From positions 32,001-96,000 of the forward strand of contig CAWCNJ010000007.1 of the NCBI GenBank assembly GCA_963796955.1: a stretch of 64,000 nucleotides of DNA, read 5' to 3'. The stretch comes from Endomicrobiales bacterium (GTDB lineage: Bacteria; Elusimicrobiota; Endomicrobiia; Endomicrobiales; JALOBY01). The notes below the pieces were generated by a model that worked only from the letters and a program-made list of their open reading frames with translations, did no database searches and was not told where the DNA came from. Both the position numbers and the translations under genes were made by a program. This document shows, piece after piece, positions 1 to 64,000 of the stretch (position 1 is the first letter of the stretch; every line of letters starts with the position of its first letter).

Positions 1-2
1 TT

Positions 3-866
3 TCAAAAAAAGCCTTATTGCTGGCCCATGGCATGGTACCGGAAGGCAGCAAAAGTCCTTTGCTTGCGCTTGTGGCCGGCAACCTTGCTTCTATTGCCCA
101 CATCTCAGTTATGGTACCGTATAACAAAGGGCTGATGGCCTCGCAGATAGGGCCGAACGAGGTTGATGAAACCAGGCTCGCTTTGAATGAAATGGCGCGA
201 ATATTCCCGGATAAGCGAAAGGGGATAATGTCATTTTGTTATGCCAATGGCGTGGTTCTGTCGGCATTGCATGGTTTTGAGAAATGTCCGGTTGATTTTC
301 TGGTTTTGTGGGGAAGTTACGCGAACCTGACGGATGCCACGATGTATAGCCTGACTGGCTTTTACCGCCTTAAAGATTCCCTGTTGTATGCAGAGCCTGA
401 TCAGGATATTCGCAACAGATATTTCGATCAGCGTTACTGGTATTTGTCTTTTGAGCCGAAACGCCGCGAAATTGTTCAAGCTGCGGTAATAAAAGGCGAT
501 CCTGCCGCTTTGCGCGGCGACGAGCTGTCGGTTTATAAGTTTTTACGCAACAATGACCATAAAAAATTCAACGATCTGTTCAGCAGGCTGCCGGCAGGAT
601 GTATCTTGTGGCAGGAAAGTATGTCGGCCGCACAGAACTTGAGTTTTCTGCATATACCGGTTATATTCGTTCATAGTAAGCGCGACGTGGTCGTGCCGTA
701 TCATGAAACGGTGAAGCTGTATGATTCTTATCGTGGCGAAAAGAAGATTTTTTTGCTAGACCTGCTTGAACACGTTGATCCTCTTAAATTCAGTAACAGC
801 TTCATGGAATCTGTAAGAGGTATTTTTGAATACTACCGCTTCCTGGTCGCCCTTCTCGCCGCCTGA
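3..866 (+). CDS. Alpha/beta-hydrolase-fold protein, 5'-truncated by the window edge
   Basis: Frame is open from base 3 (SKKALLLAHG). Hydrolase-like motifs LLAHG, PVIFVHSKRDVVVP and a late His (LEHVD). The nucleophile elbow reads SFCYAN rather than GxSxG. Confidence 0.6.
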   Translation, partial: SKKALLLAHGMVPEGSKSPLLALVAGNLASIAHISVMVPYNKGLMASQIGPNEVDETRLALNEMARIFPDKRKGIMSFCYANGVVLSALHGFEKCPVDFLVLWGSYANLTDATMYSLTGFYRLKDSLLYAEPDQDIRNRYFDQRYWYLSFEPKRREIVQAAVIKGDPAALRGDELSVYKFLRNNDHKKFNDLFSRLPAGCILWQESMSAAQNLSFLHIPVIFVHSKRDVVVPYHETVKLYDSYRGEKKIFLLDLLEHVDPLKFSNSFMESVRGIFEYYRFLVALLAA

Positions 867-963
867 ACCTATTTCACATCTAATTCACCATTACTTCAGT
901 CCAATTTCTCATCCTTGCTGTATAATAACTACGAAATAGAAGTGTTCTTCAATTAAATGGGAG

Positions 964-1194
964 ATGATTACCATGTCACTCGAAGAATTCATAAGGCTGG
1001 AAGCAAGGGTGCTTGGGGCGGTTAAGGCTAAAGACCCCAATATGGTATGGCAGGCCATAGAATGCGGCGCGGCTGACCGTCTTCGCCTGTATGCCGAAAG
1101 CCGTAACTACAATGTTTCACAGGAAGAAATGACACAGATCATGTGGGCCGAGCTTTGTTACCATGCGGTGCTTAAACCGAATAATGTGCAGTAG
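964..1194 (+). CDS. Hypothetical protein (76 aa)
   Basis: ORF with a GGGAG-like RBS; TATAAT at 921-926 upstream. Confidence 0.55.
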   Translation: MITMSLEEFIRLEARVLGAVKAKDPNMVWQAIECGAADRLRLYAESRNYNVSQEEMTQIMWAELCYHAVLKPNNVQ

Positions 1195-1293
1195 CCTGCC
1201 TTGGAATGTGCAAAAGTTATTGAAAATATAGATAAAAGCTGTTATGCTATTACTACGGTCGGCAAAAAGTCTGTCTGATAGTGTTTTTTTAAT

Positions 1294-1328
1294 TTGACGC
1301 GTGTGCAAAATTTCACAATAATTTTGCA
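1294..1328 (+). promoter_or_regulatory. Putative promoter with overlapping palindromic operator
   Basis: TTGACG (1294-1299), 17 nt, AATAAT (1317-1322). A perfect 9-bp inverted repeat TGCAAAATT-N7-AATTTTGCA (1304-1328) covers the -10. A second TATAAT lies at 1361-1366. Confidence 0.45.
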
Positions 1329-1437
1329 TTTATTTTATATATAGTTTCAAGTTGCGGTCGTATAATATAACAGAGCATTCGGATGTGGTTTAATCCCCTG
1401 TTCCGATTTTCGACTTTCTGCCGTAAAGGGTGAAACC

Positions 1438-1992
1438 GTGAAGCAACTGGTCGTGGCGCTCATGATACTTGTGCAATTCACTCACGCTTCCGTCGAAGCG
1501 GTGATCTATTCGGATATCGGCTCGGCGCAGGTTTTTCAGCCTGTTTCCTGCGTGGAGCTTTTAAAGATCGTTTGCGGTAATACCGTCGACAGTCTTAAAG
1601 GCATGGCGGCCCTGGTTAATTTGGCTGCTGCCCGGTCAAAAATGCCGTCGCGCCCCGCAAGAGCCCCGGCGCGGAATGCAAGAAATACGGTGGCGATATT
1701 CCAGCCGGTGCGCCCCGGCGAGAACGGGCGAGATCTATCCGTTTCACCGGTTATGGACGAGCGGATGTATGCGCGCGGGAAAGCAGCTTTTAGCATGTTG
1801 CCTGCTGGGGCGGTAGTGTTATTTATAACTGTTTGCATGTTCTTTTTTCGCCGGGAATTACTTGCCTGGCTGGCAGGCTTTGTACATTTTCCCGGTAATG
1901 TCCTACTACTTATTTTCTTCCGGAAAACCCTGATCACCGTTACACGTGGCCGGGGTTTTCAAATTTCGGAGGCGCCATCATGCGGCGGTTAA
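1438..1992 (+). CDS. Hypothetical exported/membrane protein upstream of the giant gene
   Basis: GTG start after AAAGGG, signal-like N-terminus, C-terminal hydrophobic helices; overlaps the giant-gene start by 13 nt. Confidence 0.55.
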   Translation: MKQLVVALMILVQFTHASVEAVIYSDIGSAQVFQPVSCVELLKIVCGNTVDSLKGMAALVNLAAARSKMPSRPARAPARNARNTVAIFQPVRPGENGRDLSVSPVMDERMYARGKAAFSMLPAGAVVLFITVCMFFFRRELLAWLAGFVHFPGNVLLLIFFRKTLITVTRGRGFQISEAPSCGG

Positions 1993-4900
1993 TTAATCTC
2001 TGGCGCGGATTGGTTCTGTGGGTTCAGTCGCTCACGGTAATGAAATCTTTTTGCATTGTGCTGCTTTCGGCATTCTTTATCAACACTATGATGTGGTCGG
2101 GCGGCTACGCCCAGGCGCTGGACGATCAGCGAAATAAAGATAAGCACCAGCACGATGTGCTATATCAGAACCCCGGCTACCTCTCTCCCCAGGCCGCCCA
2201 GAACGGCCCTTATAAACAGCAGTTGGACCCCACCACGAACCAGACTCTTTTGATCAATCGTACCGATGGTACGATCGCCGGAATACGGGATAATGCGACC
2301 GGCATGACCCTGATGTATGTAAAAGATAAGAACGATCCGACCAAAATTACCACGATCGTAACGGATAAGGATGGTAACCGGCTCGGTTCATTTGAAGGTA
2401 CAAAAAGTTTTGCCGACGTAAAAAAAGCAGGGATCACAGAGACGCCGCAAAATGGACCGACGAAGAGAGGTCCCGAAGTACGGAAACAACGCCGCGGCGG
2501 CGATGATGTTGCTCCGGGTGATACTATTAAGGATGGCGACAAAACCGGTAGTTCCGGTCAGCCCGGCTCGGATGGGTTGTCTAAGGGTATTTCCGATTGG
2601 TTGACCGCGTATAATAATGCCGACCCCGCCACACAGGCGTCAATGCTTAAAGATGCCGGCCTTTCCGCTCAGCAGGTAAAGGCGATGTCCAAAGAAACCC
2701 AGGAAAAACTTGCCGCCTATCTGAAATCTAAGGAAGATAAAGATAAAGGAGGCATCACGGCACGGGGCCTTGCACAAAGGCGCGGCGGGCTGAGCGCCTT
2801 TATGGACATGGTACGCAGCGGCGCGACAATGTCGCTGCAAAACCTTGTAAGTTTCTTCTCTAAGAAGACTAATCCCGACGGCACGCAGGCATTGGTAAGC
2901 ATGGCCGATATTCAGGCCGCGGCTGCCGCTAACGGCGTAACGCTTATTGCTTCGCAGACAGATATGGGCGGCCTTGCCGATGCCTCCGCCAACGGTCCGG
3001 TAATTGCCCACCTCGCCGGTTCTAAAGGCCAGCCAGGCTCGTTCGTTCTGGTGACGAATGTAAGCAACGGCAACGTAACGTTTACCAGCGCCGACGGGAA
3101 ACACAGATATACCGTAACGGAAGACCAGTTCAAAAAGATGGGCTTTGACGGTAAAATACTTTCAACAAAGGCCGAAGGAACAGGCCTCAGCGGCAGCGCC
3201 GCTACCGCTACAAAAGGCAATTTTGTAACGCGCCTTCTGGGAAGCATTTGGAAGGCATTTAAAAGCGCCGCAACCCCGGCCGCTACGCCGCCCGCGACAG
3301 GGCCAACCCCGCGTGTAGCGAAATCCAAAGCACAGACGCCGCCAGCGGCTACACCGCCTGCAGCTACGCCGCCGGTAGCAAATCCGCCGACTGGTCCTAC
3401 GCCGGTCGCGCCTACCACGCAGCCCCCTGCTGCTACAAGCCCGGATGCCTCGACGGTTATCACTAACGTCAAAAAATGGATGTACGACTTTTTGCACGCC
3501 GATGCGGCGACCCAGGCAGCCATGCTCGCCAAGCTCGGTCTGACGGCCGGTGTGCTTGCGAGCCTTGGCCTTACGGTGGCGAGTATCGCAAAAAGCCTGG
3601 CACAAAATGGCGACAAGATCATAAGCTACCTTGAAGCTCAGGGCGACAAGATATTCAACTGCGCGGTAGACGCGCTTGGCGGCCTGCTGACCGGGTCTAA
3701 CAAAAACGGTCTTACGCTGAACATGATATTGGTAGATATGGTCACGGGGGGTTTAACCGACCAGGCGGCAGCCGGCGCTCAAAGGATACAATTTAGCTTC
3801 CTCGCCATTAATACCACAGCCAAAGTTAACGGGCTTACCCTTACCGCTGCCAATACGAATATGGCAGGCCTTGGCCAGGCCACCGCGGGCGGTAAACCGG
3901 TCATTGTGCATCTTAATGGAGACAGTACAGGGCATTTCGTTACCGTGACCGGCATTTCCAACGGCACCGTTTATTACACCGATTCAGACGGCACAAAAAA
4001 ATCCATGTCCGAGGCGGATTTTGCCAAATCCTGGTCGGGAGATATCCTTACGCAGGCGCCTGTAACGGCGCCCGGTACAAGAACGCTTAACGCGCGTCAG
4101 CAGGCGACGATAAGGGGTGCCGGCACGCAGTCAGTCGGCTACAAGGCAGCTAATAACGAATACAACCAAAAAGGCGCCACCCTTCAGCAGAAACAGGATG
4201 CTCTCGCCCAACTTATAGCGCTCGCTGCGGGCGGTGATGCAGATGCCAAGGCGTTGCTTAAAAAGATACTCGGTGATAACAAGACCGATCCGAGTTTGAT
4301 AGCCATGATCGTCAATGACCCTACTATGAGGAGCTTCCTCAATTCATTGATCGCTGACAAATCTACCAGTACTACTGTCCTCAAAGCGATCATGGGCAGT
4401 ACCGACGAATCTCTGAAGGTAGGCGCCGGAAGAGCCATTATGTATAGCGGGGCGAACATAACTGATAAAAAATGGGCGTTGGACATACTTTTTGGTGTCC
4501 CTTCCGCCCACAGTTTGCTCACCGAATTGGCGACAAATTGGAACTCTACAGATAAGGAAATTCTTAAGTACATGATGGATCACGGCCCCCGTGATATTTC
4601 TTTTGCGTCCGCTAAAACGTTACTTATAAAGAATCAAGGATATCAAAAAGAAGCCATGGCCATGCTGCAGGGTGTCATGGGTGACCCAACCGCCGCCTGG
4701 AGCGACAGGGTTGCCGCGGCAACTATACTTGCAAACAGCAAAAACGCGGACACCACGGTTAAGGGCCAGTCGGATACGGCGCGCAACCTCGCCGCGCAGT
4801 GGCTTATTGATGTCGCTAACGGTACTATAGCATCAGATGCGGCCACAATGCAGAAGGCGCATGCCGCGCTGGTGACTATGGCCAACGACGGCGACGGTAA

Positions 4901-7900
4901 TACCAGCGATGCAATACTGTTAAAGCTTGCAAAATATAAGGATTCAAACGGCGCCGTTGACGATAGCATCGCGATCCCCGCCGCCAAGATGTTCATATAT
5001 ACCGGCAAGAACCAGAAGGATAAGGATGCCCTGATAACCTATCTTGCCGGTGTGGCGCCGGGAGATAAAAAAGTTGAAGGTTTGCTGGAAGATCTCGCAA
5101 AAAATAAAAAATCCGGACAGGGTACGCTTGAAGATCTCCGGGACTGCGGTATTGCAGTAGTTTCAATATATGCATGCGGGACTCTCTTGAACAACAATTG
5201 GGATACCAGCAATTCTAAAGCCAGACTGTTAGCCTGGATGAACGATACATCAGGTAATACCAGTATGGTTTTGCGTATTGAAGCGGCCGGACAGCTGCTT
5301 AGCAGCGCAAATGTCGATGATACGACTAAAGAATCGGCGATTACCCTTCTCGATCAGGAAGCGTCTGTTATATATGTAGGTGACGGCGGAGATACCGCCG
5401 CCATGCAGGCTGCCCAAAAATATCTTAAAGATTATGCGGCCACCTCAACCAATAACACTGTGCTCTTTTTCCTGCTTTACCATTGCAAGTACGCTCCTGC
5501 GCGCGCCATGGCAGGGACTACCATAATAAACAGCAAAGCAAGCATGACGGATAAGCAGTATGCCATAACTTTCCTTGACGGCTTAGCGCCGACTGATTCC
5601 TACGCTGAGAGCGCTCTTAAAACTATCGCAACCAATACCCGCGATGTACCGGTCTTGAAAGCTCTGTTGAACTGCAATGACAAGAAGGTAGTAATAGCCG
5701 CGGCCCTGACTTGTGTTACCAAAATAAATGATGAAGGTGCCAAGGAGTTGGGTGTTGTAAAACTTCTGGGTCTTTTGAGCGACCCCACCTGCGCCACTCA
5801 GGCGAGTGCCGCATTATTGCAGGTAGCGCAAGACAAGAATTCAGGCAAGACGATATTGCAATGGCTGACAGGTCTGTCGGGTGATAAAAATTTCACTATG
5901 GGCGCTGCCTTGACCGATTCTCTCAGGATCGCCGCAGCCAAAACCCTGGTGACCGGCGGTTTCGATCAGAACGCCCAGAACATGGGCATGGACTTGCTAT
6001 TCCATTATGCCAATGGTGATGATGGTTATACGGCTGATCCCGCGATGAAGCAAAAGGCTATAGATACTCTTTCGGCTGTCGCAGGTACAAGCGGGCTGAG
6101 CCAGACTACCCTCTATCGTTTAGCGGATTGCGGTATACAGCAGATACAGGTACAGGCATGGGAGTCTATAGTATTAAGCCCCTATGCCCAGTCCTCCAAC
6201 GATCCCAATGATACACACTCTAAGGATTATGCGTTAAAACAACTGCATGATCGTGCCAAAACCGATCCTGCTGCGATGACGGCATTAAGAAATATCGCCG
6301 GCAGCAGCAGCGCCAACCTTTCTCAAAAGACATTGCAAACCATTATCGGCTACGGCGCTGATTTCAGCGCTATAGTCGTTACCGCGTTAAAAACCGGTTC
6401 CCTGGGCAAGTATGGCAATATGACGGATGGCACTTCCTTTAACGCGTATTGCGTGCGGCAGTTGATACAGTGCGCGAAAGGCAGCTATACCGACGCCGAT
6501 GGCAATGTTGTAAACCTTTCCGATACGGACCGCAAGAGTGCGCGCGGCTATCTTAAGGATATCGCGGGAAATAGCGATGCCAGTGAAGCGGTGCAAACCA
6601 TCCTGATGAAATTGAACCCGGGCGACGACCCGTCGTTCGGCGACATCGCTATAACCGCGGCGACAACGATAACCCTGGGCAAAAAATATAGCGAAAGCGC
6701 CAAGAACGCGGCGGTAGATACACTGCTTGCCTATGCGGGCGCAAACGGCCAAAGCGTCCCGGGGGAATCACCGGCCGACAAGGCTGAGGCACGCGCAAAA
6801 CTGGGCCTTATCGCGAAAAGCCCCGGCTTGAGCGCGGCCAATATTAGAAAACTTGCAGTGTGCGGTATCGGCAGCATTGAAATTCCTGCGCTTGCCAGCG
6901 AGATCGGCAACAAGAATTTTAAACCTGACGAACAGACCGCGGCGCTCCAGCGGCTTAATTTATATTCTGACGGGCAAAAAGACAGCGAGGGCACTCAGTT
7001 CAAGAAAACTGCGGAAGACGCCCTTGTTGGAATAACCCAAAGAATGGACGTCAGTCAAACTATTTTGGCATGGATGAAAGATCATTGCATGGATCCTGTG
7101 GCTAACATGGCCACCTGTTACGCCCTGGTCCTGCGTTTTTACAGCTCCAAGGACGGGAAGGACGCGCTGCAGGATCTGATCGCCTTTGCTAAAAGCACCA
7201 ATGCGGATACCAAAAAGACCGCACTCAGGTATTTGACGAACCTGACAGAGCCGGAGTACGCTACTGAGCCTGTGTTGGTGTCGTTGCTGGAATGCGGTAT
7301 AGGCTCTATTGCGATAGCCGCTGCGCAAACCCTGCTGGGCCTTTCAAAAGATAATGTTCCTTTTTACCAGGCAGCCCAGAACCTGGCGCTTGCCAAACTG
7401 TTAGCCTACGGCTCCGGAAATGTGCCCGGTGCAGATGCCGGCGACAAGAAACTTGCTCATGATGCCCTGCTCGCCGTAGCTAAAGGACCATATACAGATG
7501 CCGCCATCCTGCAAACGCTGATAGGTTTAACGGATCTCAAGGATTTCGGCGATATTTGCGTGGCCGCCTGCGTTACCGCTTTGACCGGCAATCAACATGG
7601 CACTTTTGATCAAAAGCTGCAGGCAGCGGCATTGGCCCAGCTGTTAAGCTTCTATCACTCTACTGATCCGGACATGGCGGCATTTAAAGATACGGTGCTG
7701 GGCGCGCTCAGGACCGTGGCGCAAAGTCCTAATACGTCCGTAGCCATCCTTAAGATACTTGAAACCTGCGGGATACCCGAAATAGAGGTTGACGCGTCGC
7801 TTGGCGTGCTTATGAGCAATGCCAGCGATACCGACAAACTGGCAGCATATGGCTACCTGAAGAAATTCATACTGGAAGATTCCGATCAGAAAGGCGCCGC

Positions 7901-9656
7901 GATAGCCGCGCTTAAGACCGCCGCCGGCAACAACAAAGAAAGCCAGGCTGTCCTTCAACTCTTTATAGATTGTGGTATACCGGAAGTGGTGATAATAGCG
8001 GAAACAACGGCCGCCACCGGGAACTATGACATTAAATTCAAGAAGGCCGCGGCGCAGGCGCTGCTTGACGTGGCGGCGCAGGGCCCAGCCGGCCCGTACT
8101 ACACTATGGTTGTCGCCGCGCTTAAAACCATTGCGGATAATACCAATACAGATGTTAATATACTGAATACGCTCATGAATTGCGGCATCGCCTCAGTTGA
8201 GATCGCTGCCTGCCAGACGATCATCAATGGTAAGTTCACGGGTAATCTCGACGGGGTGCGTGGCCGCCTCGACAGCGCGACACCTTATATAACAGCGTTG
8301 CGTCAGCAGGCTATGGACAAGCTGATGGGCTATGCTCTGGGTGGTACGGCAGACGCCGGTGCGGCCCTTCAAGACCTTAAAAACATTGGCGGAAATCCGA
8401 AATCCGATTCGTGGGTCCTGGCCGCGCTGATGACCTGCGGGATTGCCGGGGTTGAAATTATTGCCGCGAAATCGATGGTATTGAGTAATTATGATTACGC
8501 GACATATAAAACTCAGGCTCTGGAAATACTGCTTGGTTACGCTAACGGCGGCACAGATAATGCCCAGGCCGCCTTTGATGCCATGTTATCGTTGGCTGGA
8601 GATAAAGATCTGTATGGAGAGGCGCTCCTGTGGTTGATGAACGCTGATGTCACACTGGTAAAGGTTAACTCCGACAGTGTTCAATCGATCCAAATAACAG
8701 CCGCCTCAACTATTCTGGTGAGCGGTAATTTTGATCAGAATGGTAAGGACCTTGCGATCGCCATGTTGTTGAATTGCGCACTGAACGGTACGGCCGATGA
8801 TAAGAAGGCCGCCATGGCAGCGCTTAAGGATGCCGCAAAAAACACCAAGGCGAGTTTAAAAACCCTTAATATGCTGATGGATTGCGGCATAGCTTCTATT
8901 GAGATCATGGCCGCAGAGACGTTGTTCACTACTACGGACAACGGGAATGTTAAGGCCGCCTGCATAGATAATTTGTTGTTATTCGCCCAGGACGCATCAG
9001 ATCAAGACGCTATGGCCGCCGCGATTAAAGCGCTCACTGAAATAACCGGAAAAACAGCTGATCAGGATACGCTCCTCAGGCTTATGACGTGCGGTGTAAT
9101 CCCGGTCGAAATCGCGGCAGCTGTTTCTTTGGCCCTTAACGGCGATCCCGGGAAGGATGACGACCAGTCCGTGCGCGACATGGCCATTCAGCACCTTATG
9201 GATATTGCCACGAGCAACTCTCCTTATAAGGCCGCTGCCATTTCTTCCCTGGTCTCCGTCGCCGGCAGCCAGTACGCAACCATACCGTCGTTGACCAGCA
9301 TGATGAATTGCGGCATTGTATCGGTTGAGATCTCCGCGGCAACGACTTTACTAATGCAGATCAAGGATACCAACAACCAGGATCTGCAGGATCAGGCGCT
9401 AGATAAACTTTTCAGCATAGTAAATTTTGTCGATCCCTATACCGGTGCCCAGTCGCCATACAAGCAGGCTGCGATCCTTGCCCTGCAAAATGTTGCCGGC
9501 GACTACACCAATATTGACGGCGATTGGGAAACGCTCCCCGGTTATGGAATGTCTCTGGCATCATTACGAAGGCTCGCCGGATGCGGTATAGCCTCGGTCG
9601 AAAAGATAGCTAATGAGACGCTTAATCTGAGAGCACGGCACGGTTTATCTTGCTAA
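1980..9656 (+). CDS. Giant secreted protein, part 1: signal peptide, two C39-like peptidase domains (one degenerate), Pro-rich linker, HEAT-like alpha-solenoid
   Basis: GGAGG RBS at 1968-1972; signal peptide ending AQA; FNCAVDAL...PVIVHL...GHFVTV...YTDSDG...FAKSWSG C39 pattern; repeated CGIxxVEIAA helical units. Probably continuous with the next ORF. Confidence 0.85.
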   Translation: MRRLINLWRGLVLWVQSLTVMKSFCIVLLSAFFINTMMWSGGYAQALDDQRNKDKHQHDVLYQNPGYLSPQAAQNGPYKQQLDPTTNQTLLINRTDGTIAGIRDNATGMTLMYVKDKNDPTKITTIVTDKDGNRLGSFEGTKSFADVKKAGITETPQNGPTKRGPEVRKQRRGGDDVAPGDTIKDGDKTGSSGQPGSDGLSKGISDWLTAYNNADPATQASMLKDAGLSAQQVKAMSKETQEKLAAYLKSKEDKDKGGITARGLAQRRGGLSAFMDMVRSGATMSLQNLVSFFSKKTNPDGTQALVSMADIQAAAAANGVTLIASQTDMGGLADASANGPVIAHLAGSKGQPGSFVLVTNVSNGNVTFTSADGKHRYTVTEDQFKKMGFDGKILSTKAEGTGLSGSAATATKGNFVTRLLGSIWKAFKSAATPAATPPATGPTPRVAKSKAQTPPAATPPAATPPVANPPTGPTPVAPTTQPPAATSPDASTVITNVKKWMYDFLHADAATQAAMLAKLGLTAGVLASLGLTVASIAKSLAQNGDKIISYLEAQGDKIFNCAVDALGGLLTGSNKNGLTLNMILVDMVTGGLTDQAAAGAQRIQFSFLAINTTAKVNGLTLTAANTNMAGLGQATAGGKPVIVHLNGDSTGHFVTVTGISNGTVYYTDSDGTKKSMSEADFAKSWSGDILTQAPVTAPGTRTLNARQQATIRGAGTQSVGYKAANNEYNQKGATLQQKQDALAQLIALAAGGDADAKALLKKILGDNKTDPSLIAMIVNDPTMRSFLNSLIADKSTSTTVLKAIMGSTDESLKVGAGRAIMYSGANITDKKWALDILFGVPSAHSLLTELATNWNSTDKEILKYMMDHGPRDISFASAKTLLIKNQGYQKEAMAMLQGVMGDPTAAWSDRVAAATILANSKNADTTVKGQSDTARNLAAQWLIDVANGTIASDAATMQKAHAALVTMANDGDGNTSDAILLKLAKYKDSNGAVDDSIAIPAAKMFIYTGKNQKDKDALITYLAGVAPGDKKVEGLLEDLAKNKKSGQGTLEDLRDCGIAVVSIYACGTLLNNNWDTSNSKARLLAWMNDTSGNTSMVLRIEAAGQLLSSANVDDTTKESAITLLDQEASVIYVGDGGDTAAMQAAQKYLKDYAATSTNNTVLFFLLYHCKYAPARAMAGTTIINSKASMTDKQYAITFLDGLAPTDSYAESALKTIATNTRDVPVLKALLNCNDKKVVIAAALTCVTKINDEGAKELGVVKLLGLLSDPTCATQASAALLQVAQDKNSGKTILQWLTGLSGDKNFTMGAALTDSLRIAAAKTLVTGGFDQNAQNMGMDLLFHYANGDDGYTADPAMKQKAIDTLSAVAGTSGLSQTTLYRLADCGIQQIQVQAWESIVLSPYAQSSNDPNDTHSKDYALKQLHDRAKTDPAAMTALRNIAGSSSANLSQKTLQTIIGYGADFSAIVVTALKTGSLGKYGNMTDGTSFNAYCVRQLIQCAKGSYTDADGNVVNLSDTDRKSARGYLKDIAGNSDASEAVQTILMKLNPGDDPSFGDIAITAATTITLGKKYSESAKNAAVDTLLAYAGANGQSVPGESPADKAEARAKLGLIAKSPGLSAANIRKLAVCGIGSIEIPALASEIGNKNFKPDEQTAALQRLNLYSDGQKDSEGTQFKKTAEDALVGITQRMDVSQTILAWMKDHCMDPVANMATCYALVLRFYSSKDGKDALQDLIAFAKSTNADTKKTALRYLTNLTEPEYATEPVLVSLLECGIGSIAIAAAQTLLGLSKDNVPFYQAAQNLALAKLLAYGSGNVPGADAGDKKLAHDALLAVAKGPYTDAAILQTLIGLTDLKDFGDICVAACVTALTGNQHGTFDQKLQAAALAQLLSFYHSTDPDMAAFKDTVLGALRTVAQSPNTSVAILKILETCGIPEIEVDASLGVLMSNASDTDKLAAYGYLKKFILEDSDQKGAAIAALKTAAGNNKESQAVLQLFIDCGIPEVVIIAETTAATGNYDIKFKKAAAQALLDVAAQGPAGPYYTMVVAALKTIADNTNTDVNILNTLMNCGIASVEIAACQTIINGKFTGNLDGVRGRLDSATPYITALRQQAMDKLMGYALGGTADAGAALQDLKNIGGNPKSDSWVLAALMTCGIAGVEIIAAKSMVLSNYDYATYKTQALEILLGYANGGTDNAQAAFDAMLSLAGDKDLYGEALLWLMNADVTLVKVNSDSVQSIQITAASTILVSGNFDQNGKDLAIAMLLNCALNGTADDKKAAMAALKDAAKNTKASLKTLNMLMDCGIASIEIMAAETLFTTTDNGNVKAACIDNLLLFAQDASDQDAMAAAIKALTEITGKTADQDTLLRLMTCGVIPVEIAAAVSLALNGDPGKDDDQSVRDMAIQHLMDIATSNSPYKAAAISSLVSVAGSQYATIPSLTSMMNCGIVSVEISAATTLLMQIKDTNNQDLQDQALDKLFSIVNFVDPYTGAQSPYKQAAILALQNVAGDYTNIDGDWETLPGYGMSLASLRRLAGCGIASVEKIANETLNLRARHGLSC
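4150..9630 (+). repeat. HEAT/armadillo-like protein repeats with a CG(I/V)xx(V/I)EI(A)A motif
   Basis: About a dozen CGI/CGV motifs in Ala/Leu-rich helical units of roughly 60-80 aa; degenerate at DNA level. Confidence 0.7.
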
Positions 9657-9723
9657 ATCGAAAACAGCTATCGCTCACTCAGAGAAAGAGAAAGCGGATA
9701 AGGCCGCTGGGCCCGTTGCGCCT

Positions 9724-12700
9724 GTGGTGCATGCCGCAAGCTCGGATTCCACGACCGTTGTGACGTACATTACAAATAAACTCGCGGAATTTTTAACGGA
9801 CACTCCCGCCCAACAGGCCGCCTTCCTCGCCTCGTTAGGCCTGGATATGACGACGCTGATGAGCCTTGGCCTGTCCCTGGACCAGATAGCGGCGTACATC
9901 GCAACAAACAGCCAGTCGATCATCGCATACCTTACCTCTCAGGGATCACAGATATTCAACTGTGCCGTTGATTCGCTTGGCAATCTTATCGGCGCCGGCA
10001 CCGATAAAAATGGCCTTGCCGAGAATATTATCCTGGTAGACATCATGACAGGCTCTCTGAGCGTTCAGGCAAGCCAGGGCCTCAACGACCCGATACAATT
10101 CAGCGCGCTTGCTATCCAACAGACGGCTGCACTCTACGGGATAAAACTAACAGGATTCAGCACCGATATAACCGGCCTTACTCAGGCAGCGGCAGGCGGC
10201 AAGCCTGTCGTCGTGCAGGTTACCAACAGCAGCGGCCAGGGCCACTTCGTGGTAGTTACCAGTATCACTAATGGTATCGTCACCTACAAAGATAATGACG
10301 GCACCGTTAAAACGATGAAGGTCGCTGATTTCCAAAACGTATGGTCCGGCGTTATCCTGTCTCAGGACCAGATAGCGGGCGACAACGTCTCTAGACTTTC
10401 CTTACTGCAAACTCAGCAGATCATGGGGGCTTCCGGCAACCCGATAACGTATGTTGTGCGTGGTCTGAATGCCGCCGGATCCTACGTAGTGCACACGGTA
10501 ACACATGCGATTGCGCATCCTCTTGATACGATAAAAACAGTTCAAGCAGATATATCTAAAGTTCAGGACGATATCGTTGCCGTAGCCAAGAAAACCTGGG
10601 ATATTGCAGGAAAAGTCTGGACTGGAATTACCAGCAAATCCACCTACCAGGCCATTGGCACGTGGATCAAACATGCAGCGGATACAATACACCATGGCAC
10701 CGTAGAAACTTTCAAGGCCACCTGGAAGCTGACGAAAGCGATCGGCAACTTTTTTGCCGCCTTTGGCGATCTGTTCACAGGTGACTGGAGCGGATTCAAG
10801 AGCAGAATGGGCGGTGCCTGGACCAACCTCACTCAAAGCGTCGGCCAGGTGCTCAGCGGCGCGGCGGAAATTGTTGTGGGCTCCATCGCCATTACCTCCA
10901 TAGTAGCGCCACTTGCCGTTGGCATTGCCAGGGCATGTGGTTCCAACTGGATGAACAATAACTGGAACGGGATAGTAAAATACGGTAAAGGTGTTGTAAT
11001 AGTCGTGGCAGCGATCATAATCATATACTTTACCGGCGGGGCGGGAGCAACGGTTTTTGGGTCTACCATGCTGGCATCAGCGTGCGCAGCCACCGCGGTC
11101 GCTGTGGCTGTTTCAGTGTCAGCCCAGATGGCTTTCAACCATGGCAATATCAACTATAACCAACTGGGCAAGACCGCTGTAATAGCGTTTGCTTCATCAA
11201 TAGCCATGGCCGGTGCAGGCACGTTAGGACAGGCATCTACTTTCTGGGGGCAGGTTGCCGTTAGTGCGGCCCGAGGGGCGGTGATAGCAGGTGTCACTAA
11301 CATTGGTAGTCAACTTATCACTACCGGCCATATTAACTGGACTAAGGTTGCACTTGCCGTAGGCATAGGCGCAGCCCAGGGCGCGGCCAACGGCGCGATG
11401 AATTATGAGGTAAGAATAAGCCCTAGTTTGCAAGCCAGCAGCTGGTACACGGCTGCCTGGGAAGGCGCAGTCCGCGGCGCGGTAAACTCATTCATAAGTG
11501 ATATGATCACTGAAGGCATATATGACAGGAAATTGCACGGTTATAGAATTTTACGGGATATGGGCGAGGGCGGGGTTAAGGGCGGTGTGGAAGGCTCCTT
11601 GCAGGGTGCCGACGACGGTAAAGGCGGCAGGACCGGAGGTTTGTTCAGCAAACTTAACCAGTCATCGGATGTGGCGGGGAAGATATTCGCGGGAACTTTT
11701 TCAGGGTTTGCCACCGGCACCGCCGATTATTTCGCCAAATGTCTGATCGAGTGGCAGGCGCCTGACGCGAATGGTATTAAAGGCGCGATGATGGGAGGGA
11801 TGTTTAACGGCCTTATCTCAACTGCGCTTGCAACCAGGACGTATGTGCCTGGGGGGGCACCTCAACCGGGCAGCGCGTATGGCATTGACGGGTGGCTTAA
11901 CGGCGATAACACTTTGGGATTCGTCGTAGGTACCGTGCTGAACACCGCGGGAAGCTTTCTTGCCTCTTACATCAGCGGCGCAGCAGTGTTTTATTCTACG
12001 GCTGGCGCCAGGGGCAGTTACAATGACTACCTGAGAGGCACTGATGATGGCGCCACCGGTAACCGCTTTGAAGTAATGATGGCCGGCTCGGTGGAGCAGG
12101 CGCTTACCTCGTCCATTGCTGAATCATTTGCCAGATTCGACGAAGCGCATGTGAAATATTTTGAAGGCAAGTCTCTTGCGGATCACGTAAACAATCTGGT
12201 CGGTGATGAAACGTATAAGGATCCTAAAACCGGCACTATTTACCATTCCGACGCGTACATCGATTTTGATGCGAGATCCGGCAGCTTCTTTATCATAGCG
12301 GGGCACGTGGATTACAAAACACCGTCTGGATCTGTGGTGACTGCGACATATGAGGACGGCGGCATTGTCAAAGCCGGCGATGATACATTTAATGATTATA
12401 CAGCGCTCGGTAACAGGTACTGCGGCTTTGCGCTCGTGCCAACCACCAGCGATGACCAGCGTGTTATACTATTAAGCGGTCCTATTGACGCCCCGACCTT
12501 TGTAAACGGCTATGATACGCCGACCTACCGGCTTGGCCTGTCAGCCAACGGGAAACTATCCGACTTATTAACCTTCAACGGATCAAATGGCTGGAGCGTT
12601 GACCTGCAGGTAAACGAGCGCTCGGCACAATCGCCGATCCCGGGAAAGATATTTGTTACCAGGGCCGAGGATGGAAGTTTTAATGTTTTCTCTCTCGATC

Positions 12701-15700
12701 CGGAAACCGGCAATCCTGTTGACGCGGGCACTATTTCCGAAGATCAGCTCAAAGAATCGCACGGCCGCGTTAAGCTTGCCGGCCGTTTGGACGGAACCGC
12801 CGCTGAGGCAGTAACGACCGATCTTCTGGGCCATACTATTACTCGTCAGGATAAATTTGACGCCGGTGATATTATAATACATATCACACCTGATGCTGCC
12901 GGCGGGGGGTTCGTCGCTTCATTTAAAGGAGAAGTTGAGAATGCGAAGATAAAAGGTGACTATGTGCATGTTACCTACGGTGGGGGCAAGTTCTATGCGT
13001 TAGACGGCGATGCGGCGGAAGTCGGTATAGCGAATGCGGATAACAACCTTGACTTAAAAGGCCAGGGAGACGGTGCGATCGCGCGCGTCAGAGGGGCAAG
13101 GAGGCCTGTTACTACTACGGATGAGGGGACCGACGATCTAGCAGCCGCCCTTGACGAGATACTGCCGGGCGACGGGCCTGCAACAGACGGAAACACCGGC
13201 GAAAGCGGCGGTCACATACGTGCGACCATTCGCAAATCGGCTACACCTTCTGCGCCGGCGCCCGACGCCGGCACTCCGGACGGCCAGCCTCAACCGGCGC
13301 CTGAAGCGACTCCTTCAGCCCCGGTGCCGCCTGTTGTTAGGACGGATGGTGTGCTTGCCCTGGCCAACACCCAGGGAAGTACGGGCATAGATCCTGTTTC
13401 AGATCTGCTCGATCAACTATTTCCAACACCGGTGACCGAAGGCGGGCCGGTTAACGACCAGCCGCCAGTAACTAAGAATGACGCGAATGCTCCTTTTGAG
13501 CCGTTGCCTGGAGAGAACACTGGCGACGGCAGTGGCGCCCCGACTATTGTTCCCCATGCTCTCAGACAGGTTACTCCTGCACGATCTGCCACTGCAGATG
13601 AAGACCAGCCGCCGGTTCCCCCGGCAGAAACAAATCCAGGTGCAGTGCCTCCGGCAGTAGAAAATGGAGGTGTGCTTGCGCTGGGCAGCCCGACAAGTAA
13701 TCTGGATGCAGCTAATATTGTAGATCAACTTCTCACCCTTGCGCCTGCGGCAGATACGTTGCCGGATCAGCCGCCCGCAGCAAAGGATGATACGCCGCCG
13801 TCAGCCGAAACCCTGCCGGGGGACAAACCCGGTAACGGTGATAGCGGACCGTTAACCCCTCATGTTTTAAGACAGGCTCCTCCCGCGCCCACAGCCACTA
13901 CCGGGGAGCCTCCGCAACCGATCGTGCCGGATCAGCCTTTTGTTGACGGTCCCATACCGGATTCGGTGAAAACCGACGGTGTTATGGCCTTTGGCAACCC
14001 GGGCGGCAACGGCGATCTGCTTTCTTACGTAGAGGATCAAGTTGTAACCACCCCGCCGGTTTCCGGCGGCCCTGCCCCTGTGGCTGATACTGCCGAAGAC
14101 CAGCCTCCCAAAGATAAGGATGTTGTGCCTCCTTCCGCGGGACCGTTGCCGGGAGACAATGCCGGCGCTGGTGAGAGCGGCCCGATAACCGCTCATGCCT
14201 TTAAACAGACTACTCCCATGCGGACTCCAGATGCCGGGGAACCCCCGCAGCTGGTTTTGCCTGACGAAACACTTTTCGGTCCTGACGTTCCTGATACGGT
14301 TAAAACCGACGGCGTGTTGGGCGTTGGCAACCCGGGCGGCAACGGCGGCCTCATTTCATATGTAGAAGATGCGGTTGTTACCCCGCCAGTTTCCGCCGGC
14401 CCGGCGCCCGTGAGTGATGCTCCGGAAGAGCCGCCAACACCGCCTGAAGCAGCACCCCGTGCCCCTGAACAGTTGGCTATGGGACCCGCAGGCGTGCTTC
14501 CGCCGGTAGGAACTCAGCCGAGCGGACTTAACACCGCACCACCACCCATAGCCGGCTCAGGCTCCGATGAAGAGCTCATGAACGCCGCCGTGGATGATCA
14601 TTCCGATACGTTCACGGATGAAACACTTACCCACGCGGATGTACGGTTGAAAGTAACCAGGGGAAGTGACGGCACAATATCCGTCAGTTATGTCGGCCTG
14701 GTAAACGCATCTATTGACGGCGTGCCTCAAACCATCTATTACGGTCCGACCGGCATGGCTTATGCATTTGATAATCCTACGCTCGCGGGCGCGGCTGCCA
14801 ACGGCGGACGGTTGGTACTAAAAAATCAGGCCCCGGGTATGGGTGTGCATCATGTCGGGCCTCTTGATGATAATGGCAATGCCGATACCAGCGACGACAC
14901 TCTTACCGGCGGCGATCTGGTGCTGCGGGTATCAGCTAATAACGACGGCACCTTCGGTGTAAGATTTGGCGGTGTGGAAAACGCGCGGATCGGCGGATCT
15001 GACCAGACCCTGTGCTTCCGGCCGGATGGCGCAGCCTTCTCCCTTGATAATTCTTTCCTTGAGAAATATCACGGCAGCAGTATTACATTGAACGACCAGG
15101 CTACAGGTTTTGGTGTGCGTACTGCCAATGGCGACAAGACATTAACCGGTGGAGACATGGTGTTGAGGCTATCCGGTTCCGGACCGGACGGTTTTAATGT
15201 AAGATTCGCCGGTTTCGATGGAGCTGAAATTGATGGTGTGGCCTTTAAGACATGTCAAATGACCAACGGCTCTTACTACGCCTTTAACAATACTTCCATG
15301 GCGGATGCCTTCGATAACAATAAGGGCATGCTTGTGCTGAAAGATGACGGAAAAGGTTTTGGAGTTGAAAAGGTTGGCGCTCTGGTAAATGGCAAAGCTG
15401 TGGCCACCAGTGAAACGCTGACCGCCGGCGACTCGGCCTTCAAAGTAACTAAGAACTATGACGGTACTTTCGATGTGCGGTTCGCTACCATACAGAACGC
15501 GAAGATAGGCGATGTGAGCGAAACGCTTGCCTTCGGCAGGCCTGACGGCGTGGTGTACGCCTTAAACGATGACCTGCTGCAGGAAGTAATACCGCACGGT
15601 AAGGACCATGGCAACTTGGTGATAGCGGATCAGGGCAAAGGCTTCGCCGTCCAGTTAGCAGGGCCTGTGGGCGCGGACGGCAGGTCTACGGTCACGTCCG

Positions 15701-18700
15701 GGAAGCTGAGCGGCGGTGATGCGGTGCTCACTATTTCAATTGCCGCAGACGGCGTATACGGCGTAAGGTTTACGGATATCATAAATGCCGATGTGAACGG
15801 CGTCGATCAGAAGATCTACTTTGGTCCGGATGGCACGGCCTACGGCCTGGACCGTTCCGTGGTCGCGGCCGCCGAACAAAAACACGACGGGATACTGATA
15901 CTTGCCGGCCAGGCGAATGGTTTGTCGGTCAAGAACGTAGGGCCTGCTAACGGTAAGGGAGAGGCCGGTGTTACCGACGAGAAACTCACCGGCGGCGACC
16001 TGGTACTGTATGTCGGCGATAAGTCGTTCGACACATGCGATGTAAGGCTCGCCGGCGTTCAGAACGGCGATCTGGACGGTGAGCATGTAAATATCATGTT
16101 CAAACCCGACGGCACCGCGTACGCCTTCGATACCGCCGCTATCCTCGCATCCAAACAACACGACGGCATTCTTATGCTCGCCGGCGAGGCGGCCGGCTTC
16201 AAAGTGCGCGAGGTCGGCGCGGTCGTCGACGGCCATGCCTCTTTCAGCACCGACTTGCTTACCAGCGGCGACCTGGGTGTAAAGGTCTCCTTTGATCCCA
16301 AAGGCGGCGAACCCGAAGTCAGGCTTGCCGGCATTATAACCAACGCCGAGATAGCCACCAAAATACAAACCGATATAAAACAGACGATCATCTTCGCCAA
16401 CGACGGCACGGCTTATGCCTTTACCGACGCGGCACTTGCGGAAGCGAAGGCAAATCGTGATTCTGCTGCATTCAACAATTTGCCGGCGGTGGTCATGCTT
16501 CGGCAGATGGGCATTCTTGGTGACAATACTAACGCGCATTTCGGAATAACTATCGACGGTGGAGCATCAGATTATGCGGTTCAAATAGTAGGAAAGAGCG
16601 GCATGACGAAGTCGTCGCTGCTGGGCGGCGACATGGTGCTGGAAATAGCGGAGAAGAACGATTCGTACGCAGCACAGGTTTCGGGAATAAATAACGCGCT
16701 TACGCAAGATCATACCTCGGTAAAGGTCTTCCTGTTCGGGAATAATGCGTATGCGCTCCTCCCCGAGCTGGATTTACCGGACGCAAAAAACGTCATGGTA
16801 GATTCACAGGGTAATCTGGTGGTCATGAGCCAGGATCAGGCTGGCAAAGCGTCCGCGGTATTAATAGACCATGAAGGCAACCAGACCGCTATTAAAGATG
16901 TGTACGCAGATAACGCCTGGATCACGACGGGATTGAAAGCCGCGGGAATAGGTGAAGACGTAAACGGTCTTATGTTGATATACAAAGCCGTCAGAGGAAA
17001 AGATGGGGCTCCTGATAAATGGGTGTCTATGTTCGTGCATCCCGTCGGCGACGGATATTTTGCGGAGCTGCAAAAATACACCTGCAACGACGGTTCGGTG
17101 ATATTTGAGTCTCAGGGTAAATCACGGTCGTTATATAAAGTAAATACGTCCGCCGATGGAACACAATCACTGGGCTTTATTCTCTCCGGATCGTATTCGT
17201 CAACCAGTGAAGGGGACACGGTCAGAAAGCAATTTGATGTTAATGCAAAAGACGGCAGCGTAACTTCCGATCTGTATGTTCAACGCGGCGCTGCCGGTTT
17301 ATCCGATGATGTCTTCAAAGATAAATACGGCACTATTCTAAACGAGGTTAAGATCAAGGGTATACTAAAATCAGATAGCGAAGGTTTCATCGCTAAAACA
17401 GTAAGCGGTTATGGCCTAGAGTTCAAAGGCGATGATGTTGTCGGCGCGTTTACGGGTGACTTGGATGTTAAAAACGGGAAGAGTAAGATCCATTACAGCT
17501 TCGGCTCGGATGGTATGTATCTTGGGTCAGTAGTTACCACAACCAGGGCGATCCCCGGCACGGCCGCGTATTATGTCACAACAGTCACGTACGACTATGA
17601 TGATAAAAAATCAGCTCCTGTTTCTGTGTTGAAGGGCAATATGGGTATCACGGGCATCTATACTGATCCGACCGGCAAACAGTATATTTCAGGCACCCTT
17701 GTTATAGATAAAGAGACCGGTCGTATAGACGTCGCCAACGGTGTTGGCCGTAGAACGGAACAAGGTATCCTCGTTGAATTTACCACCGACAAAAACGGCA
17801 GGGAGCGGGTTGTGCGGACATACGGGCCTACCGGGATAGATACTGATGTCAGAGCACAAAATTCTTATACGACTTACGCAAATGGACGGTCTTATGACCA
17901 TACACAAAACGCTTCAGGTTTCGGCAACTTTACCACCCCTGACGGCTCAGTATATACCAGCGGCAATGTCATAGTGGTGAACGGCGAATTGCGCGTAGGT
18001 GATGGCGATTGTACGTCATTCATGGGCAAGGGTAGTTTAGCCCTGACCGGCAAGAGCGATAGCCAGGGTAACGCGAGCTATTCGTGGATATCAGGTACCT
18101 ATCACGGCAAAGCATTAAATACCGAGCTGGTGCCGCTCAGCGGCGGTGGATATCAGATATTTGACGCTACTATTTTCAATGGCGACTGGTTCTCAAGCGT
18201 AGACGGAATGACTGATATAGATTTCACCATGGTTGGTTTGAAACAAGTAACCGTCGGTACGAAGGAAAATGCAAAACAAGTATGGATGTTTGAAGTCGGC
18301 ATCATCGGCAAACAAGATCAGGATTTCAATGGTGTGAACATGCCGCGCCAGGGCGTAGCGGGCGGTAATACTATCGCTCCTGTACCCAGCGGGGAGGAAT
18401 CGGAATTTGGATTGCAGCGTGAATTGTTGGTGACCACGGGTGATTATAACCGCTTTACAAAGAGTGCAACGATCAATATTACCGCAACGAGCGGCAATGT
18501 CGCCTTTAAAGCCGATATCCCTGTAGATTCTGCTCAAGATGGGCATATAAAATCCCTTACCTTCAGCGGTTTTGAAGAGGGGACGCGCGTCAGGATGGGC
18601 AAGGGCGGGCTGCAGTACGAAACGCAATACGCCGGTCAGGGCTTGCTTGCCTCCGGCTATCGCGATATTACCGAGGGAACGTACATAGATATACATATCC

Positions 18701-21700
18701 CCGGCAGCCTTGACGCGAATATGGCGTATACCATCGGCACGGTGAACGATCATTTCACCCTTACCGCTATGTCTAATCCCAATGGCACCGGTAAATCCCT
18801 TGGCGATATCACGGTGCTTGACAGAACGTTTGTTGACGGCAAGATTACCAGCTACGTATCAAGCAGCAGCAGCGATGATGTGTTCTATGGCGAGTATACA
18901 GTAGGCACTGTCCGTGTAGATCTTAAGAGCGCTGGGTTTGCTTCCACCAATATTTCTCCTTTCACTGCCGCCGGCGGTCATCTGCTGGGCGCTGTCGCTA
19001 ACGGAGTTGGCGCTGTTTGGAATGGCCTCCTCGCCGCCTGGTACACATATAAGAGCGATTCTGTATCTGCAAAACAGGCAGAGGAAATGTCCTCTCTCAT
19101 GGGAGCTGCTGCAATTGGTGATGCGGTCGGCTTTATCAACTCCTTGGGTAAGATCGGGGAATCCATAGGTGACTCGGCAGCAATACTTGCACAAGCGTTT
19201 AATTCTTGGACCAGCAATTGGAGCAATTGGTATGAGGGTGACAATGCTGCCGAGGTTAAGGCATATCATATGTCGCAGCTTAGGAACGACGGTATTATAA
19301 GCACGGTGGTCGGCCTTTCAATTGGCCTTAAAGACGCGGCGAAGGGATTTAGCTACGCATTGGTAGGCGGTATCGCGAGCAAGTTTGGCAGCGGGTGGGG
19401 CGTCGAAACTCTTGCAGAAGGGCAGTTGCTTTTCAGAGAAAGTTCTGTTGTTGAAGGTGCTATTAAAGGCGCTACCGTTGGGTGGGGTGTGGTAACCAAT
19501 GTCTCAAGCCGGGTCTGGGGTGGGGTCCTGTTCTTGGGTGGTATGCTCAATATGGCGTATGCGGAATACGATAATTTTAAACGGGCGTTGAAAGTTTCGA
19601 TATACAATGCGCTCATGAACGGTACGTTTGCGTTTAACATGGACGTTGATCTGAATGATGAAAATGCGCAGGCTGGGCATGATTGGATCACCGAAGGCAC
19701 TAATAGAATCTATGGCGAGAAAAATCTGTCTGACGATTCATTCGCCTTACGTTCGTCCGCGCGGTTGTGGGTTAGCACGGCATTTGTTGCTGTGTTAGTA
19801 ACCGGTGCCATCATGGCTATTGAAGCCGTTGCGACAGCGGCTACATCCGCAGTAACATCGACTGGTTCAATGATAAAGGCCGGATCATCTTTGTTAAATG
19901 CCGGACGGATAGTATTGTCCGATGCGCTAACCGGCGCTTATACTAATGCGATCGTTGATACCGGTCTTAGAATAGTTAAGGGTGAAGATGTGACCGTTGG
20001 AACGATAGTGAGCGCTTTTGTCAGCGGTGCGATCCTGGCCGGTGGTATGTCGTTGGGAGGCAGACTTGCCGGTTTTGTTGCGAACAACGTTAAATTTGGT
20101 GTGCAGGCCGCTACCCAAACACTTGCCGAAGGGGCTGCCGTTTATGCAAAGAGTGGGGGATTGTTTGCAAGCATTGGTGAACAAAGCTTGGTAAAAGCTG
20201 GTTCGATTACAGAAATAGGAGCCATACTTACTGCCAGAGTATTTAATAGTTTGAGTATATGGGTCGCCGGAGCTATAGGCAAACTAGGTGCTCTTGCCGC
20301 GAAGGGTGAAAAATTTGTTACCGCTGAGGCGATCTGGGGCATGGCTAAATCCGCGCCGTTGTTCACCTCGATCGAAATCGTTGCAGGTATTGGATATAGG
20401 ACATTGTTCAAGGGCATGTCATATGACTCAGCGCTTGCTGACCTGGGCGGCTATAATGGTATTGCCACCAAGTTCCTTACCCAGCCGCTTGAGTTTGCTG
20501 CCATGGGCATCACTCTCGGATTTATGATGCAGGTGTTCCAGGCTTCTAACCTAGTAACCAGAGCATTCTTTGGTAACCGTACTTTTGGCCCCGCGCTTGA
20601 ACTGTTCTCCACACGGCACACGTTTGGAAATTTATTCGATTCTATATCGGTATTGTTTGGCACAAAAACAGCCGCGGAAATAAGTGAAATGATGTTGCAG
20701 AACCTTGCGAAAGAAGGAGGCGCTGGTATTGCATTTATCGGTCATGCCGAAAGCGCGGCATTTACAGCCGCATCATTGTGGCTTGGCGAACAGGCCGGCT
20801 ACATTGTCGGCAGACAATTGGGTCTGAAAGGTCGGGACCTGGAAAAATTTGCCAGTGATGTGGCCTTCTACAGCCTTATGTTCATTCCTAAATCAACCGC
20901 TGATCCCAGCTATGCAGTACATGAAGTGCTCTCGCGCAGGGTCATAGATGCTGCTGGTAGAAGCGAGGAGGGTATTCAGGGGCTGCAAGTTGCTTTAGCG
21001 CTGGCACCTGACGCTGCTGCAGCACGCGATGTGCTGAGGCGGTATGATCCCACTCTAAATAAAGATTCATTAACTCCAGAATTGGTGGACCATTTACAGA
21101 CAAAACTTTCTGAAACGTCTGCACGTGACATTATTGTGCTTGGTTCTGTTGATGCCGCAGGCGCACAAGCCAAGGCAAACGAAGTGTTGCTTGCTAAAGA
21201 TGGTACGAAGGTTGATGGATATGTGGTGACCGAGGCATTGAAACGGGCAGCCATTGATCTGACCATTGAAGGAGCGCGCGAAAGTGTTTCTGCCGAAATT
21301 GCTGGCATGGGATTGCACACTGGTGATCCGGAAAGAGCGATTGACGAATGCCTTGAACGCCTTGGTTCGATTGTTCAAGACAAATCTAATCCAATTCGCT
21401 CATTGGCCGCAATAGCCATCGGACGTGAATGGTCTGATCTAAAGACGGCCGTCGGCCGCCTTGATATGCTCGCTGGAACAAATCTGGATATGGCTGCAAA
21501 GATCAGGGAGTTATATCAGGAATGGACCACCTCGTTATTAACAGGTGAACCGCTTGAGAATAACGCGGATTTAGCGCAATTAGTATCAGAGGTTTTCAAG
21601 CTTGCCTCGGAGAAAACAAGAATTGCCTTAACAGCAAAAATTGATAAGGCAACCGATCCAAAAGTCGTCAGAGATTTGACACAACAACTTAATAACCTGA

Positions 21701-24700
21701 CCGAGGCGGAAAAATCTACAGACTTTGCATCGCAGTTAGCTGTTTTCCATACGGATATGTTCCTTGTAGCAGACCGTGTGGTAGATTTTGACCGGAAGCC
21801 GCTGATCGACAGAATCGTTGATAACGCTAAGGATTGGAAGAGACAAAGTGATTCGGACCGTCTAAAAGCATTGAGCAATTATATTGAATCGGTCTATAGA
21901 GAAAGTGGTGTAAAGCTTAGCCAGAAGCAAAGAACATTGGTTTTTGAATTGAACGACAAACTCAAAAGGGGTGAAGATCTAACAGAAGCTGACCTTCAGG
22001 ATATTGCAGCCTGCGAGTCGCTTAGACCGGAAAAGGCCGGCGGTGCTAAATGGGGAGACAGCACTCCTAAACAGAGGGTTGAGTCATTGGTTAAATACCT
22101 CGATGATGCGATGCCATTAAATATTGAACAGCGTGCCCGTATTGATGCCCTGATCAAAAAAGGTGGCAGCTTAACTGAACTTGAACGGGCAGAGGTTCTG
22201 GACCTTGAGTCCAGGCGTGCAGCTGAAATGCTCGGGATCATACTTGGAGACAGGATACGTGAAGTAGGAACAAAGAATTTTACAGCTGAACAAAAAACCC
22301 GTCTCAGCGAACTTATGCGGAAATCCGGCGAAAGTGGTCTTACTGCGGAAGAGTTGTACGAATATAAGCGCCTTGAAACGTTGATGGAATACAATTTGCC
22401 GTCAGGTTTCGGTACGGCGGCAGTCACACTGGGCGATTTCTATGAGGGGCAATATGATGCATTTGCCAGTATTTTCAAGGCAATGATCAATGGTGAGAAA
22501 ATGGAGGGTGATACACTTTCCCGTTATGCACACCAGCTGCGTACTGCGGGTGGCAAGACAGTGATTGGGCTGTTCACCGAAATGCTTCTGGCTACCAGCA
22601 AAACGGCAACGAACAAATGTATCGGGTGGCTCACGAATACTGATGCCAATGCCCGTGATCTGGGTGCGCATTCCAGAATTATATTTGGTAATTCACTGGG
22701 CAGGGTATTGGTCCTTGATGGTGTGACACTTGAGAGAATGAAAAATAACGGCACACTACGCACAGAACTTGAAAAAGCTGATATCATTATAACAACATAC
22801 AATTCAATGAGCAGCTTGTATTCATCTTCAATGGCAAAATTGATCTCCTATGCTGACACTGACGCAAAAGGCAAGGAGATCGCAGAGCATAATATTGCAT
22901 TGTTGAAAACTGCTGAGCCGCCGATATTGACATCAAAGGATGCAAACGGGAAAATTCAATTAGCAAACGCGGCGGATTCCAGGCGTGCGATTGAGTGGCT
23001 TGCAAAGAATGGCGGGCTAGGGCTTGGGGAAACCGATCTGCCGTTGACACGGCTTGGGGATTTGATAGCTGACGAACTTGACTATTTGGGCACTATACCA
23101 ATGTCGGCACTTGCTTCATCCACCGGCAAGTATTACACAACCGCCCGGCCTGTTGAATATTATGCAGAATTGATGCGGATAAAAGAAACTAATAGATCGC
23201 TCAGCGATGATCTTGTTAGAACGCTGTTGGAGAAGTTCGCCGACATGGGTTTAAGCGAACAGATGCTGCGGATAGATTTTGGAGCTCCTGAAACTCTTAA
23301 AGGGAAGATGGAATTTTACGAAACACTATCCGGAGAAGTAGAACGTGCTACTACAAAAGCAAAAGGTGAAGACGGTAAGGTTACTGATCGTAGTGTCCTG
23401 AGTGATGCTGATATCAACAGTCTGGTCGATCGGTTATCTGATAGAGCAAAAGAACTTGGCCTCGACGTAGCGGAAGTAAGAAAAATGGTTGTTACACAGA
23501 TCGACAACCTGTGCAAAGATTCTTATGTACGGAATTTTTTAGCACCTAAGCTGCTTGATCTGGCAATGCGAACGCAGGCACCGGATAAGGGTATGTCAAC
23601 TATTAAGGGCAATCGGTCTGCTGAAACGAATCCGGTTGATAAAGATCCACGCGACCCTCGCGCCATGGGCCAGGACCGGCGTATGGGAGGAATATTAGTC
23701 GATGGCAAGCTGGTAGAGACCGTTGATCCTGCAACAAAACCAGATACAGAGACTCCTAAGGCTGAAACGAAAGGACACATCGCTCCTGATAAACTGAAAG
23801 GAGAGATCGATGCTCTTGTCGATCAGGTTCTCTCTAAATTCGGTAATTTGTTTAATGAACGCGAAATTCGTGAACAAATTAGTGGCGGTATGTCAGCAGC
23901 CGAAATGTTCTTGAAAACTGGTATGGAATACGATCCTAAAACCGGAAAATATAAGAAAAGAGAAGGCGGAGCACGCGTGGGTGAAGGTTCATATACTGTG
24001 CAAGGAGAAGGCGATAGCCGCCGTATCATTATTACCAATGATGGAAAAGGTGTCGAAAATCTGACGTTACCTGGTATGGCAGTTCTTGAAGCCTTAGAGC
24101 ATATTACGAATTTGACGCGTCCAACTAAAGAAACTTTTGTATCCAACAGCGTTGAGGCGATGAATGCGTGGGGCAACATCGTTGGATTCTCTGGCACATA
24201 CAGCGATTCCATAAAGGGTCTGTTAAAGACAATGGAATTTACTGAGGGTGGTGCTGCACCCACCGGCGTGAAAGTAGGCATCTATTCAGTACTAACCACT
24301 ACACAGGAAGCGATAGCTAAGGTTATAACTGAAGCGGTGAAAACTGTAGAACGTAGCGGTAGGGCTTCGATCAATTTGATCCTGACAAGTGGCTCTCATG
24401 CAACCGATCTTATGGTTGAAGAACTCAGAAAGAATGGAGTGGCTGAAGACGATATTGTAAGCTTAACGCTTACTAATATCAATCAGCAACTGTACAAATA
24501 TGGCCAAAAAATTGAAGCAATGCGAGAGGCGATCAGGTTTGCCGCAACTGATGAGGCACGCGTGGTAGCTGAAAGATCATATAACGCATACATCAAAGGA
24601 AGTGAATTAACAGATACTGATATAACAAAAATTACCTCCCAGGCTAATATTGCGGATATATCGCTCGATGAGAAAACATCTTTGCTAACAAAAGTATTAT

Positions 24701-27700
24701 CTGGTGAAACGAAGACAGGGTCGGCCAAATACGTTATTGGTGACGCCTACCTGCTTGGCCGCGGATGGAGCGTGGGCAGAATGGGAGATGCAGCCAATAA
24801 CCTGAAGGATTCATTCTTCAAGAGCTACACGCCAGAAAATGCAGATCTTCAATTGTCTCAATTCGGTGAAAAAATGCGTGAAATGAGATCGGCAATTGAA
24901 AATGCGACGACGCCAAAGGAAAAAGATGCGGCTGAGACGGCCTATAAGTCATTTGTTAAAGCTGCTAAACTTACTGATGTTGAAATCGCTACGATCGATG
25001 CGCCGGAATCCATTACTAAATTGTCTGATGCTGACAAAAAAGATCTTCTGGTAAAACTTCTGAAGACCGATTTGGTGCAGGCGACGATGTGGCTGGTAAA
25101 TGTGGACAAGTTCACCGCGACGCAGCTGGAGCAGGGATTAGGGCGTTTTGACCACTATGGCGACAGCCGCTTTGATCGTGAATTCTTCAATAAGGAGATC
25201 GTGCAAATCACGTCAGTTGAATCTGCTCGGGAGAGCGTGACGCTACGAGAAGCGGCAAAGACGAATCGCGGTTGGAATATCGATTTGATCATCAACAATA
25301 TGAAAGACGTGATGACCGCAAATGAAAAAGCTTCTCTTGAGAAAGCCGGTCAAAAGGTCTTGACCAGCGCATCTACGGAAAAAGCCGACTCGAAACCAGT
25401 TAGTCCGATCGAAGCACTGGGACGATTGCCGGAATCTGAACGTAAAACGGTGAAGGATGGTTTAGATACGACACCTGGTATGACCTATCATGCGGGAGGA
25501 GTAGCCTGGCTTACCGCAAAAGGACAGACCTATATCAGCAATGTAGCTGCGTTGAGAAACGGTGCGGTTCCATCTGGTAGTCAAGTTGTCTTATCGCCCA
25601 TGAATACCGCCCTGGTTGCCTTCTTCGGAGCGGCTGATATATTAGGTTTTGAGCAAGTTTCCGTTATCAAAGGACTAGAACTTACAGACAACACACCCAT
25701 GGCCGTCTCAATCGCACTCTATCTCGCAAAGAGTGGTTTAAGTCTCTCAGCGATCGTAGATATTGGCATCGCGTTACCTGTACTCAACACCGGTGGAGTA
25801 ACCATTGCTTCCGCCGACATCAAGGCTGCGCTTGCGTATCGTTATCCACCCGATGTAACACAGATTATGGCACACTATGGTGTTGCCCTGCCTCCTGCGG
25901 CGGTCTATAAATTGCTACAACCTAATGCCGGTAAATTACCTGCCCCGGTGAAGAAACAGATCGCCGTAATTGAAAAAGCGATCGCGGTGACCGAGAAGTT
26001 GAAGGACAGTGGCAGCGACAATGTATTAAAGAAACTGTACAGAGGCCTATTCACGGCTCGTCCGATAAATGTTCTTAAGAAACAACAAAAAATGTCGTTT
26101 GCCGAAATTATAGAATTAGCACAAGAAACAACGGGAGCCGGTGGAAAAACTCCTGCAATCGCTGAAGTTATTCAGTCCCCGGACTTTGCACTATTGGCGG
26201 CACTGCTGGGAGTATCAGATGCTTGCAAAGTAACCGGTGTCCTGCAATCGCTTAATAACCTTGGATTGAGTGGACAGTTTAATGTCTTAAAACCGGCAGA
26301 AATAATGGCTTATCTGGCCGGCCACATTACGTCTACGGACCTTATCAGCAAACTATCGCTGGGAAAACCAAAGAGCCTACCGATCAGAATGATCAATTCT
26401 CTTGTGGAACGTTTGCACCTTCTCGCGGCGTACGGTTCATCCCTGCTTGGTGTGGATCTTAACGCCACTCCGGTAGATATTTTGAATAGGCCGGTAAATC
26501 TCAGGATAGGTGATGCTGCCAAGTATCTTAAGGAAATTCAGGGCCAGTCAGTGCAGCAGGCAACACAGGCTGAACTGATGAAAGGCCTTGGCGCCATCGG
26601 GCAAGGGCCGGATGCAATGGCCAAACTTCAGCAGGTGCAGGCTGATGCCGCGGCTGCCGCTCAAAAGAATTTCTCGTTTACTATGGCTGATATTATTGCG
26701 GTAGCTGAAAAAAACGGCCTTTCAGATGAACAGGTACTCTCGATAGTGAATATCTCTTTTTCAAAAGAAGATCGGGCGAAAGTCTTGTCATTCTATAAAT
26801 CTGCGCAGTATATCCCGGGCTACGGCCCGCAGTTTGCTGCCACGCTAACTCTTGCGCAGCTTAGCGATCCTCAGTTTGATATGGATAAGGCTTACAAGCC
26901 CTTTGGCGACTCTTATGTGCAGGTACACAAAAAGGAGAACGGCGAATTCGGTGGTTCTCTTGTCGGTGCGTTGGACAACTTCATAGGCAACGGTAAAGGC
27001 ACAGGCGCTGCTCACACCGGCAAGTCTGCGGATCAGCTTATTAAGGAATTCCTTGAAACGCCGGCTGGTTACGCGGCGAAGGCAACGCTGCTTGATTACC
27101 TTCGTTCTAAAGGTATGCAGATAGCTGCCGCGGCTTTAACGTCTGGGCTTACAGGTTCTACTGTGTTGAACCCGCATGTTGAGGCCGCTTTGAAACAGTT
27201 AGATATCGTAGGGCAAGTTATCTCTGACGCTGTAGACCCCAATGACAAAGAAAAGGCAGCCAAGCCGAAAGCTCCCGGCAAGCCTATCTCAGAGAATGTT
27301 AAGCAGATGATAGTCCAGTTGCAGGATATTATTCAACTGGCCGCGTCATACGGCATAAATGATCTCAGCCCGGAAGATATATTAGATGTCTTAAAAGCCG
27401 CCTACCCTGCCGGCGTTGCTGAAAAATTCCAGCAAAACGGTCTGTCATTGCCGCCTGCGCCGGTCTTGTCCCTTCTGCGTCTGATGGGCGCAAGATCTAC
27501 CGGCCTTAAAGGTAATCTGCCTACGATAATCGCCAAATATGATGAAGCGATAGCCGCGGTGACGAAAGAAGTTGAGCCGCCCAGTACCACGGCGCGCGCT
27601 ATTAAGGCCATAAGAAAGGGCCAGAATATTTCTGTTCAGGAATTGTTGACAATGGCAACAACCCTGGCTTCGGGCAAGGATGCAGCGAACGCCAGCGCAG

Positions 27701-30483
27701 CGCCGAAGTCAATTGCAGTTGTAGCCACCCTGTTCGGTATAAAGAATGTTAACTCAGTGGCAGCCGTAGTAGAGGGATTGAAAGCACGGGGTGTCGATCT
27801 GGACCTTATTGATCTGTCTCAATTAAATTCATATCTTGATGGTGAGACACCGTCCCTGGACTTTGTTTCCAGACAGGCGGACGGCACTATAAACGGCTCT
27901 GTCGCTCAGCTGATAAATTCCCTGCTGGATATGATTTACGGCACGTTCCGTCTGCCGGTAAGCCTTAAGAACAAGCTGTTCATAGGCGGGGGAATTATAG
28001 GTAAGGGCGGTAACTACGACCTTCATGTAGTTACTAACTCCCTTAAGGATATTCGCGACGAAGCTCTAAGCCCGAGGGTGAAAGCCGCCATAGCGAAGGA
28101 TCCGGAAGCAACGAAAGACCGTACGGCTCTTTGGGCGCGGGAACGGAAGAATTATCAGTTCACGGTAGCCGATATCGCCAATGCCGCCGCGCAAAACCGG
28201 GTGCCGCCCGAAATCATACTTTCCATCTTGAATATTTCGCTTACGCCGCAGGAACGGCAACTTGCTGTTAAAAACATTAAAGCTGTACAAAGATTGCCGG
28301 AAGGTATTGAGTTCGCGAACACTCTGACGCTGGCTGAGATCACCGATCCGAAATTTACTGATGTGTCGGCTCAAAAGACGCTTCTTGCCCGCAAGCATAT
28401 TCAGCAGCTGCCGGACGGCACCTTTACGGGCTCCCTGGTCGCGGCTCTTGACGGTTATATCGGGAATGGTTCTCAGCAGTTGAGCATAAGCCCTGCAGTA
28501 ATTACAAGATTGATAGCCGAGTATCTTGCCTCAAGCCAGGAAGCATTTGCCGGTAAGCAGACCATAATTAATTTTGTGATGTCCCGGCTTGGTGCCTTAG
28601 ATAAGCCTGCAGCAGCGACCGCCCTTACGCCGGCTCAGCGCAGCATGTCAAAGGCCCGCATAAATGCACTGGGTGAATTCACTGACGGTATAAGCAGTAT
28701 CGATGAAGCTGTTGCCTTGGCTAAGCCAGCCATGCCCATGGCCGCGATAAAACCTGTTACCGTAGACCTGAAGCATGTGCTTACCAAGAGTCGCGAGCTT
28801 GCGCCCCTGTATAAGGCGGCGATCACCGCGCAAACAAGGTACAATGCTGTCGTTGGTGATAAGCCGGTAACGCCTGAACAGATAAGTAAAGCTAAAGCCG
28901 AATGGGAAGCCGCTGAGAAGGCGAAAGATCCGAAAGCAGATAGCCTGAAGGCGGAATTCAAGAACTTGGAACTTACATTTACCACACAACAAGCGGTTAA
29001 TACGGAATATAAGAATGCCGTTGATGCCTATTACGCCGCGAGGAATAAGTACCAGAACGCGACCGAAGCGCCGGCCATCGATGTTGCTGCGGCACCGGCT
29101 CCCACGGTGGCGGAGCCGGCTGTGACTCCTGTAGTGGCCGCATCACGCGTACCTTCCGCCAAGCTTAAAGCTTCCATTGAAGATCAAATGGCTGCCAGAT
29201 CCAATAAAGCTCCGAAAGCGAAAGTCGCGACAGCTGAAAAGCCTTCCGTAGCGCCGGTCCAAGCCGTTGCCGCAGCAGCTCCCTCTGCCGCCCAGGCTAT
29301 AACCCGCACTGTCGCTGCCTCCGGATTGACGGCCACAGTGGCACAACAACTTGCAGCCAAATCTAAGTCTGCCGACAAAGCTGCACCGGCGCCGGTCATC
29401 CTTGCTTCGAACAGGCATGCTGCCGCCCCTGTCGCTCAGGCGGAACCACCGGTCACTTCAGCATCCCCGGCGTTATTGCCCGCGTCTGAGGCGTCGCCGT
29501 TAACAGCCACTATCGCCGAGCAACTGTCGGCAAAGGCTCCCCAGAAAGGTTTGATCACAACAAAAGGAAGATCTGCAAAGAAGTCCCAGTCAGAACTTGC
29601 CGTTCATAATCTTGGGCTTGAAGCTGAGCGTGTGATGGTTGGTCCTCTGCCTGGTATTCCCGATCTGACCGGCCTTGCCACCGTTGCGGCGAAAGAAATT
29701 GAAACGCGGGCAGGGCGTCTCTTGGAAGACCGCGTGAATAAGGCCGTTGTTGACCGGCTTGTAAAACATGTTGAAGAATTGGTTACCGCTAAAAACGGTA
29801 TTGCCGGCGAACCGTTCACCGATCCCGCCGTTGGCACAGGGTATTCGTTCCCTAAGAACGACAAGTGGGAAATGTTCGCTTTTGATATGACAATGCTTGC
29901 GGGAGGCGAAGACAATGTTCCCGCGAAGATCGAATCAATTGTGAGCAAGCACGCTCTTGCGGAAAAGTTATTATTCGCGTTTGGCGAAAATGATGAAAAG
30001 AATTCTATAAGCGCTCATTTTGCTACAAGATCTTTAACGGTCGGCGAAGCAACACACACCTATCTGATCATAGTTCGTGAGTCAGTTGACCCCATCGGTC
30101 CGGCAAATTACGAAGCGGTTGCAAAGATCCAGGAAAAACTGTGGTCCGGAAAAGTAATCGATACTAAATTCGGCAACTCTCCTTTCTGGATGGCGAACTA
30201 TGGAGTGTTGAAAGACGGGCGCGTCGTTCTGGTAAATCCGGATGTTCTTGCACAGATCGATCCTGTCGCCAACGGCCAGGGGAATGTCCCGCTGCCCAGC
30301 CTGATACCGATGAACCCGGAAATAGCCGGTTTGGCGCAAGGTCCCAACTACAATGTTTTCGGTCGCGGCGACATGCACCGTGATCCGCTTGGTGATGCGG
30401 CCAGAAGAGCCGCGAAATACTTTACCGGCGACCAGGGTTCAGATAAGAACAATCTGAACAGGATGTTCAAACTTGCCGCATAA
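9724..30483 (+). CDS. Giant protein, part 2: C39 peptidase, hydrophobic segments, beta and Pro-rich repeats, SecA-like ATPase, helical duplication, possible pseudokinase
   Basis: 6919-aa ORF whose frame is open from 9631, with no convincing RBS before GTG 9724. C39 triad at 9961/10243/10291. SecA-like motifs TAGGKT, DELD, GFSGT, GRG, QGLGR. Confidence 0.88.
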   Translation: MVHAASSDSTTVVTYITNKLAEFLTDTPAQQAAFLASLGLDMTTLMSLGLSLDQIAAYIATNSQSIIAYLTSQGSQIFNCAVDSLGNLIGAGTDKNGLAENIILVDIMTGSLSVQASQGLNDPIQFSALAIQQTAALYGIKLTGFSTDITGLTQAAAGGKPVVVQVTNSSGQGHFVVVTSITNGIVTYKDNDGTVKTMKVADFQNVWSGVILSQDQIAGDNVSRLSLLQTQQIMGASGNPITYVVRGLNAAGSYVVHTVTHAIAHPLDTIKTVQADISKVQDDIVAVAKKTWDIAGKVWTGITSKSTYQAIGTWIKHAADTIHHGTVETFKATWKLTKAIGNFFAAFGDLFTGDWSGFKSRMGGAWTNLTQSVGQVLSGAAEIVVGSIAITSIVAPLAVGIARACGSNWMNNNWNGIVKYGKGVVIVVAAIIIIYFTGGAGATVFGSTMLASACAATAVAVAVSVSAQMAFNHGNINYNQLGKTAVIAFASSIAMAGAGTLGQASTFWGQVAVSAARGAVIAGVTNIGSQLITTGHINWTKVALAVGIGAAQGAANGAMNYEVRISPSLQASSWYTAAWEGAVRGAVNSFISDMITEGIYDRKLHGYRILRDMGEGGVKGGVEGSLQGADDGKGGRTGGLFSKLNQSSDVAGKIFAGTFSGFATGTADYFAKCLIEWQAPDANGIKGAMMGGMFNGLISTALATRTYVPGGAPQPGSAYGIDGWLNGDNTLGFVVGTVLNTAGSFLASYISGAAVFYSTAGARGSYNDYLRGTDDGATGNRFEVMMAGSVEQALTSSIAESFARFDEAHVKYFEGKSLADHVNNLVGDETYKDPKTGTIYHSDAYIDFDARSGSFFIIAGHVDYKTPSGSVVTATYEDGGIVKAGDDTFNDYTALGNRYCGFALVPTTSDDQRVILLSGPIDAPTFVNGYDTPTYRLGLSANGKLSDLLTFNGSNGWSVDLQVNERSAQSPIPGKIFVTRAEDGSFNVFSLDPETGNPVDAGTISEDQLKESHGRVKLAGRLDGTAAEAVTTDLLGHTITRQDKFDAGDIIIHITPDAAGGGFVASFKGEVENAKIKGDYVHVTYGGGKFYALDGDAAEVGIANADNNLDLKGQGDGAIARVRGARRPVTTTDEGTDDLAAALDEILPGDGPATDGNTGESGGHIRATIRKSATPSAPAPDAGTPDGQPQPAPEATPSAPVPPVVRTDGVLALANTQGSTGIDPVSDLLDQLFPTPVTEGGPVNDQPPVTKNDANAPFEPLPGENTGDGSGAPTIVPHALRQVTPARSATADEDQPPVPPAETNPGAVPPAVENGGVLALGSPTSNLDAANIVDQLLTLAPAADTLPDQPPAAKDDTPPSAETLPGDKPGNGDSGPLTPHVLRQAPPAPTATTGEPPQPIVPDQPFVDGPIPDSVKTDGVMAFGNPGGNGDLLSYVEDQVVTTPPVSGGPAPVADTAEDQPPKDKDVVPPSAGPLPGDNAGAGESGPITAHAFKQTTPMRTPDAGEPPQLVLPDETLFGPDVPDTVKTDGVLGVGNPGGNGGLISYVEDAVVTPPVSAGPAPVSDAPEEPPTPPEAAPRAPEQLAMGPAGVLPPVGTQPSGLNTAPPPIAGSGSDEELMNAAVDDHSDTFTDETLTHADVRLKVTRGSDGTISVSYVGLVNASIDGVPQTIYYGPTGMAYAFDNPTLAGAAANGGRLVLKNQAPGMGVHHVGPLDDNGNADTSDDTLTGGDLVLRVSANNDGTFGVRFGGVENARIGGSDQTLCFRPDGAAFSLDNSFLEKYHGSSITLNDQATGFGVRTANGDKTLTGGDMVLRLSGSGPDGFNVRFAGFDGAEIDGVAFKTCQMTNGSYYAFNNTSMADAFDNNKGMLVLKDDGKGFGVEKVGALVNGKAVATSETLTAGDSAFKVTKNYDGTFDVRFATIQNAKIGDVSETLAFGRPDGVVYALNDDLLQEVIPHGKDHGNLVIADQGKGFAVQLAGPVGADGRSTVTSGKLSGGDAVLTISIAADGVYGVRFTDIINADVNGVDQKIYFGPDGTAYGLDRSVVAAAEQKHDGILILAGQANGLSVKNVGPANGKGEAGVTDEKLTGGDLVLYVGDKSFDTCDVRLAGVQNGDLDGEHVNIMFKPDGTAYAFDTAAILASKQHDGILMLAGEAAGFKVREVGAVVDGHASFSTDLLTSGDLGVKVSFDPKGGEPEVRLAGIITNAEIATKIQTDIKQTIIFANDGTAYAFTDAALAEAKANRDSAAFNNLPAVVMLRQMGILGDNTNAHFGITIDGGASDYAVQIVGKSGMTKSSLLGGDMVLEIAEKNDSYAAQVSGINNALTQDHTSVKVFLFGNNAYALLPELDLPDAKNVMVDSQGNLVVMSQDQAGKASAVLIDHEGNQTAIKDVYADNAWITTGLKAAGIGEDVNGLMLIYKAVRGKDGAPDKWVSMFVHPVGDGYFAELQKYTCNDGSVIFESQGKSRSLYKVNTSADGTQSLGFILSGSYSSTSEGDTVRKQFDVNAKDGSVTSDLYVQRGAAGLSDDVFKDKYGTILNEVKIKGILKSDSEGFIAKTVSGYGLEFKGDDVVGAFTGDLDVKNGKSKIHYSFGSDGMYLGSVVTTTRAIPGTAAYYVTTVTYDYDDKKSAPVSVLKGNMGITGIYTDPTGKQYISGTLVIDKETGRIDVANGVGRRTEQGILVEFTTDKNGRERVVRTYGPTGIDTDVRAQNSYTTYANGRSYDHTQNASGFGNFTTPDGSVYTSGNVIVVNGELRVGDGDCTSFMGKGSLALTGKSDSQGNASYSWISGTYHGKALNTELVPLSGGGYQIFDATIFNGDWFSSVDGMTDIDFTMVGLKQVTVGTKENAKQVWMFEVGIIGKQDQDFNGVNMPRQGVAGGNTIAPVPSGEESEFGLQRELLVTTGDYNRFTKSATINITATSGNVAFKADIPVDSAQDGHIKSLTFSGFEEGTRVRMGKGGLQYETQYAGQGLLASGYRDITEGTYIDIHIPGSLDANMAYTIGTVNDHFTLTAMSNPNGTGKSLGDITVLDRTFVDGKITSYVSSSSSDDVFYGEYTVGTVRVDLKSAGFASTNISPFTAAGGHLLGAVANGVGAVWNGLLAAWYTYKSDSVSAKQAEEMSSLMGAAAIGDAVGFINSLGKIGESIGDSAAILAQAFNSWTSNWSNWYEGDNAAEVKAYHMSQLRNDGIISTVVGLSIGLKDAAKGFSYALVGGIASKFGSGWGVETLAEGQLLFRESSVVEGAIKGATVGWGVVTNVSSRVWGGVLFLGGMLNMAYAEYDNFKRALKVSIYNALMNGTFAFNMDVDLNDENAQAGHDWITEGTNRIYGEKNLSDDSFALRSSARLWVSTAFVAVLVTGAIMAIEAVATAATSAVTSTGSMIKAGSSLLNAGRIVLSDALTGAYTNAIVDTGLRIVKGEDVTVGTIVSAFVSGAILAGGMSLGGRLAGFVANNVKFGVQAATQTLAEGAAVYAKSGGLFASIGEQSLVKAGSITEIGAILTARVFNSLSIWVAGAIGKLGALAAKGEKFVTAEAIWGMAKSAPLFTSIEIVAGIGYRTLFKGMSYDSALADLGGYNGIATKFLTQPLEFAAMGITLGFMMQVFQASNLVTRAFFGNRTFGPALELFSTRHTFGNLFDSISVLFGTKTAAEISEMMLQNLAKEGGAGIAFIGHAESAAFTAASLWLGEQAGYIVGRQLGLKGRDLEKFASDVAFYSLMFIPKSTADPSYAVHEVLSRRVIDAAGRSEEGIQGLQVALALAPDAAAARDVLRRYDPTLNKDSLTPELVDHLQTKLSETSARDIIVLGSVDAAGAQAKANEVLLAKDGTKVDGYVVTEALKRAAIDLTIEGARESVSAEIAGMGLHTGDPERAIDECLERLGSIVQDKSNPIRSLAAIAIGREWSDLKTAVGRLDMLAGTNLDMAAKIRELYQEWTTSLLTGEPLENNADLAQLVSEVFKLASEKTRIALTAKIDKATDPKVVRDLTQQLNNLTEAEKSTDFASQLAVFHTDMFLVADRVVDFDRKPLIDRIVDNAKDWKRQSDSDRLKALSNYIESVYRESGVKLSQKQRTLVFELNDKLKRGEDLTEADLQDIAACESLRPEKAGGAKWGDSTPKQRVESLVKYLDDAMPLNIEQRARIDALIKKGGSLTELERAEVLDLESRRAAEMLGIILGDRIREVGTKNFTAEQKTRLSELMRKSGESGLTAEELYEYKRLETLMEYNLPSGFGTAAVTLGDFYEGQYDAFASIFKAMINGEKMEGDTLSRYAHQLRTAGGKTVIGLFTEMLLATSKTATNKCIGWLTNTDANARDLGAHSRIIFGNSLGRVLVLDGVTLERMKNNGTLRTELEKADIIITTYNSMSSLYSSSMAKLISYADTDAKGKEIAEHNIALLKTAEPPILTSKDANGKIQLANAADSRRAIEWLAKNGGLGLGETDLPLTRLGDLIADELDYLGTIPMSALASSTGKYYTTARPVEYYAELMRIKETNRSLSDDLVRTLLEKFADMGLSEQMLRIDFGAPETLKGKMEFYETLSGEVERATTKAKGEDGKVTDRSVLSDADINSLVDRLSDRAKELGLDVAEVRKMVVTQIDNLCKDSYVRNFLAPKLLDLAMRTQAPDKGMSTIKGNRSAETNPVDKDPRDPRAMGQDRRMGGILVDGKLVETVDPATKPDTETPKAETKGHIAPDKLKGEIDALVDQVLSKFGNLFNEREIREQISGGMSAAEMFLKTGMEYDPKTGKYKKREGGARVGEGSYTVQGEGDSRRIIITNDGKGVENLTLPGMAVLEALEHITNLTRPTKETFVSNSVEAMNAWGNIVGFSGTYSDSIKGLLKTMEFTEGGAAPTGVKVGIYSVLTTTQEAIAKVITEAVKTVERSGRASINLILTSGSHATDLMVEELRKNGVAEDDIVSLTLTNINQQLYKYGQKIEAMREAIRFAATDEARVVAERSYNAYIKGSELTDTDITKITSQANIADISLDEKTSLLTKVLSGETKTGSAKYVIGDAYLLGRGWSVGRMGDAANNLKDSFFKSYTPENADLQLSQFGEKMREMRSAIENATTPKEKDAAETAYKSFVKAAKLTDVEIATIDAPESITKLSDADKKDLLVKLLKTDLVQATMWLVNVDKFTATQLEQGLGRFDHYGDSRFDREFFNKEIVQITSVESARESVTLREAAKTNRGWNIDLIINNMKDVMTANEKASLEKAGQKVLTSASTEKADSKPVSPIEALGRLPESERKTVKDGLDTTPGMTYHAGGVAWLTAKGQTYISNVAALRNGAVPSGSQVVLSPMNTALVAFFGAADILGFEQVSVIKGLELTDNTPMAVSIALYLAKSGLSLSAIVDIGIALPVLNTGGVTIASADIKAALAYRYPPDVTQIMAHYGVALPPAAVYKLLQPNAGKLPAPVKKQIAVIEKAIAVTEKLKDSGSDNVLKKLYRGLFTARPINVLKKQQKMSFAEIIELAQETTGAGGKTPAIAEVIQSPDFALLAALLGVSDACKVTGVLQSLNNLGLSGQFNVLKPAEIMAYLAGHITSTDLISKLSLGKPKSLPIRMINSLVERLHLLAAYGSSLLGVDLNATPVDILNRPVNLRIGDAAKYLKEIQGQSVQQATQAELMKGLGAIGQGPDAMAKLQQVQADAAAAAQKNFSFTMADIIAVAEKNGLSDEQVLSIVNISFSKEDRAKVLSFYKSAQYIPGYGPQFAATLTLAQLSDPQFDMDKAYKPFGDSYVQVHKKENGEFGGSLVGALDNFIGNGKGTGAAHTGKSADQLIKEFLETPAGYAAKATLLDYLRSKGMQIAAAALTSGLTGSTVLNPHVEAALKQLDIVGQVISDAVDPNDKEKAAKPKAPGKPISENVKQMIVQLQDIIQLAASYGINDLSPEDILDVLKAAYPAGVAEKFQQNGLSLPPAPVLSLLRLMGARSTGLKGNLPTIIAKYDEAIAAVTKEVEPPSTTARAIKAIRKGQNISVQELLTMATTLASGKDAANASAAPKSIAVVATLFGIKNVNSVAAVVEGLKARGVDLDLIDLSQLNSYLDGETPSLDFVSRQADGTINGSVAQLINSLLDMIYGTFRLPVSLKNKLFIGGGIIGKGGNYDLHVVTNSLKDIRDEALSPRVKAAIAKDPEATKDRTALWARERKNYQFTVADIANAAAQNRVPPEIILSILNISLTPQERQLAVKNIKAVQRLPEGIEFANTLTLAEITDPKFTDVSAQKTLLARKHIQQLPDGTFTGSLVAALDGYIGNGSQQLSISPAVITRLIAEYLASSQEAFAGKQTIINFVMSRLGALDKPAAATALTPAQRSMSKARINALGEFTDGISSIDEAVALAKPAMPMAAIKPVTVDLKHVLTKSRELAPLYKAAITAQTRYNAVVGDKPVTPEQISKAKAEWEAAEKAKDPKADSLKAEFKNLELTFTTQQAVNTEYKNAVDAYYAARNKYQNATEAPAIDVAAAPAPTVAEPAVTPVVAASRVPSAKLKASIEDQMAARSNKAPKAKVATAEKPSVAPVQAVAAAAPSAAQAITRTVAASGLTATVAQQLAAKSKSADKAAPAPVILASNRHAAAPVAQAEPPVTSASPALLPASEASPLTATIAEQLSAKAPQKGLITTKGRSAKKSQSELAVHNLGLEAERVMVGPLPGIPDLTGLATVAAKEIETRAGRLLEDRVNKAVVDRLVKHVEELVTAKNGIAGEPFTDPAVGTGYSFPKNDKWEMFAFDMTMLAGGEDNVPAKIESIVSKHALAEKLLFAFGENDEKNSISAHFATRSLTVGEATHTYLIIVRESVDPIGPANYEAVAKIQEKLWSGKVIDTKFGNSPFWMANYGVLKDGRVVLVNPDVLAQIDPVANGQGNVPLPSLIPMNPEIAGLAQGPNYNVFGRGDMHRDPLGDAARRAAKYFTGDQGSDKNNLNRMFKLAA
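13150..14570 (+). repeat. Pro/Asp-rich tandem protein repeats (~105 aa, about 4 copies)
   Basis: (D/G)GV(L/M)x(L/F/V)(G/A) cores at 13345, 13666, 13975 and 14308; recurring DQPP and LPG(D/E) motifs. Confidence 0.8.
14617..16770 (+). repeat. Beta-rich protein repeats (~80-120 aa, 8 copies here plus one at 12847)
   Basis: LTGGD-type motif units start at 14617, 14893, 15133, 15409, 15697, 15976, 16249 and 16609, followed by VRF..NA.I.G...F.PDG.AYA-like sequence. Confidence 0.8.
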
Positions 30484-30505
30484 GCTTCACTATTCTCAAT
30501 AATAT

Positions 30506-30551
30506 AAAAAGACCCTGCATCGCGTCCCCCACGCTGCATGGGTCTTTTTTT
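30506..30551 (+). terminator. Rho-independent terminator after the giant gene
   Basis: AAAAAGACCCTGCA...TGCATGGGTC stem followed by a T-run. Confidence 0.8.
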
Positions 30552-30560
30552 GTCTTATTA

Positions 30561-30589
30561 TTGAATTCTTTCTGAAAATTCAGTATAAT
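30561..30589 (+). promoter_or_regulatory. Sigma70-type promoter for tRNA-Thr
   Basis: TTGAAT-17 nt-TATAAT, 17 nt upstream of the tRNA. Confidence 0.75.
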
Positions 30590-30606
30590 CACGCATATGC
30601 ATTTGT

Positions 30607-30678
30607 GCCGGCGTAGCTCAGCGGTAGAGCAATCGCTTCGTAAGCGATGGGTCGGAGGTTCAATCCCTCTCGCCGGCT
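30607..30678 (+). tRNA. tRNA-Thr (anticodon CGT)
   Basis: Full cloverleaf: acceptor GCCGGCG/CGCCGGC, D-arm GCTC/GAGC, anticodon stem ATCGC/GCGAT with loop TTCGTAA, T-loop TTCAATC. CCA not encoded. Confidence 0.97.
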
Positions 30679-30750
30679 ATTTAACTTCAGGCAATTGGCA
30701 ATGGGCGATGGGCAATAGTAATGCCTCTACCCGGTATCTTTAGGATGATC

Positions 30751-31740
30751 ATGAAACGATTTATGCTTGCGTTGTTGCTGCTTGCCCCTCAATGTGCGTT
30801 CGCTGCGACCCCCGGTACTACTATCTTTGATTTCCTTAAACTGCAACCGTCCACGCGCTCCGCGGGGGCCGGCCAGACCGACGGGCTGCTCGGCTATAAT
30901 TCTTCCCTGTCCAACCCCGCCATGATGTCGCGTCTGAAATATGAATCAATGTCCGCCAACTATATGGCTTTTTATTCTGATGCCGGTTACAGCTACAGCA
31001 CGCTCAGCTATATAAAGCCGGACAATGATTCCGCCTGGGGCCTGAACGCGGGCTACATGGGCGCTAACGGCATCATTAAAACGTTCTACGATCCAAATTC
31101 AATAGATAATTTTTCGACGAACGGGACTTTCAGCGCCTACGATCTGATGCTGGATTATGCCTACAGCAAAACGCTGAGCGAGACATTTTCTTACGGCGCC
31201 GACGTGCGCTTTGCGCGGGAAGATATTAACGCGTCAAGCTATAACGGCATCATGGCCGGCCTCAGCGGGTTCTATTATGCGCCCGACAGCAATATTCAGG
31301 TGGGTTTTGGCGTTCAAAATATCGGGCCCAGCGTCAGCGGTTATTCGCTGCCCGCCAACACCTTCCTTTCGCTGGGCGGCTATATCGATGTGAACCTGTT
31401 CTTTATACTGGAAGGTATTGCCTACAACGATCAAAACTCCGACATACGCGCCGGTTTTGAATATGCGTTCAACGATGTATTTTGCCTGCGCGGCGGCTAC
31501 GCTTCTCCTTTAACGGATCAGCAGCACGGCAGCGGCGCAGACAAGCTTACCGCGGGTTTTGGTATACGCATAGGGCCGTCGTACACATTCGATTACGCCT
31601 GGCTGCCCTACGGCGATCTGGGCACACAGCATCGCATCGGTGTTTCGTATGAATTCAACACGGAAAATCAGGATGAAAAAAAACGCAGGCGCCTGAACCC
31701 GGAATTTGAAAAGAAACTAAAGTCCGTCAGTGATTTTTAA
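30751..31740 (+). CDS. PorV/PorQ-like (UPF0164-type) outer-membrane beta-barrel protein
   Basis: Signal peptide (AFA); FLKLQPSTRSAGAG, NPA, LRGGY, FDYAWLPYGDLGTQHRIGVSY. Start placed at ATG 30751 after TAGGA. Confidence 0.8.
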   Translation: MKRFMLALLLLAPQCAFAATPGTTIFDFLKLQPSTRSAGAGQTDGLLGYNSSLSNPAMMSRLKYESMSANYMAFYSDAGYSYSTLSYIKPDNDSAWGLNAGYMGANGIIKTFYDPNSIDNFSTNGTFSAYDLMLDYAYSKTLSETFSYGADVRFAREDINASSYNGIMAGLSGFYYAPDSNIQVGFGVQNIGPSVSGYSLPANTFLSLGGYIDVNLFFILEGIAYNDQNSDIRAGFEYAFNDVFCLRGGYASPLTDQQHGSGADKLTAGFGIRIGPSYTFDYAWLPYGDLGTQHRIGVSYEFNTENQDEKKRRRLNPEFEKKLKSVSDF

Positions 31741-31742
31741 TA

Positions 31743-32732
31743 ATGTATTATACGGATAAGCTTCAACAGCTGGTAAAACTGTTCGGTACCACGGAGCTCT
31801 CCATCCAGCCGGATTCCCTTACCGTTAAGGGTGTAACATATCCGGTTATCGACGATGTCATAATTTTATCTACGGAAGCCGAATATACTCCTTTCACAAG
31901 AAAACGGCTGGCAGCCGGCCCTTCCACCGGCACGGCCGACATCGCCCTGGATATTCAGGCGACCTTCGGCGCGGAATGGCGAGAATATTCGGGGATATTA
32001 CCGGAACACCGTACAGAGTTCTCACAATATTTCGATATCGTGGATATGCCGGCCCTGAAAGATGCAACGGTGCTGGACGTGGGTTGCGGCAGCGGCAGGT
32101 GGAGTTATTTTCTTAAGGACGCATGCCGCCGGCTGGTGCTGACCGATTTTTCCGACGCGATATTTGTGGCTCGCGAAAACCTGCGCGGTAACACTGACGC
32201 GCTGTTTTTTATGTGCGACCTGCGCAAACTGCCTTTTGCGGATAACAGCGTAGATTTCTTGATGTGCCTGGGCGTGCTGCACCATCTGCCGGTGCCGTGC
32301 CTTGATGAGGTGCGAAAATTTAAACGTTTTGCGCCTAAAAATCTGATATTTTTGTATTATGCCCTGGATAACCGGCCTTTTTATTTCAGGGTTATTCTTT
32401 CGCTGGTCACCGTGGTGCGCACGCTGTTGAGCACGGTCACCGCGCCGCGGCTGCGCAGGGTACTGTCTGTGGCCGGCGCCGTGGGATTATATATGCCGCT
32501 GGTAACCCTTGGGCGGGCGGCCGACCTGGTGTCTCTTGGAAAATACGTGCCGTTATATGAATTTTACCGCGGAAAAAGTCTGGCCCGTATCGAACAGGAT
32601 GTGTACGACAGATTTTTTACCCGCATTGAACAGCGAGTCTCTAGAGAGGAAATACTGACGCTGGAAGATACGTATTCCCGCGTCACGGTTGCCGAAACAA
32701 TTCCATATTATCATTTTGTCTGTGAAAGGTGA
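31743..32732 (+). CDS. Class I SAM-dependent methyltransferase
   Basis: VLDVGCGSGRW, LPFADNSVD, CLGVLHHL; Trm112-like YPVIDDVIIL near the N-terminus. Confidence 0.85.
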   Translation: MYYTDKLQQLVKLFGTTELSIQPDSLTVKGVTYPVIDDVIILSTEAEYTPFTRKRLAAGPSTGTADIALDIQATFGAEWREYSGILPEHRTEFSQYFDIVDMPALKDATVLDVGCGSGRWSYFLKDACRRLVLTDFSDAIFVARENLRGNTDALFFMCDLRKLPFADNSVDFLMCLGVLHHLPVPCLDEVRKFKRFAPKNLIFLYYALDNRPFYFRVILSLVTVVRTLLSTVTAPRLRRVLSVAGAVGLYMPLVTLGRAADLVSLGKYVPLYEFYRGKSLARIEQDVYDRFFTRIEQRVSREEILTLEDTYSRVTVAETIPYYHFVCER

Positions 32733-32740
32733 GGGAAACA

Positions 32741-34999
32741 ATGAGTGAAGCTATAGATTCATTAAGCCGGGAAATAATGCGCTGGACGGAAAAGATAATC
32801 ACCTGGGGCCTGCCCCTGTTCTATTTTGTCGTTTCGATAGCGTTCTACCTTAAGACCTATGATTCAGCGCAGATAAAAATAACGCTGGTGCAGATCGGCG
32901 GCGCGGTGCTGCTGGGCGCCTGGCTGGTAAAGCTTGTGGAAGAGGAAGCAACTGATTATTTCAAGAAGAATCTGGTGCTGGTGCTGCCGTTGCTCGCCTT
33001 CCTTATCTCGGGCATTTATTCCTGGTCGCATTCTCCCTTTGAGTACGCCAGTTCCAATGAGCTGGTCCGCAGGGTCGTCTATATAAGCCTTGCCCTTATC
33101 AGTATGAAAGAAGTGAACAGCGAGGAAAAATTTCGCCGCGTGTTCGGCTGGTTGTTCGCGGCCTGTTTCGTGGCTTGTTTCTACGGCGTTATTCAGCACC
33201 TTGACTGGCTGTATTTTCCGCCGCCGCCTGAGCAAGGGCTGGACCCTTTCATCTGGCGCGGCGCCTTCGCCGCCAGGGTCTTCTCGACGTTCGGCAACCC
33301 CAATTTCTTCGGCGATTTCCTTGTTGTTCTTAACCCGCTATTGCTCGCCATGTATCTGGCCCGGCGCAAAAAATGGATACTCGGCCTGTGGTTGATGCTT
33401 TCCGCCAACGTGATCTGGACCGCCTCAAAAGGCGCCTGGCTCGGCTATGCGGTGGGCATACTCGCTTTTGTTTTCTTCGCCGTGGCATTTTTTGTGCACG
33501 CGAACAAGGCCAAGGTACGGAAGGTGCTCTGGGTGCTGGCGATCGGCACTATGATGGTCGTATCGGTGGGCATGTATAAGAACCTGGCAGGACGCACCGA
33601 CAGCGCATCTTTCCGTATATTTACCTGGCTTTCCACCTGGGAGATGATCAACACCCATCCCGTGATCGGCACCGGGATCGGTTCTTTTTATGTGACATAC
33701 CCTGCCTGGCGCAGGCCGCAGATATTTTTCATTGAAGGCCGCCATAACACCGAGACAGACCACCCGGAAGACGAATACCTGGAAGTGTGGTACGACGAAG
33801 GCTTCATCGGAATGGGTATCTTTCTGTGGTTAATAGGTGTGTTTTTGACCCTGGGCGTGCGCAATCTTAAAGCCTTCAGCGAAAACGTTACTGAGAAGAA
33901 TAAAGTGGATCCGCGGGCGTATTACCAGCTGGGGGTGCTTTCGGCCTTGATCGCGCAGCTGGCGCACAACTTCGTCTGTGTATCTTTGCGCTTTGTGTCG
34001 GCCGGAATATTCCTGTGGCTTATGATAGGTCTTGCCGGTTCTCTGGCTGTTAACCTGCCGATGCCCAAGGACTCTCTTGAACCGGCCGCGCCGCCGAAAA
34101 AATGGCCCCTGCCGTTAAAGCGCCTTCTGCAGGGCGGTATAATATTGGCGGCACTGTACTTTATCAAGATCTTCTACGGCTATTTTGATGCCGACGTTAA
34201 CCACAATCTGGCGATATTTTTTTCCAAGCAGGGCCAGTGGACGGAAGCGCTTAACCACTACGATACCGTCGCGAAAGAAAATCCGTCTTTCATTATGGCG
34301 CATTATTTTATGGGGAATGTGTATAACGACCGTTGGCAGCCCGGCGACGCCGCGCTCTCCATCGGCAAATACCAGGATGTGTGGAAGCTGGCCCCGAATT
34401 ACGTGCAGTCCCACCACCAGGCCGGCCTTATTTATGTTAAATGGGCTGAAGATGAAAAACGCCAGATCGGCGAGTGCCAGGCTAAAGGCGACAAAGCGGG
34501 CGTTGCGGCCCATACTGAAAAACTTAAAGACCTGTGGGCGAAGGCGCTCAGGGAGTTTGAATTGTACCGCATGGTAGACCCCATATTCCCGGTAAATTAC
34601 TATCGTATGGCGATGATCTACATGGAAATGGGCGACTACAAAAAAGCGGAAGAGACGTACCTGGAACATATCAATTACCCGGAGAACTTGAAGAAAGCCC
34701 CGCATAACGCCTGGGTGGAAGATTGGGGTGTACGCCGCAGCAATGAATATTCTGATACGTATGGGTATCTCGGCTACCTTGCCGCCAGCCAGAACAACAT
34801 GCAAAAGGCGGAAGGCTATTACCTTAAGGCCGTTGAGCTTAACCCCGTCAATATCAACGTCCTTAAAAATCTGGCGGTCCTCTACGGGCGTTCCGGCCGC
34901 ATGGACAAGGCTGTGCCGATATGGCAAAAACTGTACGCTATAGCGCCCCGGGACCCCGATGTTCAGCGGGTATTCCAGCAGCAGGCGCCAAAAAAATAA
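32741..34999 (+). CDS. O-antigen ligase (Wzy_C-like) family protein with TPRs
   Basis: Many TM helices; STFGNPNFFG, SKGAW, HPVIGTGIGSF, HPEDEYLE; C-terminal TPRs. Confidence 0.85.
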   Translation: MSEAIDSLSREIMRWTEKIITWGLPLFYFVVSIAFYLKTYDSAQIKITLVQIGGAVLLGAWLVKLVEEEATDYFKKNLVLVLPLLAFLISGIYSWSHSPFEYASSNELVRRVVYISLALISMKEVNSEEKFRRVFGWLFAACFVACFYGVIQHLDWLYFPPPPEQGLDPFIWRGAFAARVFSTFGNPNFFGDFLVVLNPLLLAMYLARRKKWILGLWLMLSANVIWTASKGAWLGYAVGILAFVFFAVAFFVHANKAKVRKVLWVLAIGTMMVVSVGMYKNLAGRTDSASFRIFTWLSTWEMINTHPVIGTGIGSFYVTYPAWRRPQIFFIEGRHNTETDHPEDEYLEVWYDEGFIGMGIFLWLIGVFLTLGVRNLKAFSENVTEKNKVDPRAYYQLGVLSALIAQLAHNFVCVSLRFVSAGIFLWLMIGLAGSLAVNLPMPKDSLEPAAPPKKWPLPLKRLLQGGIILAALYFIKIFYGYFDADVNHNLAIFFSKQGQWTEALNHYDTVAKENPSFIMAHYFMGNVYNDRWQPGDAALSIGKYQDVWKLAPNYVQSHHQAGLIYVKWAEDEKRQIGECQAKGDKAGVAAHTEKLKDLWAKALREFELYRMVDPIFPVNYYRMAMIYMEMGDYKKAEETYLEHINYPENLKKAPHNAWVEDWGVRRSNEYSDTYGYLGYLAASQNNMQKAEGYYLKAVELNPVNINVLKNLAVLYGRSGRMDKAVPIWQKLYAIAPRDPDVQRVFQQQAPKK

Positions 35000-37372
35000 A
35001 TGGACAAAATGCTTCCTCTCTTGATACAGTTCATCTTATTCGTGCCGACGATCGTATTTTTTACGGACGTTACACGCAATCCCTATTTTTTTCAAATAGT
35101 GTTGTTGAATTCCTGCACCGTGTTATTGTGCATGCTCTGGCTCTGGCAGGGCCGTTCTAAGGGTGAACTGCTGGTAAAACGCACGCCGGTGGACCTGCCG
35201 CTCTGGCTCTTTTTCGCGGTAGCGACCTTATCGTGGGCGGTGGCTTTGGGAACGGACTACGGCGAATCGTACATTCGTTACTCGGTTTACAGCGAAGGCC
35301 TTAAACGCTGGCTCTACACCCTGGTTAACTGCATACTCCCCATGTACGCGGCCGTGCACTTCAGCGACGATAATACCCGTCCGCGTTATTACAATGCTAT
35401 ATTCCTCGCCACGTTTGTCGCAGCTGGTTACGCGCTGCTGCAGTATATGGGTATCGAGCCCATCTGGCCGAAAGTGCTGAATCCATTCGGCGGCCGCGCT
35501 GTTTCGACATTCGGGAACCCCAACTTTCTCTCATCCTATCTGGTCATGGTCATTCCCGTGGCCTTCGCGTGTTTCCTGGCGGCTGCCAGGGGCGCCGCAC
35601 GAAAATGGTATTACCTGCTGGGCATGGTAGCTTTCGCGGCAGAGCTTTGCACCCTGACACGCTCCAGCTGGCTGGGTCTTGGGGTGGGCCTGGTATTGTT
35701 CATTATATTACTGGCGCTCTTTGAACGCGAACTGGTCATAAAAAACAAAAAGGTCCTGGTAGCCTCCGTGTCGATCTTTGTCTCGATGGGCATTTTCTTC
35801 CCGCAGAGCACGGTGGGCGGTAAAAACCCAACTATTTTAGAGCGTCTTACCGAGGCGACGAACGCCACGAAAGAGAAAAAGAATTACGGCTCGGTCAACC
35901 AGCGCCAGCTTATCTGGTCGTGCGCCGCCAGCATGGTACGGGAAAAGCCCATCCTCGGCAAGGGCTGGGGATGTTTTGAACTTTTCTTCCCGTTCTACCA
36001 GGGCAAATTCCTGTTCCTGGAGCCCTTCCGCATATTCCGCACGCATGCCAATAACGCCCACGACGAACTGCTGGAAGTATGGTCCCAGACAGGTACGCTT
36101 GGACTCGGCGTCTATCTATGGTTTTTGGTATGCCTTTATTATTACGCCGTTTATTTAATGAAAAACCTGAAGGGCGGGCCGCGGATCATGGTTATCGGCC
36201 TTACCGCGGCTATGGCCGGCATGTGGGTGGACAATCTTTTGAACGTCTCCCTGCATTTTGCCGTCCCCGGATTTTTGTACTGGTGGTTCATGGGAACGCT
36301 GTTGTCCTACGGCCCGCAGCGGGAAAAGAAATTGCAGGTCGGCTCAGCCCTGAAAAAGGGAACGATCTTTGTGCTGCTTATCCTCGGCGCGCTGGTTATC
36401 GTCAGGTACACCAGAAGCTTCCTTGGCGAGATACATTATTTTAACGGCTTTAAACTTTCAAAACAGAACAATGTTGAGGCCGCCATCCCTGAGCTTGAGG
36501 CCGCCCATGAATATCAACGTTTCGAAGTGAACAATAATTATGAATTGGCGAACTGTTACGCCCGTGCCGGCCAGAGGGATAAAGCGCTGGAGATGTATAT
36601 GGAATCCCTGCGCGCGAACGCCGGCTATGATGAGATCTATTTTAACCTTGCGACGGTGCTGATGCAGAAGGGGCTGGTCGCCAAAGCGATACCGGAATAT
36701 ACGCAGTCCCTGAACATAAACCCTTTGTCGTGGGACGGCTATAATGCGCTGGGCAGCATCTATATGCAGGACCCGGCAAAGACGGGTAACGCCTGTATCG
36801 CGCTTTTTAAACAATACGTCCTGCTGCAGCCCGAGAACAAGGATATCTGGAACAACCTCGGTTATTTATACACCAAAACCAGCCGCGATGAGCTGGCTAT
36901 GCAGGCGTATAAAAAAGCGATAGAGATAGATCCGGATTTCGAGCTGGCCAGAAAAAATATTGAAGTCACTATGCATCGACTCGGCAAGAGGGATGCGGAT
37001 TATGACGAGCTTAACGCGATCATTCGCCAGGCGGAGAAAACGATCGTGGAAAAGAACTGGACGGCGGCCCTGCCGGCCTGCCTTAAATTCGTTCAGCGCT
37101 CACCCCGCAGCATTAAAGCCCATTTTTACCTTGCCAATGTATACTTTACGACCGGCAAATTCCAGGAAGCCGCAGATGAATACGGTGAAGCCCTTAAACT
37201 CGATCCGAACAATAACATCATTCGCACGAATCTGGGTATGCTCTACGCTCAAATGAAAAAATACCCCGAAGCTGTCCAGGAATTAACCACCGTGGTGCAG
37301 CGCGATCCGAATAATACGTTGGCCAAAACACGCCTGGAACAGTTGCGCAGTTACATCTCCCAGCCCCACTAG
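35000..37372 (+). CDS. O-antigen ligase family protein with TPRs (paralog)
   Basis: STFGNPNFLS, TRSSW, KPILGKGWGCF, NAHDELLE; multiple TPRs. Confidence 0.85.
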   Translation: MDKMLPLLIQFILFVPTIVFFTDVTRNPYFFQIVLLNSCTVLLCMLWLWQGRSKGELLVKRTPVDLPLWLFFAVATLSWAVALGTDYGESYIRYSVYSEGLKRWLYTLVNCILPMYAAVHFSDDNTRPRYYNAIFLATFVAAGYALLQYMGIEPIWPKVLNPFGGRAVSTFGNPNFLSSYLVMVIPVAFACFLAAARGAARKWYYLLGMVAFAAELCTLTRSSWLGLGVGLVLFIILLALFERELVIKNKKVLVASVSIFVSMGIFFPQSTVGGKNPTILERLTEATNATKEKKNYGSVNQRQLIWSCAASMVREKPILGKGWGCFELFFPFYQGKFLFLEPFRIFRTHANNAHDELLEVWSQTGTLGLGVYLWFLVCLYYYAVYLMKNLKGGPRIMVIGLTAAMAGMWVDNLLNVSLHFAVPGFLYWWFMGTLLSYGPQREKKLQVGSALKKGTIFVLLILGALVIVRYTRSFLGEIHYFNGFKLSKQNNVEAAIPELEAAHEYQRFEVNNNYELANCYARAGQRDKALEMYMESLRANAGYDEIYFNLATVLMQKGLVAKAIPEYTQSLNINPLSWDGYNALGSIYMQDPAKTGNACIALFKQYVLLQPENKDIWNNLGYLYTKTSRDELAMQAYKKAIEIDPDFELARKNIEVTMHRLGKRDADYDELNAIIRQAEKTIVEKNWTAALPACLKFVQRSPRSIKAHFYLANVYFTTGKFQEAADEYGEALKLDPNNNIIRTNLGMLYAQMKKYPEAVQELTTVVQRDPNNTLAKTRLEQLRSYISQPH

Positions 37373-37376
37373 CGGT

Positions 37377-37406
37377 TTTACAATAGGACGGATTTTGTGG
37401 TACAAT
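37377..37406 (+). promoter_or_regulatory. Putative promoter for the yebC-ruv operon
   Basis: TTTACA-18 nt-TACAAT with an extended -10 TG. Confidence 0.5.
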
Positions 37407-37444
37407 ATAACCTAATCAGGTTTTCGTAAGACAAAGGAGATTTT

Positions 37445-38209
37445 ATGTCCGGGCATTCTAAATGGGCTGGTATTAAACACAAGAAGGCAATAATTGACGC
37501 GAAACGCGGTAAGATATTCACTAAGATCGCCCGCGAAATAGCGATAGCCGCAAAGACCGGCGGCGGCCAGCCGGAACATAACGCACGCTTGCGCAAGGCG
37601 ATCGAACTTGGCAAAGAAGCGAACATGCCGGTGGACAATATTAAGCGTGCTGTCCAGCGCGGCACCGGTGAAATACCGGGTGTGATGTATGAAGAACTGC
37701 AGTACGAAGGTTACGGACCCGGCGGTTCAGCGGTAATAGTGGAATTAACGACTGACAATAAGAACCGCACGGCCTCTGATATTCGCAAAGTTTTCTCTTC
37801 CCATGGCGGTAACATGGGTGAGACCGGCTGCGTGGGCTGGATGTTCACCACAAAAGGTTATCTCGCCGTTGAGAAGTCTGTCGCGAGCGAAGATAAGGTA
37901 ATGACCGTAGCCCTTGATTCCGGCGCCGATGATTTTAAGTCTGAAGACGAAGATGTGTATGAAATAATCACTAAGCCGGAAGATTTTGATAAAGTTAAAA
38001 AGGCTCTTGAGACCGCGGGCATAGCTATAGCCTCATCAGAGGTTGCCCCTCAGGCGCAAACCACTATCAGCCTTTCAGGTAAAGGGGCCGAACAGATGCT
38101 TGCCCTGATGGACGATCTGGAAAGCCACGACGACGTTAAGAACGTGTATTCTAATTTTGACATTTCCAAAGAGGAAATGGAACGCATTGAAAACGCCAAC
38201 GCAAAGTAA
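37445..38209 (+). CDS. yebC: YebC/PmpR family protein
   Basis: MSGHSKW, YEGYGPGG, TDNKNRT, DDVKNVYSN; AAAGGAG RBS. Confidence 0.96.
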   Translation: MSGHSKWAGIKHKKAIIDAKRGKIFTKIAREIAIAAKTGGGQPEHNARLRKAIELGKEANMPVDNIKRAVQRGTGEIPGVMYEELQYEGYGPGGSAVIVELTTDNKNRTASDIRKVFSSHGGNMGETGCVGWMFTTKGYLAVEKSVASEDKVMTVALDSGADDFKSEDEDVYEIITKPEDFDKVKKALETAGIAIASSEVAPQAQTTISLSGKGAEQMLALMDDLESHDDVKNVYSNFDISKEEMERIENANAK

Positions 38210-38723
38210 CTCCAGCATCACCGTGCTGGGGGTGGATCCGGGCCTTTCCATGTGCGGCTGGGGGGTTGTGCACCGTAGCGGACGTAATCTTCTATCGATG
38301 CTGGATTACGGCTGTATAAAGACCGGTCCCGAAACCTGCCTTCCGATGCGTCTTCGCACCATCAGTGAAACCCTGAACGCTCTTATAGAAAAATACGCTC
38401 CTCAAGTGATGGCCGTTGAGGAGTTGTTTTTTTCCAAGGAAGCCCGTACCGTGGCGGCTGTCGCGCAGGCGAGAGGAGTTATACTGCTTTCAGCCAGCTC
38501 CCACGACCTGCCTGTTCACGAATACAACCCGCGGCACGTAAAGATATCTCTTACCGGTTTCGGCTCGGCAGAAAAACAACAGATCCAGCATATGGTAAAA
38601 GCCATGCTCTGCCTGCCGGTGATCCCCAAACCGGACGATGCCGCTGATGCGCTGGCGATAGCTATCACCCATTTGAACACGGGCGAGAGCGGCTACGCCA
38701 AAGCCCTGAGGGCTGCAAAATGA
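38187..38723 (+). CDS. ruvC: Holliday junction resolvase RuvC
   Basis: VLGVDPG, AVEELFF, QARGV, PDDAADALAIA. Start uncertain (TTG 38187 chosen). Confidence 0.93.
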   Translation: MKTPTQSNSSITVLGVDPGLSMCGWGVVHRSGRNLLSMLDYGCIKTGPETCLPMRLRTISETLNALIEKYAPQVMAVEELFFSKEARTVAAVAQARGVILLSASSHDLPVHEYNPRHVKISLTGFGSAEKQQIQHMVKAMLCLPVIPKPDDAADALAIAITHLNTGESGYAKALRAAK

Positions 38724-39341
38724 TAACCCATCTTCGCGGTATTATCGACTCCAGATCTGAGGGTCGTGTTGTTTTAGAGGCGGGCGGCGTCGGGTATGAG
38801 ATATTTGTCGCATTCGCCACGCTTGAAAAACTTCCGGTCGTGGGAGCCGAAGCTAAACTATATATCATTGAATCTATGGCGATGTACGGCGGCGCGGTAA
38901 GCCTGTATGGTTTTGCTACCTCTGAGGAGCGCGAAATATTCCTTCTTTTAAGAGAGCATGTTCCCGGGGCCCGGCGCTAAAAAGGCCCTTGAATACCTTG
39001 ATAAAATTTCCAAGTCGCTCCCCGATTTCAGCCGCGCCATAGAGCTTAAAGACGCGGGAATGCTGGTCTCGGTTTTCGGTTTTACCAAAAAGACAGCCGA
39101 CAAATTAATAGCCGCCCTTAAAGATAAACTTGAGCAATTCCCAGCTTCGCCCGCCGGAGCAAAATGGGTTCCCGCGGCTCCCGGCAGCATTCAAGACGAA
39201 GCTGTTTCAGCGCTGGTCTCTCTCGGCTTTAAACCGGTGCACGCCCGCGGCGCAGTTGAAGACGCTCTGGCAAAAGATCCAAAGGCCGGCACGGAAACAC
39301 TTATACGCAACTCGCTGCAATATCTTTCACAGGGGAAATAA
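38720..39341 (+). CDS. ruvA: RuvA, split by a single-base frameshift near 38970
   Basis: GGVGYEI and LYGF in one frame; GAKKAL, GFTKKTADKLI and ALVSLGF in the next. Removing one C from GCCC restores VPGAGAKKA. Confidence 0.9.
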
Positions 39342-40379
39342 ATGGTTGATTTTGACCCTAATCGTTTTATAGCGCCGGAACCGCAGCCCGAAGAATCCCG
39401 GGTTGAAAACACGCTGAGGCCCCAAACACTCGACGAATTCGTCGGACAGACCGCGATGAAAGCCAACCTAAGGGTTTTTATAGAAGCCGCACGCAAACGC
39501 GGTCAGGCGCTGGACCATTGCCTGTTTTACGCCCCGCCGGGCCTTGGCAAAACTACGCTCGCCCATATTATTTCCAGGGAGATGGGCGGCAATATGCGCA
39601 GCACCTCCGGCCCGGTCCTGGAGCGCGTGGGCGACCTTGCCGCTATCCTTACCAATCTCGCCGAAGGCGATATCTTCTTTATCGACGAGATACACCGCAT
39701 GAACCATCTGGTGGAAGAAGCGTTATACCCCGCGATGGAAGATTATGAGCTGGATATCATCATCGGGCAGGGCCCGGCCGCCAAGACGATCAAACTGCCG
39801 CTGCCGCGTTTTACGCTGATAGGCGCAACTACCAGAGCCGGCCTTTTGTCCAGCCCGCTGCGTGACCGTTTCGGCATAGTGCAGCACCTTGAATTTTACA
39901 GTCTGGAAGAGCTTTCAATAATTGTAAAACGCTCGGCCGAGATCTTGCAGATCAAAGCTGAAAAAGAAGGCATCGCCGAGATCGCACGCAGGTCCCGCGG
40001 AACACCCCGCATCGCTAACCGTCTGCTGCGCCGCGTGCGGGATTTCGCCGAGGTAAGATCAGGCGGCATAATAACGGATAAGATCGCCGCTGAGTCACTT
40101 GAATCCTTGGAAGTGGACGCCTCAGGACTTGACCGCATGGACAGGCGCATATTGCAGACCGTTATAGAAAAATTCAGCGGCGGCCCGGTCGGTATAGAAA
40201 CGATCGCAGTAGCGGTCTCCGAGGAAGTGGACACGATAACCGACGTCTATGAACCTTTCCTTATACAAAGCGGTTTTATGGTTCGCACGCCCCGCGGCCG
40301 TATGGTCACCGGCCGCGCCTACGATCACTTGCATATCAAAAAACCCGAAGGCCGCGGCTCTCAAGAGCCCTTACTGTGA
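39342..40379 (+). CDS. ruvB: Holliday junction helicase RuvB
   Basis: [46 protein letters not shown]. Confidence 0.98.
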
Positions 40380-40990
40380 TGCCCGAGAAACTTCTTTTGC
40401 ACCAATGCTGTGCGCCGTGCTCATTTAAAGTCATTGAGTCGTTCTCAAAAAATTATTCGATCACAGGTTTCTGGTATAACCCCAATATTCACCCAGAGGT
40501 AGAGCACATCAGCCGCAATGAAGCTTTGTTGAGCCTGAATAGATCTAAGAATATCGAAACACTGAGCTCCCCGGAAATGACGGAGAAAGAATGGTGCGCT
40601 GGCGCGCCGTTAACTGTTCCGGAACGCTGCGCGTATTGTTACGAATTGCGTTTAAATAAAACCGCTGAAGCGGCAAAGAACGCCGGTCTAGGCGCCTTCA
40701 GTACAACTCTTTTAATAAGTCCGTTCCAAAAGCACGAATTGGTCAAAGATATCGGCGCAACTGCCGCGAAGAAACATGGGGTGGCGTTCGTTTATCAGGA
40801 TATGCGCCCGCTTTACTACGAAAGCAAACAGGCGGCCCGTGACCGCGGCTTTTATATACAAAAATACTGCGGCTGCTCATCTTCTAAGGTAGAGCGTGAA
40901 ATAGAGAAACTAGAAAAAAAACGACCGAGCGTCATGACACCCGTAAGTGCGGCAGCGACCAAGTCCCCAGAGGGGAAATGCGAAAGTTAA
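40376..40990 (+). CDS. queH: Epoxyqueuosine reductase QueH (DUF208)
   Basis: [45 protein letters not shown]. Confidence 0.9.
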
Positions 40991-42123
40991 TAAGTAGTTT
41001 TATCATCCCGCTTCTGTTCCAAGTGCCATTGCTTGCGGCGCCCCGCCTGCCGGAGACCATCGTTAAGGTAGGTATTGTGCAGCTCGCCCCTTCAGTGAAC
41101 CTGAGCAGCGAAGGCAACTATTCTATGTATGAGATCAACAGCGGCGAGCAGACAAAGATCCAGCCGCTGAATGATTATCTGGTAAAGGCGGATGGACATC
41201 ACATAATGATGAACGGGAAAGGCTTTCTTTCTCCTGTGCGAATTGTTTCAGAGGATGAAAACGCAAGTATCAGGGTGAACGGCCGCCGTTACCGGGATAA
41301 TGTTATCATTCGCGCCATAGACGGTAAGCTAACGGTGATAAATGAACTCGGCATAGAAGATTACCTGCGCGGTGTGCTGCCCATGGAGATAGACAAGGGC
41401 TGGCCCGAGCAATCGCTGAAAGTTCAGGCGGTCATCAGCCGCACGTACCTGCTGCGTAACTTGCGCAAACATGAGAAAGACGGCTTCGACCTTTGCTCCG
41501 GCGTGCACTGTCAGGTTTACGGCGGTATGGAACCCGAGCAGAAAGCCACTAATGATGCTATAGAGAAAACGAGAGGGGAAGTGCTTGTATACGACGGCAA
41601 GCTGGCGCAAGCCTTGTTCTTCGCCCAGTGCGGCGGCCATACTGAAGATCCCAAGTACGTTTGGAAGTGGGAAGCCGACACTCCGGAATACCTGAAAGGC
41701 CGCAAATGCACCTTCTGCAAGGATTGTAAACACCAGAACTGGAAAACCCGTGTCAATACTGAAACCATCCGCACCCGTCTGGAAAAAGCCGGTTTTAACG
41801 TCGGCCAGATAAAGAAAATTTCCACCTCCGGCAAAACTCCTTCCGGCAGGGCCCTTACTATTGTGGTAAAAAGCAGCAAAGGCAAGCTGCAAATACCCTC
41901 CGGCAAATTCCGCATGGCCCTATCTCCTGACGTCGTACGCAGCACCATGATAACCGATATAGTCCGTTACGGCGACGAATACGAGTTCCGCGGCCACGGC
42001 TGGGGCCACGGCATAGGCCTGTGCCAATGGGGCTGCAAAGTAATGGGCGAAAAGAACTACGATTATCAGGAAATAATCCATTATTATTACCCGGGTGCTA
42101 AAGTAGAAAAATGGGAAGAGTAA
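40978..42123 (+). CDS. SpoIID/LytB domain protein
   Basis: Signal peptide; INELGIEDYLRGVLPME, QAVISRTY, HCQVYGG, GWGHGIGLCQWG. Confidence 0.92.
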   Translation: MRKLISSFIIPLLFQVPLLAAPRLPETIVKVGIVQLAPSVNLSSEGNYSMYEINSGEQTKIQPLNDYLVKADGHHIMMNGKGFLSPVRIVSEDENASIRVNGRRYRDNVIIRAIDGKLTVINELGIEDYLRGVLPMEIDKGWPEQSLKVQAVISRTYLLRNLRKHEKDGFDLCSGVHCQVYGGMEPEQKATNDAIEKTRGEVLVYDGKLAQALFFAQCGGHTEDPKYVWKWEADTPEYLKGRKCTFCKDCKHQNWKTRVNTETIRTRLEKAGFNVGQIKKISTSGKTPSGRALTIVVKSSKGKLQIPSGKFRMALSPDVVRSTMITDIVRYGDEYEFRGHGWGHGIGLCQWGCKVMGEKNYDYQEIIHYYYPGAKVEKWEE

Positions 42124-42168
42124 AATAACGTCTAACGCCTACAACCTGGCTCGTGGTGGCGGCGCGAT

Positions 42169-42643
42169 GTTGTTTAGGTTTTACCCGGCCTCAGTAGCTG
42201 CATTTCGGTCGGCATATTCTGCGGTCGCGAACTTGCCCCGCACCCCTATTCAAAAGACTTTTGAGCGGGGCTTCAAACAGGCGCACCCCAAGAGTACTTG
42301 GTCGCTGGCGTGCCTGCGGCACTCCATAACGCTCGGGCGCTACCGAAGGAAAGAATATGCCGCCCTCATTGACGCAGCAAGTTCGGCCTACGGTCAAACC
42401 TAAACAACCTCGGTCAATTAAGAAATGTGCTGTGTCTGATGATAAAATCGACGCAGAAATGAGCAGTTGTTTGTGCGGAGTAAATCCCTTTAGCCGACTA
42501 TGAGGTGAGCGATCTTCATTCCTTCGGCTCAGTTGTTTGAGCCCCACTCCAAAGTCTTTTGAATAGGGTGTGGGGCGAGTTCTGAGCCGGCGAAGATCGT
42601 GATCCGAAATGGCTATACGGATTTACGGAGTACAAGCAACTGC
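42169..42643. repeat. Two long imperfect hairpins, each enclosing an inverted copy of a ~50-nt palindromic element
   Basis: Arms 42169-42185/42392-42408 and 42210-42220/42352-42362; arms 42463-42476/42630-42643, 42480-42487/42619-42626, 42510-42517/42592-42599 and 42525-42532/42582-42589. Elements 42229-42279 and 42534-42582 are near reverse complements. Confidence 0.8.
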
Positions 42644-42704
42644 GAATTAAGAGCTCCGAGTTGTCCGAAAAAATCGAACAACTGAAATCGCAAACAGAGA
42701 TATA

Positions 42705-44965
<2,261 letters not shown>

Positions 44966-44969
<4 letters not shown>

Positions 44970-46040
44970 AAAAGATCATTTCAATGCTGTTCGCGGTAAC
45001 CTTCATGTGTAGCGCATTCATAGTGCCCGCTCACGCAAAAAAAGATTCGGCTGAGCTGTCGGCTATTCGTTCGCTCTTAAAGGATTCCGACCGCGAAGTG
45101 CGCCTGGCGGCTGCCGAAGCCTTAAGCCAGCTGGGGGATAAAGAATCTCTTCCCGCGATCAAGGCGATGCTGTCCGAAACCGGCGATTCGGCACGGCTTC
45201 GCGTCGCGATAGATCTGCAGCGGCTCGGTGACGAGCAGGGTTTGTCCGAGATCCATAAAATACTCGCATCTGTGCCTGCATCTCTCCGAAAATCCAAAAC
45301 CACTTGAACGGGCCAGGGCTGTTGCAAAAGGCACCATACGCGCAGAAGCTGCGCGCGCTATCGGCATGCTGAAAGATACGGCGGGGATGTCCCTGCTGCG
45401 CCAGACCGCGATGGATGAAGACGGAAGGGTGGCTGACGCCTCTGTTATAGCGCTGGCTAAACTGGGCGAATCATCCGGCACCAAACAATTTATTTCGGCC
45501 CTTGAAAGCACTAAGCAGGGTGTGCGCGCCAAAGCCGCAGACGCATTGGCCGAGATCGGCGATCTTTCAGCCGCCCCGGCCCTTCGTAAACGTCTGAAAG
45601 ACTGGGACCGCGACGCGAAATTATCCGCGGCGCTTGCCCTTGCGAAACTGCGCGACCTTGAAAGCATGCCGGCCATACGGGAATTATTGTGGGATAAAGA
45701 AGACATCGTGCGCGAGAAGGCCGCCATCGCCCTGGGCTTTATGGGCAGTGTGGATGCTGTCGCACCGCTGAAGGATGCCATAAAAGATGCCAACGGCTAT
45801 GTAAGGATCGCCGCCGCCGAGGCTATGTACAAACTGGGCGATGTGACCGGCAAAGAAGTTGTCGTTGAAGCGCTGAACGCGCCGGACCAGGACGCGAAAC
45901 TCAGGGCCCTTGGCGTGCTGGAAGTGATGGGTGACAAGAAAGACATCCCCGAACTGAAAAAAATCATGGAGAACGATACGGATAAAACGGTAGTGATAAA
46001 AGCAGCCAAGGTAATTGCTCTCATTAAAAACAAAAACTAA
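44966..46040 (+). CDS. Exported HEAT-repeat protein, frameshift near 45280
   Basis: Signal peptide (AHA) followed by VRxxAAxALxxLG repeats continuing across ORFs 44966-45307 and 45228-46040. Confidence 0.8.
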
Positions 46041-46050
46041 GGAGAAACAT

Positions 46051-46428
46051 ATGAAAAGCATAATTTTGTTGACGTTGGTCAGTATCACAGCTCTAACATC
46101 AAAGGCGCACGCCGCCGGCGCGCAGGGTGGGGACGCTTTCAGCAGCTTTATCCCGCTGATCGTTATTTTCGGTATTTTCTATTTCCTGGTCATACGCCCT
46201 CAGCAGAAGCGCGCCAAAGAGCATGACGAGCAGCTTAAGGCCCTTAAGAAGGACGATAAAATTATATCGACCGGCGGCATTTACGGCACCATTACCGCGG
46301 TTCGTGAGAACATCCTTGAAGTAAAAATCGCCGATAACGTTAAGGTTCAGATGGCGCGCAGCGCGGTGAGCGACATTGTTAAAGACGAAGTAAAGACGGA
46401 AGTGGTAACGCCGACGATCGTAAAATAA
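46051..46428 (+). CDS. yajC: Preprotein translocase subunit YajC
   Basis: FYFLVIRPQQKR, STGGIYGTI; AAGGAG RBS. Confidence 0.94.
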   Translation: MKSIILLTLVSITALTSKAHAAGAQGGDAFSSFIPLIVIFGIFYFLVIRPQQKRAKEHDEQLKALKKDDKIISTGGIYGTITAVRENILEVKIADNVKVQMARSAVSDIVKDEVKTEVVTPTIVK

Positions 46429-46461
46429 TAGAGTAAACTAACTACACGGAAAGGAACGCGT

Positions 46462-47878
46462 ATGAACAAGTTGACGATGAAGATCATCCTTATTGTTTCT
46501 CTGGTCGGGCTGTCGTTGTTCTTTCTGTATCCCACGTGGGATTGGTACCATACGCCGCAGGCCGAGCGTGAAACGAAAGAGAAGATGAAGGATCCCAGCA
46601 TTGCCAAGGTACTTAACCTGGGTCTTGACCTCAGGGGCGGAACGCATCTGCTTATGGAACTGGACCCTTCCAAGCTTGAGGCCGGCACGGACATCAATGA
46701 TGCCCTTGACCGCGCCATTGAGATCATCCGCAACCGTGTTGACCAGTTCGGCGTCTCCGAGCCTTTGATCACCCGTCAGGGCGACCGCTGGATCGTGGTG
46801 CAGCTGCCCGGTATCAAGGATTCTGCGCGCGCCAAGGACCTGATCGGAAAGACAGCGCTGCTGGAATTCCGTATGGTAGATACCAACCCGGTGCTCAACG
46901 ATATAATAACCAAGCTGCGCGATAAGAATGCCACCCCCGCTGATATAGCCAAATTCCCCGAGATCGCAAAGATGCTTCCTGCCGGCTACGAAATTATGCC
47001 CGGTAAGGAAGACCGGTATTACCTGGTAAAATCCTCGCCCGAAATGACAGGTGCCTACCTTACGAACGCCAAAGTGCAGATGGGCGGTGAGTACGGATAT
47101 CCGTATGTCAGTATTGAATTCAACCGCGAAGGCGGCCGAATATTTGCGAATGTCACAGAAGCGAATATAGAAAAAAATATGGCGATAGTGCTGGACGGCA
47201 TGGTACAAAGCCGCCCCGGTTATCCGCAGCCGTATTCCGGACGGGAAAGCGATCATCGAAGGTAACTTCACGATGGACGATGCCAAGCTGCTGGCGACCA
47301 TTCTGCGGGCCGGCGCCCTGCCCGCCCCGGTGCGCATTATCGAAGAACGTACCGTCGGACCTTCACTCGGCGAAGACTCTATCAAGGCCGGGCTCATGTC
47401 GTGCGCCGTGGGCGCGCTGCTGGTCGTTATCTTCATGGCGGTCTATTACGGGACGTCCGGAATGATAGCGAACTTCGCGCTGATGCTTAACCTGCTGTTC
47501 ATGATGGGCATCATGGCATACTTCCATTTTACCCTTACCCTGCCCGGTATCGCCGGTATCGCCTTAACGCTCGGTATCGCCGTGGATGCGAACGTACTGA
47601 TACTTGAACGCGTCCGCGAAGAGCTGACCGCCGGAAAGACCCACCGGGTCGCGCTGGATGCCGGTTATAACAAAGCCTGGGTAACGATCCTTGACTCGCA
47701 CATGACGGAACTTATAGCGGCGCTCTTCCTGTTCCAGTTCGGCACGGGGCCCATAAAAGGCTTCGCGGTCTCGCTGACCATCGGTGTGCTGCTGTCCCTC
47801 TTCTCTGCGATCGTGGTCAGTAAGGTTATTTACGATATCCTGTTCCAGGAAGGGATCATCGACGAGATACATATTTAA
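46462..47878 (+). CDS. secD: SecD, frameshift near 47211
   Basis: LGLDLRGG, RNRVDQFGVSEP, AIVLDG, LRAGALPAP, TVGPSLG, AVDANVLILER. Removing one C gives VQSAPVIRSRI. Confidence 0.94.
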
Positions 47879-47903
47879 TTTCAATTAGACAACGGAGGTC
47901 ACG

Positions 47904-48842
47904 GTGCACATTATCGGCAAAACAAACATTGACTTTATCGGCCATCGCTTTGTACCTTACGCGATAACAACCCTGCTTATACTCGCTGGTGTCTTTTCGC
48001 TCATAGTGCGCGGCGGCCCGAATTACGGTATCGATTTCACCGGCGGCGTTCTGGCGCAGGTCTCATCCAATAAATCCGTTCCCATCAATGATGTACGCGC
48101 GGCCCTTGAGACCACCTATCCGGGGCTGGAGCTGCAGAGCGCGGGCGCGACAGCGATCATCATACGTGCGAAAGGCGCACAGCAGCATTCCGATACCTTC
48201 GGCACGAACGTCGGTGAATTGCTGAACCAGAAGATACAGGGAACGGTCTTTACCGTTGACCGTACCGAGTATGTCGGCGCGACGGTAGGGAAACACCTGG
48301 TCAAACAGGCCTTCCTCGCCATCATCTTCTCCTTTGTCGGCATTATTATCTACATAGCGTTCCGCTTCCGTTCTGTTATCTGGGGCAGCGCCGGCGTATT
48401 CGCCCTGATGCACGACGTGTTCATTGTTTTCGGTATGTTCTGCCTGATGAATAAAGAGATCAATCTTAACATCATCGCGGCATTGCTTACGCTGGCAGGT
48501 TACTCCATAAATGACACGATCGTTGTTTTCGACCGTATTCGTGAGAATATCCGCCTTATGCCGAAGGCCGATCTCGGCACCGTGATCAATGAGTCGGTCA
48601 ACCAGACGTTATCACGCACCATCATAACCTCTGTGACCGTTTTCCTCGTCTGTCTCGGCCTGTACTTTTTCGGCGGAGAAGTGCTGCACGGTTTTTCGCT
48701 TGCCATGCTTATGGGTGTTATCATAGGTACGTATTCTTCGATCTTTGTTGCAAGCCCGATCATATATGAGTGGGACCAGTACAAATTGCGCAAATTGAAA
48801 GAACGCGCCGCCCGCCGCGCCGTCAGTATCAAAAAGAAATAA
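47904..48842 (+). CDS. secF: SecF
   Basis: GIDFTGG, HDV, GYSINDTIVVFDRIRE, TLSRTIITS, GTYSSIFVA. Confidence 0.96.
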   Translation: MHIIGKTNIDFIGHRFVPYAITTLLILAGVFSLIVRGGPNYGIDFTGGVLAQVSSNKSVPINDVRAALETTYPGLELQSAGATAIIIRAKGAQQHSDTFGTNVGELLNQKIQGTVFTVDRTEYVGATVGKHLVKQAFLAIIFSFVGIIIYIAFRFRSVIWGSAGVFALMHDVFIVFGMFCLMNKEINLNIIAALLTLAGYSINDTIVVFDRIRENIRLMPKADLGTVINESVNQTLSRTIITSVTVFLVCLGLYFFGGEVLHGFSLAMLMGVIIGTYSSIFVASPIIYEWDQYKLRKLKERAARRAVSIKKK

Positions 48843-48862
48843 CCGTTCTGGAGCGCGTATTC

Positions 48863-49441
48863 TTGAATAAGATAAAGAATTACAAGATCAACCTGCGCCA
48901 GGCCTGTATTCTGCGTATCCTGAAGAATACAACACAAGTCTCACAGATCACTCCGCAGTTGGAGGAGGCCGTTACAAACGAGATCGCACGGGTGCAGGCG
49001 GTTTCTACCCCGGCGGCCGGTTTTGTAACGCTGATGCGCGACAAAGTACCTGTAGAACTGGCTGGTAACGCGTTGGCTAACTGGGTAGCCGCCACCCTGT
49101 ATCTGGTTACCATTGGCCCGAAGATAGAATCTGAAATAGCCGAAGCCCGCTCGCGCGGCGAGTCCATACTCGGCAACATATTGCATGCCAGCGCCATGGA
49201 AGCGCTGGAGCAGTCCGTGAATTTCGTTTACCGCCTGGTAACGGATGAGGCGAAAGACGAAGAATGCGAGTTGTCTTCACGGGACGCTCTGACGCTGGAT
49301 GAAACAGCATCAGCGCGTTTCGCGGAACTTATCGACCCGGAAAAGATCGGTGTAAGCTCTATAATCGGTGATAACCGAACTCCCGCGTATACCGCCTGCG
49401 GCATTATCTACTGGACCCCGGTTAAGAAACGTAAAAAATAG
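48863..49441 (+). CDS. Hypothetical protein resembling a stand-alone methionine synthase activation domain
   Basis: LVTIGPKIE...GESILGNILHA..MEALEQ pattern; TTG start after GGAG is inferred. Confidence 0.55.
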   Translation: MNKIKNYKINLRQACILRILKNTTQVSQITPQLEEAVTNEIARVQAVSTPAAGFVTLMRDKVPVELAGNALANWVAATLYLVTIGPKIESEIAEARSRGESILGNILHASAMEALEQSVNFVYRLVTDEAKDEECELSSRDALTLDETASARFAELIDPEKIGVSSIIGDNRTPAYTACGIIYWTPVKKRKK

Positions 49442-49443
49442 TA

Positions 49444-50697
49444 ATGATATATCTTTACAACCTTATCCTCGCCGTTTTCTTTATTCCGGCGTTGCTGGCG
49501 CTGGCATTCCGCTACCGCGCCAACCTTCGAAAACAATATCTTACCTTCCTTCCTCAACGCTTCGGTGCCTGGGACACAAAAGCTTTGGCACGTGACAGCG
49601 GCAAACCGCTGTTGTGGGTCCACTGCGCCTCTCTCGGCGAAGTACGGGCGGTGGAACCGCTTATACTGAAATTACAGGATTACCGCATCCTGCTTACCGT
49701 GCTCACCTTTTCCGGCAGGGCTTACGCTTTTGAACGCAAACTGACCGAGCACCTTTACTTCGCGCCGTTGGATTTTTCATTTATCGTCCGCCGCCTTATG
49801 AAAACGTTAAAACCAAAAGGACTGGTGCTTATAGAAACAGAGCTTTGGCCGGGCATGCTGGACGGTGCACGTTCAGAGCATGTGCCGGTCATGATCGTCA
49901 ACGCCCGTTTATCGAACCGGTCATTTCCTATATATCACGCCATGCGCGGTTTTTGGCACGCCTTCCTGAAGGATGTTTCGGCTGTCTGGGCCCGTTCAGA
50001 GGACGACGGCGTACGGTTCGCCCGGCTTGGTGTTGATCCTTCCAGGGTGCAGGTTACCGGGAACATTAAATACGACCGCGTCTTTTCATCCGGCGGTTTC
50101 AGCCGTGATAAGGCCGGGTATTCGCCCGAGGATATCGTAATAGTTGCCGGCTCCACACGGGGTGGCGAGAACGAATTAATAGCCGAAGCCTGGCAGAGTT
50201 TACGCGCGCATCAGGGAAAGCTGAAACTGATATTAGCGCCCCGTCACATTGAACGCGTCCGTTCCATAGAACGGCATCTGACGTCGCACGGTGTTGCCTA
50301 CGGCAAATATTCATTGCAGCAAACGGCGGATTGCCTGCTGCTGGATACCTTTGGAGACCTGCAGAAATTCTATTCGATCGCCGATATTTCTTTTGTCGGC
50401 GGCTCTCTGGTGGCGAAAGGGGGACAAAACCCCATTGAACCCGCGGCCTTCGGTTCGGCTATCGTGTTCGGGCCGCACATGGATAATTTCGAGACTGAGG
50501 CGGATCTACTGGTTAGTTCCGGCGCGGCACGCCAACTGGAAAACGGTAGAGGGCTTGCGCAGACGTTGAAAGAACTTACGGAAGACGCCGCCTTAAGAAA
50601 ACAGATCGGTGACAACGCCAAAAAGGTGGTTGAAGGCCAGAAGGGCGCGATAGCACGCACAAAAGAGTTGATCGACAATGTTATCAACACTCGCTAG
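49444..50697 (+). CDS. waaA: Kdo transferase
   Basis: WVHCASLGE, ETELWP, TGNIKYD, AGSTR, APRH, FVGGSL..GGQNPIEPA. Confidence 0.95.
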   Translation: MIYLYNLILAVFFIPALLALAFRYRANLRKQYLTFLPQRFGAWDTKALARDSGKPLLWVHCASLGEVRAVEPLILKLQDYRILLTVLTFSGRAYAFERKLTEHLYFAPLDFSFIVRRLMKTLKPKGLVLIETELWPGMLDGARSEHVPVMIVNARLSNRSFPIYHAMRGFWHAFLKDVSAVWARSEDDGVRFARLGVDPSRVQVTGNIKYDRVFSSGGFSRDKAGYSPEDIVIVAGSTRGGENELIAEAWQSLRAHQGKLKLILAPRHIERVRSIERHLTSHGVAYGKYSLQQTADCLLLDTFGDLQKFYSIADISFVGGSLVAKGGQNPIEPAAFGSAIVFGPHMDNFETEADLLVSSGAARQLENGRGLAQTLKELTEDAALRKQIGDNAKKVVEGQKGAIARTKELIDNVINTR

Positions 50698-52369
50698 CTG
50701 GTTCATCAGGCTGCTCGGCTCGACACTGCGCATTAGCCGTATCAACACGCGGTCCTGGCGGGACTTCGTGCGTGGCGGAAAACCGGTCGTGTACGGGTTC
50801 TGGCACGGCGAACAGTTCATACTCTGCTACGACAGACGGCATGAAAATGTTTCTATCATGAGCAGTCTTTCAAAAGACGGTGAGCTCCAGACGGGGATAT
50901 TAATGCGGCTCGGTTACTCAGTGGTCAGGGGCTCGTCCTCGAAAGGAGCGGAACGCGCGCTCGTCGAGATGATCCGCAGTGTCAGGGGCGGCCGCTCCGC
51001 AGCCTTCGCGATCGACGGCCCGCGCGGCCCGTATCATAAAGTGAAAAGCGGCGTGCTCTACCTTGCGCAGAAAACCGGCAGTCCTCTGATACCTGTCAGC
51101 TGCGCTGCAAAGAACCATGCTATTCTCTCAAAAGCCTGGGACAAATACGAACTGCCTTACCCGTTTTCCCGTGGTGTAGTCGCCTACGGCGAACCTATGA
51201 TCATCGGTTCGGGCGATATCATAGAAGAAAAGGCAGCAGTCTTCGAGGCGGCCGCGGAAAAATTATCACGATTTACGCATGACCATTATTTTTCCGGCGA
51301 TATCCAGGGATATCTGGAAAACCATCCCCGGCCGAACATATTGATAGTACAGCCAAGCCGGATAGGCGATGTGGTCTTTACCATGCCGTCAGTGGTCGCG
51401 CTGCGGAAAAAATATCCGCATGCCTGGATCGGCTGGGTGGTGGACGAACGCTGCGCCCCGCTGCTTGCAGGGCATCCGGCGCTGAATGAAGTGATCATTT
51501 TTGACCGCAGTAAGATGTCCCTTTCATACATTCTTGAATTCAGGCGCACGCTGCGCGAGAAACACGTAGATCTGAGCATTGATTTTCACGGCCTCTTTAA
51601 ATCCGCTTTCATCGTCGCGTTGGCCGGCGCGCGGTTCCGGCTTGGTTCATCATCAACGTATGGCATGAAGGAACTCGCCTGGCTGTTCTCAAAACAGATC
51701 CCGCCACCCGCGCCTGAGGCCCATTGTATACAGCGGCATTTCGAAGTGGCGAGAAAACTCGGCTGCGACGGTGAGCTCGGTTCGTATCAACTCGCTGTTG
51801 ATAAAGATGCCGGCGAACAAGTACGGCAAATTTGCAAGAATGCAGGGATGGATCCAAACAAGCCCGTTATTGCCGTCCATCCCGGCGGCGGCTGGCTTTC
51901 ACGCAGATGGCCTGCCAAAAACTTCGCTGAACTGATCAAAAGCCTGCGCACTGAACTCGGTGTTCAGGTAGCCATTATAGGCGGCAAGGAAGGCGGCGCC
52001 GGCGAAGCCGGGATCGCCGAAGAGATACTGAAAGGTTGTTCGTCTCCGCCCATTGATCTTACCGGTAAAATGAACCTGCCTCAGCTGGTGGCATTTTTGA
52101 ACGGCGCGGCTGTTTTTGTGGGTAATGAAGCGGGGCCTATGCATATAGCGGTCGCACTGGGGCGGCCGGTCGTAGGGATAATTGGCCCTACGAATCCTTT
52201 CCGTACAGGTCCTTTTGGCGGTCGCACGCGCATCGTTCGCGCCTCAGTTCCCTGTCAGCCGTGCCGTAACCGTAATTGCCGAACAATAGAATGCATGTTG
52301 TTGATAAAAGTTGAAGATGTTTTCAAAGCGGTGGCGGAGTCATTAAGAACTCCCTCGGTCCCTCTTTAA
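50678..52369 (+). CDS. DUF374 acyltransferase-like domain fused to a GT9 heptosyltransferase
   Basis: N-half FWHGE, SKDGE, VVRGSS, DGPRGP, WDKYELPYPF; C-half SRIGDVV, DFHGLFKS, RRWP, GPMHIAVALG. Confidence 0.85.
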   Translation: MLSTLASWFIRLLGSTLRISRINTRSWRDFVRGGKPVVYGFWHGEQFILCYDRRHENVSIMSSLSKDGELQTGILMRLGYSVVRGSSSKGAERALVEMIRSVRGGRSAAFAIDGPRGPYHKVKSGVLYLAQKTGSPLIPVSCAAKNHAILSKAWDKYELPYPFSRGVVAYGEPMIIGSGDIIEEKAAVFEAAAEKLSRFTHDHYFSGDIQGYLENHPRPNILIVQPSRIGDVVFTMPSVVALRKKYPHAWIGWVVDERCAPLLAGHPALNEVIIFDRSKMSLSYILEFRRTLREKHVDLSIDFHGLFKSAFIVALAGARFRLGSSSTYGMKELAWLFSKQIPPPAPEAHCIQRHFEVARKLGCDGELGSYQLAVDKDAGEQVRQICKNAGMDPNKPVIAVHPGGGWLSRRWPAKNFAELIKSLRTELGVQVAIIGGKEGGAGEAGIAEEILKGCSSPPIDLTGKMNLPQLVAFLNGAAVFVGNEAGPMHIAVALGRPVVGIIGPTNPFRTGPFGGRTRIVRASVPCQPCRNRNCRTIECMLLIKVEDVFKAVAESLRTPSVPL

Positions 52370-52449
52370 CAAAAGAGGGAAGATCAATGAGTTCAATGGC
52401 AAGATGTACTTCCCCTCTTGAGTTCAAGAGGGGATAAGAGGGGAGTTGG
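52343..52449. repeat. ~107-bp palindromic repeat, copy 1
   Basis: TTAAGAACTCCCTC...CCCTCTT..AAGAGGG...CCCCTCTTGAGTTCAAGAGGGG...GAGGGGAGTTGG; contains the stop codon of the upstream gene. Confidence 0.9.
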
Positions 52450-52477
52450 TGTAATAACAATCGTAGGAGATCATAAA

Positions 52478-52945
52478 TTGAAGAAGCTTGGTCCTGCACT
52501 TCGTTACACCGTATTGATGGGTCTGGTCATTTGGCTTATTCCACTGGCTTTATTTGGTCTTCCGGTCAGTGTGGATGCTTCGAACTGTCTTTCGTTCGTA
52601 AGGTTCCCAGATTCATTTCCATACTCAATACAGTATTTCAATCTAACCCTTTTCATCTCGGGGTTAGTGGCTGGCATTATTTGGCCTGCGTTTTTCATTG
52701 TTCACCCCATATCCATATTTGTGGGGCAACTCATTTACATTGCCCCTCGATATTTTATACATGCCTGGCCCTCCGGTTCCACATTCATAAGGGGAATGAC
52801 CGTAATTCTTATCTACTTTGCGGCAATGTCTATTTTTTCTGTTATAGGTTCCCTTGTCGGCAGTTCAATCGGATGGTTAGCACGAAAAATCGCCAGCAAA
52901 TATTCAAATAAAGAAGGTACTGTTGTTAAGTCAATTAATGAATGA
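52478..52945 (+). CDS. Hypothetical membrane protein (AT-rich)
   Basis: AGGAGA RBS and TTG start; about four hydrophobic helices. Confidence 0.65.
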   Translation: MKKLGPALRYTVLMGLVIWLIPLALFGLPVSVDASNCLSFVRFPDSFPYSIQYFNLTLFISGLVAGIIWPAFFIVHPISIFVGQLIYIAPRYFIHAWPSGSTFIRGMTVILIYFAAMSIFSVIGSLVGSSIGWLARKIASKYSNKEGTVVKSINE

Positions 52946-52955
52946 CTGGTATGAT

Positions 52956-53062
52956 TTAAGAACTCCCTCAATCCCTCTTTAACCACAAGAGGGAAGTTTA
53001 AGGAACTCAAGGCAAGGTGTCCTTCCCCTCTTGCGTTCAAGAGGGGATACGAGGGGAGTTGG
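52956..53062. repeat. ~107-bp palindromic repeat, copy 2
   Basis: Direct repeat of 52343-52449 with scattered substitutions. Confidence 0.9.
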
Positions 53063-53085
53063 CGCAGAAGTTAGAGGGTTATTTA

Positions 53086-53463
53086 GTGGATTTGTTTAAT
53101 AAAAAAGAAACCAGACCAAAACGAAAAGCTTTACGGAAAAATGCAACTAATGCCGAGATGCGGTTATGGGCAAAGTTGAGAAACAAACAGTTGCTCGGCT
53201 ATAAATTTTATAGGCAGTATGGCATAGGCTCATACATAGCTGATTTTTATTGTCCTCAGAAAAGATTGGTCATAGAATTAGACGGTGGCCAACACTATTC
53301 CGACGAGGGAAAATCTTACGATAAGCTGCGTGAGGAATATATGTTGTCATCGGGGATAGATACAATAAGGTTTTCAAATGCTGATGTGCTGAAGAATACA
53401 GAAGAGGTCATGAAGATTCTTTATGAAAGACTTGTTTTAAGAACTCCCTCTATCCCTCTTTAA
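53086..53463 (+). CDS. DUF559 / Vsr-like endonuclease
   Basis: LRKNATNAEMRLW, KFYRQY, YIADFYC, LVIELDGGQH, IRFSN. Confidence 0.88.
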   Translation: MDLFNKKETRPKRKALRKNATNAEMRLWAKLRNKQLLGYKFYRQYGIGSYIADFYCPQKRLVIELDGGQHYSDEGKSYDKLREEYMLSSGIDTIRFSNADVLKNTEEVMKILYERLVLRTPSIPL

Positions 53464-53544
53464 CTACAAGAGGGAAGATTTAGGAATTCAATGGCAAGAT
53501 GTACTTCCCCTCTTGAGTTCAAGAGGGGATAAGAGGGGAGTTGG
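53437..53544. repeat. ~107-bp palindromic repeat, copy 3
   Basis: Direct repeat; encodes the last residues (LRTPSIPL) and stop of the DUF559 gene. Confidence 0.9.
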
Positions 53545-53583
53545 TGTGGGGCTTATGGGAGTTAAGGCGTTGGACTTTCTATT

Positions 53584-54564
53584 ATGAAAATACTAATCAT
53601 TAAACCGAGCTCGTTCGGCGATATCATTCAGGCAAACCCCGTGGCGCTTGCGCTGCGGCGCAGTTACCCGCATGCGCATATCACCTGGCTTGTGTTCGAT
53701 GTCTGGGCCGACGTGCTTTCCTGCTTTCCCGAAATCGACGAGGTTATGGTCTGGAAAAAGTCAGGCGGCCTCGGCGATTATTTTGATATAATTTCAAGGA
53801 TCAGGGCTGAAAAATTCGATATCGTTATCGATCTGCAGGGGCTGGCGCGCACCGGGGTGCTTTCCAGGCTGAGCGGCGCGAAAGTGCGCATAGGCGTTCC
53901 GGGACTTAAAGAATGTTCGTGGCTATTGGAAAAAGAAGTCTTTCCTGAAAGCGCCGGTATCAATGCAGCGATGCGCAACCTGGAGACGGTACGATTTCTC
54001 AGCGGAAAACCGCAGGAAGTAGTGTTCTCTCTTTCGATAAAAGATGTTGTTATTCAAGAAGCGGATAGGATCATCAAGGCCGCCGGGACACTGGAGAACG
54101 ATCCGCTTATCGCTCTGGTGCCTTCTTCCCGGGGTAAGGGTAAGGAGTGGCCGGTCGGGCATTTCCGGGAACTGCTCACTCATATATTCGTTTCCAGACC
54201 GAACGCTAAGGTGCTGATGCTCGGGGGTAAAGGCGATTTCTATATTTTTTCGGGGAAAGGTTCTATTGCGCTCTGCGGCAAAACCTCCCTGCTGCAGTTG
54301 TTCGGGCTGCTAAAAAGATGCAAAGTTGTTGTGGGGCCCGATACGGGGCCTATACATTTGGCCGCGGCCCTGGGCGTGCCGGTGGTCGTGCTGTTCGGCG
54401 GTTCTGATGTAAACGAAACGGCGCCCGCGGTTGAAAAAATTTCCATCCTTAAAAAAGATTATCCCTGCTCGCCGTGCAGGGGCCATACCACGTGTGTCGG
54501 TTATCCCTGTCTCAGGGATATCGCCCCGCAAGAAGTTATGGAGGCGTTAAGCAAATGGCTGTGA
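53584..54564 (+). CDS. GT9 LPS heptosyltransferase
   Basis: KILIIKPSSFGDII, IDLQGL, KEWP, DTGPIHLAAALG. Confidence 0.9.
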   Translation: MKILIIKPSSFGDIIQANPVALALRRSYPHAHITWLVFDVWADVLSCFPEIDEVMVWKKSGGLGDYFDIISRIRAEKFDIVIDLQGLARTGVLSRLSGAKVRIGVPGLKECSWLLEKEVFPESAGINAAMRNLETVRFLSGKPQEVVFSLSIKDVVIQEADRIIKAAGTLENDPLIALVPSSRGKGKEWPVGHFRELLTHIFVSRPNAKVLMLGGKGDFYIFSGKGSIALCGKTSLLQLFGLLKRCKVVVGPDTGPIHLAAALGVPVVVLFGGSDVNETAPAVEKISILKKDYPCSPCRGHTTCVGYPCLRDIAPQEVMEALSKWL

Positions 54565-55523
54565 TAGCTGCTGCCGGTCCCGTACTATTCTTTCATATGA
54601 ACCAGCTGGGAGACCTGCTTTTTTCTATCCCTGCTATAGAGGCCTTGCGCCGGCGTTACCCGGCTAACCGCTTTATCAGTATCGTGCCGGAGCCTCTAGC
54701 GGCCGTGCTTGCCGGCACCGGTCTTGTTGATGAGGTCATCGCTAAACCGGCCTCGTTATCAGGCAGGTTCGCTTTGATCAACAAACTGCGTTCTGTAGAT
54801 TGTTCGGCGGCCGTGCTGTTCTCGGAATCGCCGGAAAGCCTGCTTGTGGCCAGGGCTGCAAATATTCCCTGCCGGGCGGGTTTTGCAACGGCATCGCTTA
54901 ATATGCTGCTTACCGATAAGGTGTCCCGCTGCGGGGTACCGTCGCTGGCGAACAATGCGAATCTGGCGCTGCACCTGGAAGCGCAGGATGTGCGGTCCGA
55001 TTATACCGGCCTGCTTATGCCCGATGCCGACAGTTTGATGATCGCCGGGCAGTGGATGAAGGCTAACGCGATAGAAGCGCAAAACCTCGTCATTCTTTCT
55101 CCGGGCGCCAGCGCGCGGCGCGCGGCTAAATGCTGGCAGGAAGACAAGTGGATTATCCTGGCGAAGATGCTGCAGCAAAAAGGTTTGACGCCTGTGTTCA
55201 CCGGTGCGCCGGCTGAACGGGCCGCTTTGGAAGGATTTGTGCGCTTCATTAAAGGCGCCTACGTGTACAACGCCGATACCAGCCTGGGCTCGCTGGCGGG
55301 ACTTTTGGCCCAGAGCAAATTTTTCATCGGCATAGATTCCGGGGCTATGCACCTGGCTGCTTCCCTCGGTGTGCCGGTCGTCGCGCTGTTCGGCAATACC
55401 GATCCGGCACAGGTCGGGCCGCGCCCGCTGGAAAGCCACACGATCATTACTTGCGATCAGGTAAAAGATATTACGGTCGAGGAAGTCTGGGATACTATAC
55501 AAGGGACGGTTTTGCTGCCATGA
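54555..55523 (+). CDS. GT9 glycosyltransferase
   Basis: QLGDLL, SPGAS..AKCW, IDSGAMHLAASLGVPVVALFG; GGAGG RBS. Confidence 0.88.
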   Translation: MAVIAAAGPVLFFHMNQLGDLLFSIPAIEALRRRYPANRFISIVPEPLAAVLAGTGLVDEVIAKPASLSGRFALINKLRSVDCSAAVLFSESPESLLVARAANIPCRAGFATASLNMLLTDKVSRCGVPSLANNANLALHLEAQDVRSDYTGLLMPDADSLMIAGQWMKANAIEAQNLVILSPGASARRAAKCWQEDKWIILAKMLQQKGLTPVFTGAPAERAALEGFVRFIKGAYVYNADTSLGSLAGLLAQSKFFIGIDSGAMHLAASLGVPVVALFGNTDPAQVGPRPLESHTIITCDQVKDITVEEVWDTIQGTVLLP

Positions 55524-56227
55524 TCAAATTCATCCGCTTCCGCTCAATTTTCAGGTTTTTTGAATTGATAACACCATTGCTGAAATATTCGTTTCCCGCG
55601 GAAGACCAATTGCCGGGAAATAAACTTCTGGTCATAGCGCCGCACCCTGATGATGAAGCGATCGGTTGCGGAGGCGCGATAGCCATGAACGCGCAGGCCG
55701 GCGGCACTACGATCGTCGTTTTTTGTACTATGGACGAGGCCAGGGACGAAGAGTCTCAGCAGTCTTTAAAGGCGCTCGGCGTGACCGGCTCGCATTCCCT
55801 GCGGCATAGTGTGGACTCTTTAGGCGAGCAGCCGGCTCTGGAAAAAGAATTAGCATTGATACTGGCTCAGGTAAAACCGGATATCGTGCTTGCGCCGTTC
55901 TGGCTGGATAACCACGCCGACCACCGTTTTGCCGCCCGCGCATTCGCGAAAGCCGCTGTGACGGCAAAAATTAATTTTGCTATCTACGCGTATTCCGTGT
56001 GGCTGCCCCTGTGGCCTAATGTTTTGCTCGACGTCGGCAATGTATGGCACAAGAAAAAGTCCGCCATCGAGGCGTACCGGTCGCAGCTTGCCGACCGCGA
56101 TTTTGTTTCCATGGCGGAAGGCCTTGCCTCCTACTGGGCGCAGGTAAAAGGCAGGGGAATACGCAGAGCAGAGACATATTTCAGATCGAGCATTTCCGAA
56201 TACGCCGATTGGTGCGAAAAGGCCTGA
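55520..56227 (+). CDS. PIG-L/LmbE family deacetylase
   Basis: IAPHPDDEAIGCGG, HADH, YRSQ. Confidence 0.88.
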   Translation: MIKFIRFRSIFRFFELITPLLKYSFPAEDQLPGNKLLVIAPHPDDEAIGCGGAIAMNAQAGGTTIVVFCTMDEARDEESQQSLKALGVTGSHSLRHSVDSLGEQPALEKELALILAQVKPDIVLAPFWLDNHADHRFAARAFAKAAVTAKINFAIYAYSVWLPLWPNVLLDVGNVWHKKKSAIEAYRSQLADRDFVSMAEGLASYWAQVKGRGIRRAETYFRSSISEYADWCEKA

Positions 56228-56231
56228 TAAC

Positions 56232-57269
56232 ATGAGAAGAGTCCTCTATCCGTTCTCGCTGGTGTACATTTTCATTAATATGCTGGTGAGCCGCCTTACA
56301 AAACGCCGCAGGGTTCACGCGCCGGTGGTCAGCGTCGGCAATGTCACGTGGGGCGGCACCGGAAAAACCCCGGTCGTGATCAGCGTGGTCAAAGAGCTGC
56401 AAGGCCGCGGATTGAAGGTGGCGGTGCTGACCCGCGGTTACTTCCGCAAGGCGGGCACCAAAAAGATTGAGGTGGTCTCCGACGGCAAGAATATACTCTC
56501 CACGATCTCTCTTTCCGGCGACGAGCCCATGCTTTTGGCTCAGTCGTTGCCCGGGGCGATCGTGATAGTCGGCAGCGACCGTTTTGCCGCCGCTACCCAT
56601 GCCGCTGAGAAATTCTCGCCCGATGTCTTTGTGCTGGACGACGCTTTTCAACACTGGCGTATGCACCGGGACCTGGATATTGTCTGCGTGAACGCCCTTA
56701 ATCCTTTCGGGAACGGCCTGCGCATACCGGCCGGCATCCTGCGGGAGCACCCTGCCGCGCTCAAGCGGGCGGGGCTGGTTATCATGACCAATTGCGACAG
56801 GGCGAGCGATACCGCGGTTGCCGATCTTGAAAAACGCCTGGCATCGTATACCTCAACGCCCGTTATTCGCAGCGGGTACCGCACTGCCGGCATGCGCAGG
56901 ATCATCGACGGAGCGTTCTATCCGGTCTCTAAATTCGAGGGGCGTTGGGCAGTGGCGGTTTCGGGCATAGCTGAAAATAAGTCATTCCTGCGATCGCTTG
57001 AAAAGCTTAATATTGATATGATAAGGCATTACGCCTTTCGCGATCATCACTGGTACACCCGCAAAGAGCTGGATGATATTGTGCTGCATCATCTGGACAA
57101 ATACCCGGTGTTGACCACGGCGAAAGACGCCGTTCGCCTTAAAGACGCGATCGCCGCGCTGCGTGCGGAAGACGCCGAGCGCTTTTTCGCCCTGGAAATA
57201 GAGATACAAATAACGAACGGAGAAAGCCATTGGCACGACGCATTGAAAAAAATCGCGCCGTCTTCATAG
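56232..57269 (+). CDS. lpxK: Tetraacyldisaccharide 4'-kinase
   Basis: VGNVTWGGTGKTP, TRGY, GDEP, LDDAFQH, PAGILRE, FRDHH, TTAKD. Confidence 0.95.
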   Translation: MRRVLYPFSLVYIFINMLVSRLTKRRRVHAPVVSVGNVTWGGTGKTPVVISVVKELQGRGLKVAVLTRGYFRKAGTKKIEVVSDGKNILSTISLSGDEPMLLAQSLPGAIVIVGSDRFAAATHAAEKFSPDVFVLDDAFQHWRMHRDLDIVCVNALNPFGNGLRIPAGILREHPAALKRAGLVIMTNCDRASDTAVADLEKRLASYTSTPVIRSGYRTAGMRRIIDGAFYPVSKFEGRWAVAVSGIAENKSFLRSLEKLNIDMIRHYAFRDHHWYTRKELDDIVLHHLDKYPVLTTAKDAVRLKDAIAALRAEDAERFFALEIEIQITNGESHWHDALKKIAPSS

Positions 57270-57814
57270 ACCGCGACGGTACCCTTATCCGGGAAAAGCA
57301 TTACCTGCATACGCCTGAGCAGGTGCGCTTTATCAAGGGCTCTATCGAAGCTATGAAAGAGTTGCGGCAACACGGCTTTAAACTGGTGATGGTGACAAAT
57401 CAATCCGGGATAGGCCGCGGCTATTATACGGTAGAGGATATGCATAAAGTCCACGCCTACATTCAGAAAGTCCTGAAAAAAGACGGGGCGGCTTTCGATA
57501 AAATATATTTTTGCCCGCATAACCCAGCGCAGTCCTGTACGTGCAGAAAACCGGCGCTCGGTATGGTGAAAGAAGCGGAGAAGGCGCTGTTGCTGGACCT
57601 GAAAAGCTCATTTGTCGTAGGAGACCACGCCAATGATTTTGTTCTGGCGCAGCGCATGGGCGGTACCGGTATCATGGTTACCACCGGGCACGGCGCGCAG
57701 GAGTACCGGGATAAGATACAAACTAAAAAAATAGATCATGTTCCAGACAAGATAGTGAAGAATCTGCCCGCCGCAGCCAGGTGGATAATTTCCTTGTCAG
57801 AACGGGGGAAGTAA
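57230..57814 (+). CDS. gmhB: Heptose 1,7-bisphosphate phosphatase
   Basis: FIDRDGTL, VTNQSGIGRG, CPH..CTCRKP, VGD. Confidence 0.92.
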   Translation: MARRIEKNRAVFIDRDGTLIREKHYLHTPEQVRFIKGSIEAMKELRQHGFKLVMVTNQSGIGRGYYTVEDMHKVHAYIQKVLKKDGAAFDKIYFCPHNPAQSCTCRKPALGMVKEAEKALLLDLKSSFVVGDHANDFVLAQRMGGTGIMVTTGHGAQEYRDKIQTKKIDHVPDKIVKNLPAAARWIISLSERGK

Positions 57815-57815
57815 T

Positions 57816-58580
57816 ATGCGCAGGGGGATGCTGCTGATTTTATTGTTGTGTACGGTGCCGCTGGCCGCCGGTGTTGCCTGGCGTCAGGAAAAGAACGCCG
57901 CTTTCTCCGACAAGGAGCATCTGGTTTTCTCGGTCCATTGGCAATTTATTACGGTCGGCAGTGCGGTCATGGATGTGCGGGGCATCGAGGAAGTGCGCGG
58001 CAGGCCGTGCTACCATATTGTCACCGAGGCCTCTACGTCGTCGTTCTTTGATGCGTTTTATAAAGTGCGGGATAAAAATGAATCGTTCATGGATACGCAG
58101 TCCTTGTCCTCACTGCGGTATGTATCCCATATTTGCGAGGGCAAGTATTGCAGCCAGGAGACCATCGAACTTTTTGGGGACACCGGCCGCTACGAGATCG
58201 CGGTCTCCACAAAATGCGGCCCGACTTCACCCTGGGTACAGGATGTACTTTCGGCTCTTTACTATTTGCGTACCAGGCAGCTGGAACCTGAGAGAACCTA
58301 TTCTATAGACGCTCAATCCGGCGATAAAACATGGCCGCTTACCGTAAAGGTCCTGGGCCGCGCAAAGGTGCATGTTCCGGCCGGCCGGTTCGACTGCGTG
58401 GTGGTGGAACCGAAATTGCGGGAAGGCGCGGGTATATTCAAGGCGCAGGGCAAGCTGACGGTCTGGCTTACCGATGATGCGCGCCATATGCCGGTGCTGA
58501 TGCGTTCCAAAATAGCGATCGGCGCCATAGAAGCTGAATTGACGGAATCGGAGGCTACGAATGGCAGCAAAACGAATTGA
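57816..58580 (+). CDS. DUF3108 family protein
   Basis: Signal peptide; FYKVRD, QDVLSALYYLR, VPAGRFDC, WLTDD..HMPV. Confidence 0.8.
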   Translation: MRRGMLLILLLCTVPLAAGVAWRQEKNAAFSDKEHLVFSVHWQFITVGSAVMDVRGIEEVRGRPCYHIVTEASTSSFFDAFYKVRDKNESFMDTQSLSSLRYVSHICEGKYCSQETIELFGDTGRYEIAVSTKCGPTSPWVQDVLSALYYLRTRQLEPERTYSIDAQSGDKTWPLTVKVLGRAKVHVPAGRFDCVVVEPKLREGAGIFKAQGKLTVWLTDDARHMPVLMRSKIAIGAIEAELTESEATNGSKTN

Positions 58581-59535
58581 TCTTTCCAGGATAAAAACGG
58601 TCCCGTTGTGCAGCCGGCCCGCGAAAGTGGATAAAAAGCTGTTCGCAAAACCTGTTCTTAAAAAAACCCTTTCTTTCGCTGATCTGTGGTCCGCCGTTCC
58701 GGGGATACTCGCTGGTAAAAGCATACGTAATTTGGTAGAATCTATCATTAAAGCGCGCGCTAAAAAAAAGCCGGTTTTGTTCGCGTTCGGCGCTCATGTG
58801 ATAAAGTGCGGCCTTTCTCCGCTGGTGATAGATCTTTGCAAACGAGGCTTTATCACCCATTTGGCCACGAACGGCGCTTCAACGGTGCATGATTTCGAAC
58901 TGGCATATGCCGGTAACACCAGCGAAGATGTGGCGGTCCGCCTGCAGGACGGCACGTTCGGCATGACCAGGGAAACCGGGGCTTTCGTCAATAATGCGGC
59001 GAACATAGCGGCGACGGAGAACACCGGTGTCGGCTTTGTGCTGGGGCGGGAGATCGAGGACCGGAAACTTCCGAACCGCTCTGTCAGCATATTCGCGCAG
59101 GCGTATAAACTCGGCATTCCGGCAACCGTGCACGTCGCGATCGGGACCGACATTGTCTGTCAGCATCCGCAATATGACGGCGCGGCCTGGGGAAAGGCAA
59201 GCCACGGAGATTTTCAGCGTTTCGCCGAAACCGTTTCCTATATGGGCAACGGCGGTGTCATGATAAATTTCGGCAGCGCGGTGATAATCCCCGAGGTTTT
59301 TTTGAAAGCTCTGACGGTAGCCCGGAACCTTGGGTATGATGTTAAGGACCTTACCACGGCGAATTTTGACATGATACGGCAGTACCGGCCACAGGAAAAT
59401 ATTATTTACCGCCCCACGATGAAAGGCGGCCAGGGTTTGAATTTCATCGGTCAGCACGAGATAATGCTGCCGTTGTTGTATTGCGCTCTTATTAACGGCA
59501 AGACCGGAGTCCGGAGTCCGAAGTCCGGAGTTTAA
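58561..59535 (+). CDS. Deoxyhypusine-synthase-like hypothetical protein
   Basis: GAHVIKCGL, ATNGA..HDFE, GTFGM, TVHVAIGTDI, GSAVIIPEVFLKAL, GQHE. Confidence 0.65.
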   Translation: MAAKRIDLSRIKTVPLCSRPAKVDKKLFAKPVLKKTLSFADLWSAVPGILAGKSIRNLVESIIKARAKKKPVLFAFGAHVIKCGLSPLVIDLCKRGFITHLATNGASTVHDFELAYAGNTSEDVAVRLQDGTFGMTRETGAFVNNAANIAATENTGVGFVLGREIEDRKLPNRSVSIFAQAYKLGIPATVHVAIGTDIVCQHPQYDGAAWGKASHGDFQRFAETVSYMGNGGVMINFGSAVIIPEVFLKALTVARNLGYDVKDLTTANFDMIRQYRPQENIIYRPTMKGGQGLNFIGQHEIMLPLLYCALINGKTGVRSPKSGV

Positions 59536-59573
59536 GTCTTGCTCACCGGTCTCCGGTCTCCGGACTCCGGACT
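59504..59573. repeat. Inverted pair of heptamer arrays
   Basis: (CCGGAGT)x~4, spacer, then reverse-complement-like (ACTCCGG/TCTCCGG) units. Confidence 0.8.
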
Positions 59574-59591
59574 AATAATACAGGAGAACTA

Positions 59592-60578
59592 ATGAAGCCC
59601 TTGTTATCATTGATCCCGCGATTCCCTAAACAAAAAATATTGGTTGTAGGCGATTTTATGATAGACAAGTTCGTGTGGGGTAAGGTGTCCCGCATCTCCC
59701 CGGAAGCCCCCGTTCCGGTCGTAGAAGTTACCAGTGAAACTTACGCGCTGGGCGGCGCGGGCAACGTGGCGAATAACCTCACTTCTCTTGGCGCCCAGGT
59801 TTATTGCGTCGGCGTTCTCGGTGAAGACTCGGAAGGTACCTATCTTCGTAACGCCCTGAAGGCCCAGCATATTAACGCGGACCATGGCTCTCTCGTGAGC
59901 GATCCCACGCGGCCCACCATAATCAAGACCCGCATCATCGCGTCCCAGCAGCAGGTGGTGCGCGTCGATAAAGAGCTGAAAGGCAATTTCACCGCTGAAA
60001 TAATTAAAAAACTCGTCGCGAATGTGGAAGCGATAATACCGGAAGTGAACGCCGTGATCATTTCCGATTACGGCAAAGGCGTCATAAACCTGCCGGTGCT
60101 GAAACGTGCCATTACCCTGGCGCATAAATACAAGATACCCGTGACCGTAGATCCAAAGATAGAACATTTCATGAATTACAAAGGCGTAACCTGCATAACC
60201 CCTAACATGAAGGAAGCCCTGGAGGGCATGCGGACGGTTGACGCCCCCACCGAGGAAGACGTACGGGAACTGGGAAGAAGGATATTGAAAAAATTACGCT
60301 CGGAGTCGGTGCTGATAACGCGCAGTGAAAAGGGGATGACGCTTTTTCAGCAGGGCAAGATCACGCACATCCCGACCAGGGCCCGGGAAGTTTTCGATGT
60401 TACCGGCGCCGGCGATACGGTGATATCCGTTTTCACACTGGCGTTGTCCTGCGGGGCGACGTTGGTGATGGCCGCGGAGATAGCGAATTTTGCAGCCGGC
60501 GTCGTCGTGGGAAAGCTGGGGACCGCGCCTATCACCCCTGAAGAATTGAAACACGCGATCATTAATTTCAAAGGCTGA
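59592..60578 (+). CDS. rfaE1: Heptose-7-phosphate kinase (RfaE domain I)
   Basis: RISPEAPVPV, GGAGNVA, ISDYGKG, ITPN, VFDVTGAGDT; no adenylyltransferase domain. Confidence 0.93.
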   Translation: MKPLLSLIPRFPKQKILVVGDFMIDKFVWGKVSRISPEAPVPVVEVTSETYALGGAGNVANNLTSLGAQVYCVGVLGEDSEGTYLRNALKAQHINADHGSLVSDPTRPTIIKTRIIASQQQVVRVDKELKGNFTAEIIKKLVANVEAIIPEVNAVIISDYGKGVINLPVLKRAITLAHKYKIPVTVDPKIEHFMNYKGVTCITPNMKEALEGMRTVDAPTEEDVRELGRRILKKLRSESVLITRSEKGMTLFQQGKITHIPTRAREVFDVTGAGDTVISVFTLALSCGATLVMAAEIANFAAGVVVGKLGTAPITPEELKHAIINFKG

Positions 60579-60584
60579 CACGAA

Positions 60585-61316
60585 ATGCGAACAGTAGGCG
60601 TCATCCCGGCCCGTTACCAGTCCAGCCGATTTCCCGGCAAGCCGCTGGTTATGATCAGCGGCAAGATGTTGATACAGCGCGTCTGGGAACAATCCCGCAA
60701 GGCGAAAGAGCTGGATGACGTGATCATTGCGACCGATGACCCGCGCATACAGACCGCCGCCGAGTCTTTCGGTGCCCGTGTGGTCTTGACCCCGGTTGAG
60801 TGTAACAGCGGCACCGACCGCCTCGCGCAAGTAGCGGTATCCGCTGAGGCGGGCGCCGGCTATTTTGTGAACATCCAGGGCGATGAACCGCTTATTTCGC
60901 CGGGGCTCATAGACGATCTGGTGATAGCATTAAAAGCCGAACGCAGGGCGGCGGTCGTGACGGCCTGCTATCCGCTTGATAACGATCTCGCCGGAGATCC
61001 GAATATCTGCAAAGTGGCGCTGGATGAACGTGATTTCGCTTTGCTGTTCTCGCGCTGTCCGATACCCTTCGCGCGCACAAAATTCCATGCGGGCTACCTG
61101 AAGCACCTGGGTATATACGCCTATCGCCGTAAACAGCTGCTGCAATTTACAAAGTACCTGCAGACCCCGCTGGAGATCGCAGAGTCGCTGGAACAGCTTC
61201 GCTTCCTGGAAAAAGGAATGAAGATCAAGGTTATCCGTTCCGAACATGATTCCTTCGGTGTTGATGTACCTGAGGATATTAAAAAGATCGAAGAAAAACT
61301 TCAAAATATAAACTGA
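60585..61316 (+). CDS. kdsB: CMP-Kdo synthetase
   Basis: [42 protein letters not shown]. Confidence 0.96.
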
Positions 61317-61348
61317 CGGACAATGGGGTCCGTCTCGAAAAAAGGATC

Positions 61349-62992
61349 ATGAAAATGGCAAAAAAGATGAAGGCGGCGAAGAAGCATCCTACTAAATTTA
61401 TTTTTGTGACGGGCGGCGTGGTGTCGTCTCTGGGAAAAGGCATCACGGCGGCCTCTATCGGTACGCTTTTGAAGGCGCGCGGATTGAAGGTTAACGTCTT
61501 GAAATGCGACCCCTATCTTAACGTGGACCCGGGCACGATGTCACCGTATCAGCACGGAGAGGTTTTCGTAACTGCCGACGGAGCTGAGACAGATCTGGAT
61601 CTGGGGCACTATGAACGGTTCATTGATATCGAAACGAAACGCGGCAATAACATAACCGCCGGCAAAGTGTACGAGAATGTTTTGAGCGCTGAACGCCGCG
61701 GCGATTACCTGGGCAAAACCGTGCAGGTGGTACCGCACATTACGAACGAGATAAAAAAACATATCAGGGTTTTGGCCGATGATAACGATATAGTTATCGT
61801 TGAGATCGGCGGCACCGTCGGTGACATCGAAAGCCTGCCGTTCCTTGAGGCGATCAGACAGTTCCGCCTTGAAATGGGGCGCGATAACGTGCTTTTCATT
61901 CAAGTTACGCTGGTGCCGTATATCAGGGCTGCCGGCGAGATGAAGACAAAACCGACCCAGCACGGCGTTATGAAACTGCGCGAGATCGGTATAGAACCCT
62001 CGATACTGATCTGCCGCATGGAAAAACCTCTGACCGAGGACCTGAAAGCGAAGCTGGCCATGTTCTGCAACGTGGAGCATCGCGCGGTTATCGATGAGTG
62101 CGATGTGGGAACATCCATTTATGAAGTGCCCCTGCTGCTGCGCAACCAGAAACTTGACGACCTGGTGCTTGAGTATCTGCACATGGATGCACCGGAAGCG
62201 GATATGAAAGACTGGGAAGAAATGGTGCACCGCTGTCGTTTCCCGAAACACAAGGTTACCATCGCGGTCGCCGGCAAGTATACCGAGCTGAAGGATGCCT
62301 ACAAGAGCATCTGGGAAGCGATAACCCACGGCGGTGTCGCGAACAATGCTTCCGTCGACATCGTGTATCAGGATGTGGAAAGCGAGACGCTGGAAGAAGA
62401 CCTTTCGAAAGTCGACGGTATATTGGTTCCGGGCGGTTTCGGCGACCGCGGCATAGAAGGAAAGATACAGGCCATTAAATACGCCCGCGAGCACAACGTG
62501 CCGTTCTTCGGTGTTTGTCTTGGCATGCAGTGCGCCGTTATAGAGTTCGCACGGAACGTGCTGGGCCTTAAGGACGCCCACTCGTCGGAGTTCAATCCTA
62601 AGACGAAAAACCCCATCATCTACTGGATGGCCGGCCAGAAGGATATCAAGAATATGGGCGGCACGATGCGCCTGGGAAGCTATCTCTGCTCACTGGTGAA
62701 GAATTCTACCGCCAGGGCGGCCTACCGGCGAGATAAGATCAAAGAGCGCCACCGTCACCGTTATGAGTTCAACAATAAATATCGCAAACAGGTTGAAGCC
62801 AACGGTCTCTCCGTCTCGGGCGTAAATCCCGAACAGAACCTGGTGGAGATCGTGGAGCTGAAAAAGCACCCGTGGTTCGTGGGTGTGCAGTTCCATCCGG
62901 AGTTCCAGTCCCGCCCGACGCGCCCGCACCCTTTGTTCCGTGACTTCGTCAGCGCCGCGCTGGTTAACCGTCTCAACAAGGAGAGCCAGTGA
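61349..62992 (+). CDS. pyrG: CTP synthase
   Basis: [51 protein letters not shown]. Confidence 0.98.
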
Positions 62993-63819
62993 ACCGTATC
63001 GTCGATATTGATAAGCATGCCGTTGCATTCGCCAATGACCGCGCTTTGACCCTGATCGCGGGTCCCTGCGTGATGGAAACTGAAAAGGCGACCCTGGCCA
63101 TTGCGCGCGATCTTTTGGAGATGACCAGCAAGATCGGCATTCCTCTGGTGTTCAAAGCCTCGTATGATAAGGCTAACCGTACCTCCGGCAGCTCCTTCCG
63201 GGGCCTGGGCATGAAAAAGGGTATGGCGATCCTGGAAAAAGTGCGCACAGAGTATGATATACCCGTGCTGACCGATGTGCATACCGTCGAAGAAGCGGTA
63301 GAAGCGGCGAAGACCGTTGATATCCTGCAGGTGCCGGCGTTCCTCTGCCGGCAAACCGACCTGCTGATCGCCTGCGCAAAGACGGGGCGCGCCGTCAATA
63401 TCAAAAAAGGTCAGTTCATGGCGCCGGGAGATATGGCGCACGCGGCCGCAAAGATCACCGCCAACGGCAATAAAAAAGTGATGATCACGGAACGCGGCAC
63501 GACCTTCGGCTACAACGATCTGGTCGTTGATATGCGCGGCCTGGAAATAATGAAGCAGTCCGGCATACCCGTTATCTTTGACGCGACCCATTCAGTGCAG
63601 ACGCCGGGCGGTATGAACGGTTCCAGCGGCGGCAGGCGCGAATTCATCATGCCGCTTGCCTCTGCAGCGGTGGCTCTGGGGATAGCCGGTTTGTTCCTGG
63701 AAGTCCATCCGAATCCCGACAAAGCGCTTTCTGACGGTCCTAATTCTGTGACCTTGAAGGATCTGCCTAAGATGCTGAAAAAACTGGCCGCGATAGATAA
63801 ATTGGTAAAACAACAGTAG
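62989..63819 (+). CDS. kdsA: KDO8P synthase
   Basis: [50 protein letters not shown]. Confidence 0.97.
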
Positions 63820-63871
63820 TCCCCGCTCAGCGGGATTTCGCGAATATGGATAAGTTCAGGAGGAGCTCAAG

Positions 63872-64000
63872 ATGAAATGCGTAAAATGCCAGACTGAAAA
63901 TAAAGAGGCCGCAAAGAACTGTAAAAAGTGCGGCAGTGAATTAGCGGTGGTGCCTCTGTGGCGGCCGACATTAAAATGGCATCTGACCGTGCTGGGCGGC
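63872..64000 (+). CDS. Zinc-ribbon membrane protein, 3'-truncated by the window edge
   Basis: AGGAGGAG RBS; MKCVKCQTENKEAAKNCKKCGSEL followed by the start of a hydrophobic segment. Confidence 0.7.
   Translation, partial: MKCVKCQTENKEAAKNCKKCGSELAVVPLWRPTLKWHLTVLGG

Follow-up and report, generated by a model that had tools for sequence, protein, structure and literature searches.

C39-like modules in two giant open reading frames

The window, that is, the whole 64,000-nucleotide stretch of Endomicrobiales DNA analysed here, carries two giant open reading frames, ORF1 and ORF2, in which C39-like modules stand in front of long cargo regions. The relevant features, all on the forward strand, are the following.

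1980..9656, +, ORF1 (2558 aa): signal peptide, module 1 (presumably dead), module 2 (presumably live) and cargo A
2040..2117, +, Sec-type signal-like N-terminus of ORF1 (second Met, hydrophobic core, AQA end), as judged from the translation and a hydropathy peak at aa 11-29
2586..3164, +, module 1, a degenerate C39-like domain of ORF1 (module-profile match E 2.1e-18; AlphaFold core pLDDT 74-94)
3186..3221, +, module-1 motif relic LSGSAATATKGN, retaining L (-12) and G (-2) but carrying T (-4) and N (-1)
3432..4121, +, module 2 (ORF1 aa 485-714): helical N-terminal part, intact C39 core and tail (profile E 1.9e-148)
3660..3662, +, Cys561 of module 2, predicted nucleophile (codon TGC)
3933..3935, +, His652 of module 2 (codon CAT)
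3981..3983, +, Asp668 of module 2 (codon GAT)
4086..4121, +, double-glycine-type motif of module 2, LNARQQATIRGA (aa 703-714 of 2558), predicted cut after Ala714
4122..9653, +, cargo A of ORF1 (about 1840 aa), with 12 'CG[IV]' repeat units
9631..9723, +, ORF1/ORF2 junction; no stop interrupts the ORF2 frame from 9631 onward, which gives an overlap with the last part of ORF1 (stop 9654-9656)
9724..30483, +, ORF2 (6919 aa): module 3 at the extreme N-terminus, then cargo B
9724..10431, +, module 3 (ORF2 aa 1-236): helical part 1-74, C39 core 75-215, tail 216-236
9961..9963, +, Cys80 of module 3 (codon TGT), at the start of helix 80-89
10243..10245, +, His174 of module 3 (codon CAC), aligned to the His of PCAT1
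10291..10293, +, Asp190 of module 3 (codon GAT), 16 residues after the His, as in PCAT1
10396..10431, +, motif of module 3, LSLLQTQQIMGA (aa 225-236 of 6919), predicted cut after Ala236
10432..30480, +, cargo B of ORF2, with a Trp-rich amphipathic start and hydrophobic clusters at aa 376-467 and 3348-3441
30721..31740, +, PorV/PorQ-family outer-membrane barrel gene (NF033709 match, E 8e-34, 117.7 bits, cut-off 90)

All eight positions given in the initial annotation for the Cys, His, Asp and motif of modules 2 and 3 translate as claimed. Proteins with 5000 to over 100000 residues occur commonly among the Omnitrophota, the Elusimicrobiota and neighbouring groups. ORF2 has no signal peptide, whereas ORF1 has one, so that the live modules may occupy different compartments, a point against the cassette reading set out below, unless ORF1 and ORF2 are translated as a single protein. 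Similarity to the linker preceding module 2 begins at 'PVAP', which lies 12 nt before the GTG start codon of ORF2. Cargo A matched no family in the Pfam search and had no relative among the 149 homologous proteins described below, and the C-terminal region of cargo B is common to other giant proteins. The PorV/PorQ-family barrel gene lies directly downstream of ORF2, and its product may be a handler of the cargo.

Modules 2 and 3 as members of the C39 family

That modules 2 and 3 are intact C39 peptidases, as first annotated, was borne out by the Pfam match, the AlphaFold superposition and the triad columns, which all agree. Peptidase_C39 (PF03412) matched ORF1 with 59.7 bits and ORF2 with 28.7 bits (cut-off 22), the matches covering profile positions 40-130, which correspond to the His/Asp part and not to the Cys region. 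A profile built from 40 modules matched PCAT1 (E 4.3e-9) and LahT150 (E 9.5e-8), and weak NCBIfam alignments to FapD and FilB begin at residue 559, near Cys561 of module 2.

The AlphaFold model of module 3 (mean pLDDT 87.5, pTM 0.85) had the peptidase domains of PCAT1, ComA and LahT as its top Foldseek matches. With VIA-align, model residues 75-215 were superposed on PCAT1 16-140 with Z 13.1 and 2.3 A over 122 residues, and the model gave Z 12.7 on ComA 12-139 and Z 12.5 on LahT150 22-142; overall, crystal and cryo-EM chains yielded Z 12.5-13.3 and rmsd 2.3-2.4 A over 117-122 residues, and the best row was the NMR domain of PCAT1 (7n87; Z 13.3, rmsd 3.3 A, model residues 1-215). By the offset of the structural alignment, Cys80 corresponds to PCAT1 residue 21 and ComA residue 17, which we take to be the catalytic Cys of each. 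In the alignment of the 40 modules, which also served for the fold prediction and whose column counts are biased because the set was picked partly for profile matches reaching the motif, column 80 holds C in 29 and S in seven, column 174 is H in 40/40 and column 190 is D or E in 39/40. Q73, seven residues before the Cys, is conserved, and N79 directly precedes the Cys in 29/40 modules; the oxyanion residue of LahT is Gln21, for which Q73 is a candidate counterpart in module 3. Modules 2 and 3 are members of the C39 family by sequence, papain-like fold and triad positions, and Cys80, His174 and Asp190 sit, in the model of module 3, on the C39 catalytic triad.

In module 1, the residues R, G, S and S occupy the Asn, Cys, His and Asp columns. 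With G at the Cys column, this module is a C39 fold without the catalytic Cys, as in inactive C39-like domains. The HlyB-type domain (3zua; Z 11.2 with the module 3 model in VIA-align) is likewise a fold without a nucleophile, from which module 1 differs in having also lost the His and in being the tandem neighbour of a live module, both within the substrate protein itself.

A double-glycine-type motif behind each intact module

Leaders of C39 peptidases end in GG, GA or GS, with an L(-12)-x3-E(-8)-L(-7) consensus for ComA, as described in the accessible part of Bobeica et al. 2019 (PMC6363468). Both window motifs have G at -2 followed by A at -1, one of the residues (G, A or S) that characterise double-glycine sites, and the initial annotation was right in matching them to the leaders at -12, -4, -2 and -1 (L, I, G and A). 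The departure that it saw at -8 and -7 is real at -7, where T and Q are found, but not at -8, where both window copies carry Q, the second commonest residue of the family (E in 41 and Q in 26 of 88 motifs). The T and Q at -7 run contrary to self-cleavage, given that cleavage by LahT150 was strongly impaired when Leu-7 of the leader was replaced by Lys or Asp (Bobeica et al. 2019, PMC6363468, accessible part).

Modules 2 and 3 are 48% identical over 240 residues (BLASTP), and over the 23 columns preceding GA they share only the L, Q, I, G and A of the motif. The reported stop of inter-module homology after GA was confirmed, the BLASTP alignment ending seven residues past it. In the AlphaFold model of module 3, the tail (residues 221-236, pLDDT ~97) forms a helix at 227-232 (-10 to -5) and is extended at residue 234 (-3), and confidence drops past +4, with pLDDT below 50 from residue 241. 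The leader bound to LahT150 is linear from -1 to -3 and forms a two-turn helix from -4 to -11 (Bobeica et al. 2019, PMC6363468, accessible part). Fold, triad and the conformation of the tail in the model all agree with a C39 peptidase holding a double-glycine leader.

Conservation of the motif in homologous proteins

The homologs comprised the best 150 of 174 representative proteins minus the window's own, that is, 149 proteins with 182 domain stretches, whose counts, unlike those of the 40-module set, are unbiased. Two patterns were used, a loose one, [LIVMF]-x7-[LIVMFT]-x-G-[GAS], and a strict one, L-x7-I-x-G-[GA]. Conservation in homologs, on which the initial annotation had made its claim depend, was found at 10-20 times the chance rate and down to about 20-25% identity. 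At 9-24 residues after the domain, where chance alone predicts about 4%, the loose pattern was present in 40/66 modules with Cys, His and Asp/Glu, in 21/22 with Ser/Thr, His and Asp/Glu, and in 18/30 whose N-terminal part was unaligned; at the homologous place it was present in 1/15 His-less modules. Within 60 residues past the WxG anchor it occurred in 46/66 scorable Cys-His-Asp/Glu modules and again in 21/22 of the Ser/Thr type, against 448/3929 background windows. The remaining 20/66 intact modules of the Cys type lack the loose pattern, several of them being near misses by eye, for instance with -4 occupied by A or K, or -1 by T or N. The presence of the motif tracks the catalytic His in homologs.

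Among the 88 motifs, the free positions also followed the double-glycine leader consensus (T/S at -11 in 53, E/Q at -8 in 67 and A/L/M at -7 in 69), and -1 was A in 51, S in 26 and G in 11; in the 40-module alignment, selected as stated above, -2 was G in 40/40 and -1 was A in 27, G in six, S in six and T in one. The commonest distance of the motif was 13 residues after the anchor. The modules resemble each other, and most homologs, only as far as the motif, and profile matches typically stop at positions 236-240. Each giant protein of the window contains the strict pattern once, at the homologous place, against 0.26 and 0.72 matches predicted per protein from composition; this uniqueness is weak alone because the two copies are paralogues, and the decisive evidence is the strong conservation in distant homologs. 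A 12189-aa open frame from a related genome holds three modules, the internal one having N-C...H...D followed by VLDSQKLRKYKGS.

Ten His-less modules, of the module-1 type, carry instead a conserved TKG[TN]F tail, with T or N at -1, to which the relic LSGSAATATKGN belongs. The retention of this tail indicates that it also has a structural role. The Ser/Thr modules keep the motif no less often than the Cys modules; if they are catalytically dead, it would be kept for binding and not for cutting.

Proposed self-cleavage in cis and its alternatives

The arrangement is best explained by each intact module being a cassette that cleaves itself in cis and cuts the giant precursor in the manner of a polyprotein; we infer such cleavage as the probable function. 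The cassette would consist of a C39 cysteine peptidase domain of the bacteriocin-leader type and, some 12 residues on, its own double-glycine-type leader element as substrate. This element would form a short helix whose hydrophobic residues at -12, possibly -7, and -4 dock in the leader groove of the peptidase, placing G(-2)-A(-1) at the Cys/His/Asp triad, so that a single intramolecular cut of the chain would follow behind GA. In ORF1 the cut would part the head, composed of signal peptide, dead module 1 and live module 2, from cargo A, and in ORF2 it would part module 3 from cargo B; with several modules per giant frame, a precursor would be cut into pieces as viral polyproteins are. A cut in cis at the protease's own C-terminus has indirect support from the one-to-one pairing, the fixed short spacing and the modelled docking of the tail.

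The strongest alternative, to which we assign a clearly smaller though appreciable probability, is that the tail is an uncleaved pseudo-substrate or latch, docked permanently in its own C39 groove as a structural element or autoinhibitor, the peptidase acting elsewhere if it is active. The retention of the motif in 21/22 Ser/Thr modules and of the related TKG[TN]F tail in ten His-less ones speaks for this, as does the model of the dead module 1, in which a helix (205-210) and a strand (212-214) are also predicted, with pLDDT 87 for 201-210 and 61 for 211-220 in a weak model overall (mean 58.7). Moreover, Cys-less C39-like domains such as that of HlyB bind their substrates and do not cut them, as cited in accessible parts of West-Roberts et al. 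2023 (10.1101/2023.11.21.568195) and PMC5557850. However, the invariant G at -2 and a -1 restricted to A, S or G are what the narrow S1 and S2 pockets of a cutting C39 peptidase need (PMC6363468, accessible part), and a latch needs neither; it is exactly the A/S/G at -1 that the His-less modules have lost, and sequence similarity and model confidence both end right after -1.

Somewhat less probable still is cleavage in trans, performed by a second molecule's module or by an adjacent one in the same precursor (e.g. module 2 cutting after module 3). The characterised C39 peptidases, as far as the accessible descriptions go, all cut leaders in trans, and several modules are possible in one giant frame. 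Against this, every intact module has a motif of its own at a short and constant spacing, 13 residues being the commonest value, a one-to-one pairing that a freely diffusing enzyme would not need, and in the AlphaFold model the tail is docked, with pLDDT ~97, on the domain to which it belongs.

It is very improbable that the motif serves as leader for a separate PCAT or type I ABC exporter and that the C39 domain in cis is incidental: although the motif matches the signal recognised by PCAT-type exporters, it is internal, behind a folded domain and not N-terminal, ORF1 bears a Sec-type signal, and no PF03412 match was found in the genome assembly (81% complete) beyond the two giant ORFs. The least credible reading, an accidental likeness to leaders spread by shared ancestry, could draw on the paralogy of the two copies (48% identity) and on a strict pattern expected 0.26-0.72 times per giant protein, yet the motif is conserved down to about 21-29% identity at the enrichment given above and its free positions match the consensus; chance or paralogy alone is contradicted by the loose-pattern counts in the 182 stretches.

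Comparison with known systems

The window modules have the fold and the Cys/His/Asp layout of PCAT1 (4ry2, 6v9z), ComA (3k8u, 5xe8) and LahT150 (6mpz), and the motifs of their family share with PCAT, ComA and LahT leaders the hydrophobic residues at -12, -4 and, for the most part, -7 (T and Q in the window copies), G at -2 and G, A or S at -1. In PCAT/AMS exporters, however, the leader is the N-terminus of a separate small peptide, whereas the window motifs are internal to the chain, directly C-terminal to the peptidase. The window modules also differ from the PEP domains of these exporters in lacking the ABC transporter part (no ABC transporter family was found in either giant ORF by Pfam and NCBIfam searches), in an additional helical N-terminal part of 74 residues and, for the ORF1 module, in a probable location outside the cytoplasm, since it lies behind a Sec-type signal.

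FapD of the Pseudomonas Fap amyloid system is a periplasmic C39 peptidase that carries a Sec signal and works outside the cytoplasm, the probable location of the ORF1 module as well, but it is a small free-standing enzyme acting in trans and unfused to its substrate, whereas the window modules are fused to their putative one (PMC5557850, accessible part); the NCBIfam FapD match was weak (E 0.0016-0.0021, far below its cut-off). The proposed cassette would work like FMDV Lbpro, a papain-fold protease that releases itself from a polyprotein by cutting at its own C-terminus, its C-terminal tail being bound in its own active site (PMC3885795, accessible part). The likeness is one of working; specificity differs, and the window cassette is bacterial and can recur within one precursor.

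C39 domains have been reported near signal peptides at the front of giant Omnitrophota proteins with few other known domains (West-Roberts et al. 2023, 10.1101/2023.11.21.568195; 10.64898/2026.06.07.730766; accessible parts). Autoproteolysis by such domains was proposed as speculation by West-Roberts et al. 2023 (bioRxiv 10.1101/2023.11.21.568195), who state that information on the points of cleavage is lacking, and the accessible text of the 2026 preprint on giant Omnitrophota proteins (10.64898/2026.06.07.730766) likewise names no site of cleavage; in the window modules, by contrast, a conserved site can be defined, and the host is an Elusimicrobiota genome. C39 domains in giant proteins, with speculated cleavage, are already in print, but no published description of a motif behind them was found in the literature.

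Implications for giant proteins

A wider and more tentative reading, which we hold somewhat less likely to be right than wrong, is that the giant ORFs are true polyproteins, cut at the C-terminus of each of several portable cassettes made of a C39 domain and a double-glycine site and using Cys or Ser as nucleophile for a single turnover. ORF1 and ORF2 may then be one precursor of about 9500 aa. The N-termini newly freed by the cuts would in many cases be amphipathic, rich in Trp and membrane-seeking, or would begin at the first Cys of a Hint domain; in dead copies an uncuttable tail would remain as a structural spacer, and the cassette would occur across several phyla of uncultured bacteria.

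A conserved site recognisable in the sequence itself bears on whether giant proteins act whole or in pieces. It makes a simple experiment with clear mutants possible (Cys to Ala, G-2 and A-1), and it allows a principled division of giant proteins for structure prediction. If self-cleavage is true, the cassette would amount to a fusion tag of natural origin that removes itself at a defined site, and it would represent a bacterial counterpart of the viral leader proteases.

Two adjoining giant genes with C39 peptidase modules

Two adjoining open reading frames were delimited, the first of which also contains a degenerate peptidase module and its tail:

1980-9656, forward strand: ORF1, 2558 aa, adjoining ORF2
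2586-3164, forward strand: module 1, a third, older copy of the module ahead of module 2 (module-profile match, E 2.1e-18)
3186-3221, forward strand: relic tail of module 1, LSGSAATATKGN
9724-30483, forward strand: ORF2, 6919 aa, adjoining ORF1

Each module comprises a C39-like peptidase domain and a tail. In the intact modules 2 (ORF1) and 3 (ORF2), the tail holds a 12-residue stretch of the double-glycine-leader type (the motif, residues -12 to -1), and the remainders of the proteins behind it are designated cargo A (ORF1) and cargo B (ORF2). The catalytic codons and both 12-residue motifs reported in the initial annotation proved exact upon translation, and its assignment to the C39 peptidases was confirmed by Pfam Peptidase_C39 matches of 59.7 (ORF1) and 28.7 (ORF2) bits against a cut-off of 22. 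NCBIfam yielded only weak C39 matches on the giant ORFs (FapD, FilB and a C39-ABC family), far under the cut-offs; a protein-atlas search returned generic C39 clusters only (scores <=0.79), and no Pfam or NCBIfam family matched cargo A or cargo B. Modules 2 and 3 shared 48% identity over 240 residues, with the alignment ending 7 residues past the Gly-Ala of the motif, and the only residues in common between the domain end and this dipeptide were L(-12), Q(-8), I(-4), G(-2) and A(-1). Each giant protein contained one match to the strict pattern L-x7-I-x-G-[GA], at the motif site (expected, 0.26 and 0.72). Module 1 carries G at the Cys column and S at the His column.

These three were the only modules in this genome, and no further C39 domains were found in the assembly (2.1 Mb, 11 contigs, 81% complete). 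The surroundings of ORF1 and ORF2 in the window are those of an ordinary Gram-negative chromosome, with ruvC/ruvB, queuosine, secDF and lipid A/LPS core genes.

Fold of the module and shape of its tail

ORF2 residues 1-270 were modelled with AlphaFold from an alignment of 40 modules (mean pLDDT 87.5, pTM 0.85), and the closest PDB matches of the model were the double-glycine peptidase domains of ComA, LahT and PCAT1. Model residues 75-215 were aligned with VIA-align on PCAT1 16-140 (Z 13.1, 2.3 Å over 122 residues), ComA 12-139 (Z 12.7) and LahT150 22-142 (Z 12.5). Cys80, the first residue of helix 80-89, matched by alignment offset PCAT1 residue 21 and ComA residue 17, which we take to be the catalytic cysteines, while His174 was aligned with the PCAT1 His and Asp190 with the PCAT1 Asp 16 residues past it. 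Modules 2 and 3 were ruled out as dead binding domains because their triads are intact. In contrast to known C39 domains, the module has two extra parts, a helical N-terminal part (1-74) and the tail (216-236).

Bobeica et al. (2019, PMC6363468) describe leaders with Gly-Gly, Gly-Ala or Gly-Ser at the end, a ComA leader consensus of Leu(-12)-x3-Glu(-8)-Leu(-7), and a LahT150 complex in which the leader is extended from -1 to -3 and forms a two-turn helix from -4 to -11, which places -4, -7 and -12 in a hydrophobic groove. The modelled module 3 tail, with a helix at 227-232 (-10 to -5) and an extended residue 234 (-3), has the layout of the LahT150-bound leader; pLDDT was about 97 across the motif and dropped under 50 at residue 241 and beyond. 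With the tail (aa 216-260) supplied as a chain apart from the C39 part (aa 1-215), complex prediction gave 0.02, 0.83 and 0.01 in three runs without controls, and the tail alone had chance-level matches only among PDB sequences (E 0.79).

Conservation of the motif among homologs

A related-locus search with a two-row alignment returned one locus. Searched against 1.84 billion representatives, a profile built from modules 2 and 3 matched 174 proteins (E <= 0.001), of which the best 150 were used (the best-150-of-174 set); the ORF2 of the window was dropped, and a local hmmsearch of the remaining 149 proteins yielded 182 domain stretches. Many profile matches in this set stopped at positions 236-240, that is, at the motif. 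The loose pattern [LIVMF]-x7-[LIVMFT]-x-G-[GAS] was sought in the 60 residues behind a conserved WxG anchor; its background was 448 of 3929 60-residue windows (11.4%).

Table. Loose pattern behind the anchor by module class (best 150 of 174 proteins)
Module class; present; absent; too short (truncated); no anchor
Cys-His-Asp/Glu; 46; 20; 4; 2
Ser/Thr-His-Asp/Glu; 21; 1; 0; 0
His-Asp/Glu, N-terminal part unaligned; 18; 12; 15; 0
All others; 15; 14; 5; 9

The initial annotation had made its reading depend on conservation of the motif in homologs, and within the best-150-of-174 set the motif was kept at offsets 9-24 in 40/66 Cys-type and 21/22 Ser/Thr-type modules, as well as in 18/30 of the N-part-unaligned class and 12/29 of all others, against an expected 4.0%; offset 13 was the commonest. 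The 88 motifs of this set had T/S at -11 in 53 cases, E/Q at -8 in 67, A/L/M at -7 in 69 and R/K at -3 in 52, with A (51), S (26) or G (11) at -1; judged from these residues, the positions that the pattern leaves unconstrained agree with the leader consensus. Cys and Ser interchanged freely at the nucleophile column, with the motif retained. Ser/Thr-type modules deep within eight giants (P0041, P0043, P0050, P0065, P0069, P0073, P0102 and P0116) had in common a longer site, ...[LV]N..Q.KNIRG[AS]-GWW.KFWKG..., with hydrophobic segments behind it, and the residues conserved past the predicted cut suggest a common cargo start in these proteins.

Only one of the 15 scorable His-less modules of the best-150-of-174 set had the motif at the homologous place, so that presence of the motif is statistically linked to the catalytic His. 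Ten of these 15, all of the module-1 type, carried another conserved tail, ...L-D-x-E-T-K-K-N-T-K-G-[TN]-F-F, which retains a hydrophobic -12 and G at -2, with T at -4 and T/N at -1. The AlphaFold model of module 1, built from 10 sequences only (mean pLDDT 58.7), formed a helix over residues 205-210 and a strand over 212-214, after which confidence fell, a weak hint that the tail is still bound by the dead module.

Predicted self-cleavage and alternative readings

Self-cleavage in cis at the motif is the best reading of these data and, in our judgement, a probable one: the interpretation is supported and the cleavage is predicted. Once the protein has been translated and, in the case of ORF1, exported by Sec, the tail helix would dock into the groove of its own C39 domain, the docked Gly-Ala would be positioned at Cys/His/Asp, and a single cut after Ala714 (ORF1) or Ala236 (ORF2) would part head and cargo. 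That Cys and Ser replace each other while the motif is kept fits a single-turnover self-cleaving module, for which Hint and other autoprocessing domains provide a parallel.

An uncut tail acting as a latch or pseudo-substrate is unlikely, though it deserves attention; the tails of Ser-type and dead modules speak for it, but the strict G at -2 and A/S/G at -1 weaken it. That the motif is cut in trans seems more doubtful. A leader for a separate PCAT exporter, a very improbable role, was rejected because no PCAT was found in the genome (81% complete), and a chance occurrence, contradicted by the homolog counts against background (11.4% of windows; 4.0% at offsets 9-24), can hardly be entertained.

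Architecture of the relatives and their cargo

The module was found in 23 of 40 other genomes of the same order, mostly in open frames of 5000-12000 aa, and in 37 of 201 genomes of an even phylum sample, own genome counted. Seven related loci (L004-L009 and L016) showed the order signal, dead module with TKG[TR]F, live module with motif. One 12189-aa frame contained three modules, the third about 18 kb into the frame with N-C...H...D and then VLDSQKLRKYKGS; internal cassettes therefore exist within a single frame, which fits polyprotein-like processing.

Behind the predicted cut, homologs often had a Trp-rich amphipathic or hydrophobic stretch. A Hint domain of the intein/hedgehog type (Pfam Hom_end_hint, E 1e-11 and 1e-9) began 7-8 residues past the C39 motif in the homologs P0008 (aa 604-690) and P0025 (aa 505-592) and at locus L016 (G004:C11), placing two different self-cutting module types in tandem. 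In another branch the cassette was followed by FKBP-type prolyl isomerase domains (P0020 aa 365-452; P0037 aa 593-680).

Parts of cargo B were homologous to the cargo directly behind module 2 in the giants P0033, P0006, P0004 and P0016, while no relatives of cargo A were found among the 149 module-bearing proteins (best 150 of 174). Since cargo B, without cargo A, has relatives behind module 2 elsewhere, sequence comparison suggests that an ancestral single gene took up cargo A together with a duplicated module. The C-terminal ~230 residues of ORF2 (aa 6658-6893; window ~29695-30400), without a known family, were common to the C-termini of P0006, P0004 and P0033 (26-31% identity) and may form a common functional end domain. 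Cargo A (4122-9653) contained twelve repeat units marked L..CG[IV]..[IV]E[IV].A, 68-328 residues apart and without a Pfam or NCBIfam family, and translation of ORF2 aa ~1060-1530 (window ~12900-14300) revealed several Pro-rich units of roughly 100 residues, ...DQPP...GxxGxG...TDGV[LM]A...

The ORF1/ORF2 junction and neighbouring genes

ORF2 lacks a signal peptide. The open frame reaches back to 9631, overlapping the end of ORF1, and similarity to the linker ahead of module 2 starts at PVAP, 12 nt upstream of the GTG start. ORF1 and ORF2 may be one precursor, two genes or the product of an assembly error. Housekeeping genes at 42705-47878 were seemingly frame-shifted: queA runs on in two other frames, the tgt C-terminus lies out of frame, and secD changes frame at a break at 47265/47273, amounting to at least four shifts within ~5 kb, whereas the 20.8-kb ORF2 is uninterrupted. 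These shifts could reflect real decay or a local assembly error, which bears on the ORF1/ORF2 break.

Directly past ORF2 (30721-37372) lie genes for a PorV/PorQ-family outer-membrane barrel (E 8e-34, above the cut-off) and a SAM methyltransferase, along with two that encode large Wzy_C (O-antigen-ligase-like) proteins carrying TPR tails. Pro, Thr and Ala abound in the linkers of the giant proteins, which these neighbours may serve as handling or glycosylation partners.

Relation to previous work

In the preprint of West-Roberts et al. (2023, 10.1101/2023.11.21.568195), C39 domains near the signal peptides of giant Omnitrophota proteins were guessed to cut the giants, whose cleavage points were stated to be unknown. 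The accessible text of a 2026 preprint (10.64898/2026.06.07.730766) describes a cluster of 24 long proteins with PF03412 as sole Pfam match, and the stem 'cleav' is absent from that text. C39 is regarded as fused to ABC transporters in a 2023 classification of papain-like peptidases, a C39-like domain is among the toxin domains listed by Zhang et al. (2012), and FapD is a precedent for a periplasmic C39 (PMC5557850). No description of a cis C39/double-glycine cassette or motif was found in the main-text literature searched, which covered few subscription journals. The window contributes a dead module, with a relic tail behind it, paired with a live one, a statistical association of the motif with the catalytic His, an arrangement as two ORFs or a polyprotein, and an Elusimicrobiota-type host.

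Follow-up and report, generated by a model that had tools for sequence, protein, structure and literature searches.

The window, i.e. the whole stretch of 64,000 nucleotides that was analysed, contains a giant ORF on the forward strand (9724..30483), which starts with GTG and encodes a protein of 6,919 amino acids (the open frame comprises 6,950 aa). All features given below lie on the same strand. Across the complete protein, only a Peptidase_C39-like domain at the N-terminal end (aa 126-213; 10099..10362) matched Pfam above the curated cut-off (E 8.6e-7, 29.3 bits). Over 240 aa, this region shares 48% identity with a module found in the giant protein encoded upstream. Transmembrane (TM)-like segments of the protein and its relatives were identified by Kyte-Doolittle hydropathy and not by a topology predictor. 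Several segments were detected, among them a strongly hydrophobic cluster at aa ~373-467 (10840..11124) and a second cluster at aa ~3348-3441 (19765..20046). About 800 aa downstream of the latter, at residue ~4,240, a SecA-like motor is embedded, and in all 11 proteins examined a TM-like cluster precedes the motor by approximately 300-1,200 aa. The adjoining giant protein encoded next door does not contain the motor. The neighbours of the giant ORF are chromosomal housekeeping and cell-envelope genes, which rules out a phage or conjugative "polyvalent protein". The genome harbors one canonical SecA (439.6 bits; 891 aa, G000:C8) and only one copy of the embedded motor. With regard to expression, no RNA run was listed for the sequence, and one DNA run contained a small share (0.08) of the sampled words.

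The motor had been recognized by a sequence-only reading, which described the stretch 22438-25173 as an embedded, divergent SecA-like DEAD motor. This stretch is in frame within the giant ORF. All nine motif strings named in that reading were found at their positions in this one ORF, and across 21 relatives none of their core residues varies. Conservation of the module extends approximately 170 nt beyond the end given in that reading, to about 25344. Based on alignment, conservation, a structural model and structure searches, the whole module comprises aa 4239-5207 (22438..25344). Two alpha/beta domains are visible in the model and the SF2 motifs Q, I, Ia, Ib, II, III, V and VI follow each other in order. 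The first part of the first RecA-like domain (22438..23112), in which strands and helices were modeled, contains the Q motif (22438-22473; FYEGQ starts at 22438, aa 4239), Walker A (22531-22569; HQLRTAGGKT ends at 22560, with Lys 4278), motif Ia (22621-22662, with LTNTDANARD), motif Ib (22777-22809, with ADIIITT) and motif II (23071-23082; DELD, residues 4450-4453), as assigned by motif alignment. Motif III (GFSGT, 24184..24198, within IVGFSGT at 24178-24198) corresponds to GMTGT of SecA; its residues G, G and T are invariant in all 21 sequences. The second RecA-like domain (24205..25278), delineated by motifs, model and structural alignment, contains motif V (GRG, 24757-24765) and motif VI (QGLGRFDH, 25132-25155), the latter with His 5144 where SF2 motors have an Arg.

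Motifs II and III are separated by an insert of ~340 aa (23113..24138), which is located at the site of the SecA preprotein cross-linking domain (PPXD) and was detected by alignment and in the model. The spacing from DELD to GFSGT amounts to 367 residues, and the relatives possess an insert at the same place. According to AlphaFold2, the insert is mostly helical (its first ~260 residues) and includes a low-confidence loop at segment residues 432-483. Towards its end, a beta-hairpin and a helix (SYTVQG..IIITNDG..MAVLEALE; 23923..24123) align with the C-terminal part of the SecA PPXD, the string SYTVQG..IIITN..LEALE lying within 23989-24099. In profile comparisons, the PPXD aligned to only the last ~70-100 residues of the insert. 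When the insert alone was compared by language model, SecA_PP_bind clusters were among its neighbours (0.86-0.89) behind a first match that was not SecA, a result that can serve as a lead only.

The second domain is enlarged by a helical unit that is present twice, before the strand of motif V (24466..24723) and between motifs V and VI (24820..25068). The two copies are 35% identical over 66 aa (E 1e-13). At the second copy, the nine relatives of the A1 alignment have gaps, and the duplication is specific to the motor of the window. After the second RecA-like domain, a single helix of ~22 residues (25279..25344) can be aligned with the beginning of the scaffold helix of SecA. Near this end of the module, invariance still holds for Asn 5200 and Glu 5201, but both conservation and structural alignment stop at ~25344, about 25 residues past the second ATPase domain, and in all relatives low-complexity linkers follow. 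By these two measures most of the scaffold, the two-helix finger, the wing and the zinc-binding tail are absent from the module.

Members of the motor family were found only in giant ORFs of Elusimicrobiota, and the relatives include some from rumen and termite-gut genomes. The 21 aligned segments are 24-41% identical to the window. Among the positions invariant in all of them are the Gln of the Q motif, GGK (Walker A), TN..N (motif Ia), DExD, G..GT (motif III), GRG (motif V) and Q..GR (motif VI) together with the RF after it. Since the motifs persist at such low identity, the motif set is, judged by these sequences, more than a chance match, which was thus ruled out. The last position of motif VI is occupied by His in 10 and by Pro in 11 of the 21 sequences, never by Arg. 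The sequence-only reading had noted the His and considered that the activity may be altered or lost; the exchange proved to be family-wide and an alteration is in line with it, whereas the invariant catalytic residues speak against a loss. Because the His/Pro site adjoins otherwise invariant catalytic residues, the alignment argues for altered chemistry rather than decay.

On the other hand, it is conceivable that the module is a catalytically crippled relic of SecA, which would sense nucleotides as a switch, or serve as a structural scaffold, and would move nothing. The exchange of the last motif VI Arg in 21/21 sequences would fit such a relic, as would the absence of scaffold, finger and wing and the large helical inserts together with the window-specific duplication between motifs V and VI. 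In a dead site, however, invariance of GGK, DExD, GT of motif III, GRG and Q..GR would not be expected at this degree of divergence. We regard this explanation as rather improbable.

As a second alternative, the motor could be a helicase or translocase of the generic SF2 type that acts on RNA or DNA, and its likeness to SecA would be confined to the shared core of two RecA-like domains. The HMMER comparison with Pfam suggested by the sequence-only reading did not reveal SecA: in a 1,400-aa piece covering the motor, neither SecA_DEAD (PF07517), SecA_PP_bind (PF01043) and P-loop_SecA (PF21090) nor any other family, including Helicase_C, was matched at E<=0.1. Similarly, a six-frame search of the genome with PF07517 (E<=1) returned nothing but the canonical SecA and a frame of 723 aa, the motor not being among the matches. 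What Pfam detected in the relatives was generic, namely weak matches to DEAD (20.8-24.5 bits, cut-off 26) or ResIII (22.5-23.3 bits, cut-off 22.5) instead of SecA_DEAD in three of 14 proteins. Helicase_C was found in none of the 14. Giant ORFs in other families of the phylum that matched more weakly (L039-L043) were taken as a possible bridge from the motor family to Pfam; they gave only ResIII or DEAD, in 3/5 cases and at or below the cut-off. When single genomes were searched with the family profile, RecG was also matched, at E about 1e-5.

By contrast, profile-profile comparisons with hhalign separated SecA from a generic helicase. The motor family aligned best with Pfam-positive embedded SecA-like motors from giant proteins of the same order (92.2%, E 5.9e-7, 143 columns), which in turn were clearly related to canonical SecA (99.9%, E 1.9e-32, 656 columns, up to SecA position 798). 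The SecA of the same genome (75%, E 2.5e-5) and an alignment of 12 SecA sequences (37.5%, E 3.5e-4) followed, while the RecG control yielded 2.9% over 51 columns. The strongest alignment was obtained outside the generic core, in the SecA-specific stretch, which reaches from the last part of the PPXD up to and including motif III. A search of the 2,701 frames of the own genome with the family HMM gave SecA as the best non-self match (E 0.079, two co-linear pieces), and RecG at E 9.4. Against PDB sequences, SecA was matched by a shallower family profile (E 0.028) but was missing from the 12 matches (E<=10) of the deeper profile A2, which were dominated by matches to the helical insert. A single-sequence phmmer search of the PDB with the motor did not find SecA either, its sole match being a designed helical repeat. 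Outside the motifs, the motor is only 10-16% identical to housekeeping SecA, which is too low for a reliable phylogenetic alignment.

The structural data point in the same direction. An AlphaFold2 model based on the 21-sequence alignment (mean pLDDT 72.8, pTM 0.67) was most similar to SecA of T. thermophilus (2ipc_B, E 1.9e-6) in a Foldseek search against the PDB, in which SecA held ranks 1-4 and nine of the ten top matches, the remaining one being DdmD. With VIA-align, SecA occupied ranks 1, 2 and 4, although Hef, Hel308 and DEAD-box proteins were only 1-3 Z units away; the alignment to E. coli SecA (2fsf_A) ended at chain residue 642. A shallower model built on 10 sequences (pLDDT 58.9) gave no Foldseek match at E<=1e-3, and SecA ranked only 14th. 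In the ESM Atlas, the ten best named language-model neighbours were all SecA_DEAD/PP_bind clusters (best 0.93, 195/256 features). Thus the closest structures are SecA proteins and not other helicases, so that the refuting result named in the sequence-only reading did not occur, and the embedded, divergent SecA-like motor proposed from the sequence is supported, albeit by sensitive methods only. Together with a gene context that relates to the cell envelope and not to nucleic acids, these data make a generic helicase quite unlikely.

It is hardly credible that the protein is an effector delivered to disturb the Sec system of a host or prey, the second possibility offered by the sequence-only reading. 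A link between predation and the giant proteins of Omnitrophota is drawn in the accessible text of West-Roberts et al. (2023, 10.1101/2023.11.21.568195), and the part of PMC3482391 consulted names SecA-like helicase-related domains among the effector domains of Amoebophilus. However, the data gave no sign of delivery, Pfam detected a secretion system neither within 20 kb upstream nor in 32 further frames scanned in the window, the motor lies behind a membrane-anchoring hydrophobic cluster in 11/11 proteins and it is devoid of the SecY-docking parts of SecA.

Residues 4239-5207 are remotely homologous to the SecA ATPase motor, with two RecA-like domains and an insertion at the SecA site between motifs II and III; their catalytic residues are conserved within the family, and they lie downstream of a hydrophobic cluster. 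For the reading that this remote homologue still hydrolyses ATP and acts as a membrane-tethered engine handling polypeptides, we see about even chances. The motor would hydrolyse ATP on the cytoplasmic side, a location suggested by the availability of ATP there only. Its clients may be the giant protein itself, sister copies or the adjoining giant that lacks a motor. Since the two-helix finger, wing and zinc tail are absent from the module, it is unlikely to drive chains through SecY in the manner of SecA; a clamp, an unfoldase or a gating role beside its own TM segments would be the likeliest form. Co-translational help for the region upstream would not be feasible, because the motor is translated after the region to be exported. 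As proposed for giant proteins of other bacteria, the motor likely helps the giant protein or a partner to cross the membrane, and a cis-acting role in translocation, the first possibility given in the sequence-only reading, would agree with the self-export hypothesis put forward in the accessible text of West-Roberts et al. (2023). One may even speculate that the giant protein works as an export machine of its own, independent of Sec, that combines a stripped-down SecA motor, its own membrane spans and its own cargo in one chain, threading thousands of its own residues or those of the adjoining giant after translation or between sister copies. In that case, working while fused to a client would have shaped both the His/Pro of motif VI and the helical insert, which would stand in for most of the PPXD. 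In this complete form, we consider the scenario unlikely.

The findings bear on the mechanism of insertion and export of bacterial proteins with 5,000-100,000 residues. To our knowledge, embedded SecA-like domains are the only dedicated engine proposed for the export of giant proteins. As such motors can escape Pfam, some may be hidden in giants recorded as "C39 peptidase only" or "no domains", and their number would be underestimated by surveys that rely on PF07517. The theme of the embedded motor is extended to the Elusimicrobiota, in which a single order harbors two classes, near-canonical and truncated, allowing a natural comparison to see which parts of SecA a client-fused motor requires. 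With ~970 aa and clear catalytic residues (Lys4278, DELD 4450-4453, His5144), the module is compact enough to be expressed and assayed.

What the motor has in common with canonical SecA (2ipc, 3bxz, 2fsf and G000:C8 of the own genome) are two RecA-like domains with the same order of motifs, a similar motif Ia (TN..NA..D versus TVNDYLA.RD) and motif III (GFSGT versus GMTGT), a large insert that separates motifs II and III and matches the end of the PPXD with its last ~70 residues, and a further site of insertion, located between motifs V and VI, which may correspond to that of the variable subdomain of E. coli SecA. What separates it from SecA is a score below every Pfam SecA threshold, an insert that is for the most part predicted to be helical rather than PPXD-like, the replaced last Arg of motif VI and its position inside a membrane protein of 6,919 aa, at residue ~4,240. 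Moreover, it has only ~22 residues of the scaffold helix and neither two-helix finger nor wing nor zinc-binding tail; the SecA of the own genome ends with CPCGSGKKYKKCC, while the motor possesses no zinc-finger tail. SecA2 proteins (M. tuberculosis 4uaq; C. difficile 6t4h and 6sxh) are free-standing and detectable by the Pfam SecA families, whereas the motor is far more divergent and fused into its presumed client. A generic SF2 helicase would be expected to match DEAD or ResIII in its N-terminal domain plus Helicase_C in its C-terminal domain, a combination the motor does not show. The nearest detectable profile relatives are the Pfam-positive motors of the same order (for example G179:C52, G043:C1 and G111:C69; alignment A4), which reside in ORFs of 2,859-11,262 aa. 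SecA_DEAD passed its cut-off in six of seven pieces of these motors and SecA_PP_bind matched three, two of them above the cut-off; their alignment to SecA continues well beyond the second ATPase domain, whereas that of the motor family ends just after it. Divergent SecA_DEAD and preprotein-binding domains have been reported for giant proteins of Omnitrophota and Actinobacteria, and a role in self-export was proposed for them (West-Roberts et al. 2023, 10.1101/2023.11.21.568195). According to the accessible text of that study, which mentions Elusimicrobiota only for gene length and in which no description of the motif VI Arg loss or the helical insert was found, these domains belong to other phyla and were detected by Pfam, which defines that set, whereas the motor family is invisible to Pfam. 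As in the protein studied here, however, they follow TM anchors in multi-TM giants, lack scaffold and wing, and occur with C39-like peptidase domains and a normal SecA elsewhere in the genome. The motor family is a cryptic, Pfam-invisible variant of these already described embedded SecA domains.

The motor (aa 4239-5207) lies in frame within a single ORF (9724..30483, plus strand) whose product, starting at a GTG codon, has 6,919 aa; the open frame spans 6,950 aa. All nine motif strings on which the sequence-only reading had based a SecA-like motor were found in the translation where that reading had placed them, on the plus strand, among them the Q motif FYEGQ (start at 22438), Walker A (end at 22560, Lys 4278), DELD (23071), IVGFSGT (24178-24198), GRG (24757) and QGLGRFDH (start at 25132). 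Recognition of the motor by the Pfam models SecA_DEAD and SecA_PP_bind, suggested as a check, failed at E<=0.1, as no Pfam family at all was detected in the motor at this threshold. The sole family over cut-off in the 6,919-aa protein is Peptidase_C39 at aa 126-213. When all six frames of the genome were searched with PF07517 (E<=1), the canonical SecA on another contig (439.6 bits, 891-aa frame) and a second, weak match in a 723-aa frame were identified, with no match in the giant ORF. None of 14 relatives scanned matched SecA_DEAD at E<=0.01, while three of them matched generic DEAD and/or ResIII models with 20.8-24.5 bits. A phmmer search of the motor segment against PDB sequences yielded nothing relevant. 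Since these standard searches gave real negatives, more sensitive methods were needed.

Comparison of a 1,040-aa segment (aa 4201-5240) with 1.84 billion representative proteins revealed 34 proteins at E<=1e-3, including the window's own, 16 of which reached E<=1e-30. The longer matches were all very large proteins or fragments at contig ends. A shallow alignment (A1) was composed of the window sequence and one segment from each of nine relatives; P0004, nearly identical to the relative P0003 across much of the motor, was not included. P0003 itself harbors two copies of the motor module (aa 2258-3218 and 3412-4296). The family alignment (A2, n=21) contains the window, a segment of the relative P0005 and 19 different loci recovered by searching genomes. 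Left out of it were loci 100% identical to others, five with partial modules (L007, L021, L022, L027, L033) and the A1 rows P0003, P0008, P0011, P0012 and P0013. The A2 relatives are 24-41% identical to the window, and the columns that never vary are those of the catalytic residues, namely, in segment numbering (+4200 for the protein), Q43; G76-G77-K78; T104, N105 and N109; D250, E251 and D253; G621, G624 and T625; D807; G812-R813-G814; Q937, G940 and R941; R949 and F950. Because it is the catalytic columns that are invariant at this level of identity, the motif match is more than chance. The substitution of the last motif VI Arg (Q..GR..R in SecA) by His, already pointed out in the window, was confirmed there and belongs to a family-wide pattern, as all 21 A2 sequences possess either His (10/21) or Pro (11/21) and none Arg (0/21) at this position.

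At the sequence level, the more sensitive methods single out SecA. With the A1 profile, the second match among PDB sequences was Thermus thermophilus SecA (2ipc_A, E 0.028), in two co-linear pieces corresponding to Walker A and the DYIVqDGqViIVDEftGR..GLHQAIEAKEG...GMTGT stretch; with the deeper A2 profile, no SecA appeared among PDB sequences at E<=10. Profile-profile comparisons linked A1 to the genome's own SecA (75%, E 2.5e-5, 163 columns) and A2 to A3, an alignment of 12 canonical SecA sequences of the same order (37.5%, E 3.5e-4, 185 columns). A2 also matched L070, one Pfam-positive embedded motor (55.5%, E 1.2e-4, 155 columns), and A4, an alignment of six such motors (92.2%, E 5.9e-7, 143 columns), which in turn matched A3 with 99.9% (E 1.9e-32, 656 columns). 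All SecA comparisons share one aligned block, which runs from the end of the cross-linking domain through motif III into the beginning of the second ATPase domain. A RecG control was aligned to A2 over the Q motif and Walker A only (2.9%, E 0.015, 51 columns). When the A2 HMM was run with all heuristic filters off on the 2,701 frames of the window's genome, SecA was the best non-self match (E 0.079), with RecG at E 9.4. In an ESM Atlas feature search, the ten best named positions were all SecA_DEAD/SecA_PP_bind clusters, the best scoring 0.93 with 195/256 shared features.

The first structure model, built from A1, was poor (pLDDT 58.9, pTM 0.39) and gave nothing at E<=1e-3 in Foldseek; SecA ranked 14th, behind dynein, DNMT5, AddAB and DdmD. 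For the second model, built from A2 (pLDDT 72.8, pTM 0.67), the top Foldseek hit was SecA 2ipc_B (E 1.9e-6), and the top ten comprised nine SecA structures and one DdmD. The TM-scores were low (0.29-0.33 by query length), which is expected because the inserts are large and the domains mobile. On this predicted structure SecA leads in both searches (Foldseek and VIA-align against PDB), though it is only narrowly ahead of the shared helicase core, and the non-SecA helicases, named beforehand as the outcome speaking against SecA, are not the best hits. Taken with the profile-profile and ESM Atlas results, this supports the embedded, divergent SecA-like motor proposed by the sequence-only reading.

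The first ATPase domain carries an insert of ~340 aa between motifs II and III, the site of the SecA cross-linking domain. Its last ~70-100 residues (beta-hairpin, helix and return strand) align with SecA, and its first ~260 residues are predicted as helices and a low-confidence loop. In the second ATPase domain, a helical unit of ~85 aa precedes the motif V strand. A second copy of this unit, 35% identical to the first over 66 aa (E 1e-13), sits between motifs V and VI in the window alone, and the nine A1 relatives have gaps at this site. One helix of ~22 residues follows the second domain, at which both conservation and structural alignments stop; therefore, a full scaffold, two-helix finger, wing and zinc tail are absent. 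The canonical SecA of the same genome, by contrast, has the CPCGSGKKYKKCC tail. Downstream of the motor, relatives contain low-complexity linkers. In the window, a long internal duplication (25861-29283, plus strand; 29% identity over 364 aa, E 3e-32) without any Pfam family is situated there.

A crude hydropathy scan, which gives no topology prediction, revealed peak clusters at aa ~373-467 and ~3348-3441 and weaker peaks at 5288-5360. A hydrophobic cluster was found ~300 to 1,200 aa upstream of the motor in 11/11 proteins examined by such a scan, and inside the motor in none of them. The translation also shows three proline-rich repeats (aa ~1170-1480) and, after them, roughly nine units of ~85-90 aa (aa ~1540-2330) with the pattern LTGGD.VL.V...DG.F.VRF.G..NA.I.G; this region (window ~13230-16715, plus strand) is presumably extracellular.

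Directly upstream, a second giant gene (1980-9656, plus strand; 2,558 aa) contains Peptidase_C39 in two stretches (E 3.4e-16). The N-terminus of the 6,919-aa protein shares 48% identity over 240 aa with one module of this second giant and 28% with a further copy. The genome encodes one canonical SecA and a single copy of the window-type motor; as the family profile had no motor match elsewhere in the genome, the 2,558-aa giant could be a client of its neighbor's motor. Besides this giant, the neighborhood comprises a methyltransferase, Wzy_C/TPR proteins, glycosyltransferases and housekeeping genes, and no secretion system was seen among the neighboring genes. The Wzy_C/TPR pair (32729-37372, plus strand; 756 and 790 aa), O-antigen-ligase-like with C-terminal TPR repeats, lies just downstream of the giant gene, past a 339-aa frame without Pfam family and the methyltransferase. 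Some housekeeping genes look shortened or split (42705-43394, 43823-44812 and 46462-47878, plus strand): queA (a 229-aa frame) covers no more than positions 1-142 of a 322-position profile, tgt (329 aa) matches positions 1-303 of 357, and the SecD region consists of two adjacent frames (46462-47265 and 47273-47878), the second of which, when scanned, matched SecD_SecF_C. Frameshifts, assembly errors or real decay could account for them.

The data show that the module is homologous to SecA, has kept its catalytic residues, is fused downstream of a hydrophobic cluster and coexists with a normal SecA. The module is very probably a SecA-derived ATPase; its putative function in protein export is a tentative assignment, and for origin and export role combined the chances seem evenly balanced. 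The motor would bind and hydrolyse ATP in the cytoplasm and handle polypeptide. It lacks the parts by which SecA pushes chains into SecY, and it would be made only once translation has passed through the ~2,400 residues ahead of it, which are presumably exported; therefore, a post-translational or in-trans role is favored. It might act as a clamp, unfoldase or gate beside the protein's own transmembrane segments, with its own chain, sister copies or the neighboring 2,558-aa giant, which has no motor, as the substrate.

Family matches at E<=1e-3 occurred in 46 of 401 sampled genomes of the phylum, the window's own counted. Twenty of the 46 reached E<=1e-100, in every case within open frames of 1,250-10,611 aa; in G025, G037 and G087, two separate giant ORFs each carry a motor. 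Weaker matches were mostly RecG or other giant ORFs. Sixteen loci from a species-genome collection, one identical to a same-order genome of the 401-genome sample, all bear record titles of the type Elusimicrobia, Endomicrobia, Endomicrobium or Ruminimicrobiellum, and their metagenomes derive from rumen, termites and other sources; this puts the window's genome in the order of Endomicrobium. Canonical SecA is encoded by each of the 41 genomes of this order that were searched. Since eight further giant ORFs in these genomes pass the Pfam SecA_DEAD cut-off, unlike the window's family, the order has two classes of embedded motors, one near-canonical and the window's cryptic, truncated one. Of seven pieces of these ORFs (L070-L076, from G179:C52, G043:C1, G111:C69, G111:C130, G051:C34 and G034:C4), six passed SecA_DEAD and three matched SecA_PP_bind, two of them over cut-off. 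L075, without Pfam hit, was left out of A4. The A4 motors align to SecA up to position 798, far beyond the second ATPase domain, and in these proteins hydrophobic segments follow the motor in the consensus line rather than precede it.

A full-text search found no paper on SecA-like motors in Elusimicrobiota giant proteins, though preprint supplements might list some. As far as its accessible text goes, West-Roberts et al. 2023 (bioRxiv 10.1101/2023.11.21.568195) covers Elusimicrobiota in a gene-length survey only. There, most Omnitrophota giant genes are reported to encode divergent SecA DEAD helicase and preprotein-binding domains, which lack scaffold and wing, follow transmembrane anchors, occur alongside a normal SecA and are proposed to export the giant protein itself; similar domains are mentioned for Actinobacteria giants. 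Zhang et al. 2012 (PMC3482391) name SecA-like helicase-related domains among Amoebophilus effector domains. For long proteins of Omnitrophota, a 2026 preprint (10.64898/2026.06.07.730766) names a group with a PF03412-only architecture and a PF07517 group; by Pfam, the window's protein would fall into the former, and Pfam-based surveys miss this cryptic variant. The near-canonical A4 motors, by their reach past the second ATPase domain, seem to differ from the embedded SecA domains without scaffold and wing described by West-Roberts et al. The window's motor is of a kind already described in that preprint, and represents a cryptic, truncated variant in another phylum.
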